A stretch of 64,000 nucleotides of DNA, taken from positions 202,848 to 266,847 of the forward strand of contig LQBI01000024.1 of assembly GCA_002030045.1 (NCBI GenBank). Direction: 5' to 3'. Made by a program: the position numbers and the translations under genes. The notes under the pieces were generated by a model that did no database searches, was not told the origin of the DNA, and saw only the letters and a program-made list of their open reading frames with translations. Origin of the DNA: Candidatus Aegiribacteria sp. MLS_C (GTDB lineage Bacteria; Fermentibacterota; Fermentibacteria; Fermentibacterales; JCC-6). Positions 1 through 64,000 of the stretch are shown one piece after another; positions within the stretch are counted from its first letter, which is position 1, and each line of letters starts with the position of its first letter.

Positions 1-591
1 CGGCGAAGACCGGTATTCTGAAGTTGTCATCCAGAGGGAGGTAGAAGAGTTCTGAAAGCGTTGCCACCAGCGACCCCACGATGAGAGTGACGGGAGTGAA
101 CCTCCATCCGAACTCCGGCGACGCCCAGAGAGCAAAAAGACTTATTAGCAGGCAGGTGTTGAACGCGGCAAGGCTGCCTTCCAGCGTCCTCTGGCCCACC
201 AGCCTGATTCTTCCGAAGTGCTTGCCCACCAGAGCGGCCGCACTGTCCCCCAGGCTGAGGTACATCAGCGACACCACCGCTATCTCCTCGCGGAACACCA
301 GGATGGTGAAGGCGGCCGAGGCCACCAGGATGGTGGATGCGGTCATGCCGCCCTGCAGCTCGTTCTTTCGGAGCACCTTGCCGAAGAAACGCATCATGAA
401 GCTCTTGAATGGCCTGTAACGGGCCTTCAGGAAATCCAGGGCTAGAAGCACCACCGCCAGGAGGGCAAGCGATCCCGATAGATAGAGCCTGCCGCTGACT
501 GGATATGCGTTGTGAACGACTATGACGGCCATCGGAAAAACCGCGGACCCGATGTGTATGGTTTTCCTTATCGATTCCTCAAAATGCGGCA
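1..591 (-). CDS. Dolichol/phytol kinase-like CTP-dependent polyprenol kinase family membrane protein. Partial: the gene starts at 591 and its 3' end lies beyond the window start.
   Basis: My own minus-strand translation gives MPHFEESIRK...LSLGDSAAALVGKHFGRIRLVGQRTLEGSLAAF. The GDSxAAxVGKxFG motif plus several TM helices is typical of the dolichol-kinase/DGK1/VTE5 family. No stop codon before the window edge. Confidence 0.45.
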
Positions 592-621
592 TGGGAGCGC
601 CTCACGCGTCCTGCGAGGAGA

Positions 622-1701
622 TCAGAAACCGGCTCCGAGGGAAACTCTGTGAGTGGCATCGAGGTCCTGGTGGCCCAGATACGCATAGTCCAGTCCGACC
701 GGATGGTCCATGAGGCGGAAACTGAGACCGAGGCCGGCCGTCATGTTGCCCTCGGAGGAGCCTATCCTTAGAGCTACGAGGTCCTTCACCAGGAATTCCG
801 CACCTAAATGTGTGTCCAGGCTGACGCCGCTGAAATTGTACTGGGCGGAATACTCCCGGCCTTCGAAACGGAAGTCTCCATCGGCGGCGATGGTTGCTAC
901 AGTGGCGAACTTGCTGATAGGCCACTTCAGGGCAAGGCCCAGCTTGACGGTGGGCAGTACGCTCTCGCTGACGCCGTTGTTCCAGAAGAGATGGGTACCG
1001 GATATGTCCTGAAGGTTCACCCCGACGGAGAACGCGTCCGAAGGCTGGTACCTTGCTCCGATGTCGAGACCCAGACCGAAGGCGCTGTACCCCATCAGCC
1101 CTCTTCTTATGACCTTGGCGGATGCGCCTACTGAGAACTCCCCGCTCAGCATACGTGACCAGGAGAGGTAGAGGGCCCAGTCCACTGCGCTGTCGTAGGT
1201 TATCAGGCTCTCGTCGTAGACTATCTCCTCGCCGGGATCCCACTCGCCGTTGCCCTCGGTCCCGTCGGGATTGGAGACGGGATCCCAGTCATCGTCGCCT
1301 GCGTCCCCCGGAACGCCGGTGCCGTCCTCCCCGAAGACCCCGTCGGAGCCCGTGTCGTACCATGGAAGGCTGTTGGTGTTGGGGATGTCGCTTATGCCGG
1401 TCCTGAAGAGGCTGGCACCCAGCCCGGTCTCGCCGTCGGACCTCCCGTAACCCAGATAATCGTACTTGACCAGACCGCCGAAACGTTCAGAATGCATGAA
1501 CTGCGCCTGCTGCCCCCGCAGGAGATGCAGGCCGGCGGGATTCCAGTATCCCGAAGAAACGTCGTCCACCACTGCGCAGAAGGCTCCGCCCATGCCCAGT
1601 CCCCTGGCTCCGGCGCCTACGGAGAGGAACTCTCCCGCGTACTTGGCCGCGCCTGACACTGATACAGCAAGCAGCAGCGCCAGCAAGTATATGATCTTCA
1701 T
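622..1701 (-). CDS. Outer-membrane beta-barrel protein, PorV/PorQ/FadL-like (candidate T9SS-associated channel).
   Basis: Signal peptide MKIIYLLALLLAVSVSGAA. GYWNPAGL motif near the N-terminus. Alternating beta-strand pattern. C-terminal aromatic ...SLGAGF. Confidence 0.5.
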   Translation of the reverse strand: MKIIYLLALLLAVSVSGAAKYAGEFLSVGAGARGLGMGGAFCAVVDDVSSGYWNPAGLHLLRGQQAQFMHSERFGGLVKYDYLGYGRSDGETGLGASLFRTGISDIPNTNSLPWYDTGSDGVFGEDGTGVPGDAGDDDWDPVSNPDGTEGNGEWDPGEEIVYDESLITYDSAVDWALYLSWSRMLSGEFSVGASAKVIRRGLMGYSAFGLGLDIGARYQPSDAFSVGVNLQDISGTHLFWNNGVSESVLPTVKLGLALKWPISKFATVATIAADGDFRFEGREYSAQYNFSGVSLDTHLGAEFLVKDLVALRIGSSEGNMTAGLGLSFRLMDHPVGLDYAYLGHQDLDATHRVSLGAGF

Positions 1702-1722
1702 GTTACCAGCCCGTTCATGGTA

Positions 1723-2067
1723 TTACCCGGTGGATTCCATGTCGGAGGTGTACTTTACGATTGTCCTGCGACCATCCTCCGTGATCCTGGTGAAGAATAG
1801 ACCTATTCCGTAGGATCCGTCGGAGAGTTCCTCCTCCCTTATGACCACTGCCCGGGCAGGTATCTCGGGGCTTCCGTCTATCCTCAGGACAAGGTTGACC
1901 CTGGTCAGTTCGCCGAGGCTCCTTGAACTCACGCAGTAGATCCCCGAAGCGCTGATGTTTATGGCGGTCGCCGGAAGCATCGGCATGTCCTTCGGGCTGA
2001 CGCTCAGCTCGCAGTCGACACTGGCCCTGGAGAACAGTCTCTTCTCGGAGAGGGGGTTTTCGTGCAC
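1723..2067 (-). CDS. PilZ domain protein (c-di-GMP binding).
   Basis: RxxxR-like KRLFSR element and N-I-S-A-S-G matching the (D/N)xSxxG PilZ motif. 114 aa. Confidence 0.55.
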   Translation of the reverse strand: MHENPLSEKRLFSRASVDCELSVSPKDMPMLPATAINISASGIYCVSSRSLGELTRVNLVLRIDGSPEIPARAVVIREEELSDGSYGIGLFFTRITEDGRRTIVKYTSDMESTG

Positions 2068-2449
2068 TGTCGATCTGCCTTTCGATGCCGCATTAACCTT
2101 CGATCAGGATAATGCCAATGCTACCCCTGAAGTTCCGGCGTGTCAATGTTCACCCCAGTCTGAAGGCACTCCGCGCCTTCTTCCGGCAGTGCTTTACTGA
2201 ACGGCTCTATTCCGGTCCGCTCCCATTGGTTCCAGGCCAGTGAGCATACTTCCGATTCTGCGGCGGCAGGACAGCGGCACTTGCGGCCGGCGGATATTTT
2301 TCGATATTTCAGGTATTGTTCTGTTCACGGGGTGCTTCAGGACCTTCAGGAAGGTTGTCTGTAACAGGGTACGGTTCTACCGTCCAACCCTCGGTTCTTG
2401 TTCATGTCCTGGAGCGCAGTAAATAGTAGTTCTCAAACAGGAGGTGAAA

Positions 2450-2875
2450 ATGAGCTACCTCAGCGGTATTTGGCTGGTCGTACTGGGTATCCTTGCGGCG
2501 CCGAACCTCATCATATCCAGGAAGCCCGAGGCGAAGGAGATCATCGCAAAGATGGTCCCCTACCAGGGCTGGTTCGGTGCTATATCCGCAGTCTATGGGG
2601 TCATCGACATAATCAGGTTCATCGGCCGGCTCGACTGGTTCGAGTACATTCCCGTCGGAATGATAACCTTCATCGCGGGCGCCGTGGTCACACTTGCCCT
2701 GGGTCTTCTTCTCGGCATAGGCGTGATCAAGTCCTTCGTGAGTTCCGACGAAGCCAAGGCCAAGATGGACGAGATGATAGCCAAGCTCGCTCCGAAGCAG
2801 GGAACCCTCGGGCTCCTGGGTATCATCATCGGTCTCTGGATCATAGTCTACCGTCTTCTGGACCTCGCTCTCTAG
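2450..2875 (+). CDS. Small integral membrane protein, unknown function.
   Basis: Four predicted TM helices. GGAGG RBS 5 nt upstream of ATG 2450. Followed by a strong terminator. Confidence 0.5.
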   Translation: MSYLSGIWLVVLGILAAPNLIISRKPEAKEIIAKMVPYQGWFGAISAVYGVIDIIRFIGRLDWFEYIPVGMITFIAGAVVTLALGLLLGIGVIKSFVSSDEAKAKMDEMIAKLAPKQGTLGLLGIIIGLWIIVYRLLDLAL

Positions 2876-2897
2876 TTCTCAGGGACATGACACAGCC

Positions 2898-2929
2898 GGG
2901 AGCGGTCAACGACCGCTCCCGTTCTTTTT
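2898..2929 (+). terminator. Rho-independent terminator.
   Basis: GGGAGCGGTC-aac-GACCGCTCCC perfect 10-bp GC-rich stem followed by GTTCTTTTT. Confidence 0.75.
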
Positions 2930-3030
2930 CGGGCCTTCTCGTGCAGCGGCTGCAGGGAGTGTATTGACAGACGGCGGCCATCGAGTAGCTTCAGTCTGAT
3001 CACCGTCAAGAGCAATGAAGGGGGTGGAGA

Positions 3031-4383
3031 ATGCCGATAACGCAGCAGCAGGGCGACTACATCAGGAAGCTCATCGCCAGCGGCGCGCGGAGCAGGGCGG
3101 TGCTTGTGCTCAAGAAGATGCACCCGGCGGACATCGCCGACCTTTTCGGTACGCTGACCCCACCCGAAGCAACCATCCTGGTGGAACTCCTCTTCACGCA
3201 GAAAATGGCGGACAAGGTCCTTCTTGAACTGCCGGAAGGCATACTCCTCGAGGTTCTCGGCCGCATGGAGGATTCCAGGGCGGCGGAAATGCTCTCCCTC
3301 CTTGAATCCAACGACGCTCTGCTCTTCCTTCAGGCCCTTCCGGAGGATCGCAGGGACGAGATACTCCAGCTCCTGCCCCCTGTCCGGAAGCACCGAATAG
3401 AGCAGCTGCTCATCTATCCCGAGGATTCCGCCGGATACGTGATGAGCGACAGTTTCATGTCCATCAGCACCGAACTCACGGCCCAGCAGGCGGTGGAGGT
3501 AATCAGGGAGCAGAGCGAGGACGTGGACGTACCCTTCTACGTCTACGTTACCGGCGAGACGGGCAGGCTCACCGGGGTCGTCCCCCTACGCAGGCTGGTC
3601 ACCTGCCCGCCTGACACCCCCGTCAGGAGCCTGATGATGGCGGACCCATTCACGGTCAACGTGAATTCCGACCGCGAGGAAGCCGCCATTCTGGCCAGGA
3701 AGTACGACATCATGGCCATTCCGGTGGTGGACGACAACCACCGGCTGCTGGGGGTCATACCCGGCGACAGCCTGTTCGATGTAATGGAGGAGGAAGCCAC
3801 CGAGGACATGTACAGGATGGCCGGCCTCTCGGAGGACGACAGGATATTCAGCCCGGTCTCCACCGCATTCCGCCAGCGATTCCCCTGGATATGGGTCAAC
3901 CTGTTGACCGCCTTCGTGGCCTCGACTGTGGTCAGGGCCTTCCAGGGCACCATAGAGTCAGTGGCCACCCTTGTGGCCTTCATGCCCATAGTCGCCGGAA
4001 TGAGCGGCAACACCGGGAACCAGTCCCTGATCGTCATCACCAGGGGCATAGCCCTTGGAGAGATGGAATTCTCCTCCAGCCTCAGGGCCATCTTCAAGGA
4101 GGCCAGGGTCGGTGTCCTGCTGGGCCTGGTGGCGGGAACGATTGCCGCGGGCGTTGCCCTTGTCTTCCCGGGGAACACCGATCCCCTGCTCCTGGGCCTG
4201 GTGATTTTCATGGCCATAGTCGGCAACATGGGTCTCGCCGGGCTCCTGGGCGCCGCCATACCGCTGGTGCTGAGGTCCCTGGGCAGGGATCCTGCGCTGG
4301 GCAGCAACATCCTTCTGACCGCATTCACGGATTCCCTGGGCTACCTTCTGCTCCTCGGCCTGGGAATGCTCGTGATACTGTAG
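3031..4383 (+). CDS. mgtE: Magnesium transporter MgtE.
   Basis: MgtE N-domain, tandem CBS region (PFYVYVTGETGRLTGVVPLRRLV) and a C-terminal 5-TM divalent-cation-transporter domain. GGGGGTGGAG RBS. Confidence 0.85.
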   Translation: MPITQQQGDYIRKLIASGARSRAVLVLKKMHPADIADLFGTLTPPEATILVELLFTQKMADKVLLELPEGILLEVLGRMEDSRAAEMLSLLESNDALLFLQALPEDRRDEILQLLPPVRKHRIEQLLIYPEDSAGYVMSDSFMSISTELTAQQAVEVIREQSEDVDVPFYVYVTGETGRLTGVVPLRRLVTCPPDTPVRSLMMADPFTVNVNSDREEAAILARKYDIMAIPVVDDNHRLLGVIPGDSLFDVMEEEATEDMYRMAGLSEDDRIFSPVSTAFRQRFPWIWVNLLTAFVASTVVRAFQGTIESVATLVAFMPIVAGMSGNTGNQSLIVITRGIALGEMEFSSSLRAIFKEARVGVLLGLVAGTIAAGVALVFPGNTDPLLLGLVIFMAIVGNMGLAGLLGAAIPLVLRSLGRDPALGSNILLTAFTDSLGYLLLLGLGMLVIL

Positions 4384-6587
4384 TGATCCCCGCAACGATC
4401 CTTACCGGTGACGAGATCAGGAGAATCGAGGAAGCTACCCTTCCCGACCCCTTCATGTTACTCGGAATGCACCCCCTCGGACCGGAACACGGAAACCGGC
4501 TGGAGATCAGGGTCTTCTGTCCTCCCGCGGCGGGCATAGGGATAAGAGCGGAGGAGGGATCGCTGCTGGCCATGAAGAGGGTGACCGATTCCGGTCTCTT
4601 CGTCTGGGCTTCAAGAAATGCGGCGGACCCCTTCCCCTATACACTGGTAATAAGAACAGCGGATGGAGGCTGGGAGATGCCGGATCCCTACAGCTTCCTG
4701 CCACAGCTCGGCGAGCTGGACCTCCACCTCCTTGCAGAGGGGAACCACTACAGGCTCTACGAGAGACTCGGGGCAAGGTTGTGGACAGCGGGGAAAACAC
4801 GGGGCGTGCTCTTCTCGGTATGGGCCCCCAACGCAGCCGCAGTGAGCGTGATCTCCAGCTTCAACGACTGGGACAGGCGGCGACACCCGATGAGGACCAG
4901 GGGCAGCTCCGGCGTATGGGAACTCTTCGTCCCCGGAGCGGCACCCGGAGACCTCTACAAGTATTCGATCCTCTCCACCGGGGGCTCACTGCTGGAGAAG
5001 TCCGACCCGCTGGGCCTCGCCATGGAGTTCAGGCCCAGGACCGCCTCCGTGGTCGCTGACATCGACTCCTTCCAGTGGACAGACCAGGAATGGATGGAGG
5101 CGAGGCGAGGAAGGGACCACCGCACCTCGCCCCTCTCCATATACGAGATGCACGCCGGCTCCTGGAGGGGCACTTCGGACTGGAGGGATTTCACATCCTG
5201 GGAGGAACTGGCGGACCAGCTCATTCCCTACCTCACGGAATCCGGTTTCACTCACGTGGAACTCATGCCCGTCATGGAGCATCCCTTCGACGGTTCATGG
5301 GGCTACCAGACGCTGGGTTACTTCGCGCCCACCAGCCGCCTCGGGTCCCCCCGGGACTTCCAGGGGTTCGTGGACAGGCTGCACGGGGCATCCATCGGTG
5401 TGATACTGGACTGGGCTCCGGCGCATTTTCCATCCGACCCGTCCGGTCTGGCGTATTTCGACGGCACCTGCCTGTACGAGCACCAGGACCCCAGGATGGG
5501 CCGGCATCCCGACTGGGATACCCTGGTCTTCAACTACGACCGCAGGGAGGTCAGGAACTTCCTTGTCGCCAGCGGCCTCTTCTGGCTGGACAGGTACCAC
5601 ATCGACGGCCTGCGGGTGGACGCGGTGGCATCCATGCTTTACCTCGACTACTCGAGGAACGAGGGTGAGTGGGTCCCCAACGTCCACGGCGGCAGGGAGA
5701 ACCTTGGAGCCATCGAGTTCCTGAAGACTCTGAATTCCATCGCTTCCAGGGATTTCCCGGGAGCTATGACCATTGCCGAGGAGAGCACCTCATGGCCGGG
5801 AGTAACGGCACCCCTCGACAAGGGCGGGCTGGGCTTCACCTTCAAGTGGAACATGGGCTGGATGCACGATACTCTGAGTTTCTTCTCCAGGGAACCGGTG
5901 CACAGGAAGCACCACCTGGACGACCTGACCTTCTCGCTTCTCTACGCTTTCAGCGAGAGGTTCATACTTCCCTTCTCCCACGACGAGGTGGTGCACGGCA
6001 AGGCATCCCTCATCGGCAAGTGTCCCGGCGACCGGTGGCAGAAGTTCGCCAATCTCAGGCTGCTTCTCGCTTACCAGTGGTGCCATCCCGGCAAGCAGCT
6101 GTTATTCATGGGCTCAGAGTTCGGACAGTGGAGGGAATGGGACCACGACTCGGAACTGGACTGGGAGCTGCTCCGGTACGGTGAGCACTCGGGACTCAGA
6201 CTCCTGGTGGGGGACCTCAACCGTCTGCTCGCGTCGGACCCGGTCTTCAGCGGCAGCGACTGCGACCCGTCGGGCTTCCGCTGGATAGACTTCAGCGACA
6301 CCCTTTCCACGGTGGTCTCCTTCCTCAGGTTCTCATCCGGCGGCGATCATGCTGTGTGTGTGTTCAACATGACACCTGTCGTCAGGGAGGGTTACACCCT
6401 GGGCGTGCCCGGCCCGGGAAGCTATTCGGAGGTGCTGAACACCGACTCCGAGTCCTACGGGGGATCGGGCTCCGGGAACCTGGGCCGGGTGGACAGCAGG
6501 GAACAGGGAATGCACGGTCTCCCCTGCTCGGTCAGCCTTACCCTTCCCCCGCTGGCTGCCCTGGTTCTCAGACCGGAAAGGAGGTAG
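4383..6587 (+). CDS. glgB: 1,4-alpha-glucan branching enzyme GlgB (GH13). Probable GTG start overlapping the mgtE stop.
   Basis: LPDPFMLLGMHP corresponds to the ADPFSVLGMH N-terminal region of E. coli GlgB (recalled from memory). CBM48 region and GH13 catalytic core (GLRVDAVASMLY, FNYDRREVRNFL). The 898-aa ORF from 3891 is an upstream over-extension in the mgtE antisense frame. Confidence 0.85.
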   Translation: MIPATILTGDEIRRIEEATLPDPFMLLGMHPLGPEHGNRLEIRVFCPPAAGIGIRAEEGSLLAMKRVTDSGLFVWASRNAADPFPYTLVIRTADGGWEMPDPYSFLPQLGELDLHLLAEGNHYRLYERLGARLWTAGKTRGVLFSVWAPNAAAVSVISSFNDWDRRRHPMRTRGSSGVWELFVPGAAPGDLYKYSILSTGGSLLEKSDPLGLAMEFRPRTASVVADIDSFQWTDQEWMEARRGRDHRTSPLSIYEMHAGSWRGTSDWRDFTSWEELADQLIPYLTESGFTHVELMPVMEHPFDGSWGYQTLGYFAPTSRLGSPRDFQGFVDRLHGASIGVILDWAPAHFPSDPSGLAYFDGTCLYEHQDPRMGRHPDWDTLVFNYDRREVRNFLVASGLFWLDRYHIDGLRVDAVASMLYLDYSRNEGEWVPNVHGGRENLGAIEFLKTLNSIASRDFPGAMTIAEESTSWPGVTAPLDKGGLGFTFKWNMGWMHDTLSFFSREPVHRKHHLDDLTFSLLYAFSERFILPFSHDEVVHGKASLIGKCPGDRWQKFANLRLLLAYQWCHPGKQLLFMGSEFGQWREWDHDSELDWELLRYGEHSGLRLLVGDLNRLLASDPVFSGSDCDPSGFRWIDFSDTLSTVVSFLRFSSGGDHAVCVFNMTPVVREGYTLGVPGPGSYSEVLNTDSESYGGSGSGNLGRVDSREQGMHGLPCSVSLTLPPLAALVLRPERR

Positions 6588-6591
6588 CCGA

Positions 6592-7053
6592 ATGCCGGTT
6601 TCCGAAGGAGAGGACTTCGTTTTCACCGCGGAAATGACCTATACCGGCGCAGCGGGTACTGGCAGAGGCTGTCTGCTTGGAAGCCGGGACCTCATCCTCC
6701 AGCTTCCCGTCCGGACCTTCACGGGAAGCGAAAGGACCATGGGCACCAGGGACTGGTTCATCGAGGGCAGACCCGTGGTCGAGTACGTCAGGTCGCGACT
6801 GGAGGACCCGGCCATAGATGCTACGGGTCTGGACGGGCTCATGCGGGAACTGGCCTCCGCCGTCGAGGGAGCGGTACTGGTAGACCTATCCGTGGTCCGC
6901 CGCTTCAAAGTGAGGACCTCCCTCCTTTCAGGAGGCATCTACACAAGCCTCCGGGACAGCGGACCCGGCTGGAAGGGATTCCCTCTCAGGAAGGCGGACG
7001 CCGCCGGGTTCAGGGATTCCTACCGGGGCCATCCCGCCTCTGCGGGAGGCTGA
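6592..7053 (+). CDS. Hypothetical protein.
   Basis: 153-aa ORF 4 nt after the glgB stop, same strand. No recognisable motif. Confidence 0.3.
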   Translation: MPVSEGEDFVFTAEMTYTGAAGTGRGCLLGSRDLILQLPVRTFTGSERTMGTRDWFIEGRPVVEYVRSRLEDPAIDATGLDGLMRELASAVEGAVLVDLSVVRRFKVRTSLLSGGIYTSLRDSGPGWKGFPLRKADAAGFRDSYRGHPASAGG

Positions 7054-7377
7054 ATGAGACTGGACTACTCCATCGGACTTGTCAGAGCGGAACTCTATTT
7101 CAGGGGAGCCAGGACCCTGAAGGACAGGAGGTCCCACCTCCGCTCCCTCAGGGACAGGCTCGAGAACATGGGTTTCTCAGTGGCACAGACCGGTCCTCCC
7201 GACATTGTATCAAGGACCTGGCTGGTGGCTGTGACCGCATCGGGATCCAGGTCAATGGTAGGCAGGAACCTGGACAGGGCGCGGGAGCTGCTTGACCAGC
7301 CGGTCTGGGAACTGGTGTTCCTGAGCCTGGATATCATGGGAGACGGAGAGACACTTCCAGAATGGGAGACATCATGA
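7054..7377 (+). CDS. DUF503 (YlxP-like) family protein.
   Basis: [45 protein letters not shown] matches the DUF503 N-terminal pattern. Abuts the previous stop. Confidence 0.55.
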
Positions 7378-7793
7378 GATCTCACAGGAAATATCTGTGG
7401 TTCGACACCCCTTCGCGGAGGGACTATATCAACATCACTCCCGACGTGGAAAGGGAACTCAGGGACAGCGGAATAAGGGAGGGGCTCTGTCTGGTCAACG
7501 CCATGCACATAACGGCCAGCGTCTACATAAACGACGACGAACCCGGGCTCCTTGCGGACTACGACCGCTGGCTGGAGGAACTTGCGCCGCACGAGCCTCT
7601 GTCCAGGTACAGGCACAACAATACGGGGGAGGACAACGGTGACGCTCACCTGAAGAGGCAGATCATGGGCAGGGAGGTGGTGGTTGCGGTCACCGACGGA
7701 AAGCTGGACCTTGGACCATGGGAACAGATCTTCTACGGCGAATTCGACGGGCGAAGGCGCAAGCGGGTGATGGTCAAGATAATCGGGGAATGA
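7374..7793 (+). CDS. yjbQ: YjbQ/UPF0047 family protein (secondary thiamine-phosphate synthase-like).
   Basis: HITASV and [39 protein letters not shown] are hallmark UPF0047 motifs. Confidence 0.8.
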
Positions 7794-7820
7794 GCCGCAC
7801 TGTGCGGCTCTGTTCCGTAT
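7792..7820 (+). terminator. Possible terminator hairpin after yjbQ.
   Basis: GAGCCGCAC/GTGCGGCTC 9-bp inverted repeat overlapping the stop codon. The downstream T-run is weak (tgttccgtatgtagcgtttt). Confidence 0.3.
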
Positions 7821-7847
7821 GTAGCGTTTTCATGAAAGGACAGCGGC

Positions 7848-8570
7848 ATGAGAGTTCCAACAGCATTGCTGGCGGCCATAGCACTGATCACCGCGGCTCC
7901 CGTAGCCGGGCAGGAATACTGGGAGTATCCCGCAACCATCAGTTCGACCGGATTGGGCACGGCATCTGCGGAGCCTGACGTGGCTTCCGTGACATTCGGT
8001 GTGAGCATCACCCGGTCGACCCCGGACGGTGCGGTGGACGAGGCCGGAAGGCTGATGGAATCCGCCATGGCAGCCGCCCGCAGTGAGGGGGTCAGGGGAC
8101 AGGACATGCAGACCACCAGCTACAACCTCTGGGTGCAGGAGGTCTGGGACGACTACGATTACGCTTACACCGGCGAGATGGAATACGTCGTCACGCACTA
8201 CGTCCAGGCAGAGGTCACTGACATCAATTCAGTGGGCGACGTACTGGCGGCAGTGGTGGAGGCCGGGGCCAACTCCATAACCGGAGTCTACTTCCATGTG
8301 GAAGACACCGCGGCTCTCTACGAGGAGGCCCGGGTACTTGCGGCCCGCAACGCCGTGGAGAAGGCGGAACAGCTCGCGGAAGCCTTCGGTGTCGAGCTGG
8401 GAGAGCTCCAGTCCATCAGCGAATGGACCAACAGCAACTACGGTTACGGTTACGACAGCGCCTACTACAACTACGGCGGAGGGGCAGGCTACACCGAATC
8501 CCCTCCCGTCACTCCCGGCGCCTACTCCATAACCGTCGAGGTATCCGCCACCTACGAAATAGTCCAGTAG
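7848..8570 (+). CDS. SIMPL-domain (DUF541) secreted protein.
   Basis: Signal peptide MRVPTALLAAIALITAAPVAG. SIMPL-like core and a Tyr/Gly-rich C-terminal segment. Confidence 0.55.
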   Translation: MRVPTALLAAIALITAAPVAGQEYWEYPATISSTGLGTASAEPDVASVTFGVSITRSTPDGAVDEAGRLMESAMAAARSEGVRGQDMQTTSYNLWVQEVWDDYDYAYTGEMEYVVTHYVQAEVTDINSVGDVLAAVVEAGANSITGVYFHVEDTAALYEEARVLAARNAVEKAEQLAEAFGVELGELQSISEWTNSNYGYGYDSAYYNYGGGAGYTESPPVTPGAYSITVEVSATYEIVQ

Positions 8571-8571
8571 C

Positions 8572-9078
8572 ATGGTGCGGGGAACCCTCCTTCTGCTGGC
8601 CCTGCTCTCCGGCGGTACTCCCCGGGAGGCTCTCGAGAATACCTGGGCTGCCGTACAGGAGGGTTCCCCGCGCATCTTCCTCGGTTCTCTGACTCCTGAG
8701 ACCTCCAGCTCCATCCTTGACAGCTGCAGTGTCTATCTGGACTTGCTCAGGTCGTACAGCCGTGAACGGCTGGGTGAGATCTTCGCCTCGCTCCGCATCG
8801 AGGCCGCCCCGGACGAAGTGCTTCGCTGGGACTCACTGGCCGTCCTGGAGATGATCATGTCCTCCCCCGGGCACCATGCCCTGGTCAACGATACGGATGT
8901 ACTGGTGGACAGCGTGAGGACCATTGACAGCATGGCAGTGGTACACGTAACGGTGGTGCTGCCGGACGGCAGCCGGGAACCGGTGGTATTCCATACCGCC
9001 CTATCCCCTCTCGGCTGGCGCACAGGCGGACTGGAGCCCCTGATGGGAGAAATACTGGAGGCCGTGCTGGCCGAATAG
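8572..9078 (+). CDS. Hypothetical secreted protein.
   Basis: N-terminal hydrophobic leader. ATG 2 nt after the previous stop. Confidence 0.35.
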   Translation: MVRGTLLLLALLSGGTPREALENTWAAVQEGSPRIFLGSLTPETSSSILDSCSVYLDLLRSYSRERLGEIFASLRIEAAPDEVLRWDSLAVLEMIMSSPGHHALVNDTDVLVDSVRTIDSMAVVHVTVVLPDGSREPVVFHTALSPLGWRTGGLEPLMGEILEAVLAE

Positions 9079-9207
9079 GTCTTCTGCAGTTCATTCATCA
9101 TCGCTGATTCCAGGGTGATGACAGACATGCCGCCTGTTCTTATATCTATGAAGGAGAATGCCCCCGGGACAGCGAGAAACCCGCAGGTTCCCGAAGAAGG
9201 AGGCATC

Positions 9208-10074
9208 ATGCACGGGGAACGGGCGACCGGGAGTGCCAGGACTCTCAATGTGGCATCGGTGACGATGTCCTGTCACCAGGACCCGGCATCCAATCTCGAG
9301 AAGATATCCGCAACGGTACGGACCGTAATGGCGGAGCATCCCCACACGCAGCTGATGGTTTTCGGCGAGATGATACTCGGATGGTACGATCCCGCCGAGA
9401 TGGCCGAGTATCACAGGGAGATCTCCATTCATGTCTCCCACGAAAGCCTGGGGATGATATCCGACCTGGCATCGGCCTACGGTGTTTACATCTCCCTCGG
9501 TTTTTCCGAGAACGACGGGGGTTACCTCTACGATTCCCAGGTGCTGTTCGACCGTAAGGGCAACCCCAGGACGCTGCACCGCAAGAGCATCCTCAGTGAT
9601 GCGGAATTCGCCTGCGGCTACCATGCAGGCGACGAACCGTTCACCATGACAGGGATCATGGGCAGGAAGACGGCCATGGTCATCGGTTCGGACCTGGCCA
9701 GGTTCTCGACGGTGAGGAAACTGGCTCTGAAACGGCCGGAACTGATCATCCTGGCCCTTGCCGACGACTCCGACCCCGACATGCTGATGGCAGGATTCAA
9801 CGCACGCCTCTACGATGCATGGATAGTGTCCGCCAACAGGTTCGGCCTGGAGGACGACCGCTTCTGGGACGGCCACGCAGCCATATCCGACCCCTGGGGG
9901 AGGCTCAGGGCGTCCTCATCCGGAAGGGGTTCCGTGCTCTACCACAGCATCCGTTTCCCGTCACGGAGCATTCCGGCGAGGTGTTCCAGGAAGCTGCTCA
10001 CACGGCTCCCTCTCCCCTTCCTGCTCCTCTTCCGCTGGAAACGTATTCGAAGCTGGTTCTCCCCGTCCGGCTGA
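9208..10074 (+). CDS. Carbon-nitrogen hydrolase (nitrilase/amidase superfamily) homolog. Catalytic Cys not conserved. C-terminus uncertain.
   Basis: The E (LMVFGEM) and K (TLHRKSIL) motifs of the CN-hydrolase triad are present. The expected G-x-C-x-D position reads MVIGSDLA, with no Cys. GGAGG RBS before ATG 9208. The final 60 aa or so are low-complexity, so a frameshift or an overlong call is possible. Confidence 0.5.
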   Translation: MHGERATGSARTLNVASVTMSCHQDPASNLEKISATVRTVMAEHPHTQLMVFGEMILGWYDPAEMAEYHREISIHVSHESLGMISDLASAYGVYISLGFSENDGGYLYDSQVLFDRKGNPRTLHRKSILSDAEFACGYHAGDEPFTMTGIMGRKTAMVIGSDLARFSTVRKLALKRPELIILALADDSDPDMLMAGFNARLYDAWIVSANRFGLEDDRFWDGHAAISDPWGRLRASSSGRGSVLYHSIRFPSRSIPARCSRKLLTRLPLPFLLLFRWKRIRSWFSPSG

Positions 10075-10175
10075 AAACCCACCAACGGCCGTTCCCGGGT
10101 CTCCATTCATTCGACCCCTTATATTCGGCCGGAAAGCTTAACGATCGGCCTACGGTACCATGCGGGAGGATCGAA

Positions 10176-10664
10176 ATGGGCATCGATGCCGCCATGAGAC
10201 GTCTCGAACTTGTCAGGAAAAGCGTGGACCTGGTCCTTGGCAGGTATACAGCCGAACGCGGCTGTCCCTGCGATTACAGGCAGTTCGTCTACTGGGCGGG
10301 AAAGAACCAGGGGCCCGGGTGGCATGACACCGTTCAGAACTTCCTGGTCAAAGCGACACTGGAACTCGACTGCTTCGAGAAGACCGATTGCCAGAGCGGG
10401 AAATGGGGATACGAAGGTTCCTGGTTCTGCCGCAACTGCGGCGCTCTGTGGAGCCATATCTCGCTGGAATGGCGCATGCTTGCCTTCCATGAGCGGCTTT
10501 TCCGGCTCGGCGAGGAGGATCCGGACAGCCTCTACGATGGCATGATCTCCATGGATGTTGCCGCCACCGTCGGTCATGAACCGAATGGTCTGAAGCGCCT
10601 TTCGCTGGAACAGTGGGTGGAATTCATGCTGGACAGGAATGACAGCCCGGAAAAATGGGACTGA
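10176..10664 (+). CDS. Cys-rich hypothetical protein.
   Basis: GGAGG RBS before ATG 10176. Cys pattern CPCDY...DCFEKTDC...CRNC. Overlaps the GNAT start (ATGGGACTGA). Confidence 0.4.
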   Translation: MGIDAAMRRLELVRKSVDLVLGRYTAERGCPCDYRQFVYWAGKNQGPGWHDTVQNFLVKATLELDCFEKTDCQSGKWGYEGSWFCRNCGALWSHISLEWRMLAFHERLFRLGEEDPDSLYDGMISMDVAATVGHEPNGLKRLSLEQWVEFMLDRNDSPEKWD

Positions 10665-11149
10665 ACACCGCAGGGACCGGGACAGGGGACATTATCCTGC
10701 GGCACGCCGAGCCCGAGGACATTCCAGGGGTACGGAGTCTCTTCATGGAGTACCGGGAATTCCTCGAAGAAGACCTGGGCTTCCAGCACTTCCAGGAGGA
10801 GCTTGACTCCCTTCCCGGGGAATACGCACCTCCAGTAGGAGCCCTCCTTGTAGCCGGACATGGAGGCCGGACAGCCGGCTGCGTGGCCATGAGAAGGGTG
10901 GACGGGAAAACCTGCGAGATGAAGCGGCTTTTCGTAAGACCGGCCTTCAGGGGACACGGTATCGGCCGCGCCCTGGCGGAAGCCATCGTGAACGAGGCGA
11001 GAGCTGCGGGATACGCAACAATGGTCCTGGATACACTGGACAGGCTCCATGGTGCCATGAATCTGTACGAATCCATGGGATTCAGGCGCACAGGACCCTA
11101 CTACATCAACCCCCTGGATGGAGTGGTCTACTGGAGAATGGACCTCTGA
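10655..11149 (+). CDS. GNAT family N-acetyltransferase.
   Basis: Acetyl-CoA-binding motif RPAFRGHGIGRALAEAIVNEARAAG (R/Q-x-x-G-x-G/A). Confidence 0.8.
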   Translation: MGLNTAGTGTGDIILRHAEPEDIPGVRSLFMEYREFLEEDLGFQHFQEELDSLPGEYAPPVGALLVAGHGGRTAGCVAMRRVDGKTCEMKRLFVRPAFRGHGIGRALAEAIVNEARAAGYATMVLDTLDRLHGAMNLYESMGFRRTGPYYINPLDGVVYWRMDL

Positions 11150-11170
11150 ATCCCGAGTTACAATGAACCG

Positions 11171-12097
11171 GTGGAAAGTGACCTCATGGAAGACGATTTC
11201 GACTTACTGCTCAAGGACGAAGTATCCTCCCACGCACTCGCCTCCGACATAGCCGGCGGTCACTGTTTCGGACATGCCGGCAAGAGGATCCCAAAGGGTT
11301 CCAATATCCTGTACGGGCTCGGGAGCGGCAGCATCCTGAAGGTATTCCGCAGGGAGGAGCGGGATTTCAGGGACAACGAGGCCCTGTGCCTGGAAAGGCT
11401 TTCCGGAAGGCTGCGAGTTGATGTCCCGGAACTTCAGGCCACCGGCGAGCACGATGGCTACCCCTACCTGATCATGCGCAGGATGCTGGGGATCCCCCTG
11501 GATACAGTATACGACAGTATGGGCATCGCTGAACGGACCCTTGTGGCCGAAGCCGCGGGCGGACTGCTGAAGGAAATGCACTCGCTGCCGGTGAGCACTC
11601 TTGAAGGCTGTGTACCCGAATGGAGTACATTCATTGGATCGCAGAAGGACGACCTGGCGGATAACCATGCCGGATATGGACTTGAGCATTCCAGGATCGC
11701 CGAGGTCCTGGAGTTCGTGGATGACATGGAGCCGGTTGAGGAGTACCAGGAATTGGTTGTCTGCCATACCGAGATCATGCCGGATCACATGTTCATCTCC
11801 TCGGACAAGGGTTCTCCCCGCCTGACCGGTCTGATAGATTTCGAGCCCTCAATGCTGGCCGTCCCCCAGTACGAACTGTGCGCGGTGGGCCTCTTTCTGT
11901 CCGGTGGCGACCCCGACCTCTACGGTTCCCTCATCGATTCGCTGGAACCCAATTACGACCATTCCCCCTCCACCGTCATGAGAATGCTGCTGCTTCACAG
12001 GTACTCCAACATGAACCGTTTCATCGGCATGCTGCCGGAAAAACTCCGCGACGCCGACCTTATGACCATGGCGTACTTCTGGTTCGGTATCCGTTAA
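11171..12097 (+). CDS. Phosphotransferase (APH/choline-kinase-like) family protein.
   Basis: Brenner-type HTEIMPDHMF catalytic motif and LIDFEPS (DFE/DFG-like) motif. Confidence 0.6.
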   Translation: MESDLMEDDFDLLLKDEVSSHALASDIAGGHCFGHAGKRIPKGSNILYGLGSGSILKVFRREERDFRDNEALCLERLSGRLRVDVPELQATGEHDGYPYLIMRRMLGIPLDTVYDSMGIAERTLVAEAAGGLLKEMHSLPVSTLEGCVPEWSTFIGSQKDDLADNHAGYGLEHSRIAEVLEFVDDMEPVEEYQELVVCHTEIMPDHMFISSDKGSPRLTGLIDFEPSMLAVPQYELCAVGLFLSGGDPDLYGSLIDSLEPNYDHSPSTVMRMLLLHRYSNMNRFIGMLPEKLRDADLMTMAYFWFGIR

Positions 12098-12305
12098 GTG
12101 CATTATAGAAGCATTAGCGAACTAACGGACTAAAAGGGCATCCCTCCCCCCTTCTCTCGCTGGAAAACCCTTCATACTGCCGGGATGACCGAACTTCTTC
12201 CATTCCGCGGAACCCCTGAAGGACCGTCTTCCAGGTGATCCACTCCGGCGCGCACTCTGCAGCGCCGTTGAACGCCGCGCCGTCTTCGAGTAAACTGTAC
12301 GTGTT

Positions 12306-15300
12306 ATGGAAACGATACTGTTGATTCTGAACGTTCTGCTGGTCCGCGCCCCGGTGATAACTGAAGTCGCATCTAACCCGCTCATCGAGACCTCCGGCGA
12401 ATTCATCGAGATATTCAACCCCGACATCAATCCCGTGATCATAGAAGGATACTCGGTGACCGACGGCGACGCGCTGGACTTCCTCATTCCATGGGACGAG
12501 AGCCTTCACGGTACGTTCCCTCACGCCGGCATGGTCCTGGGTACCGACACCATTCCCGCCGAGGGCTTCGCCCTGCTCTTCGAACTGGACTACGCAGGTG
12601 ACGGCTGTTACGACATCCCGCCTGGCACAGTCATACTGACCACCGGCGACCATGCCCTTTGCAACGGTCTCTCGGCCTCGTCGGACCCGGTCACTCTGTT
12701 CGATGCCGGCGGCACCGCTGACAGCAATGCGGTCAGCACATACGGAACGCCCGTCCCTTCGGACATCTGGGAAGAGAGGGACGACGACGGTCTCGACGGA
12801 ATACCCTTCGATCCCGGAGAGAACATTACCGTGGAGAGGTACCCCTGGAGTTCCCCCGACACGGAGGGGGCCTGGTTCGCCGGGCCCGAGGGGGGCACTC
12901 CCGGCGCCCATGCCCAGGCCCCTCCCGATACCCTGAACATCTCCTGCGACTCCCTGTGGACCGTCCCCGTGGACCCGCTGCCGGGCCAACCCTTCGAGAT
13001 CCTCGCCCGATTCACCTGCTGGGGCAATGTTTCTCCGTCATCTGGAACCATCACCATCTTCCTGGATGCCGAAGGCGACTCGATACCCGACGCCGGGGAG
13101 ACCCTGGCCCAGTACCCGGCCACCTCCCTTCAACCCGGTGCCTCCATGACTTTCAGCGCCTTCACATCCCTTGAGCAGGGGTGGTACCTTCCCTCCGCCC
13201 TGTCGGAAGTCCCGGAGGACGAATACCCGCAGGACGATTTCCGGTCCGTCCCGGTGGCGGTTGGAGGCGGAATAGACCCCGTGGTCACAGAAGTGATGTG
13301 CAATCCCCTGGACGAGGACAGGGGCGAATACATCGAGATACACTTCCCCGGACCCGGCATCTTCCCGCTGTGCGGGTGCCGGTTCACGGACGGCGACGCC
13401 GTGGACATCATCGTTCCCTGGGACCAGTTACCGCTGACGGACCCCGACGCGGTCTACTCGGAATACCTCCCCGGTGGCTTCTACGGCGTCGTCCTCGATC
13501 CAGAGTACGTCTCGGGCATGCAGGAATACGATCTGGCCGATTCAACCTACGTATTCACCGTGGGCAACACCACCATCGGCAACGGGCTCACGGGAAACGA
13601 CCCGATAACGCTCTACGACTTCGAGGGGACCGCACAGGCCAACGTCATGTCCACCTACGGCACACCTCTCCTGAACGACGATCCTCTCATGTGCGACGAC
13701 GACGGCCTCGACGGCATTCCCTTCGATCCCGGGGAATTCCACAGCGTGGAGAGGAAATCGCACGAGCTGCCGGATGAGGAGTACTGCTGGGCTGTTTCAC
13801 CGGAGGGGGGAACACCGGGGGGCCCGGCAGTATTCTTCGATACTCTGGATGTTTCCGTCGATGCCATCCTGATAGAACCCGACACGCTCCAGCCCGGGCA
13901 GCCGGTGCAGATCTCGACGGTAGTGAGGAACACGGGCACGGCGACGGCCGCCGGGATCGAGCTGACCGTCTTTCTCGATTCCGACGCGGATTCCCTCCCG
14001 CAGCCGAACGAGATACTCCTGTCCCCGGTCATGGATTCACTTCTTCCCGGTCTCGAGGACACGATATCCGTCACGGTAACGGGACCGGAAGAGGGATACT
14101 ACCTGGCGGCTGCAAGGGTCTATCTTCCCGGAGACTCGGATCCGGACAACGACTTCGCGAACAGGAGCTTCAGGACAGGGGACGGGGTCCCGGTGATAAT
14201 CACCGAGGTGCTCTGCAACCCGGAGAACGAGGATACCGACGAATTCGTGGAGGTCCACTATCCCGGTCCCGGGGTGTTCGATGTCACCGGATGCTCCTTC
14301 ACCGACGGCGACGCACTGGACTGGCTCCAGACATGGGACCAGGGACTCGGGACCATAAACGACCCCGAAGCGGTAATATCCCCCTACCTGCCCGCCGGCA
14401 CATACGCGGTCATCCTCGACAGCGAGTACCCCCAGGGGACTCAGCCCTACGACCTCCCTTCCGGTACCCGCGTCCTCACCACCGGGAACACAACCCTGGG
14501 AGACGGACTCACGGGCACCGACCCGGTAACCCTGTACGGCCATGAGGGAACATCAATATCCAGCATCATGTCAACCTACGGCACTCCCCTTCTGAACGAC
14601 GATCCTCTGCTCTGCGACGACGACGGTCTGGACGGAATACCCTTCGACCCGGGAGAGGGCCTCAGCGTCCACCGGATCGACCCCGCCCTTCCGGACGCGG
14701 AGGAGAACTGGTTCGCCCCCCCGACTGGGCCAACTCCCGGGGGGCCTCCCCCCTTCTTCCAGGAGGGAATGAACGCATGCGGGCTTCTCCTGGACTGCTT
14801 CCCGCCAATGGGCCATGGCGGAAAGGAAACGGATCTGATGGCAGAATTCGTCAACACAGGCACCGACACCATTCCTTCGGGAACGATGCAGGTACTCTTC
14901 TTCGCGGACATCGACCAGAGCGGCACGCCTGCCCAGGGGGAGCTGATAGACAGCTTCCTGTGCGGTGCTCTGGCACCCGGCGACAGCCTCGTCGCCGACT
15001 GCGGATGGACCGCTCCGGAAGGCACGGTGGAACTTATTTCGGTCTCCGCCTGCCCCGGCGATTCCTTCCCCCAGGACGACACCCTCCGCTGCACATGGAA
15101 CCTGGCAGGGCCTGTCGTGGTGAACGAGATAATGTACGCTCCCGCTCCGGGGGAGCCGGAGTGGATAGAAATATTGAACAGGTCGGAGGTACCGGTGGAG
15201 ATAACGGGATGGACCACCGAGGACTCAAAGGACCGGGTTGTCTTCTGCCAGGACAGCATGGTCCTGCAGCCGGATTCCTTCGCCCTTATAGTGCCGGACC

Positions 15301-15926
15301 CGGACGAGTTCCTGCAGTTCTGGCCCCAGGTAACCTGCCCCCTGCTCCAGCCGTCATCCTGGCCTGTGCTCAACAACACCACGCAGTCCGGAGAGGAATG
15401 GGCCGACATCATCATCATTCGTGACAGCCAGACGCAGTCAATAGACTACGTCCCCTACGACGACGACTGGGGCGCCTCCCAGGGCGCAAGCCTGGAGAGG
15501 ATCGACCCTGACCAGCCGGGGTTCCCGGAAACCAACTGGACGGGGTGTTCGACGACGGCCACCCCTGGAGAGACAAACAGCTGCTCTGGAGGAGGGGAAG
15601 GGCCGGGGAGGTATCTCCACTACTTCCCCGACCCCTTCTCCCCCGACGGCGACGGCATGGACGACGTTCTGACAATAGAGATGCACTTCGGCCATTCCGA
15701 GAACGAGGTGACCCTGGAGGTATACAACGTGCAGGGCAGGCTCATTCTCAGGCTCCTCGACCGTGAAACCTGCGGCCCCTCCAGGACCGTTTTCTGGGAC
15801 GGCACGGGAGAGGGCGGCTCCAGACTGCCCGTAGGAAGGTACATCATCTACCTCTCATCGAGAGCTGAAGACACCAGAGAATACCGCGAGGACTGCGGAG
15901 TTGTGGTCCTGGCCAGGCGCCTGTGA
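12306..15926 (+). CDS. Giant secreted protein (1206 aa) with four lamin-tail domains (LTD), three tandem repeat units of about 310 aa each, and a C-terminal FlgD-Ig-like / T9SS-type sorting domain.
   Basis: LTD motifs: VITEVASNPLIETSGEFIEIFNP, VVTEVMCNPLDEDRGEYIEIHFPGPG, VIITEVLCNPENEDTDEFVEVHYPGPG, VVVNEIMYAPAPGEPEWIEILNRSEVPVEITGW. Repeated ...STYGTPLLNDDPLxCDDDGLDGIPFDPGE blocks. C-terminal FSPDGDGMDD...TVFWDGTGEGG...RYIIYL. Confidence 0.7.
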   Translation: METILLILNVLLVRAPVITEVASNPLIETSGEFIEIFNPDINPVIIEGYSVTDGDALDFLIPWDESLHGTFPHAGMVLGTDTIPAEGFALLFELDYAGDGCYDIPPGTVILTTGDHALCNGLSASSDPVTLFDAGGTADSNAVSTYGTPVPSDIWEERDDDGLDGIPFDPGENITVERYPWSSPDTEGAWFAGPEGGTPGAHAQAPPDTLNISCDSLWTVPVDPLPGQPFEILARFTCWGNVSPSSGTITIFLDAEGDSIPDAGETLAQYPATSLQPGASMTFSAFTSLEQGWYLPSALSEVPEDEYPQDDFRSVPVAVGGGIDPVVTEVMCNPLDEDRGEYIEIHFPGPGIFPLCGCRFTDGDAVDIIVPWDQLPLTDPDAVYSEYLPGGFYGVVLDPEYVSGMQEYDLADSTYVFTVGNTTIGNGLTGNDPITLYDFEGTAQANVMSTYGTPLLNDDPLMCDDDGLDGIPFDPGEFHSVERKSHELPDEEYCWAVSPEGGTPGGPAVFFDTLDVSVDAILIEPDTLQPGQPVQISTVVRNTGTATAAGIELTVFLDSDADSLPQPNEILLSPVMDSLLPGLEDTISVTVTGPEEGYYLAAARVYLPGDSDPDNDFANRSFRTGDGVPVIITEVLCNPENEDTDEFVEVHYPGPGVFDVTGCSFTDGDALDWLQTWDQGLGTINDPEAVISPYLPAGTYAVILDSEYPQGTQPYDLPSGTRVLTTGNTTLGDGLTGTDPVTLYGHEGTSISSIMSTYGTPLLNDDPLLCDDDGLDGIPFDPGEGLSVHRIDPALPDAEENWFAPPTGPTPGGPPPFFQEGMNACGLLLDCFPPMGHGGKETDLMAEFVNTGTDTIPSGTMQVLFFADIDQSGTPAQGELIDSFLCGALAPGDSLVADCGWTAPEGTVELISVSACPGDSFPQDDTLRCTWNLAGPVVVNEIMYAPAPGEPEWIEILNRSEVPVEITGWTTEDSKDRVVFCQDSMVLQPDSFALIVPDPDEFLQFWPQVTCPLLQPSSWPVLNNTTQSGEEWADIIIIRDSQTQSIDYVPYDDDWGASQGASLERIDPDQPGFPETNWTGCSTTATPGETNSCSGGGEGPGRYLHYFPDPFSPDGDGMDDVLTIEMHFGHSENEVTLEVYNVQGRLILRLLDRETCGPSRTVFWDGTGEGGSRLPVGRYIIYLSSRAEDTREYREDCGVVVLARRL

Positions 15927-16215
15927 AATCCATCAAAGGATTCCCGAATACCGGAACGAAACTCCCCAATCGAAAAGGCTCCCATGGGCATCAATGATAA
16001 CCTGAACCCCTTGTTATGCTGCTGCGGCATAACATCGAGAATTCCGGTGTTAACAAGCACAAGTGTATTGCCCTTGAACGTGTTATCGATATTGACTCGC
16101 ATATATCAATGCTTTTATTCTCTGTCAGCATAACCGGGCAACGGTGTTAACTTAACACGCTGCCGCATAATCATTGTTATGAAGAACCAGTTTGATTCTA
16201 CCGGAAAGGACCATT

Positions 16216-17940
16216 ATGAAAAAACTCTACTATGGAGACAATCTGGATGTTCTCCGAAGAGAGATAGCTAGCAATTCTATTGATCTTATATACTTAGATC
16301 CACCTTTCAACTCTAAAAAATCCTACAATGTGTTATTCTCTGGACCTACCGGTGAAGCAAGAGCACAAATACAGGCGTTCGACGATACTTGGAAATGGAC
16401 GCCAGAGACCGAGAGTATCTACATAGACATGCAAAACGGAAGCGTACCAGCAAGGGTTGCAGATGCGGCTCAAGCATTTCGCTCATTACTTGGTGAAAAT
16501 GATGTTCTCGCATACTTAATAACAATGGCTCCAAGATTAGTTGAGCTGCATAGAGTACTAAAATCAGAAGGATCCCTCTTTCTACATTGTGATCCTGCAG
16601 CAAGCCACTATTTAAAAGTGCTACTGGATGCAGTATTTGGAGGGCGGCGATTCCGAAATGAAATCGTGTGGAAAAGAACTGGTGCCCATACAACCCCAAG
16701 AAGGTTCGAAACAATACATGATATATTGTTGTTTTATGCAAAGGGCGATAATGCATACTTTAATCCAATTAAAACACCTTACACTAAGGATCATGTTGAT
16801 TCAAGATATACCGAAGACGAAAAAGGTAGGCTGAAATTCGTTACAGGCGGGAACATCCTTTCAGGACCTGGTGCTACAAACGGCGACTCGGGCCAACCAT
16901 GGAAAGGTTTTGATCCATCAAGCAAGGGTCGGCACTGGGCAGTACCAGGTTATCTTGCAGAGCAGATGCCAGAGGGATTCTCTGAATTGTCGGTAAGAGA
17001 AAGACTGGATGCTCTCTATGATGCCGATCTAATTGAAATAAAGAAAGGAGCTGAATGGCCGCATCCGGTTAAATACCTTGCGGATGATGATGGTAAATTT
17101 CTATCAGATATCTGGGCATACCAACCAGGTACAGAAGGCGTACTATACGGTACAGACCAAGGAATTGACGCAGATGTGCAATGGATCGGTCCAACAGATC
17201 CAGAAGATCTTGGATATCAGACTCAGAAACCGGAAGGTCTCTTGGATAGGATTATTAGCTCAACATGCCCGCCTGAAGGGATTGTGCTTGATCCATTCTG
17301 TGGTTGTGGAACCACAATTGCTTCCGCACAAAGGCTTGGTCGGAATTGGATTGGGATTGATATCACCTACCTAGCTATTGATTTAATCGAGAAAAGACTC
17401 GTTGCCCAGTACGGTGATAACATATCCGATGAATACGAGATCTTTGGTATTCCGAGAGACATGGATGGAGCAATGACTCTCTTCAACTCAAATCCATTTG
17501 ACTTTGAGAGATGGGCAGTTTCTATTGTAAATGGCCAGCCTAATGAAAAGCAAGTCGGTGATAGAGGTATAGATGGGATCGTGAGATTCCCACTTGATGT
17601 TGCTGGACGAAAGAGCGCGAAAGCAATTGTCTCTGTCAAAGGCGGAAAGTCACTCAACCCAGGAATGGTTAGAGATCTAATGGGTACAGTAGATGCAACA
17701 CAACAAGCAGAGATAGGTATTCTAATCTGCTTAGAAAATCCCACAAAAGGTATGCTTGATGCTGCGGCAAGAGCTGGGGTCTACGAATGGCCCTTAACAA
17801 GAGAGCGTTATCCAAAGGCTCAAGTCATAACAATAGAAGAGTTACTAGATGGCAAAAGACCACATATGCCTCCAACATTGCTCCCATACATTAAGGCTCA
17901 GAAATTTGAAGATCCGAGTGGGCAGATGAAGTTGCTATAG
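16216..17940 (+). CDS. Beta-class N6-adenine/N4-cytosine DNA methyltransferase with a C-terminal Mrr-cat-like restriction-endonuclease-fold domain.
   Basis: Motif IV DPPF (LIYLDPPFNS) precedes motif I (VLDPFCGCGTT). C-terminal GDRGIDGIV...VSVKGGKS resembles an Mrr_cat D...(E/Q)xK core. Low GC. GAAAGGA RBS. Confidence 0.75.
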   Translation: MKKLYYGDNLDVLRREIASNSIDLIYLDPPFNSKKSYNVLFSGPTGEARAQIQAFDDTWKWTPETESIYIDMQNGSVPARVADAAQAFRSLLGENDVLAYLITMAPRLVELHRVLKSEGSLFLHCDPAASHYLKVLLDAVFGGRRFRNEIVWKRTGAHTTPRRFETIHDILLFYAKGDNAYFNPIKTPYTKDHVDSRYTEDEKGRLKFVTGGNILSGPGATNGDSGQPWKGFDPSSKGRHWAVPGYLAEQMPEGFSELSVRERLDALYDADLIEIKKGAEWPHPVKYLADDDGKFLSDIWAYQPGTEGVLYGTDQGIDADVQWIGPTDPEDLGYQTQKPEGLLDRIISSTCPPEGIVLDPFCGCGTTIASAQRLGRNWIGIDITYLAIDLIEKRLVAQYGDNISDEYEIFGIPRDMDGAMTLFNSNPFDFERWAVSIVNGQPNEKQVGDRGIDGIVRFPLDVAGRKSAKAIVSVKGGKSLNPGMVRDLMGTVDATQQAEIGILICLENPTKGMLDAAARAGVYEWPLTRERYPKAQVITIEELLDGKRPHMPPTLLPYIKAQKFEDPSGQMKLL

Positions 17941-17947
17941 GAATCAT

Positions 17948-18018
17948 AACCACAGCGTGAACCAGACGCCTGTAAGAGTTCGGGGTAAATGCTAACGGCG
18001 CTGGTTACGCTGATTGTT
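17948..18018. repeat. Family-1 attC-like imperfect palindromic element, copy 1, immediately 3' of the methyltransferase.
   Basis: AACCACAGCGTGAACCAGACGCC ... GGCGCTGGTTACGCTGATTGTT: the arms are reverse complements. Bounded by AAC...GTT. About 85% identical to copy 2. Confidence 0.6.
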
Positions 18019-18034
18019 ATCTAGAAAGAAGACC

Positions 18035-18940
18035 ATGAATCAACTGCCACAGATGCTTTGTCCCGAGTGCTTAAGACCCATGGAGAATAACGGAAGTACA
18101 GTAAAACCAACAGCAAAGTACAAAGACTGTATTCGAAAGTGTCAAGCCTGTGGTATTGGTTACTCGAATTCAGTAGCAAAACCTTCACTGATTTTCGAAG
18201 ATCCTAGAAAGAACATTCCTGGTTTTGTGGACAGCTCAGATTTTCTCAAAATCCTGGAGAAATCCAATAACCGAAGGAATATCAGTAACAAGAAGTGCAA
18301 AGCGGGATTCTCAACATCAGAGGACGCAGTTACTTATACCTTCGTTAAATCCTTTTCTCAAGCTGATTCAATCGAGCGAATGATGAAAGTACTCGGACTT
18401 GAGATGAACAGCAACCATGTTGATTTGTTTCTATGGGGATGTCCTATTTCAAAAGGCACGGACATTACATTGATTAATAGGATGAATTCTTTGCTAAGTA
18501 ATGAGTTTGCGGAGAGGGCAAATTCTCTCACAGAGCCAGACATTATTCTGAGCGTTGAGGGCTACGGTATTGTCATTATTGAAGTGAAGTTGCACAGTTC
18601 TAACGAAGTTAAAGCAACTGAAAAGTTAAGCAATTATCTGGATCGCAGCTTCTATACTAATGTAGCAAAGGCAAAGTCCTCTCAGCATTATGAGCTAGTT
18701 AGAAACTGGTCAATTGGTAACGCCTTATCCGAGGGTTGCAACTTCACACTTATCAATTTAGGCAAAGAATCATTGTTTACAGACCGAAATGCATCAAAGC
18801 TACAGCTGTTTAAGGAATCACTAAACTGTAATAAGAGGCGCCAGTTTGCTCAGGTATCCTGGGAAGAAATTCTGAACAGATTAGAAGAGAGGGATTCTCA
18901 GTTAAAAGAATATCTGAAGAGGAAAACAAAGTATAGATAA
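18035..18940 (+). CDS. Putative restriction endonuclease: N-terminal Zn-ribbon plus a PD-(D/E)xK nuclease core.
   Basis: CPEC...CQAC ribbon. EPDIILSVEGYGIVIIEVK reads as PD-x13-EVK. Adjacent to the methyltransferase. Low GC. Confidence 0.55.
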   Translation: MNQLPQMLCPECLRPMENNGSTVKPTAKYKDCIRKCQACGIGYSNSVAKPSLIFEDPRKNIPGFVDSSDFLKILEKSNNRRNISNKKCKAGFSTSEDAVTYTFVKSFSQADSIERMMKVLGLEMNSNHVDLFLWGCPISKGTDITLINRMNSLLSNEFAERANSLTEPDIILSVEGYGIVIIEVKLHSSNEVKATEKLSNYLDRSFYTNVAKAKSSQHYELVRNWSIGNALSEGCNFTLINLGKESLFTDRNASKLQLFKESLNCNKRRQFAQVSWEEILNRLEERDSQLKEYLKRKTKYR

Positions 18941-19007
18941 CCACAGCATGAACCAGAAGCCTGCAAGGAAATGGGTAAGGTTAACGGCTCTGGTTACGCT
19001 GATTGTT
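18939..19007. repeat. Family-1 attC-like element, copy 2, immediately 3' of the endonuclease gene, overlapping its stop codon.
   Basis: AACCACAGCATGAACCAGAAGCC ... GGCTCTGGTTACGCTGATTGTT. Shares an 18-nt exact match (CTGGTTACGCTGATTGTT) with copy 1. Confidence 0.6.
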
Positions 19008-19050
19008 GTGCGTATAAATGCTATAGACACTTAACGCTAGTGGAGGAAGA

Positions 19051-19812
19051 ATGTCAGATGAAATGAAGGGGAAAGTGGCGCTGATTACCGGTGGTAGTTC
19101 TGGAATCGGTAAAGCAGCTGCCTTTGCGTTTGCCAACGAGGGAGCACAGGTAGTAATCGCCAGCAGATCAGAGGATACTGGAGAGAAAGCTGCCAGCGAT
19201 ATAAGACAATCCGGTGGAAATGCGAAATGGATTAGGGCAGACGTAACGCAGGAAGACCAAGTTAAGACATTGGTAACACTGATATTAGAGGAGTATGGCA
19301 GGCTTGATTATGCCTTCAATAACGCAGGATCAGGTGGAAAAGGCGGTTGGACTACTGAGATAGAGGAAGAGGACTGGGATAAGACAATATCAGGCTTTCT
19401 GAAGAGTGTATGGCTGTGCATGAAACACGAACTACCAGCAATGCTTGATAACGGACAAGGTTCGATAGTGAATAATTCATCTGTAGACGGTAAACGAGGT
19501 TTCCGTTGGGACCCCGTTTACTCAGCTGCGAAGCATGGAGTGATTGGGTTAACAAAATCATCTGCATTGCAGTATGCCCAGCAAGGAATCCGTATTAACG
19601 CAATCTGCCCTGGATGGATAATAACCCCTCCAGTTGAGAAGATACTAGAGCATAATCCCGAAGCAGGGAATGGTATGCTTCTTCACCAGCCAATTGGAAG
19701 ATTCGGTAAACCTGAGGAAGTAGCTCAGGCAGTTGTCTGGCTGTGTTCAGACAAGTCATCATTGATTACAGGCACAGTGCTTCCAATTGATGGAGGCTAT
19801 CTAGCGATATAA
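19051..19812 (+). CDS. SDR family oxidoreductase (3-oxoacyl-ACP reductase-like).
   Basis: TGGSSGIGKA (Rossmann motif), NNAG, YSAAK (YxxxK). GGAGGA RBS. Confidence 0.85.
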   Translation: MSDEMKGKVALITGGSSGIGKAAAFAFANEGAQVVIASRSEDTGEKAASDIRQSGGNAKWIRADVTQEDQVKTLVTLILEEYGRLDYAFNNAGSGGKGGWTTEIEEEDWDKTISGFLKSVWLCMKHELPAMLDNGQGSIVNNSSVDGKRGFRWDPVYSAAKHGVIGLTKSSALQYAQQGIRINAICPGWIITPPVEKILEHNPEAGNGMLLHQPIGRFGKPEEVAQAVVWLCSDKSSLITGTVLPIDGGYLAI

Positions 19813-19821
19813 ACCGCACGG

Positions 19822-19897
19822 CAACAGAATGCAGCAGAACAGCGTTTGGGAGTTTAACCTGGGTTTTTGCAGTCTGCTGATTCAGAGCGTTCAATAG
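19822..19897. repeat. Family-2 attC-like structured repeat, copy A, 3' of the SDR gene.
   Basis: ...AATGCAGCAGAACAGCG...(loop)...TTTTTGCAGTCTGCTGATT..GAGCGTTCAAT, with imperfect inverted arms CAGCAGAAC.GC / GCAGTCTGCTG. Confidence 0.55.
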
Positions 19898-20293
19898 AAA
19901 AGATAGAAGTCATATCAAACCGGACAGAGATTATCAAGGTAGATAATCATCATTTTAATGATGATATTACAGTCGGTCTTTTCGACAATTTGCAATCCTT
20001 AAGCGAATCTCCGAAAATCAGGTATTCTAATGCTTTGCTGATGCATCAAAAGCAGACTAACCAATTCCGACTAATTGGGTACATTGTCCGAATATAGAAA
20101 TAATAAAATAATTCACACACTCATGTAACTTGTTATTAAATTTTTAAAAGGTTATCATTGTAGTATGTGTGAAGAGTTAATTCTTTCACTGTGAAATCAA
20201 TCTGGGCTATGAAACAAGTCTAACTAACATCGTGTTACATCCTGTCAATAAGTTTACTTCTTTCGAGCTTATGATATTCGGAAGGAGAAAGTC

Positions 20294-22147
20294 ATGTGTT
20301 CACGGGTTATTTTCCTTGCTACTTATCTGGTTATGTTCGCGCCCTTTGAAGTTTACGCAGGTACCGCAACCCAGACTGACTGGTCCGGCGGTGACGGAAT
20401 CTTCGGACCGGTTATAGACTGGGGCAATGAGTTCTATTCTGATACAGACATTGAATGCTACAACAGTCCTTTCAATATTGTTCTCCAGAAAACAATGGCT
20501 CTGACTCCTCTGGAACATACCGTTTGCGGGGATTTCGTTATGCCTGCGGGAGTGTACTCTGCTGATGTCAACGGAGACGGCTATATGGATGTTCTCGGAG
20601 TATCCGTTGCTGCTAGTAATATTACCTGGTGGGAGAATCTGGATAGCTCGGGCACAAGCTGGGCTGAACACATTGTTGATGGAGATTTCGATGGTGCCCG
20701 ATCAGTGTATTCCGCTGATGTCAACGGAGACGGCTATATGGACGTCCTCGGAGCAGGCTGGACAGCCAACGACATCACCTGGTGGGAGAGTATTGACGGC
20801 TCGGGAACAAGCTGGACGGAACACATCGTAGATGGGGAATTCCATACCGCCGCCTCAGTGTATTCCGCTGATGTCAACGGAGACGGTTACATGGATGTCC
20901 TTGGAGCATCTTACAATGGCTCTTTGATCTCTTGGTGGGAGAATCTGGACGGTTCGGGTACCAGTTGGACGGAACATATTGTTGATGGGGCTATCAACAG
21001 TGCTATTTCAGTATGTGCTGCAGATGTCAACGGAGACGGCTACATGGATGTTCTCGGAGTTTCTCAAAATTCATCCTATGTTGCCTGGTGGGAGAATGTG
21101 GACGGCTCGGGCACAAGCTGGGCTGAACATACAGTTGACGCGTCTTTCGGGGGTGCCTATTGGGTATCCTTCGCGGATGTCAACGGGGACAGTTACATGG
21201 ATGTTCTGGGAGCTGCCGCTGATGATGACGAAATCACCTGGTGGGAGAACGTTGACGGCTCGGGCACAAGCTGGATGGAACATATCGTAGATGATAATTT
21301 TGATTATGCCTCATCAGTATACTCCGTGGATGTCAACAGAGACGGCTACATGGATGTCCTGGGCTCAGCTCAATATGCCAACGACATCACCTGGTGGGAG
21401 AACACTGACGGCTCGGGCACTAGCTGGACGGAACATACCGTAGATGGTGACTTCGGTGGTCCTTTCTCAGTGTTTTCCGCTGATATCAACGGAGACGGCT
21501 GGCTGGATGTCCTCGGAGCTGCATATCTTGATAACGACATAACCTGGTGGGATCTGACCGAATATCTCCCTGATGGTTCGCTTGAATCCAGCGTGCTAAA
21601 TGTACAGGAAAGCCCAGACTGGCAGACAATTGACTGGACCTGTACCGAGCCTGCCGGGACAAGTGTTGCTGTGCAGGTGAGGGCTTCGAACAATTCTTCC
21701 AGCATGGGAGCCTGGTCGGATACACTTACAGCTCCCTGTACCCTGGAAGGAATCCTGTCCGACGAAGACAACTATTTCCAGTACAGACTCATACTGAGCA
21801 CCACCGATTCGTTTCTTTCTCCCGTGCTTCACGATGTAGCTGTAGGCTGGGAGCCGTTCACCGGAACGCATGAAGGATCCCGGGTAGAGGTTTCCACATA
21901 CTCTCTATACGGCGCGCAGCCAAATCCGGCACTGGGTCATGCAACGCTGGTCTTTTCGCTGCCTGTTGATTCAAAAGCTGAACTGACAGTATACGACCTG
22001 ACCGGGCGAGTGGTTTACTCCATTAATGGTGTGTACAGTACAGGCGTGCACGAGGTGATACTCGAAGGTCTTGCAAGTGGTGTGTACATGGCCCTTATGA
22101 CCTCGGAAGAATTTGTGGCAACGCTCCAATTCGTTGTGATCGATTAG
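20294..22147 (+). CDS. Secreted FG-GAP/VCBS-repeat (beta-propeller) protein with a T9SS type-A C-terminal sorting domain.
   Basis: Signal peptide. Eight or more tandem repeats of about 60 aa (VYSADVNGDGYMDVLG...ITWWEN.DGSGTSWTEH.VD) carrying a DxNxDGxxD Ca-binding loop. C-terminal QPNPALGHATLVFSLP...LTVYDLTGRVV...SGVYMAL. Confidence 0.75.
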   Translation: MCSRVIFLATYLVMFAPFEVYAGTATQTDWSGGDGIFGPVIDWGNEFYSDTDIECYNSPFNIVLQKTMALTPLEHTVCGDFVMPAGVYSADVNGDGYMDVLGVSVAASNITWWENLDSSGTSWAEHIVDGDFDGARSVYSADVNGDGYMDVLGAGWTANDITWWESIDGSGTSWTEHIVDGEFHTAASVYSADVNGDGYMDVLGASYNGSLISWWENLDGSGTSWTEHIVDGAINSAISVCAADVNGDGYMDVLGVSQNSSYVAWWENVDGSGTSWAEHTVDASFGGAYWVSFADVNGDSYMDVLGAAADDDEITWWENVDGSGTSWMEHIVDDNFDYASSVYSVDVNRDGYMDVLGSAQYANDITWWENTDGSGTSWTEHTVDGDFGGPFSVFSADINGDGWLDVLGAAYLDNDITWWDLTEYLPDGSLESSVLNVQESPDWQTIDWTCTEPAGTSVAVQVRASNNSSSMGAWSDTLTAPCTLEGILSDEDNYFQYRLILSTTDSFLSPVLHDVAVGWEPFTGTHEGSRVEVSTYSLYGAQPNPALGHATLVFSLPVDSKAELTVYDLTGRVVYSINGVYSTGVHEVILEGLASGVYMALMTSEEFVATLQFVVID

Positions 22148-22295
22148 CACCGGCGATCCCGTAGAGTTCAACGAGCTTCACACTCTTCTGGCCTCAACTG
22201 CCAACTGGGAAAGCTTGTTAGCATTTTAAACGCAATGAAGTGAAGCTATAGAACATTTGCAGTATGCACATCTGGAGTATTACTTTGCGGATAAA

Positions 22296-22377
22296 ATTGA
22301 ACAAGCAAATGCAGCAGAACTGCGTCAGAACTATTGAAACTCAGGTTTTTGCAGTCTGCTGATTTAAGCGTTCAGTC
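22296..22377. repeat. Family-2 structured repeat, copy B, about 150 nt 3' of the FG-GAP gene.
   Basis: ATTGAAC-AAGCAA-ATGCAGCAGAACTGCG...GGTTTTTGCAGTCTGCTGATT-TAAGC-GTTCAGT. The R''-L''...L'-R' style layout has AAC/GTT boundaries. Confidence 0.55.
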
Positions 22378-22510
22378 GACCGCAGTCGGAAAAGAAATAA
22401 ACGGAAAATGAATATGAAAACGCTGCAGGAAAAGATAAACAAGTATGCGGAAAGCGGTCGACTGAATGGGCCGCGTATTACCACACGCTAGTTCATCCGC
22501 CTGCGGCGTC

Positions 22511-22551
22511 TGAACAAGCGTATGCAGCAGTCATTGAATCCGAACAAAATG
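22511..22551. repeat. Degenerate partial copy of the family-2 repeat (5' arm only).
   Basis: TGAACAAGCGTATGCAGCAGTCATTGAATCCGAACAAAATG resembles the 5' halves of copies B and C. Confidence 0.35.
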
Positions 22552-22647
22552 AAAGCAAGGCTTATACCTCCGCCGCCGGGAAACTCATCCCGGCTCAATT
22601 GCTGATCTTTTGCTTGTGGATCCATGTTTTTCTAGTCGTTGAATGAT

Positions 22648-23007
22648 CTAGGCTTTCTCGTTCTTTTCGTAGTGAACCCGTGCGTCTCGCAGAAGATGTA
22701 CACAATGGGTATTAAGGCTTTCTCCATGGCGCAGGGCGTCTATGGTAAGTTCTTTGTGTAGATCCTTGCCGACTCGAAGAACAAACTTGCCCGAGTAATC
22801 TTTGCCAGCGGTTTCAGCAGGAAGGGTTGCACCGTCTTGCCCGTATATCTCGATCCACTCTTCTACTACCTGGCAGAGTTCGCGATATACCTTAGCTTCA
22901 TCGTCTCCATGAACACCTCCAAGCATAAGCCCGGGACATGTGCCGATGTAGCAATGATCTTCTTCCGACCACTCGACAATCTTGAGATATCGGTCACTCG
23001 TTTTCAT
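22648..23007 (-). CDS. hicB: HicB family antitoxin.
   Basis: 119 aa. HicB-like fold features (YIGTCPGLMLGGVHGDDEAKVYRE). Overlaps hicA by 4 nt. Confidence 0.6.
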   Translation of the reverse strand: MKTSDRYLKIVEWSEEDHCYIGTCPGLMLGGVHGDDEAKVYRELCQVVEEWIEIYGQDGATLPAETAGKDYSGKFVLRVGKDLHKELTIDALRHGESLNTHCVHLLRDARVHYEKNEKA

Positions 23008-23198
23008 TCCATCACCTCGCGGATTGCTTTCTCTACCTCGCGCTCCTGATACTTCTTTGCGTCCTGCGAAAGGTAACCGCTTATTGTTATCTTCGCTCCC
23101 TTGGGGTGAGTGAAGTTTCGATGGCTACCTTTTCCGCCGCGGTTTATAAAACCCGCATTCTTCAGGTCGCGAATCAACTCTCTTACTTTCCTCGGCAT
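23004..23198 (-). CDS. hicA: HicA family mRNA-interferase toxin.
   Basis: MPRKVRELIRDLKNAGFINRGGKGSHRNFTHPKGAKITISG is the canonical HicA/YcfA sequence. Confidence 0.75.
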   Translation of the reverse strand: MPRKVRELIRDLKNAGFINRGGKGSHRNFTHPKGAKITISGYLSQDAKKYQEREVEKAIREVME

Positions 23199-23454
23199 AT
23201 CTATATAGTACTACAATGATACTACAAATGTCAATGGATCAGCCTAAGACAGAGCTGTATTCAGCAATCATCAGATCCTTTGGCAATACAACCCCTGCGA
23301 AGATTACAGGCATAAACGAGTATACCGAACAGAACCGAACATACCGAACCAATCCAAGCATATCCGCCCGCGAAAGTGTTCATCCAGAGATATTGTGTAT
23401 TGAAATCGGGCTGATTATCATCAATCCAACTGGCTGGGAGTATAACCAGATCCC

Positions 23455-23537
23455 GAACACAACAACAAAATGCAGTAGAACTGCGCAGCGGTGCCTGAAG
23501 GTTATGCTTTTGCAGTCTACTGATTTTGAGTGTTAAA
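23455..23537. repeat. Family-2 structured repeat, copy C, upstream of hicA on the opposite strand.
   Basis: AAAATGCAGTAGAACTGCG...GCTTTTGCAGTCTACTGATTTTGAGTGTTAAAA. Confidence 0.5.
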
Positions 23538-23630
23538 AAGCCAAGTAATTTGCCAATCATTGTAGGGGCTATTTTGTTCCTGATTGGTTTTATTATCGTA
23601 TTACTAAACTATATCGTAGGAGGGTAACAA

Positions 23631-23903
23631 ATGGAATCGATACAAGAGGTGCATCTGTTCATTGAAGGTGGTGGAGATCAGAGACTTGTTAATGAGATTA
23701 TTCAAGCACTACACCCTGAATTTCTTAGGATACCTGGCCTGAGAATACACAAGCATGATGTTGCAAATTGGCCAGAGGAGCCTTTTGTCTATGCAGCAAT
23801 CAGTTTGAAGACACAACACGGAATCAAGTTGACGACATCCAATTGCCTCACACAAGATGGATCAGCGTACGGAAAGAAATTGTACCTGATTATGGTCAGA
23901 TAG
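23631..23903 (+). CDS. Hypothetical small protein.
   Basis: GGAGGG RBS 7 nt upstream. 90 aa. Low GC. Confidence 0.35.
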   Translation: MESIQEVHLFIEGGGDQRLVNEIIQALHPEFLRIPGLRIHKHDVANWPEEPFVYAAISLKTQHGIKLTTSNCLTQDGSAYGKKLYLIMVR

Positions 23904-24028
23904 TAGGTTGCCATAACCAGGGACAACCCTGCCTTACACTCGGTCGGGAACTCCGCTGCGCTCCTTTCCCGCCGGTGAAGGCAACATTAAGTAGAAGAAT
24001 ATGGATGAAGGAACAAAATACAGAGTGA

Positions 24029-24433
24029 TTACTCAAGGTTTGGCACAAAGTCACAGAGATATGTGACCAGAATCGGGAAGAGGTCTTCATGACGATGATT
24101 ATACCTGAACTCCTGTTCCTTCAGGTAGAGCGGGAAATTTTTGTGTGAGACACCATGATGCTTTATAAGACGCTCCTTGGCAAAACTCCAGAACCCTTCG
24201 AGACCGTTGATGTAGACACGCCCCCGGGAGAACTCCTTTCCGTGGTCAACCTTGAGATGCCTGTAACCGCAGAACATCAGGCTGTCATATATCTGGAAGC
24301 GATCGTTGTATACAATGCTTCCCCGGCGGACCTTCTTCAAAGTCAGACCGAGCACGGTCTCGGCCCTGACAGCAGGCTCCGTTCTGCTCACAGTCCTCGC
24401 GGAATTCGTATTCGAACTGTTCCAGAGCATCAT
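24029..24433 (-). pseudogene. IS1595-family (ISXO2-like DDE) transposase, C-terminal fragment only. N-terminally truncated or decayed.
   Basis: GSIVYNDRFQIYDSL..YRHLKVDHGKEF..VYINGLEGFWSFAKERL matches the DDE_Tnp_IS1595 C-terminal half. An in-frame stop lies 5 codons upstream of the first Met. GC composition shifts to host-like immediately 5' of it. Confidence 0.6.
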
Positions 24434-24949
24434 CGTTGGAATCGTGGCTTATCCTGCCGAAACCCAGTGCACCCTCTGCTAACACGACGAAGTCTTCGCC
24501 CCAGTGGTGGAGTATGGGAACTGTCCGGAGGTGCTTGGGCGCCTCCGGTCTCCACCTCACCTGCTGAAGACAGGACTATCGCAGATGATAGAAGAAGAAC
24601 AACAACCGGTCGCTTCATTTCCATTGAGGACTCCTCGACGGTCGACCGTCATGCTGACAGATGCTGACCTCCCCTTTGGGAATGGCCCGTTCAGGCTTCC
24701 CCGATCCGCAATCCGGAATTTATTGAGCACCCGCGGGATTGCCATCTTTCCCGGCGACTCAGCTCCTTTGCCGAATGATAACCGAGCGGTTTCGACCGGT
24801 CAGAGAGAAGTGGACCGTCAAGGCGCACACAGTGATCCTGCCGCATCGCGCCGGAGGCCGGTGAGGTATGTGCGGTTATCGTATTGTCCGGGGCTTCTGC
24901 CACCGCCCCGACCGGATGCACCCGCAGGACGGATTCCGGGAAATACCCG

Positions 24950-25951
24950 TTAGAAACTGCTCAGGGCTATGCTGAGCCAGAGGGGCAGCGTCAGGAGGGC
25001 TGCGAGGTGGACCGCCAGCTGCAGCCCTGAGACCAGTTTCCACCTGCCTCCGTACCTTCTCGCGACAAGCGCGTGGTTCGTGGCGGGAGGAGCCGCGGCG
25101 ACCAGTACCAGGATCGTGGCAGCAAGCGGTTCTACCGGAAGGTTCCTCAGCACCGCATACACCGCCAGGGGGACCGCGATGAGCCTTATCAGGACAAGTG
25201 GTACCGTGTACCTGGAGGGTATCCCGCGAATGCTCCCGGCTCCAGCGATCATGCCGCCCAGTATGATCATTGCCATGGGCGAGAGCATTCGGCTCACGAA
25301 CTCCAGTACGGACATGATCGTCTCAACGGGAGCCATGCCTCCCTGGATCCCCCTCGCCGATTCACGCACCCCCGGTATGAAACTGATGAGGATACCAGCG
25401 AAGAACGAGACTATGGGGGGATTGAATATCCGTTTCAGCCTCTCTGCCGCGGTCAGGTCGGCTGACCTTCCGAGCAGCTTCACACCCGCGGTCCACATTA
25501 TCGCGATGGACGGTAGTGAGACCATTGAGATGTACATGACGGCCTGATCGTGCATGTGCCCTGGAGTCACGGCCAGGATGACGGGCAGCGGTAGATAGAG
25601 ACTGTTGGATATCATCATCATGGCCACCACCGACCGGTCGGCCTGCGGGTCTCCTCCGGGCAGGATCCTGTAGAGCATCGTCCCCGCCGCCCAGGAGAGG
25701 ACTATCCAGGCGGTGGAGAAGAGAACGAGCACGAGCCCCTCCTCCAGTATCTCCAGTGAGAAGGATCGGGCCATGGCCAGCACGAAGGTGCAGGGGATCA
25801 CCACGTCGATCAGGAACCTCACCAGATCCGAGAGGGTGTCTTCACGGATCCATTTCCGCCGGACCATCAGGAACCCCAGCAGCACCAGGAGCGCCATCTG
25901 CCCTATCACGTCGATTGATGTGTACAGACCCTGAAGGAATGATTCCGACAT
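24950..25951 (-). CDS. AEC (auxin efflux carrier / malate permease-like) family transporter.
   Basis: About 10 TM helices, two-repeat topology. Host-like codon usage. Confidence 0.6.
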   Translation of the reverse strand: MSESFLQGLYTSIDVIGQMALLVLLGFLMVRRKWIREDTLSDLVRFLIDVVIPCTFVLAMARSFSLEILEEGLVLVLFSTAWIVLSWAAGTMLYRILPGGDPQADRSVVAMMMISNSLYLPLPVILAVTPGHMHDQAVMYISMVSLPSIAIMWTAGVKLLGRSADLTAAERLKRIFNPPIVSFFAGILISFIPGVRESARGIQGGMAPVETIMSVLEFVSRMLSPMAMIILGGMIAGAGSIRGIPSRYTVPLVLIRLIAVPLAVYAVLRNLPVEPLAATILVLVAAAPPATNHALVARRYGGRWKLVSGLQLAVHLAALLTLPLWLSIALSSF

Positions 25952-26479
25952 CTTACACCCGTTCAGCTTTGTTCATTTGGCCTGAACTCTCCCTGTAAGG
26001 AACTCCGGGTTTCTCGCCGGGATACCGGTGGATCCGACATTGCCCTCCTCCAGGACGCCGTTCCATACGCGATCCGGCAATGACCGGCTGATGGCATCAC
26101 CACCTCGGCCGCACTGAAGAGAAATGCCTTCGGAAGCGACGCTGGTCCTGAGGACCAGTGCATACTAACAGGGTAGCGGCGTCAAGACCAGCGGCGACCT
26201 GACCTGTTGAGCCGTGACCTTCCAGGCTCCTTCCTGTTCGAAGTAATCTGGATAGCCTAATCAAGGGGTTGGATTCCGGGAATTCTAATTGTCGCCAAGC
26301 GGGAGTATTAAGTGTCGCTGATCACTTGTCATCCAGCAAAGGGCCAGCATATATCTGGAAGAAGGTGTTAAGGACCAGGTAGCGCTAACGACTGGACTAA
26401 CCTGATACAGCCGCTCCGGGACGGGTCTCGGTAATGCCTGTGCAGGTTATTCGGAGCGTCAGGCGGATTGAGAAGAAGA

Positions 26480-28312
26480 ATGACTGCACAGCAATGGATC
26501 ATACTGGGAATCCTTACCGTAACGATGGCCTTGTTCATCTGGAATCGCTGGCGGTACGATGTAGTGTCGCTGATGGCACTGCTGGTGGTCACTGTTACTG
26601 GAATCGTTCCGCCCGATGAGGTTTTTTCGGGGTTTGGCCATCCGGCGGTTATCACCGTTGTGGCGGTGCTTGTGGTGAGCAAGGCGCTGTTCAATGCCGG
26701 CGTGATTGATCTGATCGCGCGTCAACTGGGACGGGTCGGCGACCGGCCGACGGTTCAGGTGGCGGCCCTGACGGGACTGGTGACGGTGTTTTCGGGGTTT
26801 ATGAACAATGTCGGGGCGCTTGCGCTGCTGATGCCGGTGGCGACCTGGATGTCGCGCAATAGCGGTCGCTCACCGTCGCTGCTGCTGATGCCGCTGGCCT
26901 TCGGGTCGCTCTTGGGCGGGATGCTGACACTGATCGGGACACCGCCCAATATGATTATCGCTGCGTATCGAGCCAATGTTGCCGAGACGCAGTTCGGGAT
27001 GTTCGATTTTTTGCCGGTTGGCGTCAGCGTCGCCTTTGTCGGGGTGGTCTTCATCGCGCTGGTCGGCTGGCGGCTGATTCCCAAAAAACAGGATAGTGTC
27101 GCATCCGGGGAGCTGTTTGAGGTCAGCGAATATATCAGCGAGTTGCGCGTTCCCGAAGAATCCAAGTTTGTCGGGTTTCCGCTGCACGATCTGCTCTCGG
27201 TGATGCCGAACAAGGAGGATATTACGATTGTCGGTCTGGTGCGTAACGACAAGCGTTTTTTGGCGCCGTCGATGTATCGCGTCCTCAGAGCCGACGACAT
27301 CCTGATGGTCGAGACTGATTCGGACAGCCTCAAGAATTTGATCGACGACGGCGGGCTGGAGTTCATCGAGGGCGACAAGAACGATGAAAAAGACGAAGAA
27401 GGGGAAGAAGAAGAAGAGGACGAAAAAGAAAAACCCGACAAGTCGATTGAATCCGACGACGTCAGTGTTCTCGAGGCCATTGTCGCACCCGAATCGCTGC
27501 TGATCGGGAAGACCGCCTCCAGTCTGTTACTGCGTGAACGTTACGGGGTCAACGTCATCGCCGTCGCCCGTCGCGGAAAGCGTCTTCAGGAACGACTGGG
27601 GCGCATTCGATTCCAGGTCGCAGACATACTGCTGCTTCAGGGCGGGGCCAATTCGCTGCCGTCCACGTTATCGGAGTTGGGCTGTTTGCCCCTGGCCGAG
27701 CGCGGACTGCGCATCGGAAAGCCGCGCAAGGTGCTGCTGCCGGTCGGCATTTTCGCGGTTGCGATGACGCTGGTGGCGATAAATGTGCTGCCCGCCCAGA
27801 TCTCCCTGACCTGTGCGGCGGTGGTGATGATCGTTGCCGGGCTGCTGTCGCCGACCGACGCGTACAAAAGTATTGACTGGCCGGTGGTGGTGCTGCTGGG
27901 GGCGATGATTCCCATCGGTAACGCCTTTGAAACCACCGGCAGCGCGGACTTGATCGCCAGTCAGCTGCACGGCATCGCACAGGCCGCCACGCCGGCGGCG
28001 ATGCTGGCGATCCTGATGGTAGGAACGATGCTGTTGAGCAATATTGTCAACAATGCAGCGGCGGCTATTCTGATGGCACCGATTGCCGCCGGCCTGTCCC
28101 ACGCCATCGGCGCCAATGCAGACCCGTTTTTGATGTGTGTGGCGGTCGGCGCTTCCTGTGCGTTTCTGACGCCCATCGGCCACCAGTCCAACGCGATGGT
28201 CATGGCGCCGGGCGGGTACAGGTTCAGCGACTACTGGCGAATGGGTCTGCCCGTCTCCGTTCTGGTGGTGGTCGTGGGTGTCCCGACGATTCTTCTGTTC
28301 TGGCCCTTATAG
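26480..28312 (+). CDS. SLC13/DASS-type anion permease with two central TrkA-C (RCK_C) domains.
   Basis: N- and C-terminal CitMHS-like TM bundles. Two TrkA-C-like segments (YISELRVPEESKFVGFPL, IVAPESLLIGKTASSLLLRERYGVNVIAVARRGK). Acidic insert DKNDEKDEEGEEEEEDEKEK. Codon usage differs from the rest of the contig. Confidence 0.75.
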   Translation: MTAQQWIILGILTVTMALFIWNRWRYDVVSLMALLVVTVTGIVPPDEVFSGFGHPAVITVVAVLVVSKALFNAGVIDLIARQLGRVGDRPTVQVAALTGLVTVFSGFMNNVGALALLMPVATWMSRNSGRSPSLLLMPLAFGSLLGGMLTLIGTPPNMIIAAYRANVAETQFGMFDFLPVGVSVAFVGVVFIALVGWRLIPKKQDSVASGELFEVSEYISELRVPEESKFVGFPLHDLLSVMPNKEDITIVGLVRNDKRFLAPSMYRVLRADDILMVETDSDSLKNLIDDGGLEFIEGDKNDEKDEEGEEEEEDEKEKPDKSIESDDVSVLEAIVAPESLLIGKTASSLLLRERYGVNVIAVARRGKRLQERLGRIRFQVADILLLQGGANSLPSTLSELGCLPLAERGLRIGKPRKVLLPVGIFAVAMTLVAINVLPAQISLTCAAVVMIVAGLLSPTDAYKSIDWPVVVLLGAMIPIGNAFETTGSADLIASQLHGIAQAATPAAMLAILMVGTMLLSNIVNNAAAAILMAPIAAGLSHAIGANADPFLMCVAVGASCAFLTPIGHQSNAMVMAPGGYRFSDYWRMGLPVSVLVVVVGVPTILLFWPL

Positions 28313-29455
28313 CCGTGTGTCTGTTGAACAATGATTCAGAAGGACCGCCCGATAGCAGCATGAAGCGGACGGCGCCAGGCGCCGCCGCTGATGCTGAGCG
28401 TTGACGAGATGGAAACGGCGGGTCAGGTCCGAATCAGTGTGAGATTCATGAGCCTTTTCCGGAACGGGATCGGGGACATCCTCGGATGATGTCTTCGATT
28501 CCATCCAGTCCCAGTACTCCTCCATATCGAAGTATTCTCTGCCTTCCGTCCAAGCAACGTCCTGTTCGACCAGCAGCGCTCCGATAAACCCGAACGCCGA
28601 TGCCTGATTGGGAAAAATCCTGATTGCTCTCTCCCTCCTGCGGATCTCCTGGTTCAATCTCTCAATTGAATTAGTCGTTCTGAGTCTCTTGCGGTACTTC
28701 TCCGGAAGAGCCATGACCGCAGGAGCATCATCAAGGCGCTCTTCGAGTTTCGATACAGCCTTCGGCGCTGTTATTCCAAACCTGTCGAAAACATCACCGG
28801 CAAGCTCCCTGGCCGTCTCCTCGTCCGGAGCATCGAAGACAGGGCGTATCCTGTTCTTGAGCTCCTTCTTACGACGCTTGGGCGCGCTGTCCAGAATGTT
28901 CTTCATCAGGTGTGTCTGACAAGCCGCCAGCTGCTTCCGGGCAGCTGACTCCTTATGGCTTTTACAAGGCCTGCGTGGTTGTCTGACACAACAGGGTCCG
29001 CTCCGCTGAGACTTCTGCCGACAAGCCACCTCAGGAACTCCTCCCAGGATACCTCGCTCTTCGGGAACTCCATCCCCCGCATCTCCTCAACGACCTCCTC
29101 ACCCTGAGGGTGCTTACCCCGTTGATCACCATCTCGATAATGGCCAGCAGGAAGGCCTGCTCGCTGCGCTGAAGCCTGCAGAACGTCTCCGTATCGAACT
29201 GGCCGTCACGAAGCCGTGGCACCTGCAGCTCCAGCCTGCCGAACCCGGTCTTGATAAACCTCGACCGGTAACCACTCCTGTAGGCCGTTAGGCTCTCAGA
29301 ACGCTTGTGCTTCACAGCCCCGACCTGTTAAGCCGCCTGCTGGTCAAGGACCTGATTGGCCACCTTCTCCATCAGCCGGCCGACTCCTTCGTCGGAACTG
29401 AACAGGCCTTGCACATCTTCCGAATCAAGTGTAATGTTGTATTGGGTCATCGGAC
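28307..29455 (-). mobile_element. IS256-family transposase gene, disrupted into three frames (frameshifted or pseudogenised).
   Basis: N-terminal MTQYNITLDSEDVQGLFS, middle YRSGYRSRFIKTGFGRLELQVPRLRDGQF...GVSTLRV, and C-terminal TNSIERLNQEIRRRERAIRIFPN. The pieces are ORFs 29328..29576, 29031..29315 and 28307..29029. Confidence 0.7.
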
Positions 29456-29799
29456 ATCCCTTCCTAGTTGGTAGAACAAAGTAGGAGCAATAAGGGATTA
29501 GGGTGACCCATTCCTCCTTCCTGGGCAACCCCGGGGAAAGTGCACACCATATCGGATACAACCTTGGCGGCATCATTCTTCATGATTTTCAATGCATTGT
29601 TCTCAAAACAATGAAGGGGTCTGACAACCGCATCGACTCGGACAGGCAATTCCGCTGCGCTCCATTTCCAGACGGTTATGCGAAGCGTTGTCTTCAGAAA
29701 GGAATACTAGCATATAGCGTTATGCGTTATCGCACGTACTCATGATACGCAGCTTCAAGTGCCGGGAAACCGAACAACTATTCAATCGGGAAAGACCTG

Positions 29800-30762
29800 T
29801 CAGAGGAACTTGTCCCTGAGCTTCTCCAGCATGTCGGCTGTCATCGAGTCCAGGTCCCATTCAGGCTTCCAGCCCCACTCTTCGCGTGCGGCGCTGTCGT
29901 CCACGCTCATGGGCCAGGTGTCGGCGATGGCCTGGCGGTAGTCCGGCTCGTAATCCACGCTGAAACCGGGTATGTGCTTCCTTATGCTGCCGGCTATGTC
30001 GCCTGCGGTTACCGACAGGGCTCCAACGTTGAAGTCGCTGTGGTGAACCAGTGAGCCGAAATCCGCCTCTGCAAGGTCCAGGGTGGCCTTGATGCAGTCG
30101 GGCATGTACATCATGGGGAGCATGGTGTCTTCCCTGACGAAACAGGTGTAGCGTCCCTCCTGGACCGCCTTGTAGTAGATGTCCACCGCGTAGTCAGTGG
30201 TGCCTCCGCCGGGAAGCGTCTCCGAGGAGATGATGCCGGGGTACCGGAGCCCTCTGACGTCGAGGCCGTACTTCCTGACGTAGTAGTCGCAGACCAGCTC
30301 CCCGGATACCTTGGTTACCCCGTACATGGTCTTGGGGCGGAGCACGGTCTCCTGCGGAGTATCCTTCCTGGGTGTCTCCGGTCCGAAGGCTGCTATCGAA
30401 CTGGGTATTATGACCCTGCTTATTTCGTGCTTCCGGGCGGCTTCCAGAACGTTGATGGTACCGTCCATGTTGACCTTCCAGCAGAGCTGGGGGTTCTGCT
30501 CACCGGTGGCGGAGAGTATCGCGGCCATGTGGAATACGGCGTCGATGTCCAGTTCGATGACGGTTTTCTCCACCGCATCGGCGTCCGTGACATCCAGCAG
30601 TGTCCAGGGCCCCCCCTCCATCACAGTGCTGTCCTTAACCGTCTTGATGTCGGAAGCTATAACGTTGTCCCTGCCGTAGCGGTCTCGGAGTTCAGCAGTC
30701 AGTTCCGAGCCTATCTGGCCCAGGGCGCCGGTAACCAGTATCCTCTTGAAGTCCTTGGTCAT
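29800..30762 (-). CDS. tdh: NAD-dependent epimerase/dehydratase family protein; probable SDR-type L-threonine 3-dehydrogenase.
   Basis: ILVTGALGQIGSEL Rossmann motif typical of SDR-type TDH. 320 aa. YxxxK present (YGVTK). Confidence 0.55.
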   Translation of the reverse strand: MTKDFKRILVTGALGQIGSELTAELRDRYGRDNVIASDIKTVKDSTVMEGGPWTLLDVTDADAVEKTVIELDIDAVFHMAAILSATGEQNPQLCWKVNMDGTINVLEAARKHEISRVIIPSSIAAFGPETPRKDTPQETVLRPKTMYGVTKVSGELVCDYYVRKYGLDVRGLRYPGIISSETLPGGGTTDYAVDIYYKAVQEGRYTCFVREDTMLPMMYMPDCIKATLDLAEADFGSLVHHSDFNVGALSVTAGDIAGSIRKHIPGFSVDYEPDYRQAIADTWPMSVDDSAAREEWGWKPEWDLDSMTADMLEKLRDKFL

Positions 30763-30840
30763 GGCTGGCCTTTCGGGGAAGCTATTGTCAGTTTTCCATC
30801 AGCCTGGAAATTACCAAATCGGAAAGCCCGCTGCAAGGTG

Positions 30841-32517
30841 TCAGCGGTGTATCGGCACCACGCCTTTGATGACCGTGCCCACGGTTATCCTGTCCAGGTA
30901 CTCGGTGTTCATGACCCTCCCGAAGGCCGTGTACCTCCCGTCCAGCCTCCCGTGAGAGTCCAGCATTATGAAGAACTGGCTTCCGGCGGTATTGAGCCCC
31001 GCATCGGCCATGCCAATCGTTCCCCTGGCGTAGTGGCTGGGACTTCTCTCGTTGGGAAGGCAGTAGCCGGGGCCTCCGGCACCGTTGCCCTCGGGGCAGC
31101 CGGCCTGCGCGACAAAACCGGGGATTACCCTGTGAAAAGCCACTCCATCGTAGAAACCCGTCTCCGCCAGATGGACGAAGTTCCTGCATGCCAGCGGGGC
31201 CGTTGCGGGCCACAGCTTGATGAGGTAGTCGCCGTCGGAGGTACTGAGCATCACCTTCTCGGGAATGGGGCTTTCTAGATCGAAGGGAAGCCGGTACCTC
31301 ACCCATACGTCCCCGTCCTCGGGAGCATCCGCTGCCCCCGTAAGGCTGTTGCGGAGGAATCCGGTGTACTCGTCTACGGCGAGCGTGTCCGAGTAGGTGT
31401 CTCTCTGTTCCTCTATCCTCGCGACGGCGGCCAGGGCCCCCGTGGTGTCAGCTGTATCGGTGAGATGCCAGGCCCACGAGACAGGGACCAGCCAGTAGGT
31501 ATCGGACATCCACTCCTCCTCCATCTCCGCCGTTACAGGAAGGGAATCGGACAGCCATGCGGTCTGGGCCGCGGCCCTTCTGCCCGGTTCCGCGTGCTCC
31601 ATGAGCTCCCTCAGCAGAAGACTGTCCTCTGCTCCCAGGTTCTCCGCCGCCATATGGCCCACGGGGCCATCTATAAGGGCGAGCTCCCGCAGCGTCGCAT
31701 TACCCGCCGGGTTGCCGGTCTCTTCGAGGCCGATGGCAGCCCTGAGCCTCACGAAAGGAACGGGGTCCCAGAGGAGCTGTTCCAGTGCCTCAGGATCGAC
31801 CCGTCCGGCGGCTGCGTACCGAACCGCCCAAAGCGGGTCCTGCATGAGTTCAGCTGCCTCCTCAGCAGGGGAGCAGGATGCGGCATATATACGCAGGAGC
31901 GGCGGGTCGATGATCTCCGTATAGAAGACCTCCTCCCTGCCTATCTCGACGAAGTACCTGGCCACGGCGGTCCGGCCCGCCCCGGCCAGACGGTCTGCAG
32001 TGAGTTCGCCAGTGGCGTCTATGCCCAGTCTGCCAAGGACCTGGAGGATGAGGGACCTTGATTCCCGCGGTACCTCGTCCCATACGGAAACCGCAAGTTG
32101 CAGTACAGCTTCCAGGTCCGGGACCTCTTCCTCCTCGGACAATGTGTGTAGAATTCGGCGCATGAAGGCGTCCAGAAGTCCGTGGTCGGCGGAGACGGCC
32201 ACAGGGTCCGGCTGGGTCCACTGATCGCCGTACTCGATCAGCAGCGGTGTCATTCCCGAAGAAAACGGTGTACCAATCATCGATGCAGCCCATACTATGG
32301 TGACCGAATCGGAGGGCTGCCGCCATATGAGGGACTGTACGAACTCACCGCCGTCCATCCATTCGGGCAGGTGGCCGCTCCTTGCCATGAAGACGAGTAC
32401 GTCCACGGGATTCTCCTCGAGAGCGGCCGAGAAGGAGACCGAATCAGGAGGCCGGGCCTCCGTGTACCAGCCGCCTGCGGAAGCCAGAAGCGCCAGGGCG
32501 ATGCATGGGCCGGTCAC
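30841..32517 (-). CDS. Secreted protein with a C-terminal cyclophilin-type peptidyl-prolyl isomerase domain and a long N-terminal extension.
   Basis: Signal peptide. C-terminal FHRVIPGFVAQAGCPEGNG...GTIGMADAGLNTAGSQFFI. Confidence 0.7.
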   Translation of the reverse strand: MTGPCIALALLASAGGWYTEARPPDSVSFSAALEENPVDVLVFMARSGHLPEWMDGGEFVQSLIWRQPSDSVTIVWAASMIGTPFSSGMTPLLIEYGDQWTQPDPVAVSADHGLLDAFMRRILHTLSEEEEVPDLEAVLQLAVSVWDEVPRESRSLILQVLGRLGIDATGELTADRLAGAGRTAVARYFVEIGREEVFYTEIIDPPLLRIYAASCSPAEEAAELMQDPLWAVRYAAAGRVDPEALEQLLWDPVPFVRLRAAIGLEETGNPAGNATLRELALIDGPVGHMAAENLGAEDSLLLRELMEHAEPGRRAAAQTAWLSDSLPVTAEMEEEWMSDTYWLVPVSWAWHLTDTADTTGALAAVARIEEQRDTYSDTLAVDEYTGFLRNSLTGAADAPEDGDVWVRYRLPFDLESPIPEKVMLSTSDGDYLIKLWPATAPLACRNFVHLAETGFYDGVAFHRVIPGFVAQAGCPEGNGAGGPGYCLPNERSPSHYARGTIGMADAGLNTAGSQFFIMLDSHGRLDGRYTAFGRVMNTEYLDRITVGTVIKGVVPIHR

Positions 32518-32816
32518 AGGTCCATGTCCTCGTCAGCGTATTCTTCGCAGTCGAGCTCCTGGCTCCTGTCGCATGAATCCAGATACTCGACTATCAGCTG
32601 TTCGGCCTTCTCACGATCCTCCTCCATGACCATCACGTATCCCCAGACAGGGTTCCAGACTTTCGCTATGCCGTCGTACATGGGTATCTGCCTGCTCCGT
32701 ATCGCGGCATCTATGCCCTGGCTCTCGAGGAAAGCCTGAATGGTGATTGCCTCAAGCTCGTTCCTGGCCTCCAGGACCGAGACCAGTCTGCTCCCTTCGC
32801 TACCGTTCTCTGTCAT
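32514..32816 (-). CDS. DUF2007-like small protein.
   Basis: 100 aa. Acidic C-terminus. ATGA overlap with the downstream gene. Weak family assignment. Confidence 0.35.
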   Translation of the reverse strand: MTENGSEGSRLVSVLEARNELEAITIQAFLESQGIDAAIRSRQIPMYDGIAKVWNPVWGYVMVMEEDREKAEQLIVEYLDSCDRSQELDCEEYADEDMDL

Positions 32817-32899
32817 GCGTCACCTCCGGCAGGAAAATAATGAAAATGGGGAGGGAGTGCACTTGACTTCACAGCCAAACGGTTAAGAATAGACTGTGG

Positions 32900-32985
32900 G
32901 AAGCGTATGCGAAGGGGTGCCCCGAAGGAGGGCTGAGAACAGACCCTAGGAACCTGATCTGGTTAGCACCAGCGGAGGGAGAACG
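32900..32985 (+). promoter_or_regulatory. TPP (THI-box) riboswitch in the thiC leader.
   Basis: GGGGUGCCCCGAAGGAGGGCUGAGA...ACCCUAGGAACCUGAUCUGGUUAGCACCAGCGGAGGGA matches the THI element core (CUGAGA, ACCUGAUCUGGUUAAUACCAGCGUAGGGA). Lies directly 5' of thiC. Confidence 0.85.
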
Positions 32986-32996
32986 GAAAAAGGACG

Positions 32997-34295
32997 ATGT
33001 ACACACTCATAGAAGCAGCGACTAAAGGGCAGTCGACGGATCTGGTCAGAAGAGTAGCCGAGCTGGAAGGGGTTCCGGAGGACCTGCTGGTACGTGGGCT
33101 TGCGGATGGTACACTGGTAATACCGGCAAACACCACCAGGGAGATCAGGAGACCGGTGGCCATTGGACGAGGTGTCACGGTCAAGATAAACGCCAACATA
33201 GGCAGTTCCGAGGACCTCGAGTCGATCGACAACGAGATCGAGAAGCTCATGGTAGCCGTCTCCCACGGAGCTCATACCGTGATGGACCTTTCCACCGGAC
33301 CCCGATGGCGGTCGATACTCACCAGGATACTCAAGAGGAGCCCCGTTCCCCTGGGAACGGTACCGCTTTACCAGATCTTCGGTGAAGCCATGAGAAGCGG
33401 CAGGGACGTGGCGGATGTCACCGAGGAGGAGATGTTCTCGGCGGTGGAGGACCACTGCCGTATGGGCGTCGATTACCTCACCCTGCACTGCGGAGTGACC
33501 AGGAGGGCGCTAGAACTGCTCAAGGCGCAGGGAAGGAAACTGGGTATCGTCTCCAGGGGCGGTTCTCTCCTGGCCGAGTGGATGAGCAAGAACCGCAGGG
33601 AGAACCCTTTCTACGAGCACTTCGACAGGCTTATCGAGATACTGCACGGATACGATGCAACATTCTCTCTGGGGGACGGGCTTCGGCCGGGATGCCTGGC
33701 GGATGCGTCCGACCATGCTCAGATAGAGGAGCTGATATCCCTGGGGGAACTCCAGCGCCGTTCCCACAGTGCCGGGGTCCAGGTGATGATAGAGGGTCCC
33801 GGACACGTTCCCATGGACAGGATCGAGGAAAACGTCAGGATGCAGAAGAGCCTCTGCAACGGAGCACCCTTCTACGTTCTCGGCCCCATAGTAACTGACA
33901 TAGCTCCCGGGTACGACCATATAACCTCCGCAATCGGTGGGGCCATGGCGGCATGGTTCGGCGCGGACTTCCTGTGCTACGTGACTCCCGCTGAGCATCT
34001 GAGGCTTCCCGATGCGGACGACGTCCGGGTAGGTGTTATCTCCGCCAGGATAGCGGCGCATGCCGCGGATATAGCCAGGGGTATTCCCGGCGCCAGGAAC
34101 TCCGACGACATGATGGCCGAGGCCAGGGAGAACTTCGACTGGGAGGCCCAGTACGGACTTGCAATGGATCCGGTCACCGCCCGTCGGGAAAGGGACGAGG
34201 CCCTTCCGTCGGACGGCGATGTCTGCTCCATGTGCGGACATCTGTGTGCTCTGAAGACTTCCAAGAGGGCTTTCGAGGATGATCGGGGGGAATGA
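32997..34295 (+). CDS. thiC: Phosphomethylpyrimidine synthase ThiC.
   Basis: Conserved ThiC core and a C-terminal CSMCGHLC cluster motif. Confidence 0.9.
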   Translation: MYTLIEAATKGQSTDLVRRVAELEGVPEDLLVRGLADGTLVIPANTTREIRRPVAIGRGVTVKINANIGSSEDLESIDNEIEKLMVAVSHGAHTVMDLSTGPRWRSILTRILKRSPVPLGTVPLYQIFGEAMRSGRDVADVTEEEMFSAVEDHCRMGVDYLTLHCGVTRRALELLKAQGRKLGIVSRGGSLLAEWMSKNRRENPFYEHFDRLIEILHGYDATFSLGDGLRPGCLADASDHAQIEELISLGELQRRSHSAGVQVMIEGPGHVPMDRIEENVRMQKSLCNGAPFYVLGPIVTDIAPGYDHITSAIGGAMAAWFGADFLCYVTPAEHLRLPDADDVRVGVISARIAAHAADIARGIPGARNSDDMMAEARENFDWEAQYGLAMDPVTARRERDEALPSDGDVCSMCGHLCALKTSKRAFEDDRGE

Positions 34296-34299
34296 GCTT

Positions 34300-35655
34300 A
34301 TGAGGAAGCCTGTAACCTTTGTCGCCGCAGCCGCGATAGCTTCACTGCTGGTAATAGTATCCGGGTGCGGCGGTAGCGATGAGAGAACCGGTCCGCCGGA
34401 CGTGGTGATGGTAATCGTTGATGCCGTAAGGACCGATCATCTTTCACTGAATGGATACCATCGTCCCACCACTCCGGTCATGGACAGTCTTGCCGGAGAA
34501 GGGAGCGTGTGGGGCAGGATGCAGGCCCAGAGCTGCTGGAACATGCCCGGAGTGGCATCAGTGCTTACCGGCCTGCCCCAGAGGTCGATTGCCGTCGGGT
34601 ATTCAGAAGACAGGCTTTACGGCATCGACCAGTCGCTGATGACCATTCCGAACATCCTGAAACGCAGTGCCCGGTACCAGACCGCCGGGTTCTTCAATTC
34701 AGGCGTCTTCGGTGAGGAATACGGGTTCCATATCGGATTCGACCACTTCGACAGCAGGGGCGTCCTGGGCAAGGACCAGCTCAGGGATGCCGGTCAGACC
34801 GTCTCGGATTTCCTGGAATGGTACGAAAGTGCCCGCGATGATGAAAGACCGCTGTTCGCTGTCATCCACTTCCAGGACCTGCATCTTCCCTACTCCCCGC
34901 CGGCGGGCTACGATGAACTCTACGCCGACCCCAAGTTCGACCCGCTCTTCAACTGCAGATGGGGACGCCGGAGCCAGGTGGATGACGTGAACTCGGGAAG
35001 GGTGGCACCTACTGCCGAGCAGCTGGGAATACTCATCGGTCTCTACGACGGTGAGCTCGAGTACGTGGACTCCTGCATTGGGACCCTGGTCCGGGCTCTG
35101 AGGGAACGCAACGCCGCGGAGAACACGGTCTTCCTGGTGGTAGGGTCCCACGGCGAGGAGTTCATGGACCACGGGTGTCTCGGTCATGGTCATACTCTTT
35201 TCCAGGAGCTTCTCAGCGTCCCGCTGGTGATGTGCGGACCGGGAATACCCTCGGAAGTGCAGTGGCAGGTGGCGGCCCATATGGACCTGCTCCCAACGGT
35301 CCTCGGGCTGGCCGGCCTGGAAGAACCCATGTGGGCGGAGGGCCGCGACCTTCTTTCCGATTCCTCCAGTTCCGACTCCAGGTACGTTCCTGCCGGCGGT
35401 CTGCTCTGGTCGGACAGGGACCTTCTAGCCCTCAGGTACGAGGAGAGAGTGATAATAGGCAATCCCGTTACCATGGAGGCATCACTGTACGACCTGGAGA
35501 CGGACCCCACGGAGACCTCTCCGATCACTCCCTCAAGGGATAGCAGGGACCAGCTCTACTATCACTGGTCAATACCTCCCAGGGGCGATCCACTGCCTGC
35601 AGGACCCGAGGGCGGTTCACCGGGAATGCTGAGGGACCTGGGCTATATCAATTGA
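34300..35655 (+). CDS. Sulfatase-like (alkaline-phosphatase superfamily) lipoprotein.
   Basis: Lipobox LLVIVSGC. Metal-site motif VVMVIVDAVRTDHL. No canonical CxPxR formylglycine motif. Confidence 0.6.
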   Translation: MRKPVTFVAAAAIASLLVIVSGCGGSDERTGPPDVVMVIVDAVRTDHLSLNGYHRPTTPVMDSLAGEGSVWGRMQAQSCWNMPGVASVLTGLPQRSIAVGYSEDRLYGIDQSLMTIPNILKRSARYQTAGFFNSGVFGEEYGFHIGFDHFDSRGVLGKDQLRDAGQTVSDFLEWYESARDDERPLFAVIHFQDLHLPYSPPAGYDELYADPKFDPLFNCRWGRRSQVDDVNSGRVAPTAEQLGILIGLYDGELEYVDSCIGTLVRALRERNAAENTVFLVVGSHGEEFMDHGCLGHGHTLFQELLSVPLVMCGPGIPSEVQWQVAAHMDLLPTVLGLAGLEEPMWAEGRDLLSDSSSSDSRYVPAGGLLWSDRDLLALRYEERVIIGNPVTMEASLYDLETDPTETSPITPSRDSRDQLYYHWSIPPRGDPLPAGPEGGSPGMLRDLGYIN

Positions 35656-35703
35656 GGCCTGCTTGATTGCGCGTCTCCGTGGTGCTATTATCCCTGGAAT
35701 GGA

Positions 35704-36039
35704 GTGGAGGTACGGTTGAAGCACCTTATGATACCCGCTTCCTGGAAGAGCGCTGCGGCCATGCGGAAGACCATCGAGGATAAGGAAAAGGAGAACTGGA
35801 GCGTCGTTGCCCTGGGCGACATATCCGGTGCCAACACGCTTATTCTCGCCGACGACGGCCACAGGTACGAACACCAGGTTATTCAGATATTCTGGAGCCT
35901 CAGGAGCAGGGTCCAGGACATCATCGCCGAGAAGCAGGAGGAGGGATGGAAGGTCGCCACTGTTGGAGCATGTCTGGGAAGCACCCTCATGATCCTGAAG
36001 AGGGTCGTGGATACAGCGGAGAAAGACCGGGAGTCCTAA
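35704..36039 (+). CDS. DUF4177-like small protein.
   Basis: Two ...EGWKVATVG / ENWSVVALG segments resembling the DUF4177 GWelv core. Confidence 0.3.
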   Translation: MEVRLKHLMIPASWKSAAAMRKTIEDKEKENWSVVALGDISGANTLILADDGHRYEHQVIQIFWSLRSRVQDIIAEKQEEGWKVATVGACLGSTLMILKRVVDTAEKDRES

Positions 36040-37274
36040 TCTGACCTTTCCCTCGATATCCTCAAAGGTACCATGAGAATGAGCATCATAACTCCGGCTG
36101 CGGCTATCATAGGTCCTATGCCTGTCCTGTCGGCGACGTAACCGAACAGAGGGGCCAGAACGGCCATCATAAGTGTCTTTGCCAGTGACTCCACTGACAG
36201 ACCTACCGACATCACCCTGTTGTGGACCATGTCGCTTATGAGGCTTACGCACAGCGGCCTCCTGAGGTTCTGCACGGCGTAGAGCGCAACGTATGCGATT
36301 ATCGTGACCGCGAAAAGGCCCAGTCCCTGGAACAGCCCGGCTGCTGCAACAAGCAGTGCGCCGGCGGCCCATGTTATATCCAGTGCTCTCCGCGGCCCCC
36401 TGAACCGCCTGCCGAAGCCTCCGGATCCTCTGGATACCGAGCTTGCGAGCAGGAAGAGCACCGAATAGACCGCACCCGCAAGTAGCGCGGTCCGCCTGTC
36501 CACGGCGAGGGCCGTGAGGAACGGCAATCCCAGAGCTGCAGCCCTCAAGACCGGCTGGAGATACTCCTTGAGAACCTTGAAGAATGAATCGAAGGCTGCG
36601 GAGTTCAGTATGCTCCTCCTTGCAGCGGGATCGCGGAGCATTCTGATGGAATGCCCAATGCTCTCCCTTATTCCGGGTCTTTTCTCCCCCCTGTCCAGAC
36701 CTGCCCAGTTCAGCCTGGATGGATACGACGCCAGGTTCAGCATGTTCAGAAGGCAGGGAAGCGCTGCGGCGATGAAAACGTACCTGTAACCGCCCGTGAA
36801 GAAGACCAGTGCGGCTGCGATCAGGGCGTTGAGCGAGGAGCCAAGCAGAGAAGCGGACCTGGTTGCTCCGTAGTAATCCGGTTTCCACTCCTCCTGGCCT
36901 GTTATTCTCAGGTACTCTAGGATCATCGCCTTGTGGGTGCCTGTCCTGAAGGCCTCGCCGCAGGCGAAGAGCACCATTGCCCCGGCGGCCGCAGCGTAAG
37001 ATCTGAAAAGGAAGAAGACCACGAAACTGACAATGTACGCCAGCATGGAGAAGACCATGGAGGTCTTCCTTCCACCGATATCGGCTACGAACCCCGTCGG
37101 GACCTCGAGGAGGACCGTGGAAAGCTCCCTGATGGAGAACAGCACGCCTATCTGCAGGAAGGTCAGGCCGATCTCCCTGAAATAGAGTATTATGAACGGT
37201 TCGAAGAACCTGAGGTTCTTCAGGAATCCGTACATGGAGAACCGGTAGAACTGCCGGTCCCTGAGAAAGCTCAA
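36036..37274 (-). CDS. MFS transporter.
   Basis: 12-TM topology. Motif-A-like GGRKTS loop between TM2 and TM3. Confidence 0.7.
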   Translation of the reverse strand: MSFLRDRQFYRFSMYGFLKNLRFFEPFIILYFREIGLTFLQIGVLFSIRELSTVLLEVPTGFVADIGGRKTSMVFSMLAYIVSFVVFFLFRSYAAAAGAMVLFACGEAFRTGTHKAMILEYLRITGQEEWKPDYYGATRSASLLGSSLNALIAAALVFFTGGYRYVFIAAALPCLLNMLNLASYPSRLNWAGLDRGEKRPGIRESIGHSIRMLRDPAARRSILNSAAFDSFFKVLKEYLQPVLRAAALGLPFLTALAVDRRTALLAGAVYSVLFLLASSVSRGSGGFGRRFRGPRRALDITWAAGALLVAAAGLFQGLGLFAVTIIAYVALYAVQNLRRPLCVSLISDMVHNRVMSVGLSVESLAKTLMMAVLAPLFGYVADRTGIGPMIAAAGVMMLILMVPLRISRERSD

Positions 37275-37286
37275 CCCCCGCTTTCC

Positions 37287-37937
37287 CTACCAGTCGAGGC
37301 CCAGGCCGGAGAAGAGGTCAGGTTCGCCATCCAGCTCCTTGCCCGCGGGTTCTGTCGGCATCATGTCCTCGGGACTACCCAGGATGTAGACCGCAGCAGG
37401 GGCTAACACCCAGTCGGTCTCCGGTATGGACCCCGTTATGCCTTTGACGCTCTCCGGCTTCATCAGGACGGTCTCCAGAGAGGTGCCGGTCATGATCTCC
37501 AACCTCTCAAGATCTTCCTGGAGCGAATCGGGAACATCTTCGGCGACGATCATCAACCGTGTCTTCCCGTGGCGTGTTTCCGCCGCGGATCCATCCACCA
37601 CGGCGACTTGAATACTGCGACGGTGATCCCTCAGAACAACCTCGAGGGCAGCACCTGTGTCCGTTACAGCTCTGAGCAGAGCTTCGAGTTCCCCTGCCGC
37701 CGGGCAGTCCTCCGCCAGACTGAACAGGACCCTGACACCTTCCCGTCTTCTGCTCACGAGCCCTGCGGAAACGAGGTTGCCGAGTTCGCGCTGAACGCCT
37801 CCCCTGCCCGTACGGAGCAGAGATACAAGTTCGAGCAGGTAGAAAGACGTGGAGGGATTGAAGAGGAAGACGGAAAGCAACTCCCTCCTGATCCTGCCGA
37901 AGAGGGCCTCGTCCACCGGTCTGCGGTCTTTACTCAT
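37287..37937 (-). CDS. Putative winged-helix transcriptional regulator.
   Basis: N-terminal wHTH-like YLLELVSLLRTGRGGVQRELGNLVSAGLV. 216 aa. Confidence 0.4.
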   Translation of the reverse strand: MSKDRRPVDEALFGRIRRELLSVFLFNPSTSFYLLELVSLLRTGRGGVQRELGNLVSAGLVSRRREGVRVLFSLAEDCPAAGELEALLRAVTDTGAALEVVLRDHRRSIQVAVVDGSAAETRHGKTRLMIVAEDVPDSLQEDLERLEIMTGTSLETVLMKPESVKGITGSIPETDWVLAPAAVYILGSPEDMMPTEPAGKELDGEPDLFSGLGLDW

Positions 37938-37985
37938 ATAGGGTATCTGTATAGAGGTCAGTGGCTTGTCAATAGGCCCGTTCCG

Positions 37986-39188
37986 TCATACTACACCCAG
38001 TTCTTCCCCCGTCTCCCTGAATGCCCCGATGCACCTGTCCACTTGTTCGGTGGTATGGGCCGCCGAGAGCTGCACTCGAATCCTGGACTCACCTCTTGGA
38101 ACCACCGGGTAGAAGAACCCGATGGCGTAGATACCCTTTGCAAGCAGCCTGTCCGCAAACTCCTGCGCGAGGGCGGCGTCGTCCCGAAGGTGTCCGAAGA
38201 GAACGGGCACGATAGGGTGGTCTCCTTCCCGTATGCGGAACCCCGCCTCTTTCATGCCTCTCCTGAACCTTCTCTGGTTCTCTCGGAGCCTGTCCCTCTC
38301 GCTGCTGGAGCCCTCTATGATGTCCAGAACCGCCAGGGTCGTCCCGGTGATCACTGGAGCCAGGGTGTTCGAGAAGAGGTAGGGCCTTGACCTCTGTCGA
38401 AGCATCTCTATGATTTCCGACGGCCCGGATGTGAATCCTCCCGACGCTCCTCCGAGTGCCTTGCCGAAGGTCGACGTGACTATGTCGACCCTGTCGGTGA
38501 CCCCATGGTACTCCAGGGTCCCTCTCCCGGTATCCCCGATGAAGCCCGTGGCATGGGAATCGTCCACTATCACGAGCGCGCCGTACTTCTCTGCGAGGTC
38601 GCATATGGCGGGAAGCGGCGCTATGTCACCGTCCATGGAGAAGACCCCGTCGGTCACCACAGCCTTCGTCCTGCAACCCCTGGCGGTAATTAGTGCCTCC
38701 TCCAGGTCCTCCATGTCCGCGTGAGCGTACCTGAACCTCTTGGCTTTGCAGAGCCTTATTCCGTCGATGATCGAGGCGTGGTTGAGCTGGTCAGAGATGA
38801 TGGCGTCATTATCTGTTAGCAGTGGCTCGAAGAGACCCCCGTTGGCGTCGAAACAGCTGGAATAGAGGATGGTGTCTTCCTTGGACAGAAATCCCGATAC
38901 CCTTCCTTCAAGCTCCCTGTGCAGGTCCTGCGTCCCGCAGATGAACCTCACCGAGGAAAGCCCGAATCCCCGTTCCTGGAGGATACTGCAGGCTCTGTCC
39001 ACTAGACGCTGGTCCCCCGAGAGTCCCAGGTAATTGTTGGCGCAGAAGTTCAGGACCTCCCCGGTGGTCATCACCCCCACCCTTGTGCCCTGCCTTGTGG
39101 TGATGATCCTTTCCTTCTTGAACGTGCCGGATTCCCTGGCCCTCTCCAGGTTCTCCAGAAGAAGCGATCTCAGTTCGTCCGTATACAT
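37986..39188 (-). CDS. kbl: Glycine C-acetyltransferase / 2-amino-3-ketobutyrate CoA ligase (alpha-oxoamine synthase family).
   Basis: LNFCANNYLGL, SVRFICGTQDLH, YSSCFDANGG and DDSHATGF are near-identical to E. coli Kbl motifs (recalled from memory). The PLP lysine region is present. Confidence 0.8.
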   Translation of the reverse strand: MYTDELRSLLLENLERARESGTFKKERIITTRQGTRVGVMTTGEVLNFCANNYLGLSGDQRLVDRACSILQERGFGLSSVRFICGTQDLHRELEGRVSGFLSKEDTILYSSCFDANGGLFEPLLTDNDAIISDQLNHASIIDGIRLCKAKRFRYAHADMEDLEEALITARGCRTKAVVTDGVFSMDGDIAPLPAICDLAEKYGALVIVDDSHATGFIGDTGRGTLEYHGVTDRVDIVTSTFGKALGGASGGFTSGPSEIIEMLRQRSRPYLFSNTLAPVITGTTLAVLDIIEGSSSERDRLRENQRRFRRGMKEAGFRIREGDHPIVPVLFGHLRDDAALAQEFADRLLAKGIYAIGFFYPVVPRGESRIRVQLSAAHTTEQVDRCIGAFRETGEELGVV

Positions 39189-39272
39189 GCTGCCGCCCTT
39201 CACAGGCTGGTTCCAATGGTCAGACGGGATGCAAACATACTACCTGAAAAGGTAGTTGGCATGGAAAGGGGA

Positions 39273-39839
39273 TCACCGGCTAACGGTGAGCATCAGACGG
39301 TCCGACGAGGTGAAGACCGCTCCTTCCATGCGAAGCAGGGCCAGCTTCATCCGCGTGCCTCCCTGGTAGCCTCCCGGACTTCCGTCGGACTTCACGGTCC
39401 TGTGGCATGGGATGATGACGGGGAAAGGATTCGCCGATAGAACCCTGCCTACGGCCCTGTACATGCCTGAATGGCCGGATTCCTCCGCCAGTCTGGAATA
39501 GCTCCACACTTCTCCCCTCGGAATGCGGCTCTCGGTGAGGAGCACGCTCCTCTGGAAGTCGCTGCATACCGAGAGATCGGCAATTGAAAGGTTGAATTCC
39601 GCGGCCCCTCCTTCCAGGGTGTGGCAAATCCTTCCCGCCAGCCCAGTCGTCACTGGATCGGAACCGGGCACCGGACAGCCGCGACAGGCAGCTGCCGCCA
39701 CACCGGCGGATAGCCCCGGGGAACTGAGGAAGACCCTCCTCACCTTCGTCGATCCGCTCTCTTCGGACCAGACCAGTGCAACCTCGCCGAAGGCCGTCCC
39801 GAAAGCATGCACGAAGGGACCTGAACGGGACCTACTCAT
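39273..39839 (-). CDS. ogt: Methylated-DNA--protein-cysteine methyltransferase.
   Basis: IIPCHRTV active-site motif (PCHR). Confidence 0.8.
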   Translation of the reverse strand: MSRSRSGPFVHAFGTAFGEVALVWSEESGSTKVRRVFLSSPGLSAGVAAAACRGCPVPGSDPVTTGLAGRICHTLEGGAAEFNLSIADLSVCSDFQRSVLLTESRIPRGEVWSYSRLAEESGHSGMYRAVGRVLSANPFPVIIPCHRTVKSDGSPGGYQGGTRMKLALLRMEGAVFTSSDRLMLTVSR

Positions 39840-41112
39840 TCTCCGGGTCTGTGACGCCGGAGCGCGTATGGCTGCCGATCAGGTCAAGTATGCGGTTGGA
39901 ACCGTGAAAGAGCATATCCGGCGTTAGTGGCACCTCGAAGTCCGGGGTCATGGTCCTTCCCGGACTGTCAACCGTCTCGAAGTACTTGGTGGGATATGAT
40001 ACGGTCAGACCCGAGTAGGGCAGTACAGCAGTCCTGACCTCACCAAGGTGATTGGGGGAACCTCCGGTCCTCTCGCCGTACACCGTCACGCCGGGTATGG
40101 CGGCTATCTCCTGGGCATTCAGTATTCCGGAGGAATATGTCCATCTTCCCACGATGAGGCTTGTTCTCGGTCCTCCGGATACCGGGAGTCCTCTCAGCCA
40201 CTGTATTAGGGGCGTCGCCACGAGGGAGTTGCCCCCGCCGTTCCTTCGGAGGTCCACCACCAGGTCGGCGACACGGTTGACCCGAAGCGTTGAATCCAGC
40301 TGTTCCACGAATCGTTCCATGGGATACCCCTGCATAAGACCGCATGAATTATAGGCGCAGTAGAGCATTCTGCGATCAGGAAGGTAACGGAACCAGTAGC
40401 AGTCGTCCGAGGATAGCCAAATGGGAAGCTCCACTCCCGGAGCAGTGTTGAAGTAGAGCATGTTCGAATAGGTAAAATCCATAGGTGCAAGGGAAAGCTT
40501 GGTGGTGTCCCCTGAGTCTCTTATGAAAACAAAATCCGTGGTTCCCTCCGGGTTCCCGTATCCCAGTGCCGACATACAGGTGGATAGCATCATGAACCGC
40601 TCCGCGCTGGTCCTCGTCGCAGTCTCGTTCGTTGAGGAAAACAGTCCGGCCATGGCGGCTGCAGCCTCCTCCGCCTGCCGGCCGTCGTAGCCCGTGAGCC
40701 TCGAACCGATCAGTTCCGCAAAGGAAGTGTCCGCTGCGGTAACGAAGATGCCCTCTTCCAGCCATATTACCGACAGGGGAAATGCCCGTATCTCGCACTG
40801 GTCCCAGAAAGCTATGCCCGTATGACTGCACTCCATGGACGCAAGCACACCGGTCAGCCCGAGGGCCGCCTCCATGTCCCCGATGCTGTCGATACGGGCT
40901 TCGAGCCGTTCGAGCCTGACCAACAGGCTCTCCCGTGGCTGGTACATGAAAAGGTCGTAGTGAAGAAGGGGAAGTGAATCCCTGATCCAAGCCATGTCCG
41001 TACGCCAGCCCTCGGCAGCGTCCGCCGGCTGCTGACGATCCCCGCAGGAAGGCAGCGCCGCCGCACCAACGGAAAGCATCGCAAGCATCATGGTCATTTT
41101 ATACTTGCTCAA
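39832..41112 (-). CDS. S41 family peptidase lipoprotein.
   Basis: Lipobox ALPSCG. VVDLRRNGGGNS is the S41 catalytic-region signature. Confidence 0.6.
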   Translation of the reverse strand: MSKYKMTMMLAMLSVGAAALPSCGDRQQPADAAEGWRTDMAWIRDSLPLLHYDLFMYQPRESLLVRLERLEARIDSIGDMEAALGLTGVLASMECSHTGIAFWDQCEIRAFPLSVIWLEEGIFVTAADTSFAELIGSRLTGYDGRQAEEAAAAMAGLFSSTNETATRTSAERFMMLSTCMSALGYGNPEGTTDFVFIRDSGDTTKLSLAPMDFTYSNMLYFNTAPGVELPIWLSSDDCYWFRYLPDRRMLYCAYNSCGLMQGYPMERFVEQLDSTLRVNRVADLVVDLRRNGGGNSLVATPLIQWLRGLPVSGGPRTSLIVGRWTYSSGILNAQEIAAIPGVTVYGERTGGSPNHLGEVRTAVLPYSGLTVSYPTKYFETVDSPGRTMTPDFEVPLTPDMLFHGSNRILDLIGSHTRSGVTDPENE

Positions 41113-41136
41113 GAATTAAAATGCCTCCGTCCCCGA

Positions 41137-42534
41137 TTATTTCCAGTCGTTGGATAAAACGGCTTTTATGTCGTCCCAGAGCTGGCCCATTCTGATGTCC
41201 CTCCAGAACCGCTTCCAGATGTAGGAGGGTCTGAAGTAGAACTTCCTGTGGAAAAGGGAATAGTACCTCTGTATCGTATCCCAGTCCAGGTTCTCGTGCT
41301 TCCAGACCTCCGAGGTGGAATGGAAATTGTACTTCCTCCAGTCCTCGGAGAGGATCCTTCCATCCATCTTCACCTGTCTGTAGAGGGCCGAAGAGGGGAA
41401 CGGCAGGGTCATGGAAGCCTTGGCGTAGGTCAGGGGAAGGCTCCGGGCGAAGGATATGCTCCTGTTCATGGTCTCCACCGTATCTCCCGGAAGTCCCATC
41501 ATGAAGAAACCCACGGTCTCGAGTCCCGAGGCGTGCGCCATCTCTACAGCCTGTCGAATGCGCTCCGGCGACTGCCTCTTGTTCACCCCGGCAAGTATCT
41601 CCGGCACACCGCTCTCTATTCCGAAGGAGATCTGGTAGCAGCCCGCCTCCCTAGCGAGCTTGAAGAACTCCAGGTCCACGTCCGCCACGTTGACTCCCGT
41701 GGGAAGGGCCCAGGGCGCGGGGAACTCCTCCTCGATAAGGAGCCTGCAGGTCTCCTTGGCCCTTTCGATATCGGCGGTGAAATTGTCGTCCTTGATGTGG
41801 ATGTCATTGAAGCCCAGTTCCAGCATGCGGAACATCTCGTCCACCACCCTGCGCGAGGTCTTGGACCTCACGTTATGCCCGAAGATCCTCTGACTGCAGA
41901 ATGTGCAGAAATGATTGCACCCCCTGTTGGTCTCCATGTACCCTACCGGATTCTTCCTGCTGGCTATGTGGGGCGATCTGTAGCGGCTCAGGTCGTGCAG
42001 CTGCCAGGCCGGCAGCGGAAGCGAATCGAGGTCCTCTATGAGTTCCCTGGGAGGAGTCTCGGTGTAGTCGCTCCCCCTTCCGAAGGCGATGCCCATTATG
42101 CTTCCGGGATCCTTCCCGGCGGCTATCTCCCCCAGTGTCCTCTCCCCCTCCCCCATGACGACCAGGTCGAAACCGCCCTCTTCCAGGGATTCCCTGGGAA
42201 GGCTGGTGGCATGAATGCCACCCGCCACCGTAATACAATCCGGAAGTTCCGAGTGGGCGATCCCCGCCAGTTCCGCCGCCTCGTGGAAAAGTGGAGTGGT
42301 GAAGGTGATCCCCACGATGTCGGGACGGAACTCACGAAGCAGCGCGCGGTAGGCGCCGAAGGGATCCATCTCCACCATCAGGTCCGCTATCCTGGCCTCG
42401 TGCCCGTCCCTCAGCAGCTCGCCGGCCAGAGTGGCAAGGGTGATGAAGGGAGCGCTCGTGATAGCCACCCTTATCTTGCTGCTGTAGTAGACCTCGACGG
42501 CCGACGGAGGGTTGACGAGAAGTACGCGGCTCAA
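41137..42534 (-). CDS. B12-binding domain radical SAM protein.
   Basis: N-terminal B12-binding Rossmann region. CNHFCTFCS is a CxxxCxxC radical SAM motif. Confidence 0.75.
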   Translation of the reverse strand: MSRVLLVNPPSAVEVYYSSKIRVAITSAPFITLATLAGELLRDGHEARIADLMVEMDPFGAYRALLREFRPDIVGITFTTPLFHEAAELAGIAHSELPDCITVAGGIHATSLPRESLEEGGFDLVVMGEGERTLGEIAAGKDPGSIMGIAFGRGSDYTETPPRELIEDLDSLPLPAWQLHDLSRYRSPHIASRKNPVGYMETNRGCNHFCTFCSQRIFGHNVRSKTSRRVVDEMFRMLELGFNDIHIKDDNFTADIERAKETCRLLIEEEFPAPWALPTGVNVADVDLEFFKLAREAGCYQISFGIESGVPEILAGVNKRQSPERIRQAVEMAHASGLETVGFFMMGLPGDTVETMNRSISFARSLPLTYAKASMTLPFPSSALYRQVKMDGRILSEDWRKYNFHSTSEVWKHENLDWDTIQRYYSLFHRKFYFRPSYIWKRFWRDIRMGQLWDDIKAVLSNDWK

Positions 42535-42559
42535 CTGGCCTCCATGACGATGATGCGCA

Positions 42560-43936
42560 TCAGACCCTCCTGGCCTTGATCAGTGTTCTCCTGATGTTCC
42601 TGGGTCCCAGTGCGGTCCTGAGGGTCCGGAAAACCCTCGACGGGTGAAGGTAGAACCTCCAGAAAGCCCGCTTTTTCAGCCTCTCTATCTCCGAGGGCCG
42701 GAAGCCCTCCAGCTGGTAGACCGACCTCTGGAAGCAGTCGAACTCGGTGTAGTCCTCCCTGACAAGATGCTTCGTCCTCTCCCACAGCTCGGTGTGAGGA
42801 AAAGGGGTCGTTATGTCGAATACGGCATCGTCGAAGGGTTCCCTGGTGGCGAACCTGATAGTCTCCTCCATCTCCTCCCTGGTCTCTCCCGGAGCCCCGA
42901 GCATGAAGTAGCCCTGCACCCTGATACCCCTTTCCCTGGCCATTGCCAGGGCTCGCCTGACCCCCTCGACCGTTATTCCCTTGTCGTAAATGTCGTCCAG
43001 AACTCTCTGTGAGGCGGATTCCACTCCCATGTTGATCTTTGCCAGTCCGGCCTCCACCATGTGGTCCAGCAGGTCCTCCTTCAGCAGGTCGGCTCTCACG
43101 TTGCAGCACCACCTGAGTCCCAGGCCGCTTCCCGTGAGTCCGTCACATACCGTGTGCACCCATTCGGCGTCCACTATGAAGGTGGAGTCCTCGAACATGA
43201 ACGCATCTATTGAATAATCCGCCACCAGGGCTTCGAGTTCGGAGATGATGGAGGAAGCCGTCCTCTTCCGCATCCTCTTGCCGAAGATCTCGCTCAGGGT
43301 GGGCTGGCAGAAGGTGCAGGTGAACGGACACCCCCTGGTGGCCATGACCGACGTGCCCCTGAGATCGGGGTCAACCCTGTCCATGGAGTACCAGGTGGAG
43401 AAGTACTTCTCCATGTCGAATACCGAACGGTCCGGGAGGGGAAGCGTGTCAAGGTCCTCGGTAAGCAGGAGACCCGGAGCCCTGTGCAGCTTCCCGTCGC
43501 GAATCATGCTGAATCCGGGTATCCTCGAGGGATCCTCCCCGTCAAGGAGCCTGGCCCATGCCATCTCGGCCTCCCCGGAATAGACCAGGTCGGCCCCGGT
43601 CCTGGCCAGCGTGTCCTCCGGCAGGACAGTGGCGTGGGGTCCTCCGGCGATCAGCAGGACTTCAGGGAGCACATCCCTGCATATCGAAGCCGCCGCGGAC
43701 GCATCCGCCAGCTGAGGGGTCATGAGGGAAATGCCCACGGTATCCGGTCTGTAGTTCGCGAGCTCCCGTCTCATCTCCCTGAAGGGATCCTTCATGAAGG
43801 ACATGTCGAATACCCTGACATCCCTGCCCCTCTGACGGGACACCGCCGCCAGCATGCCCAGCCCTATGGGCGGCTGTCCGGACGGGTACCGTGTCTCCGG
43901 GAAAACAAAGAGGATTCTCTCCATTGCTCTGCTCAT
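42560..43936 (-). CDS. B12-binding domain radical SAM protein (second, tandem).
   Basis: CPFTCTFCQ motif. AAGGAGAG RBS before the Met of MSRAMERILF. The upstream part of ORF 42560..44236 is an over-extension. Confidence 0.7.
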   Translation of the reverse strand: MSRAMERILFVFPETRYPSGQPPIGLGMLAAVSRQRGRDVRVFDMSFMKDPFREMRRELANYRPDTVGISLMTPQLADASAAASICRDVLPEVLLIAGGPHATVLPEDTLARTGADLVYSGEAEMAWARLLDGEDPSRIPGFSMIRDGKLHRAPGLLLTEDLDTLPLPDRSVFDMEKYFSTWYSMDRVDPDLRGTSVMATRGCPFTCTFCQPTLSEIFGKRMRKRTASSIISELEALVADYSIDAFMFEDSTFIVDAEWVHTVCDGLTGSGLGLRWCCNVRADLLKEDLLDHMVEAGLAKINMGVESASQRVLDDIYDKGITVEGVRRALAMARERGIRVQGYFMLGAPGETREEMEETIRFATREPFDDAVFDITTPFPHTELWERTKHLVREDYTEFDCFQRSVYQLEGFRPSEIERLKKRAFWRFYLHPSRVFRTLRTALGPRNIRRTLIKARRV

Positions 43937-44281
43937 CAGGGTGACTCTCCTTAGATGGCTCGAGGATCCCGCAGCCAGCGATGGTGGATGATAGGAGAAG
44001 CCGGTACCGCAAGTCAAGCTGGAACCGGGAATTCCCGGCAGCAGGGGGGCCTGGGTCCTGAACAGCGTCCAGCCGGCGAACTGCGGGAAGAACTGCCGAC
44101 CGCTGCCCCATGGCCTGGCTGATGTCTCCGATATCTTCCTTCTGCATCGAGCCGTCCCGTATCGGGCAGCTTCCATGCTTCCGTGCCGACGGTCCTTTCC
44201 CGTGCGCCGTACTGAGGATGGACCGGCACTGTTCATTCATTCGATTCACGCCCTGAATGGAGGGCGAAGGGTCTCAGCAGG

Positions 44282-44806
44282 TCATTCCTCGGGTCTACCG
44301 ACGTCCCTGAGTTCGTGGATCGACCTTTTCAGCTCTCTCATGAGCCTCCGTATCTCGTACCTCTGCCGCAGGTCGCTGTCGTCGGCAAGGAGGCTCAGGG
44401 TAGAATCGGCATGCTTGAGCCTGTCCGAGAGCATCCCTGCCAGAGTGCAGCCCACGTGTATAGCCAGATCCGGATCACTCCTGTGAAGCTCCCTGAAGGA
44501 CTCCCTGCTCATCACGTACAGCTCTCCCGGAGCCACGCAGGTGACCGTGGCCGACCTTATGCCGCTCTTGAAGAAAGCCATCTCACCGAAGACGTCGCCT
44601 GATCCCAGGGCCGCCAGGACGAATTCCTCCCCCTTCGAGTCGCTGACCACGAAACGGCCGCTCCTGATCACGTAGAGGTCGTTGCTGAACGAACCCTGGT
44701 CGATTATCACCTCCTGCTCTTCCGTCGTACGGAATTCACAGGCATCTACGAAGTTCTTCTCCTTCAGGAAGTCCACCGGCTTGAACAGATTGTCTTCGCG
44801 GTCCAT
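44282..44806 (-). CDS. Cyclic-nucleotide-binding domain protein.
   Basis: cNMP-binding signature GSGDVFGEMAFF...RSATV. Confidence 0.7.
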   Translation of the reverse strand: MDREDNLFKPVDFLKEKNFVDACEFRTTEEQEVIIDQGSFSNDLYVIRSGRFVVSDSKGEEFVLAALGSGDVFGEMAFFKSGIRSATVTCVAPGELYVMSRESFRELHRSDPDLAIHVGCTLAGMLSDRLKHADSTLSLLADDSDLRQRYEIRRLMRELKRSIHELRDVGRPEE

Positions 44807-44822
44807 GCAGCAGTCCTTTCAG

Positions 44823-45353
44823 CTATTCTATCCTGTCCATCCTGGCGAAAACGGGTGGAGCCTTCACCGAATGGTCACGGGCATCTATTCTTCGGGACAG
44901 TATCCCAACCATCTCCTCCACGGCGCGGGAGACTTCCGGTGAGAGACCTTCCCCGAGAATTTCAGGCATTTCTATGGTCACTCCCCAGATGCTCCACTCC
45001 AGGTCATTCAGGCCCCGGAGTTCCGAGAGGTGTCCTACTACCGTGGGCAGGTCCATGTGATGAAGCGAGGCCGGGTACGCCCTGAGGGCGCTGTTCCTGC
45101 CCAGTTCGACCAGCATCCCCGAGGGTCTGCCGGCCACGGCGTCCAGGAAGATGAACCTGCCGCTCAGGGGGAGGAGTTCCCAGAGTTCCAGGGGATCGGT
45201 CTCCAGGCTGTGGATGAACACATCTCCCCTGTCACCGTGCATCTCCCTCAACCGTGCCGCAGCAACGTTCCCCGCGCCGTCGTCACCGGCAAGTGTATTG
45301 CCTACTCCAACGATGCAGAGGTCGTACCTCCCCTCCCGGGCACGCGGACCCAT
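44823..45353 (-). CDS. [NiFe] hydrogenase maturation endopeptidase (HycI/HyaD/FrhD family).
   Basis: CIVGVGNTLAGDDGAGNVAAARL motif. TAATG overlap with the upstream gene. Confidence 0.75.
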   Translation of the reverse strand: MGPRAREGRYDLCIVGVGNTLAGDDGAGNVAAARLREMHGDRGDVFIHSLETDPLELWELLPLSGRFIFLDAVAGRPSGMLVELGRNSALRAYPASLHHMDLPTVVGHLSELRGLNDLEWSIWGVTIEMPEILGEGLSPEVSRAVEEMVGILSRRIDARDHSVKAPPVFARMDRIE

Positions 45354-46075
45354 TATTTCGTGTACACCTCGACCTTGTAGGTACACTGGCTGTCGCCCGG
45401 AATCGACTCCTTGAGCTTCAGACGAGCGCTGCCCATCTTTCCCAGGTATCCGGCCAGGTAGTTGTAGAAGAGTACGCACAGGTCTCCGCCCAGCTCTATG
45501 CCCTCCTCCTTGCAGAGTTCCCTTATGAAACACGTCCCGACCTTGATGTCCAGTCCCGATGAACCGTCATAGTCCGGTTTCAGGTCCCATGCGGGAGCGA
45601 ACTGCTTCACCGCCATGTCCAGGGCTTCCTGGAAATCCTCGGGGACCCTGTACCTCGGAAGCTGCGTCGCCAGTGTCATTCCGGCCATGGTGCCCACAGC
45701 CGGAAGACTGCCACCCAGTGTCTGCCTGAAGACGGACGCCACGGAAAGGAGCCTAATTCCCAGGTCCTCCAGTGCGGCTTTCCTGTGCTCGTCGTCCGAT
45801 GGAGCGTGAAGCAGCGGGATATCAATCCCCAGCCTGGAGGCCAGGCGTATGTTCTCCTCGTCATGGTAGTGGTCCTCGGAGTGGACGATGTCCTCGTGGG
45901 TTATGGCCGATGCCGGGCAGATCTGGCTGCAGCTCAGACATCCGAAGCACTCCTTCTCCCTCACGACCCTGGGGATACGTTTCTCCTCGTCGAACTCGAA
46001 GACGTCGGTGGGACATTCGTCGACGCAGAGAGAGCATCCGACGCAAGCTTCCTCGTCGATCGCTATCCTGATCAT
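45353..46075 (-). CDS. 2x[4Fe-4S] ferredoxin domain fused to a V4R-like domain; putative hydrogenase electron-transfer subunit.
   Basis: CVGCSLCVDECP and CFGCLSCSQICP. C-terminal GGDLCVLFYNYLAGYLG is V4R-like. ATGA overlap with the large-subunit stop. Confidence 0.55.
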   Translation of the reverse strand: MIRIAIDEEACVGCSLCVDECPTDVFEFDEEKRIPRVVREKECFGCLSCSQICPASAITHEDIVHSEDHYHDEENIRLASRLGIDIPLLHAPSDDEHRKAALEDLGIRLLSVASVFRQTLGGSLPAVGTMAGMTLATQLPRYRVPEDFQEALDMAVKQFAPAWDLKPDYDGSSGLDIKVGTCFIRELCKEEGIELGGDLCVLFYNYLAGYLGKMGSARLKLKESIPGDSQCTYKVEVYTK

Positions 46076-47487
46076 CCCTCTGCCCCCCTTCTCACGGTAC
46101 TGAAGACCTTCCCGTCCTTTCTGAACTCCAGCTCCATCGGCATGCAGCCGGCGGCGTGGGTGGCGCAGGCAAGACAGGGATCGAAACACCTGAGGGCGAA
46201 CTCCGCACTGTTCATGATGAGGTTCTCGTCCCCGGTCGGTTTGTAGTGCTTCGCAAGCGCCGTGATGGCATGATCGATTGCGTCGTAGTTGTTCTGAGTG
46301 GCGACGATGAGGTTGGCAGACAGTATCTTTCCATTGTCGTCAGCCTCGTAGTCGTGTATCAGGACTCCCCTGGGCGCTTCGATCATTCCGGTGAAACGGC
46401 CTCCTCCGGGCCCGGCTTCCACCCTTATGGGGCCGTCGCCGAGTTCGCTTCCGCAGATATCGGCGATTCTCTCTGCACAGTACATCATCTCTATCAGCCT
46501 CGCCCTGAGGTAGTCTATCGCCGAGAGCCTCGGGCTTCCGCCGGCCTTGAACTCCTCCAGGAGCCTGTCCGCTTCGGGCGTCGAGAAGTGTTCGTTGACG
46601 TTGAGCCTGGCCAGCGGACCAACGAAGTACTTCTTCTCCTCGCTCCCCGCCTTCAGCCTGACGGAGCGCATGTAGGAGCCCTGCATGGGGTGCTCGACCA
46701 GGTTGTCCGCGTACTCCACTGCGGTGAAGGTCCTCTCCTCTTTCCCGGAGGGATCCACCACCCTGCAGACGTTCTCCATGAAGGTCACCCTGCCTCCGTC
46801 GGTGAGGGCCATGGAATGGAAGGGTACCTCGGCGACCTCGTTTATTTCAGCGATGTTCTCCAGTTTCTTCAGCAGGACGTCGGACAGCTCCTTGATCAGA
46901 CCGGCAGCCTCTACGCCCCACTGGCCCATCTTCACAACCTCTTCCGACTCCGGTCTGGAAGCCTGTCCCCCAGGGACCGAGGTGACCGGGTGCACACCCC
47001 TGCCGCCAACTATCTCAACGGTCTTCTGGCCGATGCTCCTGAGGCGCAGGATCTTCTTGACTATCTCCGGTGCCATTTTCAGAAGGGCAAGAACGTTGCG
47101 GTCCTGGGGTTTCGCCCCGATGCCCACCAGCACGTCGGGTCCAGTCAGAACGAAGGTGCTCAGCGAGTGGGAATGGAGTATGTGACCCATGTACATAAGC
47201 TCCCGCAGAAGTTTTGCATCGGCGGGGACCTTCACTCCCAGACCGTTCTCGATGGAGGTCACCGAGACAAGGTGGTGGGCGGCGGGACAGACTCCGCAGA
47301 TTCGGCCGGTTATCAGGGGGAGTTTGAACAGTTCCATACCCTCCAGGAGCTTCTCGAACCCGCGGATCTCAAGCACCTGCAGGTGGCCGCTCGTGATACC
47401 GCCGGAATCGTTCACGTCCAGCACTATCTTCGCGTGACCCTCTATCCTGGTCACCGGATCCACGTAGATCTTCTCTTTCATCATCAA
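46072..47487 (-). CDS. [NiFe] hydrogenase large subunit (cytoplasmic, group-3-like).
   Basis: N-terminal RIEGH and RICGVCPAAH. C-terminal DPCLACATH followed by a cleavable tail. Confidence 0.9.
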   Translation of the reverse strand: MMMKEKIYVDPVTRIEGHAKIVLDVNDSGGITSGHLQVLEIRGFEKLLEGMELFKLPLITGRICGVCPAAHHLVSVTSIENGLGVKVPADAKLLRELMYMGHILHSHSLSTFVLTGPDVLVGIGAKPQDRNVLALLKMAPEIVKKILRLRSIGQKTVEIVGGRGVHPVTSVPGGQASRPESEEVVKMGQWGVEAAGLIKELSDVLLKKLENIAEINEVAEVPFHSMALTDGGRVTFMENVCRVVDPSGKEERTFTAVEYADNLVEHPMQGSYMRSVRLKAGSEEKKYFVGPLARLNVNEHFSTPEADRLLEEFKAGGSPRLSAIDYLRARLIEMMYCAERIADICGSELGDGPIRVEAGPGGGRFTGMIEAPRGVLIHDYEADDNGKILSANLIVATQNNYDAIDHAITALAKHYKPTGDENLIMNSAEFALRCFDPCLACATHAAGCMPMELEFRKDGKVFSTVRRGAEG

Positions 47488-47518
47488 CCTCTTAATCCAA
47501 ACCCCGTTGTCAGACGGT

Positions 47519-48430
47519 TCACTTCCCGGCCCATTCCCTCATCTCCACGGTAGGCTTCTTGTAGATGACGGGAGACGATAGAGCATAGGCGTAGAAAGTC
47601 TTTGCTTCGCTCTCCATGTAGTCGATGATCTCCTGCTGGTCTATTCCGGTGAGCAGGTTCATCCTCCTGGCGATCATCGTCCTTATATCCAGATGGGGTT
47701 CGGTTATCAGGTCGACCGATGGGCCCGCACAGCCGGCGCAGGCCACTCCCTTGTTGGGACACTGGGCCTGGCAGCGGTCGAGTGTCACGGAACCCAGGCA
47801 GACCACACCCTGGCTCAGAAGGCATACATCCTCTTCGAGCGCCACGGAGACGCCTCTCTGGAGTTTGACACCCTCCCTCTTCTCCATTCTCCGCCTGCAC
47901 GCGGAGCAGACGGTCCTGGCCTTCAACTCCGGTGCCTTGGCTCCGATCAGCGTCTTGAGAGCAAGCGCTATATAGTAGGGATGAGGGGGACAGCCGGGTA
48001 CGTAGAAATCGACGTCCACCGCCTCGTCGATGGGGATGACGCTCTGCTCGAGTTCCGGGGCTCCCTCGGGCATGGCGCCGTCCCTGGAGGCTGTGACGGT
48101 GCCCTTGTAGATCTTGTCCAGAATCACACCCTTGCGGTAGAGCCAGCCGATCCCCGACGGGCCTCCATAGACCGCACAGGTTCCGAAGGCCACCAGCTTC
48201 TTGCAGCTCTCCCTCATCTTCATCAGACAGTGCCTGTCGTGTTCGCTCCTTACGGCGCCCTCGACTATTCCCACGTCGGCTTCGGGATAACCCTTCTCGT
48301 CCATCAGGACGGGTATTCTGACGAACTCGACATCCTCCACGAGATTGAGGAGTTTCTCATGCAGGTCCACCATGGCAACATGGCAGCCCGAGCACCCCGA
48401 CAGCCACTCGGTCGATATCCTGGTTTTCAT
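47519..48430 (-). CDS. [NiFe] hydrogenase small subunit.
   Basis: N-terminal LSGCSGCH proximal-cluster motif. GCPP and C-terminal Cys clusters (CQAQCPNKGVACAGC). ATGA overlap with the upstream gene. The longer ORF 47519..48817 is an over-extension. Confidence 0.85.
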   Translation of the reverse strand: MKTRISTEWLSGCSGCHVAMVDLHEKLLNLVEDVEFVRIPVLMDEKGYPEADVGIVEGAVRSEHDRHCLMKMRESCKKLVAFGTCAVYGGPSGIGWLYRKGVILDKIYKGTVTASRDGAMPEGAPELEQSVIPIDEAVDVDFYVPGCPPHPYYIALALKTLIGAKAPELKARTVCSACRRRMEKREGVKLQRGVSVALEEDVCLLSQGVVCLGSVTLDRCQAQCPNKGVACAGCAGPSVDLITEPHLDIRTMIARRMNLLTGIDQQEIIDYMESEAKTFYAYALSSPVIYKKPTVEMREWAGK

Positions 48431-48915
48431 CCTTTGTCCTCCAGTATCATTTCCTTCAGGCATGCGTTGGGTCCGGCATGAAGGATCTCCAGATGGACTT
48501 TCTTGTCGGGCATGACCTTCTCCATGGCGCCCGCGAAGACGCCGTGGGCCATGTAGCAGAGTGATTCCTTCTGTTCGTGGGCGTAGCGGAACAGAGCGTT
48601 CCTGACCATGCAGGTATTGAATGTGAGGCGCATCACCTCTGTCCCGTCCCTGTTCTCGATCAGCTGGTCCCGCTCGCCCTTGAACGGCCGGAAGTCCCAG
48701 ACTATGCCCCGCTTCTCCAGCGCCTGCCTCAGCAGCTCGACCGCCTTGACCGGATCGTCGGTATGCTGAACGTCCTGCACCGCCTCCCGGCCGAACTTCT
48801 TGCCGGCCAGCATGCATATTGAATGGCTGCTCTGGCCCAGGTTCTTCTCCGAAGCGTGCGCCAGCGCACCCAGCAGATATGCCACTCCGTGAAGCCGATC
48901 CAGCATTTCTGCCAT
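48427..48915 (-). CDS. V4R-domain (COG1719-like predicted hydrocarbon-binding) protein.
   Basis: 162 aa. LCYMAHGVFAGAMEKV V4R-like CxxxxGxxxG pattern. First gene of the hydrogenase string. Confidence 0.45.
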   Translation of the reverse strand: MAEMLDRLHGVAYLLGALAHASEKNLGQSSHSICMLAGKKFGREAVQDVQHTDDPVKAVELLRQALEKRGIVWDFRPFKGERDQLIENRDGTEVMRLTFNTCMVRNALFRYAHEQKESLCYMAHGVFAGAMEKVMPDKKVHLEILHAGPNACLKEMILEDKG

Positions 48916-48953
48916 GTCGCCCTCCTAATCTGTTGTCCCTGAAAGGACGCCCG

Positions 48954-50453
48954 TCAAGGCCGAAGAGCCTTCATGGCCGATTCGAGCTTTCCCTGGTTCA
49001 GGAAATCCAGGGCGTTCCTCAGTTTTTCTATCTCCTTCGAATCGGTCCTCTTCTGCTGCAGCTGCTCTATCCGGTCGGCGACTGCCAGCTTCAGGGTCTC
49101 TATCTGGTTCTCCACCGACTGGGCGGACTCCACCATGGAACGGTACTTCTGGGTACCGGCCGCCGCCCCTCCCCCCCCTGTCTGTCCTGTCTCCTCCTCG
49201 AAGATGTGTTCGTCCGGTATCTCCGGAGGTTCCCGGCGGTCCTCGAGGTCCATGGCCGGCATGCGAGCATCTGTCCGGTCCCGCTGCGTCTCAGCGACGT
49301 CCTCGGTTCCCGGTTCCGCAGTTACGGTTTCCTCGGGTTCCTGCGGCGAAGCATCCGGCAGAACGGTTACGACCGGCTCCTCGGGTATAACCGCGGCATC
49401 CTCCTCATAACCCCCGGATGCTCCCCCGCGGTTCTCCTCGTCTATGTCGACAACGATGTAAGGCGTGTGTGTGACGGAGGCGTGCTCGATCTCGGGAGCC
49501 TCGTGCACGTTAAGCTCCGAGGCTTTGGGCCGCGGCTGGTCCCTCCTGCTCACCTGCATGAAGTTAAGTATATCCTTCACTATCTCGAGAGTTACTTCGT
49601 GGCCGGGTCCCAGCATCTGGGCCAGGACCATCCTTCCCGCAGCCTTCAGCTGCCTGACGTTCAGCTTCACGTTGGTCGCGATGTATTCGATTATCTCATC
49701 GTCAGTCTTTATCCCCGTCTGACTGAAAAGATTGCTCAGTATCTCCTTCCTGCCCTCCAGGTTCACTGTCTCCAGCTTGATCACCAGACCCGAAGTGAGC
49801 CTCGAGTAGAAAGAGGCGTCTATGTCCAGCAGTTCGCCGGGATGGACGTCGGACGAGGTGATGATGCCGTGTTTCCCCCTGGGCATCCTGTTGATCACGG
49901 AAATGATGAACTTCTGGAACATCATGTCTCCCTGGGAGAACTGGATGTCATCGAGAAGAAGCAGGTCGAAGGTGGTTATCCAGTCCCGGAGTTCCCTTTC
50001 TATGCCGGCTTTCAGGCACTGCTGGTACTCGATGTGCAGGTCGACGGTGTTGAGGATGAGGGTACGTTTGTGCGTAGCCCTGGAGATAGCGGCCAGGAGA
50101 TGCGTCTTCCCCTGCCCGGTATTCGCGTGCAGCATGACCGGAGTAATACTCTTCCAGACCCTGGGAATAAGTGCGATGGTGCGTGCTATCTCGGTGGCGT
50201 AGTAGTTCTCTTCGGTGGTCACGTAGTTGTTGAAGGTCATGTCCTCGGGGTAGGTGCTGACCAGGGTGGCCGCGAAGTCGTCGGTGCTGTGGAGCTGCTT
50301 TCCGGTCAGCCTTGGTACCGCCCCCACACCGCCTATTGCCTTGGCGAAGTTTATGATCTCCCTGGCCACCTCCTCCCCTACGAGTCCCGAATCCGAACAG
50401 ATCTCCAGGAATTCCTCGAAGTGCAATTCACTGAGGTGGTCCAGTTCCTTCAT
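48954..50453 (-). CDS. DnaA-like AAA+ ATPase lacking the DnaA-box-binding domain IV; acidic/coiled-coil C-terminal tail.
   Basis: TFNNYVTTEENYYATEIARTIAL, Walker A ANTGQGKTHLL, LLLDDIQF (Walker B), FYSRLTSGL (sensor/box VII). No HTH domain IV. C-terminus EEDAAVIPEEP...coiled coil. Confidence 0.65.
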   Translation of the reverse strand: MKELDHLSELHFEEFLEICSDSGLVGEEVAREIINFAKAIGGVGAVPRLTGKQLHSTDDFAATLVSTYPEDMTFNNYVTTEENYYATEIARTIALIPRVWKSITPVMLHANTGQGKTHLLAAISRATHKRTLILNTVDLHIEYQQCLKAGIERELRDWITTFDLLLLDDIQFSQGDMMFQKFIISVINRMPRGKHGIITSSDVHPGELLDIDASFYSRLTSGLVIKLETVNLEGRKEILSNLFSQTGIKTDDEIIEYIATNVKLNVRQLKAAGRMVLAQMLGPGHEVTLEIVKDILNFMQVSRRDQPRPKASELNVHEAPEIEHASVTHTPYIVVDIDEENRGGASGGYEEDAAVIPEEPVVTVLPDASPQEPEETVTAEPGTEDVAETQRDRTDARMPAMDLEDRREPPEIPDEHIFEEETGQTGGGGAAAGTQKYRSMVESAQSVENQIETLKLAVADRIEQLQQKRTDSKEIEKLRNALDFLNQGKLESAMKALRP

Positions 50454-50467
50454 AGCCTCTACATCCG

Positions 50468-51160
50468 TTACTCTCCGCCAAGTTCACGTGTTATCCTGCC
50501 CAGCACCATGGAAAGTCTTCCCAGCTTGATCTCGGGTCCGGTGGCGATCACCACGGTCTTCTCCGTATCGATCCCGGCTATGGCGAGGGAGACGCTGTCA
50601 CCCTCGATGAAAGCCTTGCCCGTAAGACCTCCCGGATACTCCGCCACGAATCCCTTTACGGAGCCCATGAAAGGCTCCAGCATCTGCATGAATCTCTCAT
50701 CGACCCCGGACCTGGCAAGGAGCTGTCCTTCAGGGGTCATCATGCATATGTAACCTATGCCGGGAATGGTTCCCAGGAGCTGGTCCAGTTTCGAGGACAG
50801 CACCCTGTCGATCTCGACGGAGAGACCGGCAGAGCTTGCAACGCCATCCTTCTTCCTCTCGTCGCGTTCCTTCAGGGCCCACATCAGTATATGGTGGAGG
50901 TCCTCCTGAATACTTGTCTCATCGGGTTCTATACCGGATTCGAAACTGAACTGGCCCTCGCTCCAGTCGACTATGTCCACCAGCACGTCACGGCCCTTCT
51001 TCTTGCCGTAACGGGCATGGATGAGTTCGCCCTTTCGGTAGAAGAACTCGGCCTTGCCATCGATGGATATGACCGTGAGCAACCCCGTCTTGCGGCTGGA
51101 ATTGGGGAACTGCAGGAGGGAGACGAAGCCGATGTCGCTCAGTGTCCCGTTAATGGGCAT
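50468..51160 (-). CDS. DUF4388 (PatA-N-like) domain fused to a roadblock/LC7-like domain.
   Basis: N-terminal GTLSDIGFVSLLQFPNSSRKTGLLTV...GELIHARYG. The C-terminal half has a roadblock-like fold pattern. Confidence 0.55.
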   Translation of the reverse strand: MPINGTLSDIGFVSLLQFPNSSRKTGLLTVISIDGKAEFFYRKGELIHARYGKKKGRDVLVDIVDWSEGQFSFESGIEPDETSIQEDLHHILMWALKERDERKKDGVASSAGLSVEIDRVLSSKLDQLLGTIPGIGYICMMTPEGQLLARSGVDERFMQMLEPFMGSVKGFVAEYPGGLTGKAFIEGDSVSLAIAGIDTEKTVVIATGPEIKLGRLSMVLGRITRELGGE

Positions 51161-51170
51161 TCAGTTCCTC

Positions 51171-51755
51171 TCAAAGTATTCGAAAACGGTTGATTATCTC
51201 CTTGCTTATCAGCTGAAGGGTCCTCATTACGCCTCTGCCCTCGGTGGCTATGGACTCAGTGACCGGTATGCCCTCGATGCCGAGTTCCTTCTCGAGGATC
51301 CCCAGTCTAAGCCTGGGATTGCAGTCCCTCTTGTTGTACTGCAGCACTACCGGGAAACCGTCGGGGTCGATTCCGTGGCTTACCAGGTTCTCGTTCATCA
51401 GCCTGTACATCTGGATGTTATCCTCGAGGCACTCGACCCTGGAATCGGCCACGAAGACGATGCCATCGGCTCCCTCGAGGATGATCCTCCTGCTGGCCTC
51501 GTAGTATATCTGCCCGGGTATGGTGTACAGGTGGAACTTGAGGGAGTAGCCCTGAACCGTCCCGAGGGATACCGGAAAGAAATCAAAGAAGAGCGTCCTT
51601 TCCTTCTCTGTGTCCAGCACCAGCATATCACCCTTGTACCTGTCCGTCAGCGTCCTGTGTATGAACAGAAGGTTCGTCGTCTTGCCGCTCATGCCCGGAC
51701 CGAAGTACACTATCTTGAAGACGATCTGCTTCTCAGCCGGATCCAGATGAGGCAT
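51171..51755 (-). CDS. mglA: MglA-like Ras-superfamily small GTPase.
   Basis: KIVYFGPGMSGKTTNL (P-loop), LYTIPGQIYY (switch II), DGIVFVADS, LQYNKRD (NKxD). Confidence 0.8.
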   Translation of the reverse strand: MPHLDPAEKQIVFKIVYFGPGMSGKTTNLLFIHRTLTDRYKGDMLVLDTEKERTLFFDFFPVSLGTVQGYSLKFHLYTIPGQIYYEASRRIILEGADGIVFVADSRVECLEDNIQMYRLMNENLVSHGIDPDGFPVVLQYNKRDCNPRLRLGILEKELGIEGIPVTESIATEGRGVMRTLQLISKEIINRFRIL

Positions 51756-52245
51756 CGTCCTCTTCACCAACCACGAAGATCCTGTCGATCAGGTTGAGAG
51801 CGTACTCCCGGAACTCGGGCACCGAAAGATCCTCCGCGTCCTCCTTCCTGGTCCTTTCCCTGTTCTCCAGTATCCTCAACAGGTCCGGTACTATGGACCT
51901 GGCCTCGTGTCTCACCCTGCCGATCCTTGTGTAGTCCTCGAAGACCACCACCATCATGTACCTCTGGCCGATGAGGGAGATGTGAATGTGCCTCTTCTCG
52001 CCCTGCTGAAGAAGTATCGAGAACTGCTCCTCGCCTACTATGTTAGCCACTTCCCGGGTTGCAGCGAACATCCCAGCCACCAGGGCGGCCAGGGCGGTGG
52101 AGTTGAGGCTCTCGGTGCTTCCGGCCTTGCCAACGCACATGCCTTCCCTGCTGATGAGAAGCGCCGTGACTGCCTCGGACCGCTCCACCAGACTGGACAG
52201 CAGTGTCGTGAGAGCCTGTGCATTACCGCTTCCGGGTAACTGCAT
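51733..52245 (-). CDS. Roadblock/LC7 domain protein (MglB-like).
   Basis: VTALLISREGMCVGKAG...MMVVVF roadblock pattern. Confidence 0.6.
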   Translation of the reverse strand: MQLPGSGNAQALTTLLSSLVERSEAVTALLISREGMCVGKAGSTESLNSTALAALVAGMFAATREVANIVGEEQFSILLQQGEKRHIHISLIGQRYMMVVVFEDYTRIGRVRHEARSIVPDLLRILENRERTRKEDAEDLSVPEFREYALNLIDRIFVVGEEDDASSGSG

Positions 52246-52268
52246 TCGATCCTCTCTCGTTCTTTCGA

Positions 52269-52625
52269 TCAGAGGGCGGCTTCGAGCTTGGGTACGCTTC
52301 TCCTGACCTGAAGACGGATACCGCCGAGGTTCGCGTCCTTGACGGCCACGATGGCCAGCAGTGCGTCCCGGCCGAGTGCCGTCATCATGACTATTCCACC
52401 CTTGTACTCCATCATGGCCTGGTCCATCTCCTCCAGACCCAGTTCACGTCCCACGCTCTCGGCGGAACCCATGCCGGTGGACACCATAGCGCCGATAGCC
52501 TCGGTGTCGGAGGATCCCGCGGAGGCCGCATCGATGACAAATCCATCACGGCCGACGCATACGGCCACATCTATGCCGCTCACCTCGACGAGTCCTTCAA
52601 GGATCTTGTGGAGTTCTTCCATTTT
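52269..52625 (-). CDS. Roadblock/LC7 domain protein (MglB-like), second copy.
   Basis: GIDVAVCVGRDGFVIDAAS...ALLAIVAV. AAAGGAAG RBS before the Met of MEELHK. Confidence 0.6.
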   Translation of the reverse strand, partial: KMEELHKILEGLVEVSGIDVAVCVGRDGFVIDAASAGSSDTEAIGAMVSTGMGSAESVGRELGLEEMDQAMMEYKGGIVMMTALGRDALLAIVAVKDANLGGIRLQVRRSVPKLEAAL

Positions 52626-53011
52626 GCTTCCTTTCCGTAGTTGTACCGAGCAAGCCTGCTCTGTAAGAGAACCTTTCGTACATTCCACAATTCAGTGTAC
52701 ATATTCTTCACAGCCGGGGGTTGAATGTCCAGTGCCTCCAGCAGCCCGATTGAAGCGCCCGGGCAGTCGGTGTACCCAATTCGGGGTCTAGCCTTCTCCC
52801 TTTTCCTGAGTATAGTAATGAAAGCTGAGAATGAATCTCGAAGCAGCGCTGAAACGACAGGAGGCTTATTTACGTACAAATTCCCGAACAGCAGTATGAT
52901 GCGCTTTTCAGGGAGTTTGCGCCGGAATAATCGATTCATGTTGTTTGAAGAGCAGGCAAGCGCCTGCGCAGGACCGTTCCCGGTACACCAGCTGAATATG
53001 GAGGTTGCAGC

Positions 53012-53452
53012 ATGGCTCTTACCATTATACTCGCGTTACTGGTCTCCTCTCCCGGTGAGGGAACCTTTGAACTCGGCGGAATACTGGGTGAACCCTCCGG
53101 CATCTCGCTGAAGTACTGGCTGGGAAGCCACACCGCATTCGACGGCGCCGTTTCCTGGTCCCTCAGGGATGACCGCGGCGACGACTTATATCTGCACGGT
53201 GACTTCCTGTGGCACGATTTCGGTATCATCGAGGACGAGAGCGGCGACGTGCCTCTCTTCTACGGGATCGGCGGAAGGGTAATACTCGATGAGGACGATA
53301 CCAGGCTGGGAGCCCGTTTCCCGGTGGGGTTCTCCTGGCTTCTGGGAGGAGCGCCGCTGGACTTCTTCGTGGAGATAGCCGGGGTCATCGATCTGGTACC
53401 CGACATGGATTTCGACGTTAACGGCGGCATAGGGATCAGGTACGTCTTCTGA
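53012..53452 (+). CDS. Small outer-membrane beta-barrel protein (OmpW/opacity-like).
   Basis: Signal peptide. Alternating beta pattern. C-terminal ...GIGIRYVF. Confidence 0.45.
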   Translation: MALTIILALLVSSPGEGTFELGGILGEPSGISLKYWLGSHTAFDGAVSWSLRDDRGDDLYLHGDFLWHDFGIIEDESGDVPLFYGIGGRVILDEDDTRLGARFPVGFSWLLGGAPLDFFVEIAGVIDLVPDMDFDVNGGIGIRYVF

Positions 53453-53471
53453 GACCGGCTGGCCGATGCGG

Positions 53472-53987
53472 TCAGGTTAGGTCCCTGAGACCCACGCTCA
53501 GAATCGAGGCCAGTTCCTCCGCCACCCGAAGTGCCTCCTCCCTGCTTCCAAGACGGGCGACGCTGAGGGTGGAGGCGGGAGAAACCGCCAGGATCCGGTA
53601 GACTATCCCGGCGAACGAGCCCGATGCGGCAGGGGAGCCGGGACCGTGCAGTTCCAGCCGCTCAACATCGGCGGTGCTGAGTTCGCCTTCACTCGATCTC
53701 AGGGTCCCCCCCATGTAATCAACGCTCACGGTGCCTGACCCGGAGAACCTCTTCCTGAGCAGGACTATCAGAAGAACGTCCATCGGCAGGACCATGAAGA
53801 GGATCACGGGTACGATGTATATCTGTTCGGTGTTCCCGGACCTTCTCATCAGAAGATAGATCACCGCCGCTATGGCGATGGTGATGAAGGCGGAGAACAC
53901 CAGTGCGAAGGTTACGATCCTGCCAGTCCTGGAGGCAGAGGCCGGTCTGTAGACATATTGTCCGCCGTTTTCGGCGAAATACCTCAT
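53472..53987 (-). CDS. Hypothetical membrane protein.
   Basis: Two TM helices. Confidence 0.35.
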   Translation of the reverse strand: MRYFAENGGQYVYRPASASRTGRIVTFALVFSAFITIAIAAVIYLLMRRSGNTEQIYIVPVILFMVLPMDVLLIVLLRKRFSGSGTVSVDYMGGTLRSSEGELSTADVERLELHGPGSPAASGSFAGIVYRILAVSPASTLSVARLGSREEALRVAEELASILSVGLRDLT

Positions 53988-54051
53988 GATTCGCCTTTCA
54001 GATGGATGGGAATCCCGGGGGCGCCTGAGCCCGCGGGATTCCCACGGGCTC

Positions 54052-54615
54052 TCAGCCCCTGGGGCAGACGGGAAGCACAGTCCTGCCCCTGGAGCCGTTG
54101 ATGACCTCTGCTGCCGCCAGGTATATGGCCGACGTTCCGCAGATGATACCCTCCAGGCCCGTCATTACGGTGAACCACCCGGGCATGGGGAACCAGTGCC
54201 CCAGCGCGAGCAGCCAGAACAGGACCGTGAGACTCAGGAAGACGAACTGAAGGGCCACATTGGTCTTCCACGATGCGAACCACATGTAGAATGTGAATAC
54301 ACCCCACATGAACAGGTACCATCCCAGAAAGACGGGATCGTAGTCGAACCAGCCAAAGCGGGCGCCCAGGAATATGAACACCAGGGACAGCCAGAAGAGG
54401 CCATAGCTGGTGAAGGCTGTGGTACCGAAGGTATTGCCCCTCCTGAACTCCATGATCCCCGCGAAGACCTGCGCCAGTCCGCCGTAGAAGATCCCCATGG
54501 CGAGTATCATGATGTCGTTGCCGAAGAAGCCGGCATTGTGGATGTTGAGCAGCACGGTGGTCATACCGAATCCCATGAGGCCCAGGGGGGCCGGATTGGC
54601 CAGTCTTTCGCTCAT
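54052..54615 (-). CDS. satP: GPR1/FUN34/YaaH family acetate (succinate-acetate) channel.
   Basis: NPAPLGL signature. Six TM helices. Confidence 0.85.
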   Translation of the reverse strand: MSERLANPAPLGLMGFGMTTVLLNIHNAGFFGNDIMILAMGIFYGGLAQVFAGIMEFRRGNTFGTTAFTSYGLFWLSLVFIFLGARFGWFDYDPVFLGWYLFMWGVFTFYMWFASWKTNVALQFVFLSLTVLFWLLALGHWFPMPGWFTVMTGLEGIICGTSAIYLAAAEVINGSRGRTVLPVCPRG

Positions 54616-54694
54616 ATTACCTCCATTCGACCTGTCACAGGAGTGCCCGGCGCGGCACGCCAGGTACTGCGCCGGGCTTTCCTGATCGTATCCG

Positions 54695-55942
54695 CTAGGT
54701 GCCGTACCTGGCTATTATCTCGTCCTTGCCCAGTCCGAGTATGCCGTACTTCTCCCCTACCTTGCGGAAGGCGTCCACGCACTTGTCTATGTGTTCCTTC
54801 TCGTGGGCCGCGGAGAGCTGTACCCTGATGCGGGCCTTCCCGGCGGGCACCACAGGGAAGAAGAAGCCTATGACGTAGATTCCCTCGGCGTACATGTCCC
54901 TGGCCATGTCATTGGCCAGTCTGGCGTTGTAGAGCATCACGGGTACAATGGGAGTCTCGCCCGGCCTCATGTCCAGTCCCGCCTCCCCCATCCTCTTCCT
55001 GAAGTACCCTGTGTTCCATTCCAGCTTGTCCCTGCGCTCGGTACTCTTAGAGATAAGGTCGATGACCTTTATGGAGGCGCTCACGATGGGGGGCGCCAGG
55101 GAATTGCTGAAGAGATAGGGCCTGGCTTTCTGCCTGCACAGCTCCACCAGCTCGCTTCTTCCGGAGACGCAGCCACCTGAGGCTCCGCCGAGACCCTTGC
55201 CGAAGGTGGTGGTGATCAGGTCGACTCCGTCCATCACGCCGAAGTGCTCATGGGTTCCCCTTCCGGTTTTCCCTATGAAGCCCGAGGCATGCGAATCGTC
55301 CACCAGGAGCATGGCGTCGTACTCGTTGCATAGGGCCACCATCTCGTCGAGGGGTGCCAGATCGCCGTCCATGGAGAAGACACCGTCCGTGACCACCATT
55401 CTGGTCCGCTTGTCCTGGTGGTGCTCCAGCTTCTTTCTGAGGTGGTCCGTGTTCATGTGCTTGAAGGTGTCGTACTCAGCGGAACAGAGCCTTATTCCGT
55501 CCACGAGGGATGCGTGTATGAGCCTGTCGGCGATGATCACGTCCTCCTGCCCCAGTACCGCCTCGAAGACGCCGGAGTTGGCGTCCATGCAGGATGGGAA
55601 CAGCAGGGTGTCCTCCATTCCAAGGAACTCGGAAACCCTGTTCTGGAGTTCCCTGTGAATATCCTGCGTACCGCAGATGAACCTCACCGAACTCATGCCG
55701 TAACCCCTGGTGTCCAGCCCCTCGTGAGCCGCCTTTATCACCTCGGGATGGCTGGAGAGCCCGAGGTAGTTGTTGGCGCAGAAGTTGAGCACCCGCTTGT
55801 GCGGAGCGCCCTCGGGGTATTCCACCTCGATCTCGGCGTCCTGCTGGGAGCAGATGAACCTCTTCTCCTTATAGAGACCGTCGTCCCGAATACGCTGAAT
55901 CTCATCGGTGAAAATGGACCTCGTCTTTTCGGTGAACGCCAT
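54695..55942 (-). CDS. Alpha-oxoamine synthase (KBL/BioF/SPT-like) paralog.
   Basis: LNFCANNYLGL, SVRFICGTQDIH and DDSHASGF. It is the second AOS in the window. GGAGG RBS. Adjacent to a dedicated ACP. Confidence 0.8.
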   Translation of the reverse strand: MAFTEKTRSIFTDEIQRIRDDGLYKEKRFICSQQDAEIEVEYPEGAPHKRVLNFCANNYLGLSSHPEVIKAAHEGLDTRGYGMSSVRFICGTQDIHRELQNRVSEFLGMEDTLLFPSCMDANSGVFEAVLGQEDVIIADRLIHASLVDGIRLCSAEYDTFKHMNTDHLRKKLEHHQDKRTRMVVTDGVFSMDGDLAPLDEMVALCNEYDAMLLVDDSHASGFIGKTGRGTHEHFGVMDGVDLITTTFGKGLGGASGGCVSGRSELVELCRQKARPYLFSNSLAPPIVSASIKVIDLISKSTERRDKLEWNTGYFRKRMGEAGLDMRPGETPIVPVMLYNARLANDMARDMYAEGIYVIGFFFPVVPAGKARIRVQLSAAHEKEHIDKCVDAFRKVGEKYGILGLGKDEIIARYGT

Positions 55943-55956
55943 GGATCCTCCTTCCT

Positions 55957-56205
55957 TCAGCCCAGGTGCTTCTGAACGAGCCTGCAGATGGAGTTCACGG
56001 TATCAAAGGCCTCAGGCGTGGCTTCCTCGTCGGGAAGGGTGATCCTGTACTTGCTCTCCAGGAATCTCTTCAGGGATACCATGGAGAAACTGTCCACTAT
56101 ACCCGATGATATCAGCGGGGAGTCGTAGGAGACCTCATCCCCCTCGTCCTCGTCGAGGTACTCGTCGACTATGTACTCCAGCACGATCTCCTTCATCTCG
56201 TCCAT
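55957..56205 (-). CDS. Acyl carrier protein (dedicated).
   Basis: GIVDSFSMVSL phosphopantetheine-attachment Ser motif. AAAGGAG RBS before the Met of MDEMKEI. ORF 55957..56277 is an over-extension. Confidence 0.7.
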   Translation of the reverse strand: MDEMKEIVLEYIVDEYLDEDEGDEVSYDSPLISSGIVDSFSMVSLKRFLESKYRITLPDEEATPEAFDTVNSICRLVQKHLG

Positions 56206-56289
56206 TCCGGCTCCTTTCATCCTCTGCCTGTGGAAGAGTATCCATTTCCCGATACTCGTCGGTGTTCTCTGGTCCAACAGCTCCAGTGC

Positions 56290-58035
56290 TCATTCATCCG
56301 AAAGGGTCGACAGGTCGCCGACCTCCTCGCCCCATTCGAGAGCCTTCAGGTACCTGCGGACGATCTTTCCCGAACGGGTCTTTGGAAGCCTGTCACGGTA
56401 CTCTATCTCCTGCGGCATGGCCAGCGGAGACAGTCTCTTGCGTATGAAGTTCATGATGTCCAGCTCAAGCTCATCGGAGGGTTCGTAGCCCGGCTTTAAA
56501 GTGACGAAGGCCTTGACGACCTCCATGTTCACCTCGTCGGGCTTGCCCACTGCGGCAGCTTCCGCGATGGCCTCGTGTTCTACCAGTGCCGATTCGATCT
56601 CGAAGGGACCCACCAGGTGTCCGCCGGTGTTGATCACATCATCATCCCTTCCCACGAACCAGAAGTAACCGTCGGCGTCTATGCTGGCCCTGTCCCCCGA
56701 TACGTACCAGAGGTCGCCGCCGGTCCTGAGTTCCTCGGGCATGGCGTCATCGGGGGCTCCGACGAACTTGCTCCTGTAGACATCCGGCTTCTTCCAGTAC
56801 TCCCTGAACATGGACGGCCAGCCGGGACGGAACGCTATCAGACCCACCTTGCCGGGATCCTGCAGGGGCTCATGGGTGGCCAGGTCCAGGACGGTGGCCT
56901 CAATGCCGGGGAAGGGTTTCCCCATGGAACCAGGCTTTATCTCCATGCCCGGGTAGTTGCAGATCATCATGGCACCGGTCTCGGTCTGCCAGAAGGTATC
57001 GTGGAACTTGAGCCCGAAGACCTCGCCGCTCCAGATAACCGCTTCCGGGTTGAGGGGCTCACCCACCGATGCCAGGTGCCTGAGGGAGGAGAGGTCGTAG
57101 TTCCTGACCACCTCGTCCCCGTCCTTCATGAGGGCCCTTATTGCGGTAGGAGCCGAGTACCACACCGTGACCCTGTTGTCCTGTATGAACCGGTACCACC
57201 TGCTGGTGGTGAAACCTGAATCCAGCACGCACTGGGTGATGCCCAGGGACCATGGTCCTATTATTCCGTAGCTGGTGCCGGTAACCCATCCCGGGTCTGC
57301 TGTGCACCAGTAGACGTCATCGTCGCGCAGGTCCAGGACCCAGCTGGCGGTCAGGGCCTGTCCCCAGACCGAGTTGTGTACGTGAAGGGCGCCCTTGGGC
57401 TGGCCCGTGGTCCCGGAAGTGTAGTGCAGTACGGACGGGGTTTCCGGACCGGACGGATAGACCTCGAAGGTGTCCACCCTGGGACCGGCCTCAACATCGA
57501 AGAAAACCTCGTCCTCCCTGACCCTGTCCGGATTCCCCTCCACGACCACCACGGTCTTCAGTTCGGGAAGGCGCTCCCTGACCTTGCGCACCTTCTTCAC
57601 GTGCTTTGAGGTGGTGAGTATGGCCTTCGTTCCCGCGCTGGCAAGCCTCACTTCCAGCGACTCGTCACCGAACGCGGAGAAGAGAGGCTGGGCGATGGCG
57701 CCCATCTTGAGTATTCCGAGGAATGAGAAGTACAGGCTGGGGATCTTGTCCATGAAGATGCATACCCTGTCCCCGGGCTGAATGCCCAGATCCTTCAGGA
57801 ATCTGGCGAAACCGTTGGAGTATGCCCTGAGATCCTCGAAAGTGTAAACGGACCTGCGGTCACCGAAACCTTCCCATATGAGTGCTGGTTTGTCGCCCCT
57901 GCCCATCCTGCATATCCTGTCGGAACAGATAGCCCCGATGTTAAGCAGCTCGCCTTCCTTCCAGTTCAGGATCTCCCTGGCAGTGTCCCAGCTGAAATCC
58001 TCCACCCGCTTCTCGTAGGATCCGATGTTGCTCAA
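56290..58035 (-). CDS. Acs-family AMP-forming acyl-CoA/ACP ligase (acetyl/propionyl/acetoacetyl-CoA synthetase-like). TTG start.
   Basis: YTSGTTGQPKG, WYSAPTAIRAL, DTFWQTETG, C-terminal SGKIVRR. GGAGGAG RBS before TTG. Confidence 0.8.
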   Translation of the reverse strand: MSNIGSYEKRVEDFSWDTAREILNWKEGELLNIGAICSDRICRMGRGDKPALIWEGFGDRRSVYTFEDLRAYSNGFARFLKDLGIQPGDRVCIFMDKIPSLYFSFLGILKMGAIAQPLFSAFGDESLEVRLASAGTKAILTTSKHVKKVRKVRERLPELKTVVVVEGNPDRVREDEVFFDVEAGPRVDTFEVYPSGPETPSVLHYTSGTTGQPKGALHVHNSVWGQALTASWVLDLRDDDVYWCTADPGWVTGTSYGIIGPWSLGITQCVLDSGFTTSRWYRFIQDNRVTVWYSAPTAIRALMKDGDEVVRNYDLSSLRHLASVGEPLNPEAVIWSGEVFGLKFHDTFWQTETGAMMICNYPGMEIKPGSMGKPFPGIEATVLDLATHEPLQDPGKVGLIAFRPGWPSMFREYWKKPDVYRSKFVGAPDDAMPEELRTGGDLWYVSGDRASIDADGYFWFVGRDDDVINTGGHLVGPFEIESALVEHEAIAEAAAVGKPDEVNMEVVKAFVTLKPGYEPSDELELDIMNFIRKRLSPLAMPQEIEYRDRLPKTRSGKIVRRYLKALEWGEEVGDLSTLSDE

Positions 58036-58068
58036 AGGTTCTCCTCCGTTCCCCGGCAGAGCCGGCGC

Positions 58069-58482
58069 TCAGCCGGATGCTGTTGCGATGGCTATTGCAT
58101 TATCCCTTGTATGGCTGATGGATATCTCCATTCGTCCGACTCCCATCGTGCGGGCCCTGTCCAGAACGGCCCCACTGAGTTCCACCGTTACCCGTCCGGA
58201 AACCTCTCTCAGTATCTCCACGCATTTCCAGCCCATGCCCTGGGACAAACCCGCTCCCAGGGCCTTGAAGACGGCTTCCTTGGCCGCGAACCGGGCTGCA
58301 TAGCTCTCCCAGGGCCTTGCTCTGGAGTCGCAGTACTCGATCTCCCCCGGCAGGAACAGCTCGTCGATCATAGCGGCGTCAAGCCGTTTTCTGAAAGTCT
58401 TCAGATCGACGATATCGACCCCGACACCGATGAGTCTCAAACAGGCAGTCTCCCGGGATGAACGATATAGGGTCAAATACAC
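58069..58482 (-). CDS. acpS: Holo-ACP synthase (4'-phosphopantetheinyl transferase AcpS type). Start uncertain.
   Basis: GVDIVDL...FAAKEAVFKALG...EISISHTRDNAIA. Confidence 0.7.
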   Translation of the reverse strand: MYLTLYRSSRETACLRLIGVGVDIVDLKTFRKRLDAAMIDELFLPGEIEYCDSRARPWESYAARFAAKEAVFKALGAGLSQGMGWKCVEILREVSGRVTVELSGAVLDRARTMGVGRMEISISHTRDNAIAIATASG

Positions 58483-58590
58483 GGCTTAACCTTAATACCA
58501 TGCAGGGTCCATGTCCACATCCACTCCCGGAGCATCCCCGCTGCTGACCGGTCACTTGACGGGAAGACACCGGAGGAGAATAGAATCCCC

Positions 58591-59970
58591 ATGACAAGAG
58601 ACTCATTCTCCCGTATCCGAAGGCGGATCGCGGCACCGGCCATGCTCCTGGCCGCCACGACGGTCCTCGCTGCAGCAGGCGGCAGCGTCATGACCGTTCC
58701 GCCCATGGATGATACATACATCCATCTCGTGTACGGAGAAAGCCTGATTTCCGGAGAACCCATGGTATACAGCGGAAGCGAACCATCCTCAGGCCTGACC
58801 AGCCCGCTATGGCTGCTCCCCTCGGCCCTCTCCGCTCTTGCAGGCAGGTCAGCGGGGCCCCTGATCCTCATGGGCTGTTCACTGGTCCTCTCCCTGCTGC
58901 TCCTGTACTCAATGGGAACGCTTTCCGCAATGGTGATGGTCCTTGCAGGTCCTTTCCTGTTCCATTCCGGAAGCGGTATGGAGACATCCCTTTCCTGCCT
59001 GCTTGTCTTCCTCGTCTGGAAGTGGATAGATGAAGGCAGAGGCAGAACGGGCCCCGGAGGTCTGCTGCTGGCCGCGGCATTCCTCACCAGACCCGAACTG
59101 ATCCTTCTGGTCATTCCCATGACACTCTCGATGGACCGGCGCACGCCCGGAAGCATCGCGGCCCTGGCTGCTCCCTCGATTGCAGCCGGTCTGATCTGGG
59201 CAGCATGGAACATGTGGTCCACGGGCCTTCCGCTTCCATCGACCTTCTACGCAAAGCTGTCGGTATCCTGGTTCACTTCGCTGAGGAACGGGCTTCCCGG
59301 GCTGGCCTACTCCCTCCTGATCACATCCCCCCTTCTGCTCTTTTCCACCGTCTCCGGCGTTCTCATGCTGTTCTCCAGGAGGAGGACGGACAGGAGGTCC
59401 CTGGCCCTGGGACTGACGGTGGTCCTCCTGTTCCTGGTGACCTTCGCCCTGCAACCGAACAGTTATTTCCAGATGAGATACTACCTTCCGGCACTGACGG
59501 CCTCGGTCATGTCATCATCCGTCTGGCTCTCCGGACTTGGAGGACGGAAGCGGCTCAATACCGCTCTGCTGGTGCTTTCGATGCTGCCGGGCCTGATCGT
59601 CTACGGGGAAAGGAGGACAGGGGCGTCCCGGGACGTCATGTGCATCGACGTCGCCCCTGCGAGGTACCTGGAGGAGATAGCCCTGGCGGGTGAGAAGGTG
59701 GCGGCGGCGGACATTGGAGCGGTCGGGTGGATATCCGGCCTGGAGATCGTCGACCTCGACGGACTGGTCACTCCTGAAAGGCTTCCGGGTCCTGGCCGGC
59801 AGGGCTGGGAATGGATCGGTAACAGTGCGGACTATCTTCTGGCGTTCCCCCGCCAGTACTCGGGACTCATTCAGGAGGCAGGGGACGACATAAGCTTCCT
59901 GAGGGGGTTCGGCACTCAGTCCAGCGTGATCTGCGGAGAGGACTCGGTGGCTCTCTGGCGCATAGAATAG
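58591..59970 (+). CDS. GT-C-fold glycosyltransferase-like polytopic membrane protein.
   Basis: At least 10 TM helices. DDxY-type motif MDDTYIH in the first periplasmic loop. Confidence 0.4.
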   Translation: MTRDSFSRIRRRIAAPAMLLAATTVLAAAGGSVMTVPPMDDTYIHLVYGESLISGEPMVYSGSEPSSGLTSPLWLLPSALSALAGRSAGPLILMGCSLVLSLLLLYSMGTLSAMVMVLAGPFLFHSGSGMETSLSCLLVFLVWKWIDEGRGRTGPGGLLLAAAFLTRPELILLVIPMTLSMDRRTPGSIAALAAPSIAAGLIWAAWNMWSTGLPLPSTFYAKLSVSWFTSLRNGLPGLAYSLLITSPLLLFSTVSGVLMLFSRRRTDRRSLALGLTVVLLFLVTFALQPNSYFQMRYYLPALTASVMSSSVWLSGLGGRKRLNTALLVLSMLPGLIVYGERRTGASRDVMCIDVAPARYLEEIALAGEKVAAADIGAVGWISGLEIVDLDGLVTPERLPGPGRQGWEWIGNSADYLLAFPRQYSGLIQEAGDDISFLRGFGTQSSVICGEDSVALWRIE

Positions 59971-60039
59971 CTGGACGCGGACGCTTCGTGCCGATATTGT
60001 ATAAAATTCCGCGGGTCGGCGGCATCGGAAGGCGAGGCT

Positions 60040-61248
60040 ATGACGGAGCAGGATAACAGGTCCCATAATCCCGGAATGATCCAGGACAGCATTCCCAGCG
60101 CGGCTAACAGGTTCGTCATCATCTGTGTTCTCGTTGCCGTGTTCGTGCTCCTTTCGGCCTATTTCAATCTCGACCGCAGGCAGTCGATAAGCTACGCCCA
60201 TTTCGCATACATACCGATAATATTCGCCGGCTTCTGGTGGGGCAGGAAAGCCATACTCGTGGCACTGGTTCTCGGTGCTGACGTGCTTGCCTTCAGCATA
60301 TTCAGCAGCGTGGGCGGGCCTGTCTGGGCAGACATCATAAGGGTGGTCGCGTTCCTCATAGTCGCATTCGTCATAGGTGAGCTGAGCACGGAGCTGACCA
60401 ATACCCACAGGGCGCTCCGCGAGAGGGAGGAAAGGCTCAGGAAGACCAACGCCGCCCTGAGGAAGTTCTCGAAACTGAGGAAGGCCTTCCTTCACATAGC
60501 CATACATGACATGAAATCTCCGGTGTCCGCCACCACAATGCTCCTTCACAGCCTTCAGACCCTCCTGGGCGACAGCATTAACGAACAGCAGGAGCACATC
60601 ATCGAGAGGATGCACGCAAGACTCGAGGAAGCGGTATCCTTCCTCAGGGACTTCCAGCTCTTCGCCCAGCTGGAGGATACCTCGCAGATACGCAAACAGG
60701 CCTCCGAGCTTGACCTGAACAGAGTAATAAGTGATGCGGTCTCGGCGAACATGGACCTTGCGGGCGAGAAGAAGCAGCTCATGGACACGGACCTTGACCC
60801 CGACCTGCCGATCGTCGCCGGAGTGGAGAGACTCATCCGGGAGGTGATAGGCAACCTGATCACCAACGCCATCAAGTACACTCCCGAGGGAGGCCACGTG
60901 ACGGTCAGGAGCATGACCAAGGGGAAATCGGTCGTTACCGTCGAGGTGGAGGACAACGGAATAGGCATATCCCCGAAGAACCAGAAGAAGCTCTTCAGGG
61001 AGTTCGTAAGGATAAAGGACAACGATGTCAACGGTCAGAAGGTCGGCGGTATAGGTCTCGGTCTCTCCATAGTCAAGCGGATAATTGACATGCACGGAGG
61101 AAGGGTATACGTGATAAGCGCACCCGGCAGGGGCAGCATCTTCGGTTTCGACCTCAGAGTGCTCCCCCCGGATGAGGACCCGCTAATAAGACCGGCCAGG
61201 AGAGTCTCTCCGGAGCAGGTCCCGAGGGAAGGCTACGTCCCGGAGTAA
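60040..61248 (+). CDS. Sensor histidine kinase.
   Basis: Four N-terminal TM helices. H-box AFLHIAIHDMKSP. N, G1 and G2 boxes (LITNAIKYT, GGIGLGLSIVKRIIDMHGG). Confidence 0.85.
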   Translation: MTEQDNRSHNPGMIQDSIPSAANRFVIICVLVAVFVLLSAYFNLDRRQSISYAHFAYIPIIFAGFWWGRKAILVALVLGADVLAFSIFSSVGGPVWADIIRVVAFLIVAFVIGELSTELTNTHRALREREERLRKTNAALRKFSKLRKAFLHIAIHDMKSPVSATTMLLHSLQTLLGDSINEQQEHIIERMHARLEEAVSFLRDFQLFAQLEDTSQIRKQASELDLNRVISDAVSANMDLAGEKKQLMDTDLDPDLPIVAGVERLIREVIGNLITNAIKYTPEGGHVTVRSMTKGKSVVTVEVEDNGIGISPKNQKKLFREFVRIKDNDVNGQKVGGIGLGLSIVKRIIDMHGGRVYVISAPGRGSIFGFDLRVLPPDEDPLIRPARRVSPEQVPREGYVPE

Positions 61249-61283
61249 GAGGCAGGCTGCCGGTAATACCCCCGACACAATCC

Positions 61284-62747
61284 TTACGGTCCGGACCTCT
61301 GCGTTGTCATGTCGCAGTTCTGGAAAGTCCTCTGCACTCTCCATGTCCTTCCGTCGTACACGTAGAGAGCGGGCGATGTCTTCGGCCCGACGAGCATCCT
61401 GTCACCTGTACGGACCATTCCGGGGAAAGGCTGGCACTGTACCAGGTTCCCGTCGAAGTACATCCTGTTGTAGCTCTCTATTCTCTGGGGTCTGAAACCA
61501 AAGGCTCCGATGTACAGCGTACCGCTGCCGTCCCAGCATTCCAGGGCCGCATCAACGAGGCACCTGTCCGTCGATGCGCCCTCCTGCATAGGCTTCACGG
61601 CCTCCCTTGTCCAGATGACACCTCCTGTCCCCAGAGCCGCGAACAGGATACAGGCAGCTGCCCACGAAGCGGTCCTGCCGATCCTGTCACGCATCATCAT
61701 CACGAACCCGGCCATGACGAATGCCGCGCCTATCGACGGCAGGTTGAAATACCTCGAGGGTATGTCGCAAAGCCCGGGAAAGAATCCCTGGAAACCCATG
61801 GTCCATGGAAGGAAGGGGAGAGAAACCGTTGCGATCCAGAGGAACCCCTGCAGCACCAGCCTCCTTGCGTCCCTGGACCCCAGGAACAGCGTCGACAGCC
61901 AGAGAAGAGGGTAGAGGACCATCTTCAGTACGGTGTACTCACCGGTGTCCGGGGGCATGGAAGCGACGAGGGGGTAGACCACGAAGTGCAGAAGGTTCCT
62001 GGGTATCATCCAGCTGAGACCGTACCTGGTGAAATTGGCGTCGTCCGGATAGGAAAGCTGCACCATCACGACATTCAGTACGAAGAATCCGGTCAGGATA
62101 TAGAACGGCAGGAGCCTTTTGAGCCTGCCCTCTCTTCCCCTGTCGACGGTGAAGTCCAGTACCGTCAGCAGGATCGGAAGGGACAGCGCCGACTCCTTGG
62201 AACCCATCGCCAGAAGTGCGGCAACCAGCGCTAGTATTCTGACGCGAAGGCTGGAAGCGTATTCATGTCGCGTGTAGAGGTCTGCGGTGAGGAGCACGAG
62301 GAACCCGGAGAGGAAACCGGTCGCCCCGGCGGCCACCCAGTACAGGTTGTCGGTGGCGCAGGGAGAAAGCAGGTAGAAGAGAGCGGCCGCAGCACCGACT
62401 GTCATCCTTCCCGTCAGGTTTTCCACAAGCCTCAGGACCAGCACCGCGGATCCAGCATAGAGGAGCAGGTTCGCAAGGAAATACGGCCAGGGGGTCGGAC
62501 CCGAGAAGACGGAGAGGACCCAGAAGTACAGATGGGTTACAGGTCTCGGGAACATCTGCACATAGTAACTCCGGTCGAATATATATGTAGGGGCATCGTG
62601 ATCGACCGCGACCGAAACGTAGGTGAAGTCGTCCTCGTCCCAGAAGGAATGGGAGAGTATGGAACCGTAGGACAGCAGCAGGAAAACGGCGGCGAACAGG
62701 AATCCGGCCACCTGCCGGGTAACGCCGGTTCGATCGATGAGTCTCAT
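61284..62747 (-). CDS. GT-C-fold glycosyltransferase-like polytopic membrane protein (second).
   Basis: Multi-TM. WDEDDFTY DE-motif near the N-terminus. Confidence 0.4.
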   Translation of the reverse strand: MRLIDRTGVTRQVAGFLFAAVFLLLSYGSILSHSFWDEDDFTYVSVAVDHDAPTYIFDRSYYVQMFPRPVTHLYFWVLSVFSGPTPWPYFLANLLLYAGSAVLVLRLVENLTGRMTVGAAAALFYLLSPCATDNLYWVAAGATGFLSGFLVLLTADLYTRHEYASSLRVRILALVAALLAMGSKESALSLPILLTVLDFTVDRGREGRLKRLLPFYILTGFFVLNVVMVQLSYPDDANFTRYGLSWMIPRNLLHFVVYPLVASMPPDTGEYTVLKMVLYPLLWLSTLFLGSRDARRLVLQGFLWIATVSLPFLPWTMGFQGFFPGLCDIPSRYFNLPSIGAAFVMAGFVMMMRDRIGRTASWAAACILFAALGTGGVIWTREAVKPMQEGASTDRCLVDAALECWDGSGTLYIGAFGFRPQRIESYNRMYFDGNLVQCQPFPGMVRTGDRMLVGPKTSPALYVYDGRTWRVQRTFQNCDMTTQRSGP

Positions 62748-62759
62748 TCAATCTCCTTG

Positions 62760-63809
62760 TCAGCAGATCCTCGGAAGCTGCTCCCCGCTTATCATGTCCA
62801 CGATCCTGTCCGATCCTATGAGGCTCCTCATGATGACTCCGGAGCCGGTCCGGGGTCCGACGCTGCCTATCCTGCAGGCCCCCTTCCCGTCATCGTGGTT
62901 CTTCAGGATCTCGACGGCCCTGTCAGCATGCTCCTGCGGAAGGAAGGTCACGAATCGGCCCTCGTTGGGCACGTAGAGTGGATCGAACCCCAGCAGCTCG
63001 CAGGCCCCCGCAACCTGTTCGGTGACCGGAATGGAGGCCTCGTCAATGAACACGGTCAGGCCCGCCTGATCGGCGATCTCGTTCAGTCCGCTGGCAAGTC
63101 CGCCCCTGGTCAGGTCCCTCATGCAGTGGATATCCAGGCCTTCCCGAAGGAGTCCCGACACCATGCCCGAAAGGGGAGCAAGGTCGCTGTTCACCGGTAT
63201 TTCCAGACCTATCCCTTCCCTGGCGGCCATTATGGCCATGCCGTGCCTTCCGATGTCCCCGCTGAGTATCACCGCATCCCCGTCCCTCAAGGAGGATGGA
63301 TGGATGCTGAGCCCTTCCGGCACTATCCCCACGCCAGAGGTGTTGATGAAGATTCCGTCGCCCTTTCCTCTGTCCACGACCTTCGTATCGCCGGTCACGA
63401 TCTGAACGCCCGCGCGTGCGGCAGCTTCGGCCATGGAGCGGATCACACGCCAGAGGTCCTCCATTGAGAAACCTTCCTCTATTATCAGACCTGCGGAAAG
63501 CCAGAGGGGTCTGGCCCCGCACATTGCGAGGTCGTTCACGGTGCCGTACACGGAAAGGGAACCGATGTCGCCGCCGGGAAAGAACAGGGGCGTGACCACA
63601 TGGGAATCAGTGGCGAAGGCCAGGGTGCCTCCGTCAAGCTCCATGACCGCTCCGTCGTGCCTCCGGTCCAGAAAGCTGTTGGAAAACGTACCGATGATCA
63701 TGCGGTCGATCAGCTGGTTCATGAGCCTTCCGCCGCCTCCGTGCGCCATGGTTACCTTCGGATAATCGGAGATCGGTATCGGACATGCCATATCGTTCAA
63801 TTCAGTCAT
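62760..63809 (-). CDS. hypE: Hydrogenase maturation factor HypE.
   Basis: AIR-synthase-like fold. C-terminal ...GEQLPRIC (PRIC end). GGAGG RBS before MTELND. Confidence 0.85.
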
Positions 63810-64000
63810 CTTTCCAACCTCCAGGTCTGTACCGGTAGTAGGCTGCACAGGCCCCCTCCGAGGAGACCATCGGCGCTCCGAGCGGATGCTCCGGTGTACA
63901 CTCCGTACCGAAAGCGGGACACTGATCGGGTTTTATTACACCTCTCAGGACCTTGCCGGAAAGACACCTGCCGGATTCCTCGACCCTCATGTGGTCGACA
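63802..64000 (-). CDS. hypD: Hydrogenase maturation factor HypD. Partial: the 5' end lies beyond the window.
   Basis: C-terminal [31 protein letters not shown] matches the HypD C-terminal CxxC...CTPExP region. Confidence 0.75.

Follow-up and report, generated by a model that had tools for sequence, protein, structure and literature searches.

Probable attC sites of an integrase-less gene-cassette array in Candidatus Fermentibacteria

Genes and repeats of a low-GC island

The window, by which we mean the whole 64-kb stretch of DNA analysed here, contains an 8-kb island of 45% GC in a host of 60% GC. The island holds about seven units (methyltransferase, restriction-endonuclease-like, short-chain dehydrogenase/reductase, FG-GAP, small ORF, hicAB and orf90), treated below as gene cassettes. 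Each carries one ORF, all co-oriented except for the reversed hicAB, and in three of them the stop codon lies 0–4 nt from R'', the first box of the repeat that follows. The cargo, with restriction-modification, toxin–antitoxin and small unknown ORFs, is typical of cassettes.

On the plus strand, the cassettes are preceded by an attI-like region that includes a promoter-like element (15990–16182), with a crossover point at G16176|T16177 (…GCATAATCATT|GTTATGA) and no intI upstream. The gene of cassette 1 (16216–17940, plus strand; gene call taken from the related locus L026) encodes an N6/N4 DNA methyltransferase with a restriction-endonuclease-like C-terminal domain (N6_N4_Mtase, 1.6e-39; NA-iREase1, 2.8e-8), and is followed by copy a of repeat family 1 (17944–18022, plus strand; R'' TCATAAC, R' GTTATCT). 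Cassette 2 carries a restriction-endonuclease-like gene (18053–18940, plus strand; Pfam REase-ARP 5.5e-6, just under the cutoff), whose stop codon falls within the R'' box AGATAAC of copy b of the same family (18935–19011, plus strand; R' GTTGTGC). Cassette 3 encodes a short-chain dehydrogenase/reductase (19051–19812, plus strand; Pfam adh_short_C2 5e-66) and ends in copy A of repeat family 2, which runs box to box from 19816 to 19895 on the plus strand (R'' GCACGGC, R' GTTCAAT). After a 400-nt AT-rich leader, cassette 4 encodes an FG-GAP repeat protein carrying a C-terminal sorting domain for type IX secretion (20294–22147, plus strand; FG-GAP_3 1.6e-53, Por_Secre_tail 5.9e-7), and copy B follows at 22296–22376 on the plus strand, with the boxes ATTGAAC (22296–22302) and GTTCAGT (22370–22376) that the earlier note on this DNA had read there.

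Further along, a short cassette on the plus strand (22371–22551), which contains an ORF of 27 aa as well as a perfect 13-nt inverted repeat, ends in the 5' half of a family-2 repeat (R'' TCTGAAC at 22509–22515, then AAGCGT ATGCAGCAG; 68% identity over 25 nt). It is 87–90% identical to two places in locus L013, the half site included. No 3' half was found by the covariance model R1 described below, the nearest candidate being a weak TGCTGAT...CTTGTGG at about 22601–22621. The toxin–antitoxin pair hicAB (22648–23198, minus strand; hicB 22648–23007, HicB 1.8e-10; hicA 23004–23198, HicA_toxin 2.7e-10) has a promoter-like element of its own, TTGACA-18-TACTAT at 23234–23205 (10/12 matches), and its flanks match locus L018, where only about 183 nt separate them. 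Copy C (23457–23538, plus strand; R'' ACACAAC, R' GTTAAAA), together with the 180 nt upstream of it, is 88% identical to L018 2925–3191. The last cassette gene, orf90 (23631–23903, plus strand), encodes a 90-aa protein with no family match. Behind it lies a tentative candidate for a degenerate site of a third type (23905–23990, plus strand), a GC-rich hairpin of −19.7 kcal/mol that lies between GGACAAC and ATTAAGT and carries three bulges on the 5' arm of the plus strand, the same arm as in the other copies; R1 did not detect it, and TTTTAAC, the R'' expected for the last cassette, is absent there. An IS1595-family transposase fragment (24029–24433, minus strand; DDE_Tnp_IS1595 3.9e-20, matching just the C-terminal portion of the profile) marks the distal end of the island, where a JGI contig with the same array also stops. 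A plasmid-database search with the distal end (23540–24500) gave no match.

Direct reading and a repeat search agree with the earlier note that family 2 is real and has three full copies and one 5' half copy, and no further copies of it occur in the 64 kb. The note's consensus and inverted arms were also correct, and its gene context (short-chain dehydrogenase/reductase, FG-GAP with Por_Secre_tail, HicB/HicA) is borne out by Pfam. The 3' arm, TTTGCAGTCTGCTGATT, has three matches in the window at up to three mismatches against 0.08 expected, a number that none of 100 shuffles reached, whereas the 5' arm alone is less exceptional, with five matches (only three of them real) against 1.6 expected. 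Absent from the note were three further points: its 'first family' (17944–18022 and 18935–19011) consists of sites of this kind too, an attI-like site has been preserved at about 16091–16182, and the window is without an integrase.

Architecture of the repeats and their junctions

The same repeat family was found in about 24 Candidatus Fermentibacteria MAG loci; a match in locus L003 (Acutalibacteraceae) was rejected as a low-complexity chance hit to the search pattern. The earlier note's leading idea, that the repeats follow the R''...R' layout of integron attC sites, holds in box polarity, spacer, bulge positions and a covarying stem, and it is further backed by the presence of one site per cassette, by a crossover footprint between neighbouring sites and by linkage to integron integrases in related genomes. 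Read on the bottom strand, 34 of 44 copies have 5'-nnnnAAC and 36 of 44 have GTTnnnn-3' (examples of the boxes being tcCTAAC...GTTAGAT and GTTAGGC), while the purine/pyrimidine pattern of the RYYYAAC/GTTRRRY layout is only loosely kept outside these cores (for example, GTTCAGT). In the window, both cores are present in four of the five sites detected by the model, the exception being copy A, whose R'' core has changed from AAC to GGC. The sites are 79–84 nt long, with a short spacer of 2–5 nt per side that is unpaired in outline yet partly paired and covarying, and with a variable loop in which the central 25–30 columns of alignments A1 and A2 are unconserved.

Every copy examined has bulges at positions 16 and 24 (or at 23, counting the other T of the TT as the bulged base), and the two bulged bases sit on the arm opposite the bottom-strand AAC, as expected for attC. 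Extrahelical bases at positions 16 and 23/24 are those known from attC sites (PMC5027507). The loop-proximal one is T in 42 of 44 copies, in line with the conserved T of characterised sites, whereas position 16, which is described as 'usually G', is C in 37, A in 5 and G in 2 of the 44. This difference weighs against attC identity, but as the wording in the literature is 'usually', C or A at this position is a variant rather than a ground for exclusion.

The stem covaries, with two-sided changes at 10 of 25 pairs, including 4 main-stem pairs. Pairing is seen in 84–85% of cells (94–96% in the main stem), as compared with 22–47% when the partners are slid by 1–3 columns, although the pairing shuffle controls (a) came close to the observed value, at 80.6–82.5%. 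Among 13 copies that lay outside the search-pattern selection, 33 stem cells are two-sided compensatory and 22 are broken, and copy C carries a compensatory CAGTAG/CTACTG change. The covariance model R1, trained on family 2 with the family-1 copies left out, scores copies A, B and C at 62.1, 75.5 and 79.7 bits, and it also detects the family-1 repeats a (27.7 bits, E 6.7e-5; same strand, same bulges) and b (29.6 bits, E 2e-5). Copy a folds on the bottom strand with z = −4.4, copy B on either strand with z about −2.1 to −2.2, and copy C with z −3.2 on the top and −2.5 on the bottom strand; the fold of copy A is the weakest among A, B and C. The model itself is strongly asymmetric, with about 75 bits for one strand against about 25 for the opposite one, while folding energies and G–T wobble counts showed no preference for the bottom strand. 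The orientation of the sites was read from the polarity of the boxes, the arm that carries the bulges, the direction of the ORFs and attI.

In an integron, crossover occurs at G|TT. The final 6 nt of an R' are therefore part of the cassette that follows, and it is with the R'' of this following cassette that they pair. This footprint is present here: at 9 of 21 adjacent junctions, all four variable positions of an R' are reverse-complementary to those of the R'' that comes next, as compared with 1.8% of non-adjacent pairs and 1 of 46 comparisons within one site. The other 12 junctions lack a perfect footprint, which could be due to undetected intervening sites and decay. In the window, the three uninterrupted junctions between model-detected sites and the one from attI to the first attC all match: GTTATGA at the attI-like crossover is the exact reverse complement of R'' of copy a, R' of copy a of R'' of copy b, and R' of copy A of R'' of copy B, while the variable part GCAC of the R'' of copy A matches R' of copy b at 4 of 4 positions. 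The R'' of the half site agrees with GTTCAGT, the R' before it, in 6 of 7 positions.

The attI-like site, the integrase and competing readings

The start of the array also has a counterpart in a related genome. Positions 16091–16179 are 81% identical to L016 4404–4486, just downstream of an integron integrase gene (alignment score 46, against 18.4 ± 2.4 and a maximum of 34 for shuffles), the promoter-like TTGACT-18-TATTCT at 16092–16121 is conserved in L016, and the motif AATCATT|GTT also lies beside intI in L007. An ORF-less 'cassette 0' at 16014–16128, bounded by GTTATGC and GCATAAC, was considered and rejected; because the whole of 15990–16182 aligns with the intI–attI spacer of L016, these two motifs are more likely integrase-binding-type repeats within attI.

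Taking the TIGR02249 cutoff of 265 bits as the criterion for an integron integrase, the protein of L016 qualifies with 330.5 bits and carries ALERKYPGAGLEWKWQYLFP; the partial IntI of L007 is cut by the end of the locus and reaches 256.9 bits, below the cutoff. These are the 2 of about 24 loci that adjoin integron integrases, and in L007 the order is IntI, a toxin–antitoxin cassette, attC, a second toxin–antitoxin cassette and a second attC. The tyrosine recombinases of L010 and L011, which were tried as further candidates, are not integron integrases: they fall below the cutoff and are paired with IS91-like transposases. No intI or remnant of it was found in the 64 kb by tblastn with an IntI1 sequence and the lineage's own IntI (best E 1.5–2.4), and a resemblance of 'SFDGF' to 'SIDGF' on the minus strand at 15930–15960 was too short to count as a trace. 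An intI beside attI and an array, which makes a complete integron, is thus present in L016 and L007 and missing from the window, where five model-detected sites and one half site lie within 6 kb and recombinase candidates appear only at E > 1. Given an attI-like site but no intI, the array is classed as a CALIN, a category reportedly due to Cury et al. 2016.

Taken together, we consider it very probable that what repeats here is the attC site (59-base element) of an integron of Fermentibacteria type, in an integrase-less array of about seven cassettes that starts at the attI-like site and spans about 16177–23990. Each site closes one gene cassette. By analogy with the established integron model, from which all the steps are taken, the bottom (minus) strand of a single-stranded site would fold into an imperfect hairpin, the R and L boxes would serve as binding sites for an integron integrase acting in trans, and the two extrahelical bases would decide the strand. 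The cut would fall between A and C of the bottom-strand AAC, that is, at G|TT on the top strand; attC × attC recombination would then excise a cassette as a circle, and attI × attC would re-insert it. For the repeats themselves, what is seen is an association with integrases, in L016 and L007.

The sites may also be genuine attC sites that are now an evolutionary fossil, in a genome without a functional integrase and no longer able to recombine. We regard this sub-case, in which the identity of the repeats is the same, as having slightly less than an even chance. It is favoured by the lack of intI in the 64 kb, the mutated R'' core of copy A, the half site and the IS fragment at the end, and CALINs are thought to be degraded integrons (PMC9024848). 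On the other hand, copies B and C are intact, as are the two sites of family 1, and all four score on a par with the copies of integrase-bearing arrays; an intI could also lie elsewhere in the genome. On the main reading the attC sites would still be recombinogenic and intI would have been lost by deletion. Some sites are probably dead, given the changed R'' core of copy A and the missing 3' arm of the half copy.

Two alternatives to attC identity were already named in the earlier note. That the repeats are intrinsic terminators or other RNA-level hairpins, such as a small structured ncRNA, would suit stable hairpins placed just past stop codons on the coding strand, and covariation alone cannot separate a DNA from an RNA hairpin; attC hairpins could, moreover, have secondary effects on read-through. 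Yet Rfam gave no match (best E 0.24, elsewhere in the region), terminator-like sites show no enrichment (7 observed against 6.4 expected from shuffles), and the ones that fall within the repeats are minus-strand mini-stems of 5 bp, while the main stem on the plus, coding strand lacks a T-run and with it the architecture of a terminator. As an RNA role also leaves the AAC/GTT boxes, the complementarity of neighbouring sites and the integrase linkage unexplained, we find it highly improbable. It is just as hard to credit that these are MITE or REP-like selfish repeats spread by transposition: the copies are short, imperfectly palindromic, multicopy and phylum-wide, and some lie near transposase genes (the IS1595 fragment in the window, the IS91-like ones in L010 and L011), but there are no target-site duplications or duplicated flanks, the orientation is uniform within an array with exactly one copy after the 3' end of each ORF, and all copies in the window cluster in one 8-kb island, with none in the other 56 kb. 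Finally, the flanking boxes vary and match the neighbouring copy instead of their own, so site-specific recombination fits and transposition does not.

Relation to known integrons and cassette flow

As attC sites, the repeats form a new, lineage-specific family of a well-known system, with a single departure, the C or A in place of G at bulge 16. They resemble the class 1 site attC-aadA7 in the 7-nt R'' ending in AAC, the 5-nt spacer, the L box with bulge 16, the 6/7-bp stem, the second bulge T at 23/24, the variable loop, the 7-nt R' starting with GTT, the total of about 80 nt, the G|TT crossover footprint and the rule of one site per promoterless ORF, and differ from it in position 16, in the partly paired and covarying spacer and in belonging to a sequence family of their own lineage. 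Similarly to the VCR repeats of the Vibrio cholerae superintegron, attC identity within the lineage is high enough to give the look of a repeat family, and the arrays hold toxin–antitoxin cassettes, some reversed with their own promoter. Unlike the superintegron, the array in the window is short, mixes two attC sub-families, contrasts in GC content with its host (45% against 60%) and has no integrase. With at least two attC sites and no intI nearby, it is like other CALINs, which have about six sites on average, a size close to that seen here (PMC9024848). In contrast to them, it keeps the attI-like site and the promoter-like element, and the loss therefore seems limited to intI.

Integrons rank among the main ways in which bacteria gather and shuffle accessory genes, and to our knowledge almost all that is known of their mechanism comes from Proteobacteria. 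To this the present results add, from a phylum of anaerobic digesters and sediments that is uncultivated, a well-defined attC family whose attI and IntI partners occur in related MAGs. Within the collection of papers searched, none mentions Fermentibacteria together with integrons, and other co-occurrences look incidental, judging by their titles. What is found here is an ordinary mobile-gene system met in a little-studied phylum. For annotation, one mechanism accounts for both the 8-kb low-GC island and the two repeat families of the window, and the non-G base at position 16 provides a natural way of testing how heavily the identity of the extrahelical base weighs in strand choice.

The contrast in GC content between cassettes and host, which is seen in the window and in L016, we take as direct evidence of cassette flow across genera, and the low-GC cassettes appear to have come from lower-GC Fermentibacteria. 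A wider reading, for and against which we see the case as evenly balanced, is that Candidatus Fermentibacteria have their own, so far undescribed integron lineage, marked by C or A as the L-box extrahelical base and by a low-GC cassette pool (about 40–50% GC) common to genera of about 42% to more than 65% GC. Cassettes would then pass between hosts of widely different base composition, and the window would represent one such transfer followed by loss of the integrase. The cassettes moving in such a lineage would include a restriction-modification pair split over two cassettes.

Copies and anatomy of the repeat

The 80-nt repeat that the earlier note had described in three full copies and a 5' half was recovered both by reading 19500-23900 and by a repeat search, and its copies are very probably attC sites. 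Measured from box to box, copies A, B and C of this family (family 2) span 19816-19895, 22296-22376 and 23457-23538, and the half copy begins at 22509; as noted earlier, the SDR and FG-GAP genes are each followed by a copy, and hicAB has one next to it. In the 64-kb window the 3' arm TTTGCAGTCTGCTGATT gave three matches at up to three mismatches, against 0.08 expected, and a search with the 5' arm gave just two extra three-mismatch matches, both unrelated. Relatives were sought with the pattern GCAGYAGAACN{15,45}GCAGTCTRCTGAT in one genome per species. It returned 25 loci, one of which was set aside as a low-complexity chance match. The others come from metagenome-assembled genomes of Candidatus Fermentibacteria (Sabulitectum, Aegiribacteria, Fermentibacteraceae) or are unnamed, and one is labelled Epsilonproteobacteria. 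Housekeeping regions of the window are 72-77% identical to two of these loci, which places its host in the same group.

On the plus strand every family-2 copy reads nnnnAAC, about 5 nt, AAT[G]CAGCAG[A]ACTGC, a 25-30-nt loop, GCAGTCTGCTGATT, about 5 nt and GTTnnnn, where the bracketed G and A are unpartnered. The two repeats of family 1 (copies a and b; 17944-18022 and 18935-19011), which come after the first two island genes, keep this plan with a different stem, AGCGT[G]AACCAG[A]CGCC ... GGCGCTGGTTACGCT. Predicted folds of minus-strand DNA show an R-box stem, then an internal loop, then a long stem whose 3' arm has two single-base bulges; the folding energy is modest (z -1.0 to -4.4), and neither strand is favoured by energy alone.

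In characterised attC sites, one box of the bottom strand reads 5'-RYYYAAC-3' and its partner GTTRRRY, and the extrahelical bases sit on the arm facing the AAC triplet, usually G at position 16 and a conserved T at 23 or 24; IntI1 requires a 6-bp stem between the two, the central spacer is unpaired, and the terminal structure varies (Nivina et al. 2016, PMC5027507). The attC layout proposed in the earlier note fits this definition in its R''/R' boxes, bulge positions, spacer and stem. All copies examined have bulges at positions 16 and 24, the second becoming 23, with a 6-bp stem remaining, if the other T of the TT is counted as the bulge. Of 44 copies, 42 have T as the loop-proximal bulge, 34 have AAC and 36 have GTT; sites measure 79-84 nt. 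Canonical boxes, such as tcCTAAC ... GTTAGAT, GTTAGGC and GTTATGC, also occur in the flanks of the matches, which the pattern leaves free. The single departure from characterised sites (PMC5027507) is position 16, usually G there and C or A here (C 37, A 5, G 2 in 44 copies; C 6, A 5, G 2 among the 13 copies outside the pattern constraint).

Covariation and crossover footprint

In MAFFT alignments of 30 copies, the structure comprising R box, spacer and bulged stem paired 83.7% (top strand) or 84.9% (bottom strand) of its cells, and sliding the partners by 1-3 columns reduced this to 22-47%. Column shuffling came much nearer (80.6-82.5%), though at most one of 500 shuffles reached the real value. 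Of 25 pairs, 10 show two-sided changes, four of these in the main stem; copy C has a two-sided stem change (CAGTAG / CTACTG), and the stem base covaries among relatives (aaaat/atttt, tgaat/attca, taaat/attta). A covariance model built on the family-2 bottom strand, R1, scored copies A, B and C at 62-80 bits. It also matched both family-1 repeats, on which it had not been trained (27.7 and 29.6 bits, E ~1e-5 to 1e-4). These two repeats, the first family of the earlier note, lie on the same strand and have the same bulges; no other score within the window was convincing. Within the loci R1 added 13 copies that the pattern had not picked, and their stems hold 33 two-sided compensatory cells against 22 broken ones in an R1-fitted alignment that leans towards the structure. 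Because the bulges are asymmetric, the same sites score about 25 bits on the opposite strand against about 75.

In integron recombination the cut falls between G and TT of R', so that each R' takes its final six bases from the following cassette, with whose own R'' they were once paired. When each R' was compared with the following R'' at four variable positions, all four matched at 9 of 21 adjacent junctions. Among all non-adjacent pairs the share was 1.8%, and R'' and R' of one and the same site matched in full in only 1 of 46 cases. Matching junctions in the window are GTTATCT with AGATAAC, GTTGTGC with GCAC(GGC) and GTTCAAT with ATTGAAC; by direct reading, GTTATGA at 16176 matches TCATAAC at 17944, and the half site's TCTGAAC agrees with GTTCAGT at 6 of 7 positions. 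Such complementarity between neighbours is not predicted by a terminator, an ncRNA or a transposing repeat. The MITE suggested in the earlier note, or a REP element, fails on this footprint and on the clustering of the copies, their uniform orientation and the absence of target duplications. A small structured ncRNA or generic transcription terminators fail as well, since the T-run is missing, Rfam gives no match, and boxes and footprint are left unexplained.

A probable cassette array and its missing integrase

Taken as attC sites, the repeats lie within a low-GC island (~15990-24100) whose cassettes have 45% GC, against 60% in the left flank and 59% in the right. The island is an integrase-less array of about seven cassettes, a CALIN in the terminology of IntegronFinder (PMC9024848). 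It encodes an N6/N4 DNA methyltransferase (16216-17940), a restriction-endonuclease-like protein (18053-18940), the SDR, an FG-GAP protein with a type IX secretion tail, a 27-aa ORF (~22411-22494) in a short cassette (22371-22510), HicB/HicA on the opposite strand, a 90-aa protein without family match and an IS1595 transposase fragment. Five of the ORF-bearing cassettes point away from attI, as expected of promoterless cassettes; hicAB runs the other way, with a promoter-like site of its own, a common arrangement for toxin-antitoxin cassettes. The methyltransferase and endonuclease-like genes form separate adjacent cassettes, each with a family-1 attC; they would make up a restriction-modification pair separable, in principle, by cassette excision. 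The short cassette contains a perfect 13-nt inverted repeat (22371-22383 / 22454-22466).

The 90-nt stretch ahead of the first cassette, 16091-16179, is 81% identical to that just downstream of intI in L016, a locus of a high-GC relative (alignment score 46; shuffles 18.4 +/- 2.4, maximum 34). The homology takes in the crossover motif AATCATT|GTT and a promoter-like TTGACT-18-TATTCT; an attI-like site, and probably the cassette promoter too, has thus survived in the window. The integrase gene itself is absent. Neither tblastn with an IntI1 sequence used as a probe only (best E 2.4) nor the lineage's own IntI as query found intI or a remnant of it in the window, and with the host gene extending to 15926 there is no space for it. 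The same left junction and the same array are present on an independent JGI sediment contig. The host gene (12306-15926) abuts the array; its 1206-aa product has lamin-tail domains, a CHU_C type IX secretion signal and three ~915-nt internal repeats, and the FG-GAP cassette protein likewise has a type IX sorting tail.

The IntI1 probe strongly matched proteins beside this repeat family in L016 and in a second locus, L007. Against NCBIfam TIGR02249 'integron integrase' (cutoff 265) the protein from L016, which carries the IntI-specific segment ALERKYPGAGLEWKWQYLFP, reaches 330.5 bits; that of L007, cut by the locus end, reaches 256.9. Two toxin-antitoxin cassettes come after the L007 protein, the second of them reversed and each with an attC behind it. 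Tyrosine recombinases of two other loci, L010 and L011, were rejected as integron integrases, being below the cutoff, of differing type and paired with an IS91-like transposase. These pairs (L010 610-2607, minus strand; L011 1589-3546, plus strand) share the flank GCGCTTAGTTCAAC and end directly beside a family-2 attC in both loci, and may be an insertion element targeting attC sites.

Copy A, with GGC where AAC is expected in R'', and the half site, which lacks the 3' arm, look damaged, and a GC-rich bulged hairpin at 23905-23990, which R1 does not match, could be a third type of attC that has decayed. Both family-1 sites and copies B and C are intact; any recombination at them today would depend on an integrase elsewhere in the genome.

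Proposed cassette flow within the lineage

Other Fermentibacteria arrays contain pieces of the window's cassettes at 87-95% identity. The short cassette 22371-22510 is conserved twice, together with the attC half site, in L013, an Aegiribacteria contig (87-90%), and family-1-like sites also occur in L001 and L010. The flanks of hicAB, together with copy C, match a Ca. Sabulitectum silens locus, L018 (22531-22597 with 3374-3439, 95%; 23272-23535 with 2925-3191, 88%). Since only ~183 nt separate the matching flanks in the L018 cassette, hicAB looks, from these alignments, to have been inserted into, or swapped within, an older cassette. In L016 (1-8000) the GC content is 57-67% in the integrase region, 64-77% over positions 1-3000 beyond and 42-55% in the cassettes right after attI, a contrast that parallels the window; together with the recurring cassettes it suggests a low-GC cassette pool common to the phylum.

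Integrons, attC sites and CALINs are well known. In the literature searched, no paper mentions Fermentibacteria together with integrons, and co-occurrences of related names look incidental by title. The attC family is thus new and lineage-specific within a known system, with C or A at extrahelical position 16 as a minor variant. Outside the island, 38425-39057 and 55161-55793, which lie 16,736 nt apart, match piecewise at 72-92% identity; both seem to be minus-strand genes, paralogous to each other.

Follow-up and report, generated by a model that had tools for sequence, protein, structure and literature searches.

A [NiFe] hydrogenase module with V4R/Bet3-fold partners and signaling neighbors in Candidatus Aegiribacteria

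The hydrogenase module and its surroundings

The 64,000-nt stretch of DNA analyzed here (the window) encodes a five-gene [NiFe] hydrogenase module on its minus strand, in the order V4R162, small subunit, large subunit, FdV4R, and maturation protease. An ORF check recovered the module genes of the initial annotation with the same boundaries, including the 162-aa ORF that opens the module (48915..48427). The small subunit (47519..48430, minus strand) is MvhG-type, as indicated by Pfam Oxidored_q6 (93 bits), the NCBIfam VhuG model (214 bits, far under its cutoff of 450), and PDB MvhG 5odc_E (241 bits). It has the ligands to hold three Fe-S clusters; an alignment of 78 sequences shows twelve conserved Cys, and no transmembrane segment was detected in this subunit. 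The large subunit (46072..47484, minus strand) is MvhA-like, with matches to the NCBIfam VhuA model (304 bits, far under its cutoff of 800) and PDB MvhA 5odc_F (303 bits). The motifs reported for it at the outset, RIEGH, RICGVC, and DPCLACATH, are all present. Its Ni-Fe ligands are conserved, with C63, C66, C437, C440, and H443 retained across 69 sequences, and the protein has a C-terminal extension beyond DPCLACATH. MvhA and MvhG are the best sequence matches of the two subunits, which bears out the earlier assignment to soluble, group-3-like [NiFe] enzymes. HydDB would probably assign the large subunit to 3c.

Within the module interval we also identified a hydrogenase maturation endopeptidase (44823..45353, minus strand; TIGR00072, 71 bits, cutoff 47) that was missing from the initial annotation; homologues occur in 65 of 75 sources. 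The hypE part of a hypDE pair placed 14 kb away corresponds to a hypE-type gene with AIRS and AIRS_C domains at 62760-63848; a putative hypD-like ORF is cut off by the edge of the window. Three of the four core junctions overlap (ATGA, ATGA, and TAATG). The exception to the earlier statement that all do so is the small-to-large junction, where a 31-nt spacer carries an AAGAGG ribosome-binding site.

Genes of a different kind flank the module on the same strand, so the view that it is partnered only with V4R proteins was too narrow. Upstream are a Roadblock/LC7 protein of 117 aa from its ATG, Robl139 (52269..52622; Pfam Robl_LC7, 59.7 bits), and a 170-aa MglB-like Roadblock protein (51733..52245; Robl_LC7, 34 bits) that matches the NCBIfam MglB model NF052242 at E = 7e-17 and 62 bits, under the cutoff of 200. 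An MglA-family Ras-like GTPase follows (51171..51770), with a full-length match to Thermus MglA 3t12_A (194 bits) and the P-loop GPGMSGKT, a TIPGQ motif, and NKRD in its translation. Between this gene and the module lie a PATAN (DUF4388/PatA_N) domain protein (50468..51160; Pfam DUF4388, 66.9 bits) and a DnaA/Hda-like AAA+ ATPase whose C-terminal tail is acidic (48954..50453; Pfam Bac_DnaA, 80.7 bits; 154 bits to the NCBIfam DnaA model, short of its cutoff). After the module is a stand-alone cyclic-nucleotide-binding protein (44282..44806; Pfam cNMP_binding, 71.9 bits) that lacks a DNA-binding domain and is confined to close relatives (12 Aegiribacteria-type loci).

Among the upstream genes, and from them into the module, neighbors overlap or lie 11-39 nt apart; the spacer between the DnaA/Hda-like gene and V4R162 is 38 nt and includes an AGGAGG site. 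The module and the upstream mglB-mglA cluster probably form one operon in the window. A sigma-70-like promoter match, TGGACA-17-AAGAAT (52703..52731, minus strand), lies directly upstream of the first Roadblock gene and is a candidate start for this operon of 10-11 genes. It is the single match in 44000-53500, where chance alone would give 3.0; taken by itself the match is therefore weak evidence, suggestive by its position.

Accessory proteins

V4R162 (48427..48915, minus strand) is a 162-aa protein whose AlphaFold model (pLDDT 86) has PoxR, MopR, DmpR, and Bet3 as its best Foldseek matches (E = 1.5e-5, TM 0.5-0.6). FdV4R (45353..46075, minus strand) joins a 2x[4Fe-4S] ferredoxin, in agreement with the initial reading, to a C-terminal V4R/Bet3-fold (ATC_hydrolase-like) domain. 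All eight Cys of its two [4Fe-4S] motifs are invariant, and the closest likenesses of its ferredoxin domain are the polyferredoxin MvhB and the ferredoxin domains of HdrA. The modeled C-domain matched TPC6/Bet3, YslB, MopR, PoxR, and H-NOX in Foldseek. Pfam V4R is not significant for V4R162 (E = 0.096, 13 bits vs a gathering cutoff of 31) and has no match in FdV4R, whose C-domain gives a sub-threshold ATC_hydrolase match (23.5-25.2 bits vs 28.1). Thus the original V4R calls fail at the level of Pfam significance for both proteins, but the V4R/Bet3 fold is present in the AlphaFold models of both. At the fold level, these models match V4R sensor domains (PoxR/MopR/DmpR) and Bet3/TRAPP.

The V4R162 and FdV4R C-domain HMMs match one another at about 1e-6, and hhalign pairs Cys102/120/152 of V4R162 with Cys182/200/231 of FdV4R; the two domains are paralogues. 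C182, C188, C200, and C231 are invariant in the FdV4R C-domain. We found 308 homologues of V4R162, and among the best 120 of these, which are 62-91% identical, C102, C120, C152, H113, and H124 are invariant. In sister clades, FdV4R is represented by two separate genes, with the V4R gene directly after a stand-alone ferredoxin. No catalytic motif is recognizable in either V4R domain, and the hydrocarbon binding that was initially considered found no support in the analysis. V4R162 is a candidate dedicated hydrogenase subunit. The ligand sensors of PoxR and MopR are V4R domains; GTPases are regulated by Bet3, Roadblock, and longin proteins; and Zn is bound at Cys sites of V4R and TRAPPC3 (PMC10933270).

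Distribution, clade position, and neighbors in other lineages

The five-gene core was found in about 75 sources, which span six or more phyla (Fermentibacterota, Acidobacteriota, Desulfobacterota, Fibrobacterota, Eisenbacteria, and Methylomirabilota), all of them metagenome-assembled genomes or metagenome contigs of uncultured anaerobes. OY970370.1 is a complete genome that carries the module. Gene order is kept in essentially all of these sources, V4R162 adjoins the small subunit in every locus surveyed, and the V4R partners always accompany this hydrogenase clade, which answers the question of co-occurrence raised with the initial annotation. Cross-phylum identity is 59-69% for V4R162, versus 54-58% for the large subunit and 36-42% for the protease; V4R162 matches or exceeds the catalytic subunits in conservation.

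In the large-subunit tree the core family is monophyletic in 100 of 100 neighbor-joining bootstraps, and a V4R superclade stands apart from Mvh/Vhu references in 183 of 200. This phylogeny, which had been proposed as a check, sets the large subunits apart, within group 3, as a clade distinct from relatives of the MvhD and diaphorase types. The enzyme is a member of a previously uncharacterized clade of predicted cytoplasmic, Mvh-like group-3 [NiFe]-hydrogenases. Homologues carry the JGI label "F420-non-reducing hydrogenase large subunit." The next relatives outward have NuoEFG-type diaphorase genes (L080) or MvhD (L083). In L083, a true MvhD-type relative, FlpD adjoins the small subunit, whereas loci of the V4R clade lack MvhD. 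Pfam or NCBIfam scans covering roughly 45 ORFs of the window turned up no diaphorase, MvhD, or Hdr partner, in agreement with the initial reading. Across the related loci (~80) no MvhD homologue and no conserved Hdr or diaphorase gene was identified, and gene-family clustering over about 75 sources revealed no conserved metabolic partner or acceptor gene and no other gene family conserved alongside the core.

Robl139 is the commonest conserved neighbor of the module. Its homologues occur in 61 of 75 sources, usually on the same strand and directly upstream, with cross-phylum identity of 32-48%. PATAN genes occur in 49 of the 75, MglB-like genes in 35, and MglA genes in 27-28; the DnaA/Hda-like insert is found in 24 sources, exclusively Fermentibacteria. 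Elsewhere, a histidine kinase and then a REC-PATAN-Roadblock fusion lie directly upstream of the module (L061), or such a fusion lies directly downstream (L065). These fusions have an N-terminal receiver domain and a C-terminal Roadblock domain. A histidine kinase is immediately 3' of the protease in L018. In L075/L076, a soluble chemoreceptor starts 2 nt past the end of the protease gene; its Pfam domains are HAMP_2 and MCPsignal only, and neither a transmembrane segment nor a Pfam-recognized sensor domain was detected in it. Ser/Thr kinases (L077, L081, and L064/L067/L068), an FHA-GAF-HD protein (L078), and ParA-like proteins are also encoded nearby. In four Sabulitectum loci (L026 and L032-L034), the 8-10 kb upstream of the module contain neither Roadblock nor PATAN nor MglA genes. 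Thermoanaerobaculia have a 169-nt spacer, which carries a conserved promoter-like motif, between the Roadblock gene and the hydrogenase genes, so co-transcription of the two is not required. Variation of signaling outputs by lineage is expected if the hydrogenase is a sensor input.

Possible roles of the module

From its gene neighborhood, we tentatively propose, at somewhat less than an even chance, that the module is a signaling-linked hydrogenase that senses H2 or redox state. The reasoning is that the usual metabolic partners are absent, the V4R/Bet3-like partners are constant, and signaling genes adjoin the module in most genomes. The sensory or regulatory coupling suggested at first gains support from a consistent cross-phylum association with genes for Roadblock, PATAN, and MglA proteins, kinases, chemoreceptors, and response regulators.

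Gene content, cofactor ligands, modeled folds, paralogy, clade, and synteny were computed; from them we infer complex formation, an electron path past the small subunit, a sensing role, and a signaling direction. The large subunit would split H2 or equilibrate with it, and electrons would pass via the small subunit, with its three [4Fe-4S] clusters, to the ferredoxin domain and its two clusters. V4R162 and the V4R domain of FdV4R could sense the redox state along this wire; the two probably form a heterodimer, given the pairing of V4R and Bet3 proteins. Their conserved Cys most likely bind structural Zn. Alternatively, these invariant Cys (four or three) might hold an Fe-S cluster, which would favor an electron-transfer role. 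The signal would then reach Roadblock-domain partners through protein contact. Such partners may be MglB/MglC-like proteins or REC-PATAN-Roadblock regulators; other lineages may use kinases or a soluble chemoreceptor instead. These proteins would in turn govern the state of MglA, a GTPase, or other outputs that control motility, polarity, or gene expression. If the module is a sensor, the regulatory hydrogenases (HoxBC-HoxJ) are functional analogues from another hydrogenase lineage with another transducer. To our knowledge, neither the C-terminal extension nor a protease of their own is found in the known sensor hydrogenases (group 2b). The module, in contrast, keeps every catalytic feature along with the extension and protease, which counts against a sensor.

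Those same features, with complete catalytic and Fe-S ligand sets, would suit an ordinary bidirectional oxidoreductase of H2 and ferredoxin, or of H2 and some small acceptor. The ferredoxin domain would be the electron exit or entry, the V4R domains would have a structural role or accommodate a substrate or cofactor, and the signaling genes would be unrelated or control expression only. The five-cluster wire ending at a ferredoxin domain also suits a metabolic enzyme with a soluble acceptor, and that domain is nearest to MvhB and the HdrA ferredoxin domains. Fermentibacteria are described as H2-cycling fermenters with cytosolic hydrogenases (PMC5030696), a lifestyle that fits this reading, as do the four Sabulitectum loci without signaling neighbors. 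The very high conservation of V4R162, with many invariant polar residues, would fit a catalytic or cofactor site. We nevertheless consider a purely metabolic role unlikely. The roughly 80 loci share no conserved gene for a metabolic partner or acceptor, varied signaling genes adjoin the module in each phylum and each sister clade sampled, and in several cases the operon appears to continue into them, as with the chemoreceptor 2 nt past the protease and the REC-PATAN-Roadblock gene directly upstream. V4R domains, moreover, are known for sensing or protein interaction, not redox. The N-terminal REC domain of the fusions, their C-terminal Roadblock output, and the histidine kinase just upstream in L061 suggest that the signal may instead run from kinase to Roadblock, making the hydrogenase the target. 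A kinase, response-regulator, or MglAB switch would bind the V4R proteins through Roadblock and turn the enzyme on or off or localize it, for example at a cell pole. Eukaryotic GTPase-regulator complexes pair Roadblock with Bet3 folds, and MglAB and ParA-like neighbors are positioning or polarity systems. However, we know of no hydrogenase under post-translational control of a dedicated GTPase or response-regulator module, the same-operon chemoreceptor without a Pfam sensor domain better fits the hydrogenase as input, and the metabolic acceptor is left unspecified; we give such control the same low probability as the metabolic role.

We regard as quite improbable a chaperone role for the V4R-fold proteins, in maturation or assembly and outside the working enzyme, akin to HyaE/HyaF or HoxL-type proteins. 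They are small, lack a recognizable catalytic motif, and share the operon with a protease. However, one V4R copy forms a single protein with a two-cluster ferredoxin or, in sister clades, is encoded right behind a stand-alone one, which suggests that it takes part in electron transfer once the enzyme is mature, and the conservation of V4R162, far above the protease and above the catalytic subunit, would be unusual for a chaperone. Least probable of all is an ordinary group 3c (Mvh-type) hydrogenase with MvhD and HdrABC elsewhere in the genome and incidental V4R-like genes. Its appeal lies in the MvhA and MvhG matches, the JGI naming of homologues, and a genome view of 64 kb only. Against it, the alternative V4R partners are strictly conserved, making partners simply encoded elsewhere unlikely. 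MvhD is missing from all of the roughly 80 loci, the VhuA and VhuG scores fall far under cutoff, and the bootstrapped clade is distinct from the Mvh/Vhu references; the genuine MvhD-type relative L083 has FlpD beside its small subunit.

The hydrogenase core and its V4R-like partners

The hydrogenase is encoded on the reverse strand by a core of five tightly packed genes. These specify a 162-aa protein with a predicted V4R/Bet3 fold (V4R162; ORF at 48915..48427), a 303-aa small subunit (48430..47519; Pfam Oxidored_q6, 93 bits), a 470-aa large subunit (47484..46072; Pfam NiFeSe_Hases, 91.8 bits), a 240-aa fusion of a 2x[4Fe-4S] ferredoxin to a predicted V4R/Bet3-fold domain (FdV4R; 46075..45353), and a 176-aa maturation protease (45353..44823; TIGR00072, 71 bits versus a cutoff of 47). 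The protease, the fifth core gene, is absent from the initial annotation of this region. That annotation described all gene junctions as overlapping, which is true of three; the small and large subunit genes are separated by a 31-nt spacer that carries an AAGAGG site. Its report of hypDE 14 kb away was borne out for a hypE-type gene, found at 62760-63848. It also correctly noted the lack of a diaphorase, MvhD, or Hdr partner, as none occurs among the window ORFs scanned and there are no Hdr-like Pfam matches in the window.

Translation of the large subunit revealed both Ni-Fe ligand motifs (RICGVC and DPCLACATH), and residues C63, C66, C437, C440, and H443 are kept in 93-99% of 69 family sequences. 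The twelve Cys of the small subunit, sufficient for three clusters, are conserved in 78 sequences. The small subunit starts with MKTRISTEWLSGCSGCH, in which a twin-arginine leader was not visible by eye, and no transmembrane segments were predicted in any core protein. A 27-residue tail follows H443 of the large subunit and the protease gene lies in the same operon. A C-terminal extension with a dedicated endopeptidase gene is characteristic of group 3, and cleavage of the extension is predicted. Together, the ligand motifs, the Oxidored_q6 small subunit, and the extension plus protease identify this as a group 3 [NiFe] hydrogenase, predicted to be cytosolic. The large-subunit tail, HAAGCMPMELEFRKDGKVFSTV (window 46072-46152), resembles the segment past the last His in the bifurcating HydABCSL enzyme, and it aligns with the Acetomicrobium HydL tail HAVGKMPLKLELVGPTGEILKEV (PDB 7t2r_D as deposited). 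Because of this alignment, the extension may have been conserved for more than its use as a cleavage tag.

The description of the two accessory proteins as V4R-like in the initial annotation holds at the level of fold and fails at the level of Pfam membership. Pfam V4R (PF02830) scored V4R162 below threshold (E = 0.096; 13.2 bits versus GA 31) and gave no match to the fusion, and 14 of 40 V4R162 homologues have weak matches (best E = 0.015). The C-terminal domain of the fusion scored below threshold against ATC_hydrolase (PF14196; 23.5-25.2 bits versus GA 28.1). Given that sub-threshold score and matches in 29 of 40 fusion homologues at E <= 0.01 (best 1.5e-6), its sequence points to a family related to ATC_hydrolase but distinct from it. 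No PDB sequence relatives of V4R162 were found using either the single sequence or a 40-sequence profile. An AlphaFold model of V4R162 (pLDDT 86) was matched by Foldseek to the V4R domains of the phenol sensors PoxR, MopR, and DmpR and to Bet3/TRAPP (E = 1.5e-5 to 1e-3, TM 0.5-0.6). The predicted model of the fusion C-terminal domain matched TPC6/Bet3, YslB, BcsD, MopR, PoxR, and H-NOX (E = 4e-4 and weaker). Based on these models, both proteins are predicted to share a V4R/Bet3/H-NOX-like two-layer alpha/beta fold.

The two domains are paralogues, as judged from sequence profiles: their HMMs cross-match at ~1e-6 in the locus set, and profile-profile alignment places Cys102/120/152 of V4R162 in register with Cys182/200/231 of the fusion. 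Invariant residues are C182, C188, C200, and C231 in the fusion, and C102, C120, and C152 plus His in V4R162. In the predicted models the invariant Cys lie where a strand ends, where a helix begins, and in the last strand. PoxR/MopR/DmpR and Bet3/TRAPPC3 are the best structural matches of both proteins, and the conserved Cys fall in their Zn-binding region; structural Zn, which ties the beta-sheet to a helix, is reported at such positions in PoxR and in Asgard (Thor) TRAPPC3 (PMC10933270). By analogy with PoxR and Thor-TRAPPC3, we prefer Zn over an Fe-S cluster as the ligand of these residues. Unlike the phenol sensors, with which they have no significant sequence match, the proteins described here have no AAA+ or DNA-binding output domain, and one of the two is joined to a ferredoxin.

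Conservation of the module and its relation to group 3c

We identified 308 homologues of V4R162, the best 120 of which are 62-91% identical to it, and 268 homologues of the fusion, for which the full-length proteins among the matches listed are all ~240 aa. Some V4R162 homologues carry the JGI label 'predicted hydrocarbon binding protein'. When each species was represented by a single genome, scanning yielded 71 loci, all in MAGs. The association of V4R genes with this hydrogenase clade recurs in other MAGs, and the core gene order was found in at least six phyla: Fermentibacterota (the lineage of the window itself, closest to Ca. Aegiribacteria/Fermentibacteraceae), Acidobacteriota, Desulfobacterota, Fibrobacterota/Chitinispirillaceae, Eisenbacteria, and Methylomirabilota. 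Where the available DNA is long enough, the order in essentially all sources is V4R162, small subunit, large subunit, FdV4R, protease. Across phyla, identity to the window proteins is 59-69% for V4R162, 58-65% for the small subunit, 54-58% for the large subunit, 52-56% for the fusion, and 36-42% for the protease. Clustering of all neighboring ORFs revealed no further conserved family beyond the signalling-type neighbors described below.

The closest solved relatives of the two subunits are those of the Mvh enzyme: MvhA (5odc_F, 303 bits) for the large subunit, and MvhG (5odc_E, 241 bits along its length) for the small subunit, which is of the MvhG type with three Fe-S clusters. The bifurcating HydABCSL enzyme (7t2r, 293 bits) and an NAD-reducing enzyme (5xf9, 242 bits) rank second and fifth for the large subunit. 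Scores against the NCBIfam models VhuA (304 bits) and VhuG (214 bits) are both far under the equivalog cutoffs. The enzyme has in common with the MvhAGD/HdrABC enzymes of group 3c (PDB 5odc, 9sw2, 9sfi) the Ni-Fe ligands, the C-terminal processing site, the three-cluster small subunit, and a predicted cytoplasmic location. It differs in that MvhD (FlpD) and Hdr genes are replaced by FdV4R and V4R162, and in forming a separate clade. HydABCSL and the group 3d enzyme have small subunits of ~180 aa and NuoE/F/G-type flavoproteins, neither of which occurs here.

In a neighbor-joining tree with PDB references, the core family was monophyletic in 100 of 100 bootstraps. A larger V4R superclade was recovered apart from the Mvh/Vhu references in 183 of 200 neighbor-joining bootstraps. 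A sister relationship to the Mvh references lacks support (4 of 200), and placements relative to groups 3c and 3d received 3-4 of 200 in the neighbor-joining tree. An exhaustive search over 1.8 billion representatives placed the family in one 50%-identity cluster (P0241, 660 bits), followed by clusters P0242-P0245 at 46-41% identity and then by a continuum at the Mvh level. A V4R162 homologue is encoded upstream in the P0242, P0243, P0244/P0410, P0245, and P0254 contexts (E = 1e-39 to 1e-55), and the same five contexts retain the ferredoxin and V4R-like domain, either fused or as two adjacent genes. Among the outer relatives, cluster P0247 (locus L080) has NuoE/F/G-type partners and a short small subunit, as in HydABCSL and group 3d, and cluster P0256 (locus L083) has an MvhD gene.

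A preprint has proposed a 'group 3e', divergent within group 3, placed close to 3c and 3d, and reportedly restricted to Anaerolineae, with a small subunit and no recognised electron-transfer partners (bioRxiv 10.1101/2021.08.23.457424). An FGE-sulfatase gene appears in the gene context figure of that clade and in our sister-clade locus L077, and 'group 3e' may overlap one sister clade of the present family. Compared by description only, the clade reported here differs in occurring in at least six phyla and in its conserved V4R, ferredoxin, and Roadblock partners. Overall, we regard the clade as a new subgroup within the group-3 [NiFe] hydrogenases. Its partner subunits are new as well, and so, probably, is a role in signalling.

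Signalling-type genes beside the hydrogenase

Upstream of the core in the window are five genes on the same strand, separated by gaps of 11-39 nt or overlapping. They encode a Roadblock protein, an MglB-like Roadblock protein, a canonical MglA GTPase, a PATAN protein, and a DnaA/Hda-like ATPase. A gene for a cNMP-binding protein lies downstream of the hydrogenase genes. MglA scores 194 bits to Thermus MglA (3t12_A) and has the motif TIPGQ (TxPGQ in place of DxxGQ). The 170-aa Roadblock protein next to it matches the MglB model (E = 7e-17; 62 bits versus an equivalog cutoff of 200). From sequence, the pair is a putative MglA/MglB polarity switch. The only promoter-like site found is 5' of the first Roadblock gene and is weak evidence; the scan for promoters and terminators gave a result not above chance. 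The DnaA/Hda-like AAA+ ATPase (48954-50453, reverse strand) lacks the part of DnaA that binds DNA and carries a long acidic tail; its gene is inserted after PATAN and ahead of the hydrogenase genes in 24 loci, all of them from Fermentibacteria.

Similar genes accompany the core elsewhere. Of 75 sources, 61 have a Roadblock gene, which in most cases is the immediate upstream neighbor; 49 have PATAN, 35 have a second Roadblock gene, and 27 have MglA. A search for Roadblock homologues returned 68 matches, all at least 53% identical, and so recovered Fermentibacteria-level relatives only; many of these matches are on contigs equal in length to contigs with V4R162 matches. No Roadblock, PATAN, or MglA genes occur within 8-10 kb upstream in four Sabulitectum loci. 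A Desulfuromonadales MAG (L061) has a histidine kinase and a REC-PATAN-Roadblock fusion immediately 5' of V4R162, and a Holophaga MAG (L065) has such a fusion immediately 3' of the protease. REC-PATAN proteins are encoded beside Roadblock genes in Geobacter-type loci, and a histidine kinase gene directly follows the protease gene in a Hyd24-12 MAG (L018). The sister clades show further variety. In one (L075/L076), the gene for a soluble chemoreceptor starts 2 nt past the end of the protease gene; in another, PATAN, Roadblock, an Arf-like GTPase, a response regulator, and a PAS kinase are present. Others have Ser/Thr kinases with Roadblock, and elsewhere there is an FHA-GAF-HD protein (L078).

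In Thermoanaerobaculia, a 169-nt spacer with a conserved motif separates Roadblock from V4R162. The motif, TTGATAC.AGTTCCCATTCTCA, is located ~100 nt upstream of the V4R162 start in L037, L040, L042, L045, L046, L048, L051, L055, L072, and others, and could serve as a promoter or operator, with a long leader after it. Acidobacteriota-type loci from 15 sources (L001, L002/L055, L035-L037, L040, L041, L045-L048, L051, L072, and L074) have two conserved genes ~2-4 kb upstream on the opposite strand, one for a ParA/MinD-like ATPase and one for a protein of ~185 aa that is unannotated. This pair is divergent from the PATAN-Roadblock-hydrogenase genes and is suggestive of a positioning system.

The hydrogenase cluster in the window is closely followed by two paralogous B12-binding radical SAM genes (41137-44236, reverse strand; 31% identical). 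We considered them as part of the module and rejected this, as their conservation is limited to close Aegiribacteria relatives, at variable distance. The two radical SAM genes upstream in L077 do not represent the same link, with no match to the window pair at E <= 1e-5.

Possible functions and other features of the window

A sensory input module would be expected to combine a constant core with neighboring signal-output genes that vary, as seen here. V4R is also a known sensor fold, and Bet3, its eukaryotic descendant, acts with Roadblock/longin proteins on small GTPases (PMC10933270); Roadblock and small GTPase genes both adjoin the present module. On these grounds our leading reading, in which our confidence stops a little short of even, is a hydrogenase linked to signalling, with the gene neighborhood pointing to probable sensing of H2 or redox state. 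The sensory roles of group 2b [NiFe] and group C [FeFe] hydrogenases were deduced on the same neighborhood basis. More specifically, the enzyme could be a new class of H2 sensor, in which a group-3 hydrogenase would signal via V4R to Roadblock and MglA, and elsewhere to kinases or a soluble chemoreceptor; this is possible, if doubtful. Complex formation and an electron path past the small subunit would be parts of the proposed scheme that we infer.

The proposed mode resembles that of the regulatory hydrogenases of group 2b (HoxBC/HupUV with the kinase HoxJ and the regulator HoxA), in which the state of a soluble hydrogenase is sensed by the product of a neighboring signalling gene, and histidine kinases and response regulators are adjacent in several of the present loci. 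The transducer of group 2b is a PAS-domain kinase, whereas here it would be V4R plus Roadblock domains, and unlike in group 2b the enzyme adjoins genes for candidate outputs such as an MglA GTPase, Ser/Thr kinases, and a chemoreceptor. The group 2b large subunit belongs to the group 2 lineage and is without a C-terminal extension or protease. We rejected assignment to group 2b, as extension and protease are present and the nearest relatives are all group 3. By this comparison, the resemblance would be one of function, not family membership.

The wiring could also run in reverse, with the switch regulating the hydrogenase. The N-terminal receiver domains of the REC-PATAN-Roadblock fusions favor this arrangement, which we nonetheless consider unlikely. 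We would be equally hesitant to call the enzyme an ordinary one of the H2:ferredoxin type; if it is metabolic, the V4R-ferredoxin subunit would be a new electron-transfer or substrate module for hydrogenases. That the V4R proteins are chaperones seems improbable. A canonical 3c enzyme with partners encoded elsewhere is very improbable. Against it, phmmer with the L083 FlpD found no match, even at E = 10, in all ORFs of ~80 V4R-type loci. As to an HdrABC link, no conserved gene family occurs within +/-10 kb of the module beyond the neighbors described.

Our literature searches turned up no publication that connects a hydrogenase with V4R, ATC-hydrolase-like, Roadblock, or MglA proteins, and nothing relevant on PATAN with hydrogenases. 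Papers on Fermentibacteria report generic cytosolic hydrogenases only (including PMC5030696). The clade is widespread and its partners fall outside every classification scheme; every organism-labelled source is a MAG. The physiological role of hydrogenases is usually assigned from partner subunits. Automatic annotation names members of this clade 'F420-non-reducing hydrogenase' or 'Ni/Fe hydrogenase subunit alpha'. Where metabolic reconstructions treat the clade as an Mvh-type or bidirectional enzyme, H2 fluxes may be mis-assigned.

If the hydrogenase does act in signalling, H2 sensing would have arisen independently for a third time, the other two cases being the group 2b [NiFe] and the group C [FeFe] enzymes, and this case would be the first tied to a Ras-like GTPase polarity switch. 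Hydrogen-guided motility or polarity in anaerobes would follow, and could be tested for those of sediments and digesters. It would also be a bacterial case of Bet3-fold, Roadblock, and small GTPase proteins working together, with a redox enzyme as input; outside this case, such a combination is familiar from TRAPP and Ragulator in eukaryotes. The bacterial genomic linkage of V4R, the Bet3 ancestor, with Roadblock and a small GTPase bears on the origin of eukaryotic GTPase-regulator complexes.

Elsewhere in the window, a low-GC island (16000-24700; GC 0.43-0.49 versus ~0.60 elsewhere) was probably acquired horizontally. It encodes an N6/N4 DNA methylase fused to an inactive-REase domain, a restriction-endonuclease-like protein, a HicA/HicB toxin-antitoxin pair, and an FG-GAP protein with a Por secretion tail. 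What seems to be a decayed insertion sequence is represented by an IS256/Mutator-family transposase split over at least two ORFs (28307-29576; Pfam Transposase_mut positions 251-378 and 50-130). A TPP riboswitch (32903-32999, forward strand; Rfam RF00059, 61.7 bits) is immediately 5' of thiC (32997-34295, forward strand; Pfam ThiC_Rad_SAM, 617 bits), an ordinary layout. Two large secreted proteins (12306-15926 and 20294-22147, both forward strand) have type IX sorting domains (CHU_C / Por_Secre_tail), so the organism probably has a T9SS. In Bacteroidota this system is associated with gliding motility, and it could be relevant to the MglA link.

Follow-up and report, generated by a model that had tools for sequence, protein, structure and literature searches.

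A conserved gene module combining MglA, MglB, roadblock and PATAN proteins with an AAA+ ATPase derived from DnaA domain III in Candidatus Aegiribacteria

The window analysed here, a 64,000-nucleotide stretch of DNA from Candidatus Aegiribacteria sp. MLS_C (Fermentibacterota), carries five genes on its minus strand at 48954-52622 which encode, in order of transcription, a short roadblock protein, MglB, MglA, a PATAN (DUF4388)-roadblock fusion protein and a 499 aa AAA+ ATPase derived from DnaA domain III. This same-strand run had been proposed from the sequence with essentially these coordinates; the gene set stood, while the upper end, originally placed at 52625, was corrected to the true ATG at 52622. 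The packing of the five genes is operon-like. Over the nine genes that run without interruption to the ferredoxin gene of the [NiFe] hydrogenase operon which follows, counting the short roadblock gene as the first, gaps lay between -38 and +38 nt, and no terminator-like sites were found between these genes.

The short roadblock/LC7 protein (117 aa; 52269..52622, minus strand) matched Pfam Robl_LC7 at 1.5e-16, and a ribosome binding site (GGAAAGGAAG) was present upstream of its ATG. In PDB sequence searches the best matches were an Asgard roadblock protein (7f8m, 2.6e-7) and CvnB5 (3leq, 4.5e-7) as compared with only 0.02 for MglB, and it is a generic roadblock protein and not MglB proper. In relatives the orthologous gene was located either upstream or downstream of the module. 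The second gene encodes an MglB orthologue (170 aa; 51733..52245, minus strand) composed of a roadblock domain and a C-terminal tail, which matched NCBIfam model NF052242 at 7e-17 (model positions 16-160 of 161), Pfam Robl_LC7 at 1.8e-8 and, in a phmmer comparison, M. xanthus MglB (6izw) at 1.3e-17 over residues 17-160 with the C-terminal tail included. It is presumed to be the GAP of MglA.

For the MglA-type small GTPase two start codons were considered, an ATG with a ribosome binding site (51171..51755, minus strand, 194 aa) and a TTG (51171..51770, 199 aa), giving an overlap with the end of mglB of 23 nt or 38 nt, respectively. Matches to T. thermophilus MglA (3t12, 3e-56) and M. xanthus MglA (4e-52) show that it is about as similar to the solved MglA proteins as these are to each other. 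The alignment revealed the motifs GPGMSGKT, ERTLFFDF with the intrinsic arginine, NKRD and LYTIPGQ, in which threonine replaces aspartate in the G3 motif and the catalytic glutamine is present. The tail of MglB, the overlap of mglB and mglA as an operon and these MglA residues are shared with the M. xanthus and T. thermophilus systems, and the extra roadblock proteins accompanying the pair are reminiscent of MglC. In contrast to those systems, RomR, RomX and Frz genes were not seen near the module, which has as fixed members two proteins that the described systems lack, the PATAN-roadblock fusion protein and the DnaA-derived ATPase.

The fusion protein (230 aa; 50468..51160, minus strand) gave an AlphaFold model with a pLDDT of 83.5. 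Its PATAN domain spans residues 5-103 (50852..51148; Pfam PF14332, 2.2e-18). Residues 119-228 (50477..50806) had no Pfam match and were modelled with the a-b-b-a-b-b-b-a roadblock fold; all top Foldseek matches to the PDB were roadblock proteins, with E values down to 1.6e-6 (p14/MP1, 1.6e-6; MglB 6h5b, 2.2e-5; CvnB 3leq, TM 0.80), and a profile of this domain family gave values of 0.024-1.1 against PDB roadblock proteins. Of the three roadblock domains in the original prediction two were therefore found by Pfam, and the third, which Pfam missed, was recovered from the predicted fold and Foldseek. The fusion gene stops 14 nt ahead of the ATPase start and the same two genes overlap in relatives, such that they appear to be translationally coupled. 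The fusion protein is presumed to be an adaptor. Multiple roadblock domains could build a platform for a small GTPase as in Ragulator-Rag, and the Foldseek matches of the third domain included p14/MP1 and LAMTOR proteins; dynein also combines Roadblock/LC7 with an AAA+ motor. Both are resemblances of fold and logic only, with no orthology, and the AAA+ protein of the window belongs to the initiator clade and not to the dynein type.

The ATPase (48954..50453, minus strand) matched Pfam Bac_DnaA at 1.8e-22, completing with Robl_LC7 and DUF4388 the expected set of Pfam matches, and its best Foldseek matches were to DnaA domain III (2z4r, 2.3e-15, TM 0.87; 8bv3, TM 0.90). The family-specific N-terminal region (residues 1-70, 50244..50453), defined from alignment A1 and the model, has helices at 4-9, 12-21, 27-39 and 58-64 and invariant residues E14, F15, C19, F36, A37, G41, G42, V43 and P47. 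It had no Pfam match, and its likeness to the MshEN repeat was not significant (hhalign E 0.031, probability 1.6%). The AAA+ core and lid (residues 71-300, 49554..50243) were delimited by the invariant columns of A1, an alignment with canonical DnaA and the model. Walker A K116, Walker B D168/D169, arginine finger R218 and sensor II R267 are invariant, and the motifs GxGKTHLL, LLLDDIQF, SRL and NVRxL are shared with DnaA and Hda at these four sites, respectively. DnaA carries an initiator-specific insertion, and at the same site, between strands b2 and b3, the model has two helices.

An acidic tail had also been predicted. Its acidic part was found as a proline-rich, disordered linker (residues 301-431, 49161..49553; pLDDT 33-44) with a pI of 4.17 and, in 131 aa, 34 D+E against 10 K+R and 14 prolines; it varies in length among relatives and retains a short motif, SPYIVVDIDEE, that is conserved in A1. 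The protein then continues into a conserved C-terminal domain (residues 432-499, 48957..49160; pLDDT 75-92) of four helices (430-443, 447-467, 472-486 and 490-497). This domain is conserved in F1 and in F3 relatives of about 400 aa, and is the hallmark of the family. It had no significant PDB or Pfam match.

Despite the domain III fold, the ATPase was well below the cutoffs for both DnaA (TIGR00362, 154 bits against 344) and Hda (88 bits against 195). The window ATPase's family (F1+F3) was split from canonical DnaA with 100/100 bootstrap support and shares a 4-5 aa deletion. As had been predicted, domain IV is lacking (no Bac_DnaA_C match), and so is domain I. In the alignment with canonical DnaA, the position of E. 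coli V211 is occupied by Q/R/K or E, and in the window's clade that of K243 by D/N; in DnaA these are residues of the H-motif and B-motif, respectively, with roles in ssDNA binding. The equivalent of R281 was lost in the window's clade. As judged by sequence, the catalytic residues are intact and the DNA-binding determinants of DnaA are all lost.

These data bear on whether the gene is a decayed, truncated dnaA, or else the genuine initiator of the phylum, lying beside mglAB by chance. In favour of this, Pfam matches of the DnaA type are confined to the ATPase domain, and homologues are named 'chromosomal replication initiator protein DnaA' in several sources. However, the protein was conserved over its full length across more than 70 clusters, with N- and C-terminal domains of its own, tblastn against the window gave no remnant of domain I or IV (all E>0.04), the ssDNA-binding residues were replaced and the clade is distinct. 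Chance adjacency was excluded because the gene order is conserved in dozens of loci. This reading is refuted, and we give it virtually no weight.

A second possibility is a replication regulator resembling Hda, in which the ATPase would contact DnaA and promote or block its ATP hydrolysis, with MglA gating replication by polarity or signalling state. Hda acts through AAA+-AAA+ contact with DnaA, and the nearest sequence and structure relatives of the window ATPase are DnaA domain III and then Hda, with arginine finger and sensor II invariant. Nevertheless, no beta-clamp-binding motif was conserved among 39 family members, both family cutoffs were missed and the R281 equivalent is gone; the neighbouring genes were signalling genes (REC, PATAN, Che, histidine kinases) and never replication genes, and a tandem variant of the ATPase was located in Che clusters. 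We consider a role of this kind unlikely.

Among the 26 Fermentibacterota loci with enough upstream sequence, from about 10 lineages, 25 carried the genes for MglB, MglA, the PATAN-roadblock protein and the ATPase in this order and all co-oriented, including those of Ca. Fermentibacter, Sabulitectum and Aegiribacteria. ATPase identity was as low as about 37%, and 31% in locus L118. The module was split in L104/L105, where mglA lies apart from the PATAN and AAA+ genes. No motility-related genes were found next to the module in the Fermentibacterota loci. Outside this phylum we collected three F3 loci and four distinct loci of F2, a family of tandem DnaA-III ATPases (a fifth, short F2 contig was a duplicate), with taxon labels taken from the MAGs. 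An orthologous module was present in a Thermodesulfobacteriota MAG (L124) and in L125, where all five window proteins were matched (MglB 175-181 bits, MglA 258-274, PATAN 103-118, AAA 159-163, short roadblock 75-105) and REC and REC-PATAN regulators were encoded upstream. A partial locus (L123, from a Pseudomonadota-labelled MAG) contained only the 3' end of the ATPase gene followed by a downstream roadblock gene. Gene set and order are thus conserved across phyla.

One member of F2 is named Gemmatimonadota. In the four F2 loci, which are of Gemmatimonadota type, the tandem ATPase gene directly follows and overlaps an MglA-like gene, with roadblock, TPR-roadblock and PATAN-TPR genes alongside, and three of the four lie inside Che clusters. 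This arrangement provides independent support for the module. F2 grouped with F1+F3 at only 48% bootstrap and may be an independent DnaA derivative. The system is therefore wider than could be seen from the window, extending to several phyla and to a tandem-ATPase variant found mostly in Che clusters.

The genomic association of MglA/MglB with PATAN is already known (PMC4316618). No published description of this five-gene team was found in the literature, nor any paper linking MglA, roadblock or PATAN proteins with a DnaA-like ATPase, in agreement with the suggestion that such an ATPase is an undescribed partner of MglA. PatA-type regulators (Synechocystis PixG, PixE and LsiR) offer a parallel, as there too PATAN is encoded beside MglA and MglB and is an output domain binding an ATPase; PATAN binds the N-terminal region of PilB1, and also PilC (10.1101/2021.06.11.447907). 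REC-PATAN genes such as those upstream in L124 and L125 are a further likeness. The window's PATAN protein, however, has a roadblock domain where those regulators have a receiver, and the ATPase encoded next to it falls in the DnaA clade and not among the PilB or GspE secretion ATPases. Streptomyces conservons (CvnA-D) likewise combine an MglA-like GTPase, a roadblock protein (the window's short roadblock resembles CvnB5) and conserved partners in one operon, but a CvnA-type histidine kinase and DUF742 (CvnC) are missing here, the partners being the PATAN-roadblock protein and the AAA+ ATPase.

The [NiFe] hydrogenase operon lies directly downstream, co-oriented as originally noted, after a gap of 38 nt that contains no terminator-like site. 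Its first gene encodes a 162 aa protein (48427..48915, minus strand) that is at most weakly V4R-like (Pfam V4R, 0.096 only), followed by the small subunit (47519-48433; Oxidored_q6, 4.9e-27), the large subunit (46072-47487; NiFeSe_Hases, 6.3e-26; those of relatives also match HoxH) and a 2x[4Fe-4S] ferredoxin fusion (45353-46075; Pfam Fer4 families), all on the minus strand. This cytoplasmic hydrogenase operon and the module probably share a transcript in Fermentibacterota. The module could then control hydrogenase assembly, localisation or expression, perhaps sensing redox or H2 through V4R-like proteins. Consistent with this, the operon directly follows the module in about 8 of the 10 Fermentibacterota lineages despite differing outer flanks, mglA in L104 still adjoins the hydrogenase after rearrangement, with V4R genes in the insert, and in L114 the only intervening genes are hypF, hypD and hypE. 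On the other hand, Ca. F. daniensis, L087, L118, L124 and L125 have the module without any hydrogenase, the gene for the 162 aa protein occurs with the hydrogenase genes in every case and is missing from loci without them, thereby tracking the hydrogenase and not the module, and the tandem variant resides in Che clusters. To our knowledge, a part for MglA, roadblock or PATAN proteins in hydrogenase biology would be without precedent. Only in Fermentibacterota do module and hydrogenase adjoin, so that the hydrogenase is not part of the core module, and we regard a hydrogenase accessory function as rather improbable.

We slightly favour a conserved five-protein GTP/ATP signalling or polarity module in which a non-replicative, DnaA-derived ATPase serves as switch or scaffold. 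A function in polarity or localisation is inferred from what MglA/MglB and PATAN are known to do. MglB would set the GTP state of MglA, either by itself or in a pairing with the other roadblock domains that resembles Ragulator or platforms of the MglB/MglC type, and the PATAN-roadblock protein would dock on the roadblock platform through its roadblock half. The PATAN half may engage the ATPase, a contact suggested by the apparent translational coupling of their genes and by the binding of PATAN to the N-terminal region of PilB. The ATPase might work as an oligomeric switch or scaffold whose assembly and disassembly depend on ATP, and not as an unfoldase or DNA melter, since the trans-acting arginine finger is kept and two helices occupy the initiator-specific insertion site. 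Targets could be recruited by the acidic linker and the C-terminal helical domain, and the output would likely be spatial or signalling control, for instance of cell polarity or type IV pili, with inputs from two-component or chemosensory systems. Polarity is plausible because the hosts are rod-shaped with type IV pilus genes (PMC5030696, PMC4846661); the hydrogenase as conserved neighbour in Fermentibacterota is left unexplained by it.

Many defence systems combine P-loop NTPases, and NACHT-like or STAND-like segments occur in some of the distant relatives that have DnaA-III only, which would fit an anti-phage or conflict system built from the AAA+ ATPase and the GTPase. We hold this to be very improbable, as PADLOC returned only weak generic P-loop matches for the five proteins and no effector domain (nuclease, TIR, protease) was found among them. 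Furthermore, the module is vertically inherited within the phylum at a fixed site beside housekeeping genes, and its GC content is native, unlike that of the R-M island at 16-24 kb in the window.

The five genes of the module were located on the minus strand in the order short roadblock (52269–52622), MglB (51733–52245), MglA (51171–51755 or 51770, there being two candidate start sites), PATAN-roadblock fusion (50468–51160) and DnaA-like ATPase (48954–50453, 100% identical to AVO35_04825 of Candidatus Aegiribacteria sp. MLS_C, Fermentibacterota, FCB group), followed by the gene for a 162-aa product (p162), those for the small and large hydrogenase subunits HydS and HydL, and a ferredoxin fusion. 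Each of the MglA, roadblock, DUF4388 and DnaA-like ATPase genes which had been predicted in this same-strand run was identified by Pfam, NCBIfam, PDB and Foldseek matches. The predicted limits were 48954 and 52625; the first was retained and the second was corrected, as the true ATG of the short roadblock gene is at 52622. Intergenic gaps among the nine genes ranged from -38 to +38 nt, with the MglB gene overlapping mglA, and a simple scan of the minus strand gave no terminator-like sites between them. Upstream of the short roadblock gene a gap of approx. 390 nt and then a divergent gene were found, and these mark the upstream limit of the operon. Co-transcription of the module with the hydrogenase genes is plausible.

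The motifs used as criteria for MglA were all found in the window GTPase: a GxxxxGK[ST] P-loop (GPGMSGKT), a switch I arginine finger (the intrinsic arginine of ERTLFFDF), TxxGQ in place of DxxGQ with the catalytic Gln kept (LYTIPGQ, with Thr for Asp in G3) and NKxD (NKRD). The protein matched MglA of T. thermophilus (3e-56) and of M. xanthus (4e-52), and by motif and homology the protein is unambiguously an MglA. The 170-aa MglB matched NCBIfam NF052242 at 7e-17 over model positions 16–160 of 161, at 62 bits, short of the 200 required for an equivalog, and matched M. xanthus MglB at 1.3e-17 over aa 17–160, so that the C-terminal tail was covered. With its roadblock/LC7 fold, the MglB-specific C-terminal extension and a position beside mglA, this product is assigned as a genuine MglB. 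The short 117-aa protein (Pfam roadblock, 1.5e-16) had Asgard roadblock proteins and CvnB as its nearest relatives and is classed by homology as a generic roadblock protein.

In the 230-aa fusion protein PATAN/DUF4388 (PF14332) was found at aa 5–103 (2.2e-18; 66.9 bits, cutoff 25), Pfam called no domain in the C-terminal half, and a sequence profile gave a marginal roadblock match there (0.024). The AlphaFold model of aa 119–228 (pLDDT 83.5) displayed the a-b-b-a-b-b-b-a roadblock topology, and all top Foldseek PDB matches of this half were roadblock proteins (p14/MP1, LAMTOR, CvnB, MglB). The predicted count of three roadblock domains, in the short protein, MglB and the C-terminal half of the PATAN protein, is therefore correct.

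The only Pfam domain found in the 499-aa ATPase was Bac_DnaA (PF00308, 1.8e-22, aa 71–225). The protein scored 153.8 bits with the DnaA model TIGR00362 (cutoff 343.9) and 87.6 bits with the Hda model TIGR03420 (cutoff 194.8), and a Foldseek search with its structural model returned DnaA domain III as best match (2.3e-15, TM 0.87–0.90) and Hda as second. The architecture was derived from an alignment of 24 sequences. It has a conserved helical region at the N-terminus and an AAA+ core in which the Walker A Lys, both Walker B Asp residues, the sensor-II arginine and the SRL-box arginine (the counterpart of the arginine finger R285 in E. coli) are invariant. Further parts are the brief conserved motif SPYIVVDIDEE, an acidic, disordered, proline-rich linker that is variable and has a pI of 4.2, in agreement with the acidic tail originally described, and a conserved C-terminal four-helix domain of approx. 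65 aa which differs from DnaA domain IV. In the model two helices lie between b2 and b3, where the initiator-specific insertion sits. The C-terminal domain gave nothing significant with profile searches of the PDB or Pfam searches of each member, the best being PPR-/TPR-like fragments at E~0.2. By eye the N-terminal motif was like the repeat of the MshEN-DnaA fusions P0246 and P0254 (P-numbers denote database proteins); its assignment as a single MshEN/'alpha-clip' repeat lacked significance (hhalign E 0.031, probability 1.6%, no Pfam match) and is retained merely as a lead. Candidate P0250 was rejected as an ATPase-roadblock fusion, being without support from PDB and Pfam searches.

Neither DnaA domain IV (PF08299) nor domain I (PF11638) was matched in the ATPase, and when ten domain-IV sequences were run by tblastn on the full window every match had E>0.2, which upholds the prediction that domain IV is lacking. 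A truncated dnaA pseudogene, or mere chance adjacency, was contradicted by tblastn with domains I and IV on the window, where only scattered matches of E>0.04 were observed and no domain I/IV remnant was found. In E. coli DnaA, V211 of the H-motif and K243/R245 of the B-motif bind single-stranded DNA. In an alignment with canonical DnaA, where E. coli positions were read off an Enterobacter DnaA, the V211 position was Q/L/R/K in the window's clade (F1) and E in its relatives of approx. 350–435 aa (F3), the K243 position was D/N in F1, and R245 was variable. That the ATPase is an Hda-like regulator of DnaA, Hda being its second structural match, we regard as quite unlikely, since no conserved instance, and nothing N-terminal, was found when 39 family members were scanned with regular expressions for the Hda-type beta-clamp motif (QL[SD]LF / QLxLxL). 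Hda and HdaA consist of the AAA+ domain alone (approx. 230–250 aa), whereas the 499-aa window protein has extra conserved domains. Because there was neither a domain I/IV remnant in the window nor a conserved clamp motif, the protein is, judged from its sequence, an intact ATPase which should be unable to initiate replication in the known way and which is not an Hda. Its ATPase site is complete, and the determinants by which DnaA binds DNA have been lost.

The ATPase family comprised approx. 77 clusters with 31–100% identity, was divided from all else by a drop in score from 255 to 132 bits, and included named members from Ca. Fermentibacter daniensis, Ca. Sabulitectum and Aegiribacteria. Related loci (L-numbers) came from look-up of exact proteins, from scanning genomes and from scanning metagenomes with an alignment specific to the N-terminus, and were scored with the window proteins. 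Canonical DnaA dominated the scan of the genome collection with the full-length alignment, which gave two true loci; the alignment of the N-terminus only gave 28 specific metagenome loci. MglB, MglA, PATAN/roadblock and ATPase genes were kept in one order and on one strand in 25 of the 26 loci having adequate upstream DNA, so that the neighbourhood is conserved, with the short roadblock gene either upstream or downstream of the module. Overlaps of 1–20 nt were usual for the mglB/mglA and PATAN/ATPase gene pairs, which suggests translational coupling within each pair. The exception was the rearranged module of L104/L105 (L104:1–8371, L105:1–8734). It began with roadblock-MglB-PATAN-ATPase, after which an insert of 3.5 kb encoded two V4R proteins, a product of 180 aa and a class-V-aminotransferase-like one; a second copy of the roadblock-MglB pair, and then MglA-p162-hydrogenase, followed. 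The insert and the duplicated pair together set PATAN-ATPase apart from mglA.

The p162-HydS-HydL-ferredoxin operon lay directly after the module in approx. 8 of 10 lineages of Fermentibacterota, with variable outer flanks; in L114 hypFDE stood between the two. A reading of the module as a hydrogenase accessory system would fit this adjacency and is, in our assessment, unlikely, as the module occurs without the hydrogenase operon beside it in Ca. F. daniensis, in L087 and L118, and in other phyla. The adjacency in most Fermentibacterota lineages, together with the same absences from some Fermentibacterota and from other phyla, leads us to regard the hydrogenase link as real yet lineage-specific. 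The p162 protein (48427–48915, minus strand) was considered as a V4R/TRAPPC3-like partner of the GTPase and was rejected, with a Pfam V4R value of 0.096 and a gene that tracks the hydrogenase, not the module. Small Cys-containing proteins with weak likeness to V4R or ATC_hydrolase flank the hydrogenase operon, namely p162 and the C-terminal half of the ferredoxin fusion (45353–46075), and a V4R/XylR_N gene is located upstream of the module in L086 (L086:5340–5984). Directly beyond the hydrogenase genes (41137–44806) the window encodes a cNMP-binding protein (44282–44806) and two B12-binding radical SAM enzymes (42560–44236 and 41137–42534).

When 1.84 billion representatives were searched exhaustively with a profile, the window's own clade proved to be small, with approx. 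6 clusters at 50% identity, and to grade into the many F3 proteins, which have the N-terminal motif and C-terminal domain in common with it. In a bootstrapped distance tree of the AAA+ core F1 and F3 formed one group, split from canonical DnaA at 100/100, and a deletion of 4–5 aa was common to both. By their source labels the F3 members come from MAGs of Thermodesulfobacteriota and of Pseudomonadota. A full orthologous module was present in two of the F3 loci (L124 and L125), and its products were matched by the five window proteins at 75–274 bits, with REC and REC-PATAN regulators upstream and histidine kinases nearby; the partial locus L123 contained only the 3' end of the ATPase gene, then roadblock and ankyrin genes. 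An ankyrin-repeat protein of approx. 410 aa was encoded after the module in L123 (L123:1907–3157) and L124 (L124:10912–12132), with 46% identity between the two, and in L125 its place was held by a second, weak PATAN+roadblock protein of 318 aa. A 152-aa PF27323 ('RdxA_C') protein was repeatedly paired with a short roadblock protein beside the module, in L087 (3662–4486 and 5117–5941), L123 (938–1800) and L124 (9651–10535), and had no counterpart in the window.

A further family (F2) consisted of proteins of approx. 650 aa in which two DnaA-III domains stand in tandem and domain IV is lacking, from Gemmatimonadota-type loci (L117, L120, L121, L126), with one protein from Gemmatimonadota. The F2 gene came directly after an MglA-like gene, overlapping its end, and had roadblock, TPR-roadblock and PATAN-TPR genes as neighbours across the four distinct loci. 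Genes for CheA/CheC and/or CheR/CheD/CheB/CheW were found beside F2 in L117, L120 and L126 (three of four loci), and no Che genes were found in the recovered portion of L121. The placement of F2, at 48% bootstrap, was either as sister to F1+F3 or as a separate recruitment. In both F1/F3 and F2 these neighbourhoods repeatedly place a DnaA-type ATPase that lacks DNA-binding domains with MglA, roadblock and PATAN genes, as their predicted partner. The proposal of an undescribed GTPase-ATPase module is supported by gene order and by recurrence in the few loci sampled from other phyla. More distant large fusions with DnaA-III only were also observed (P0246, P0254, P0307, P0275), one type joining MshEN (PilB N-terminal, c-di-GMP-binding type) to two Bac_DnaA domains in approx. 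1.9 kaa, and others joining a TPR array to Bac_DnaA or a NACHT-like segment to Bac_DnaA and DUF835; DnaA-like relatives from the archaeal Ca. Saliniplasma end in DUF835.

MglA/MglB is the model for how a bacterial front-rear axis is built and flipped, and the described partners (RomR/RomX, MglC, RomY, SgmX and others) are largely myxobacterial. Full-text searches yielded no paper connecting a DnaA-like ATPase to MglA, roadblock or PATAN/DUF4388 modules, as had been supposed. The genomic association of MglA/MglB with PATAN has been noted (Makarova et al. 2006; Wuichet and Sogaard-Andersen 2014, PMC4316618), and in Synechocystis PATAN is an output domain whose targets are PilC and the pilus ATPase PilB1, the latter being bound at its N-terminal part (10.1101/2021.06.11.447907). 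PATAN-roadblock fusions of Geobacter are already annotated 'PATAN domain GTPase-activating protein'; one such lead, GSU2641, was dropped as its neighbours GSU2642-45 are extABCD. Unlike the Streptomyces conservon, neither the window nor the related loci contained a CvnA histidine kinase or CvnC (DUF742). An anti-phage defence system was also rejected (PADLOC negative, with only two weak generic P-loop matches, 1e-3 and 4e-3). The locus is best described, on homology and gene order, as a known MglA/MglB/PATAN-type system with a new, conserved, DnaA-derived component.

The REC-PATAN, Che and histidine kinase neighbours point to a role of this module in signalling or polarity. In the mechanism we propose, MglB, perhaps in pairs with the module's other roadblock domains, would control MglA-GTP, the PATAN-roadblock protein would bridge the roadblock platform and the ATPase, and the acidic linker and C-terminal domain of the ATPase may recruit targets. 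Initiator-clade AAA+ proteins assemble and disassemble in an ATP-dependent manner; the trans arginine finger and the two helices at the position of the initiator-specific insertion suggest that the ATPase could likewise be a switch or scaffold, assembling and disassembling with ATP. Pilus polarity would be a reasonable output, given that the hosts are rod-shaped and possess genes for type IV pili (PMC5030696, PMC4846661). We think it highly improbable that the ATPase contacts real DnaA in the manner of Hda through its conserved arginine finger, so that an MglA switch fed by chemosensory or two-component systems gates replication; if true, this would be a physical link from polarity or behaviour to replication initiation.

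A partner set of PATAN-roadblock adaptor and DnaA-type ATP switch found across phyla would imply a more general and older MglA/MglB design, in which a GTP switch is coupled to an ATP switch. On these findings the initiator ATPase module has been reused beyond DNA replication, at least once in single-domain and once in tandem form, which bears on the evolution of initiator-clade AAA+ proteins. Annotation is also affected: databases name these ATPases 'DnaA/Hda family protein' or 'hypothetical', or list them in error as a 'chromosomal replication initiator', with the label 'chromosomal replication initiator protein DnaA' on many of the genes.

Elsewhere, no tRNA genes were found in the whole window. 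The stretch 16000–24500 was a low-GC island (0.43–0.49 against approx. 0.60) and contained genes for an N6/N4 DNA methylase joined to an inactive-REase-like domain (16192–17940) and for a REase-ARP-like protein (18014–18940), besides those for a short-chain dehydrogenase and for an FG-GAP protein bearing a T9SS sorting tail. This is probably a restriction-modification island gained by horizontal transfer.
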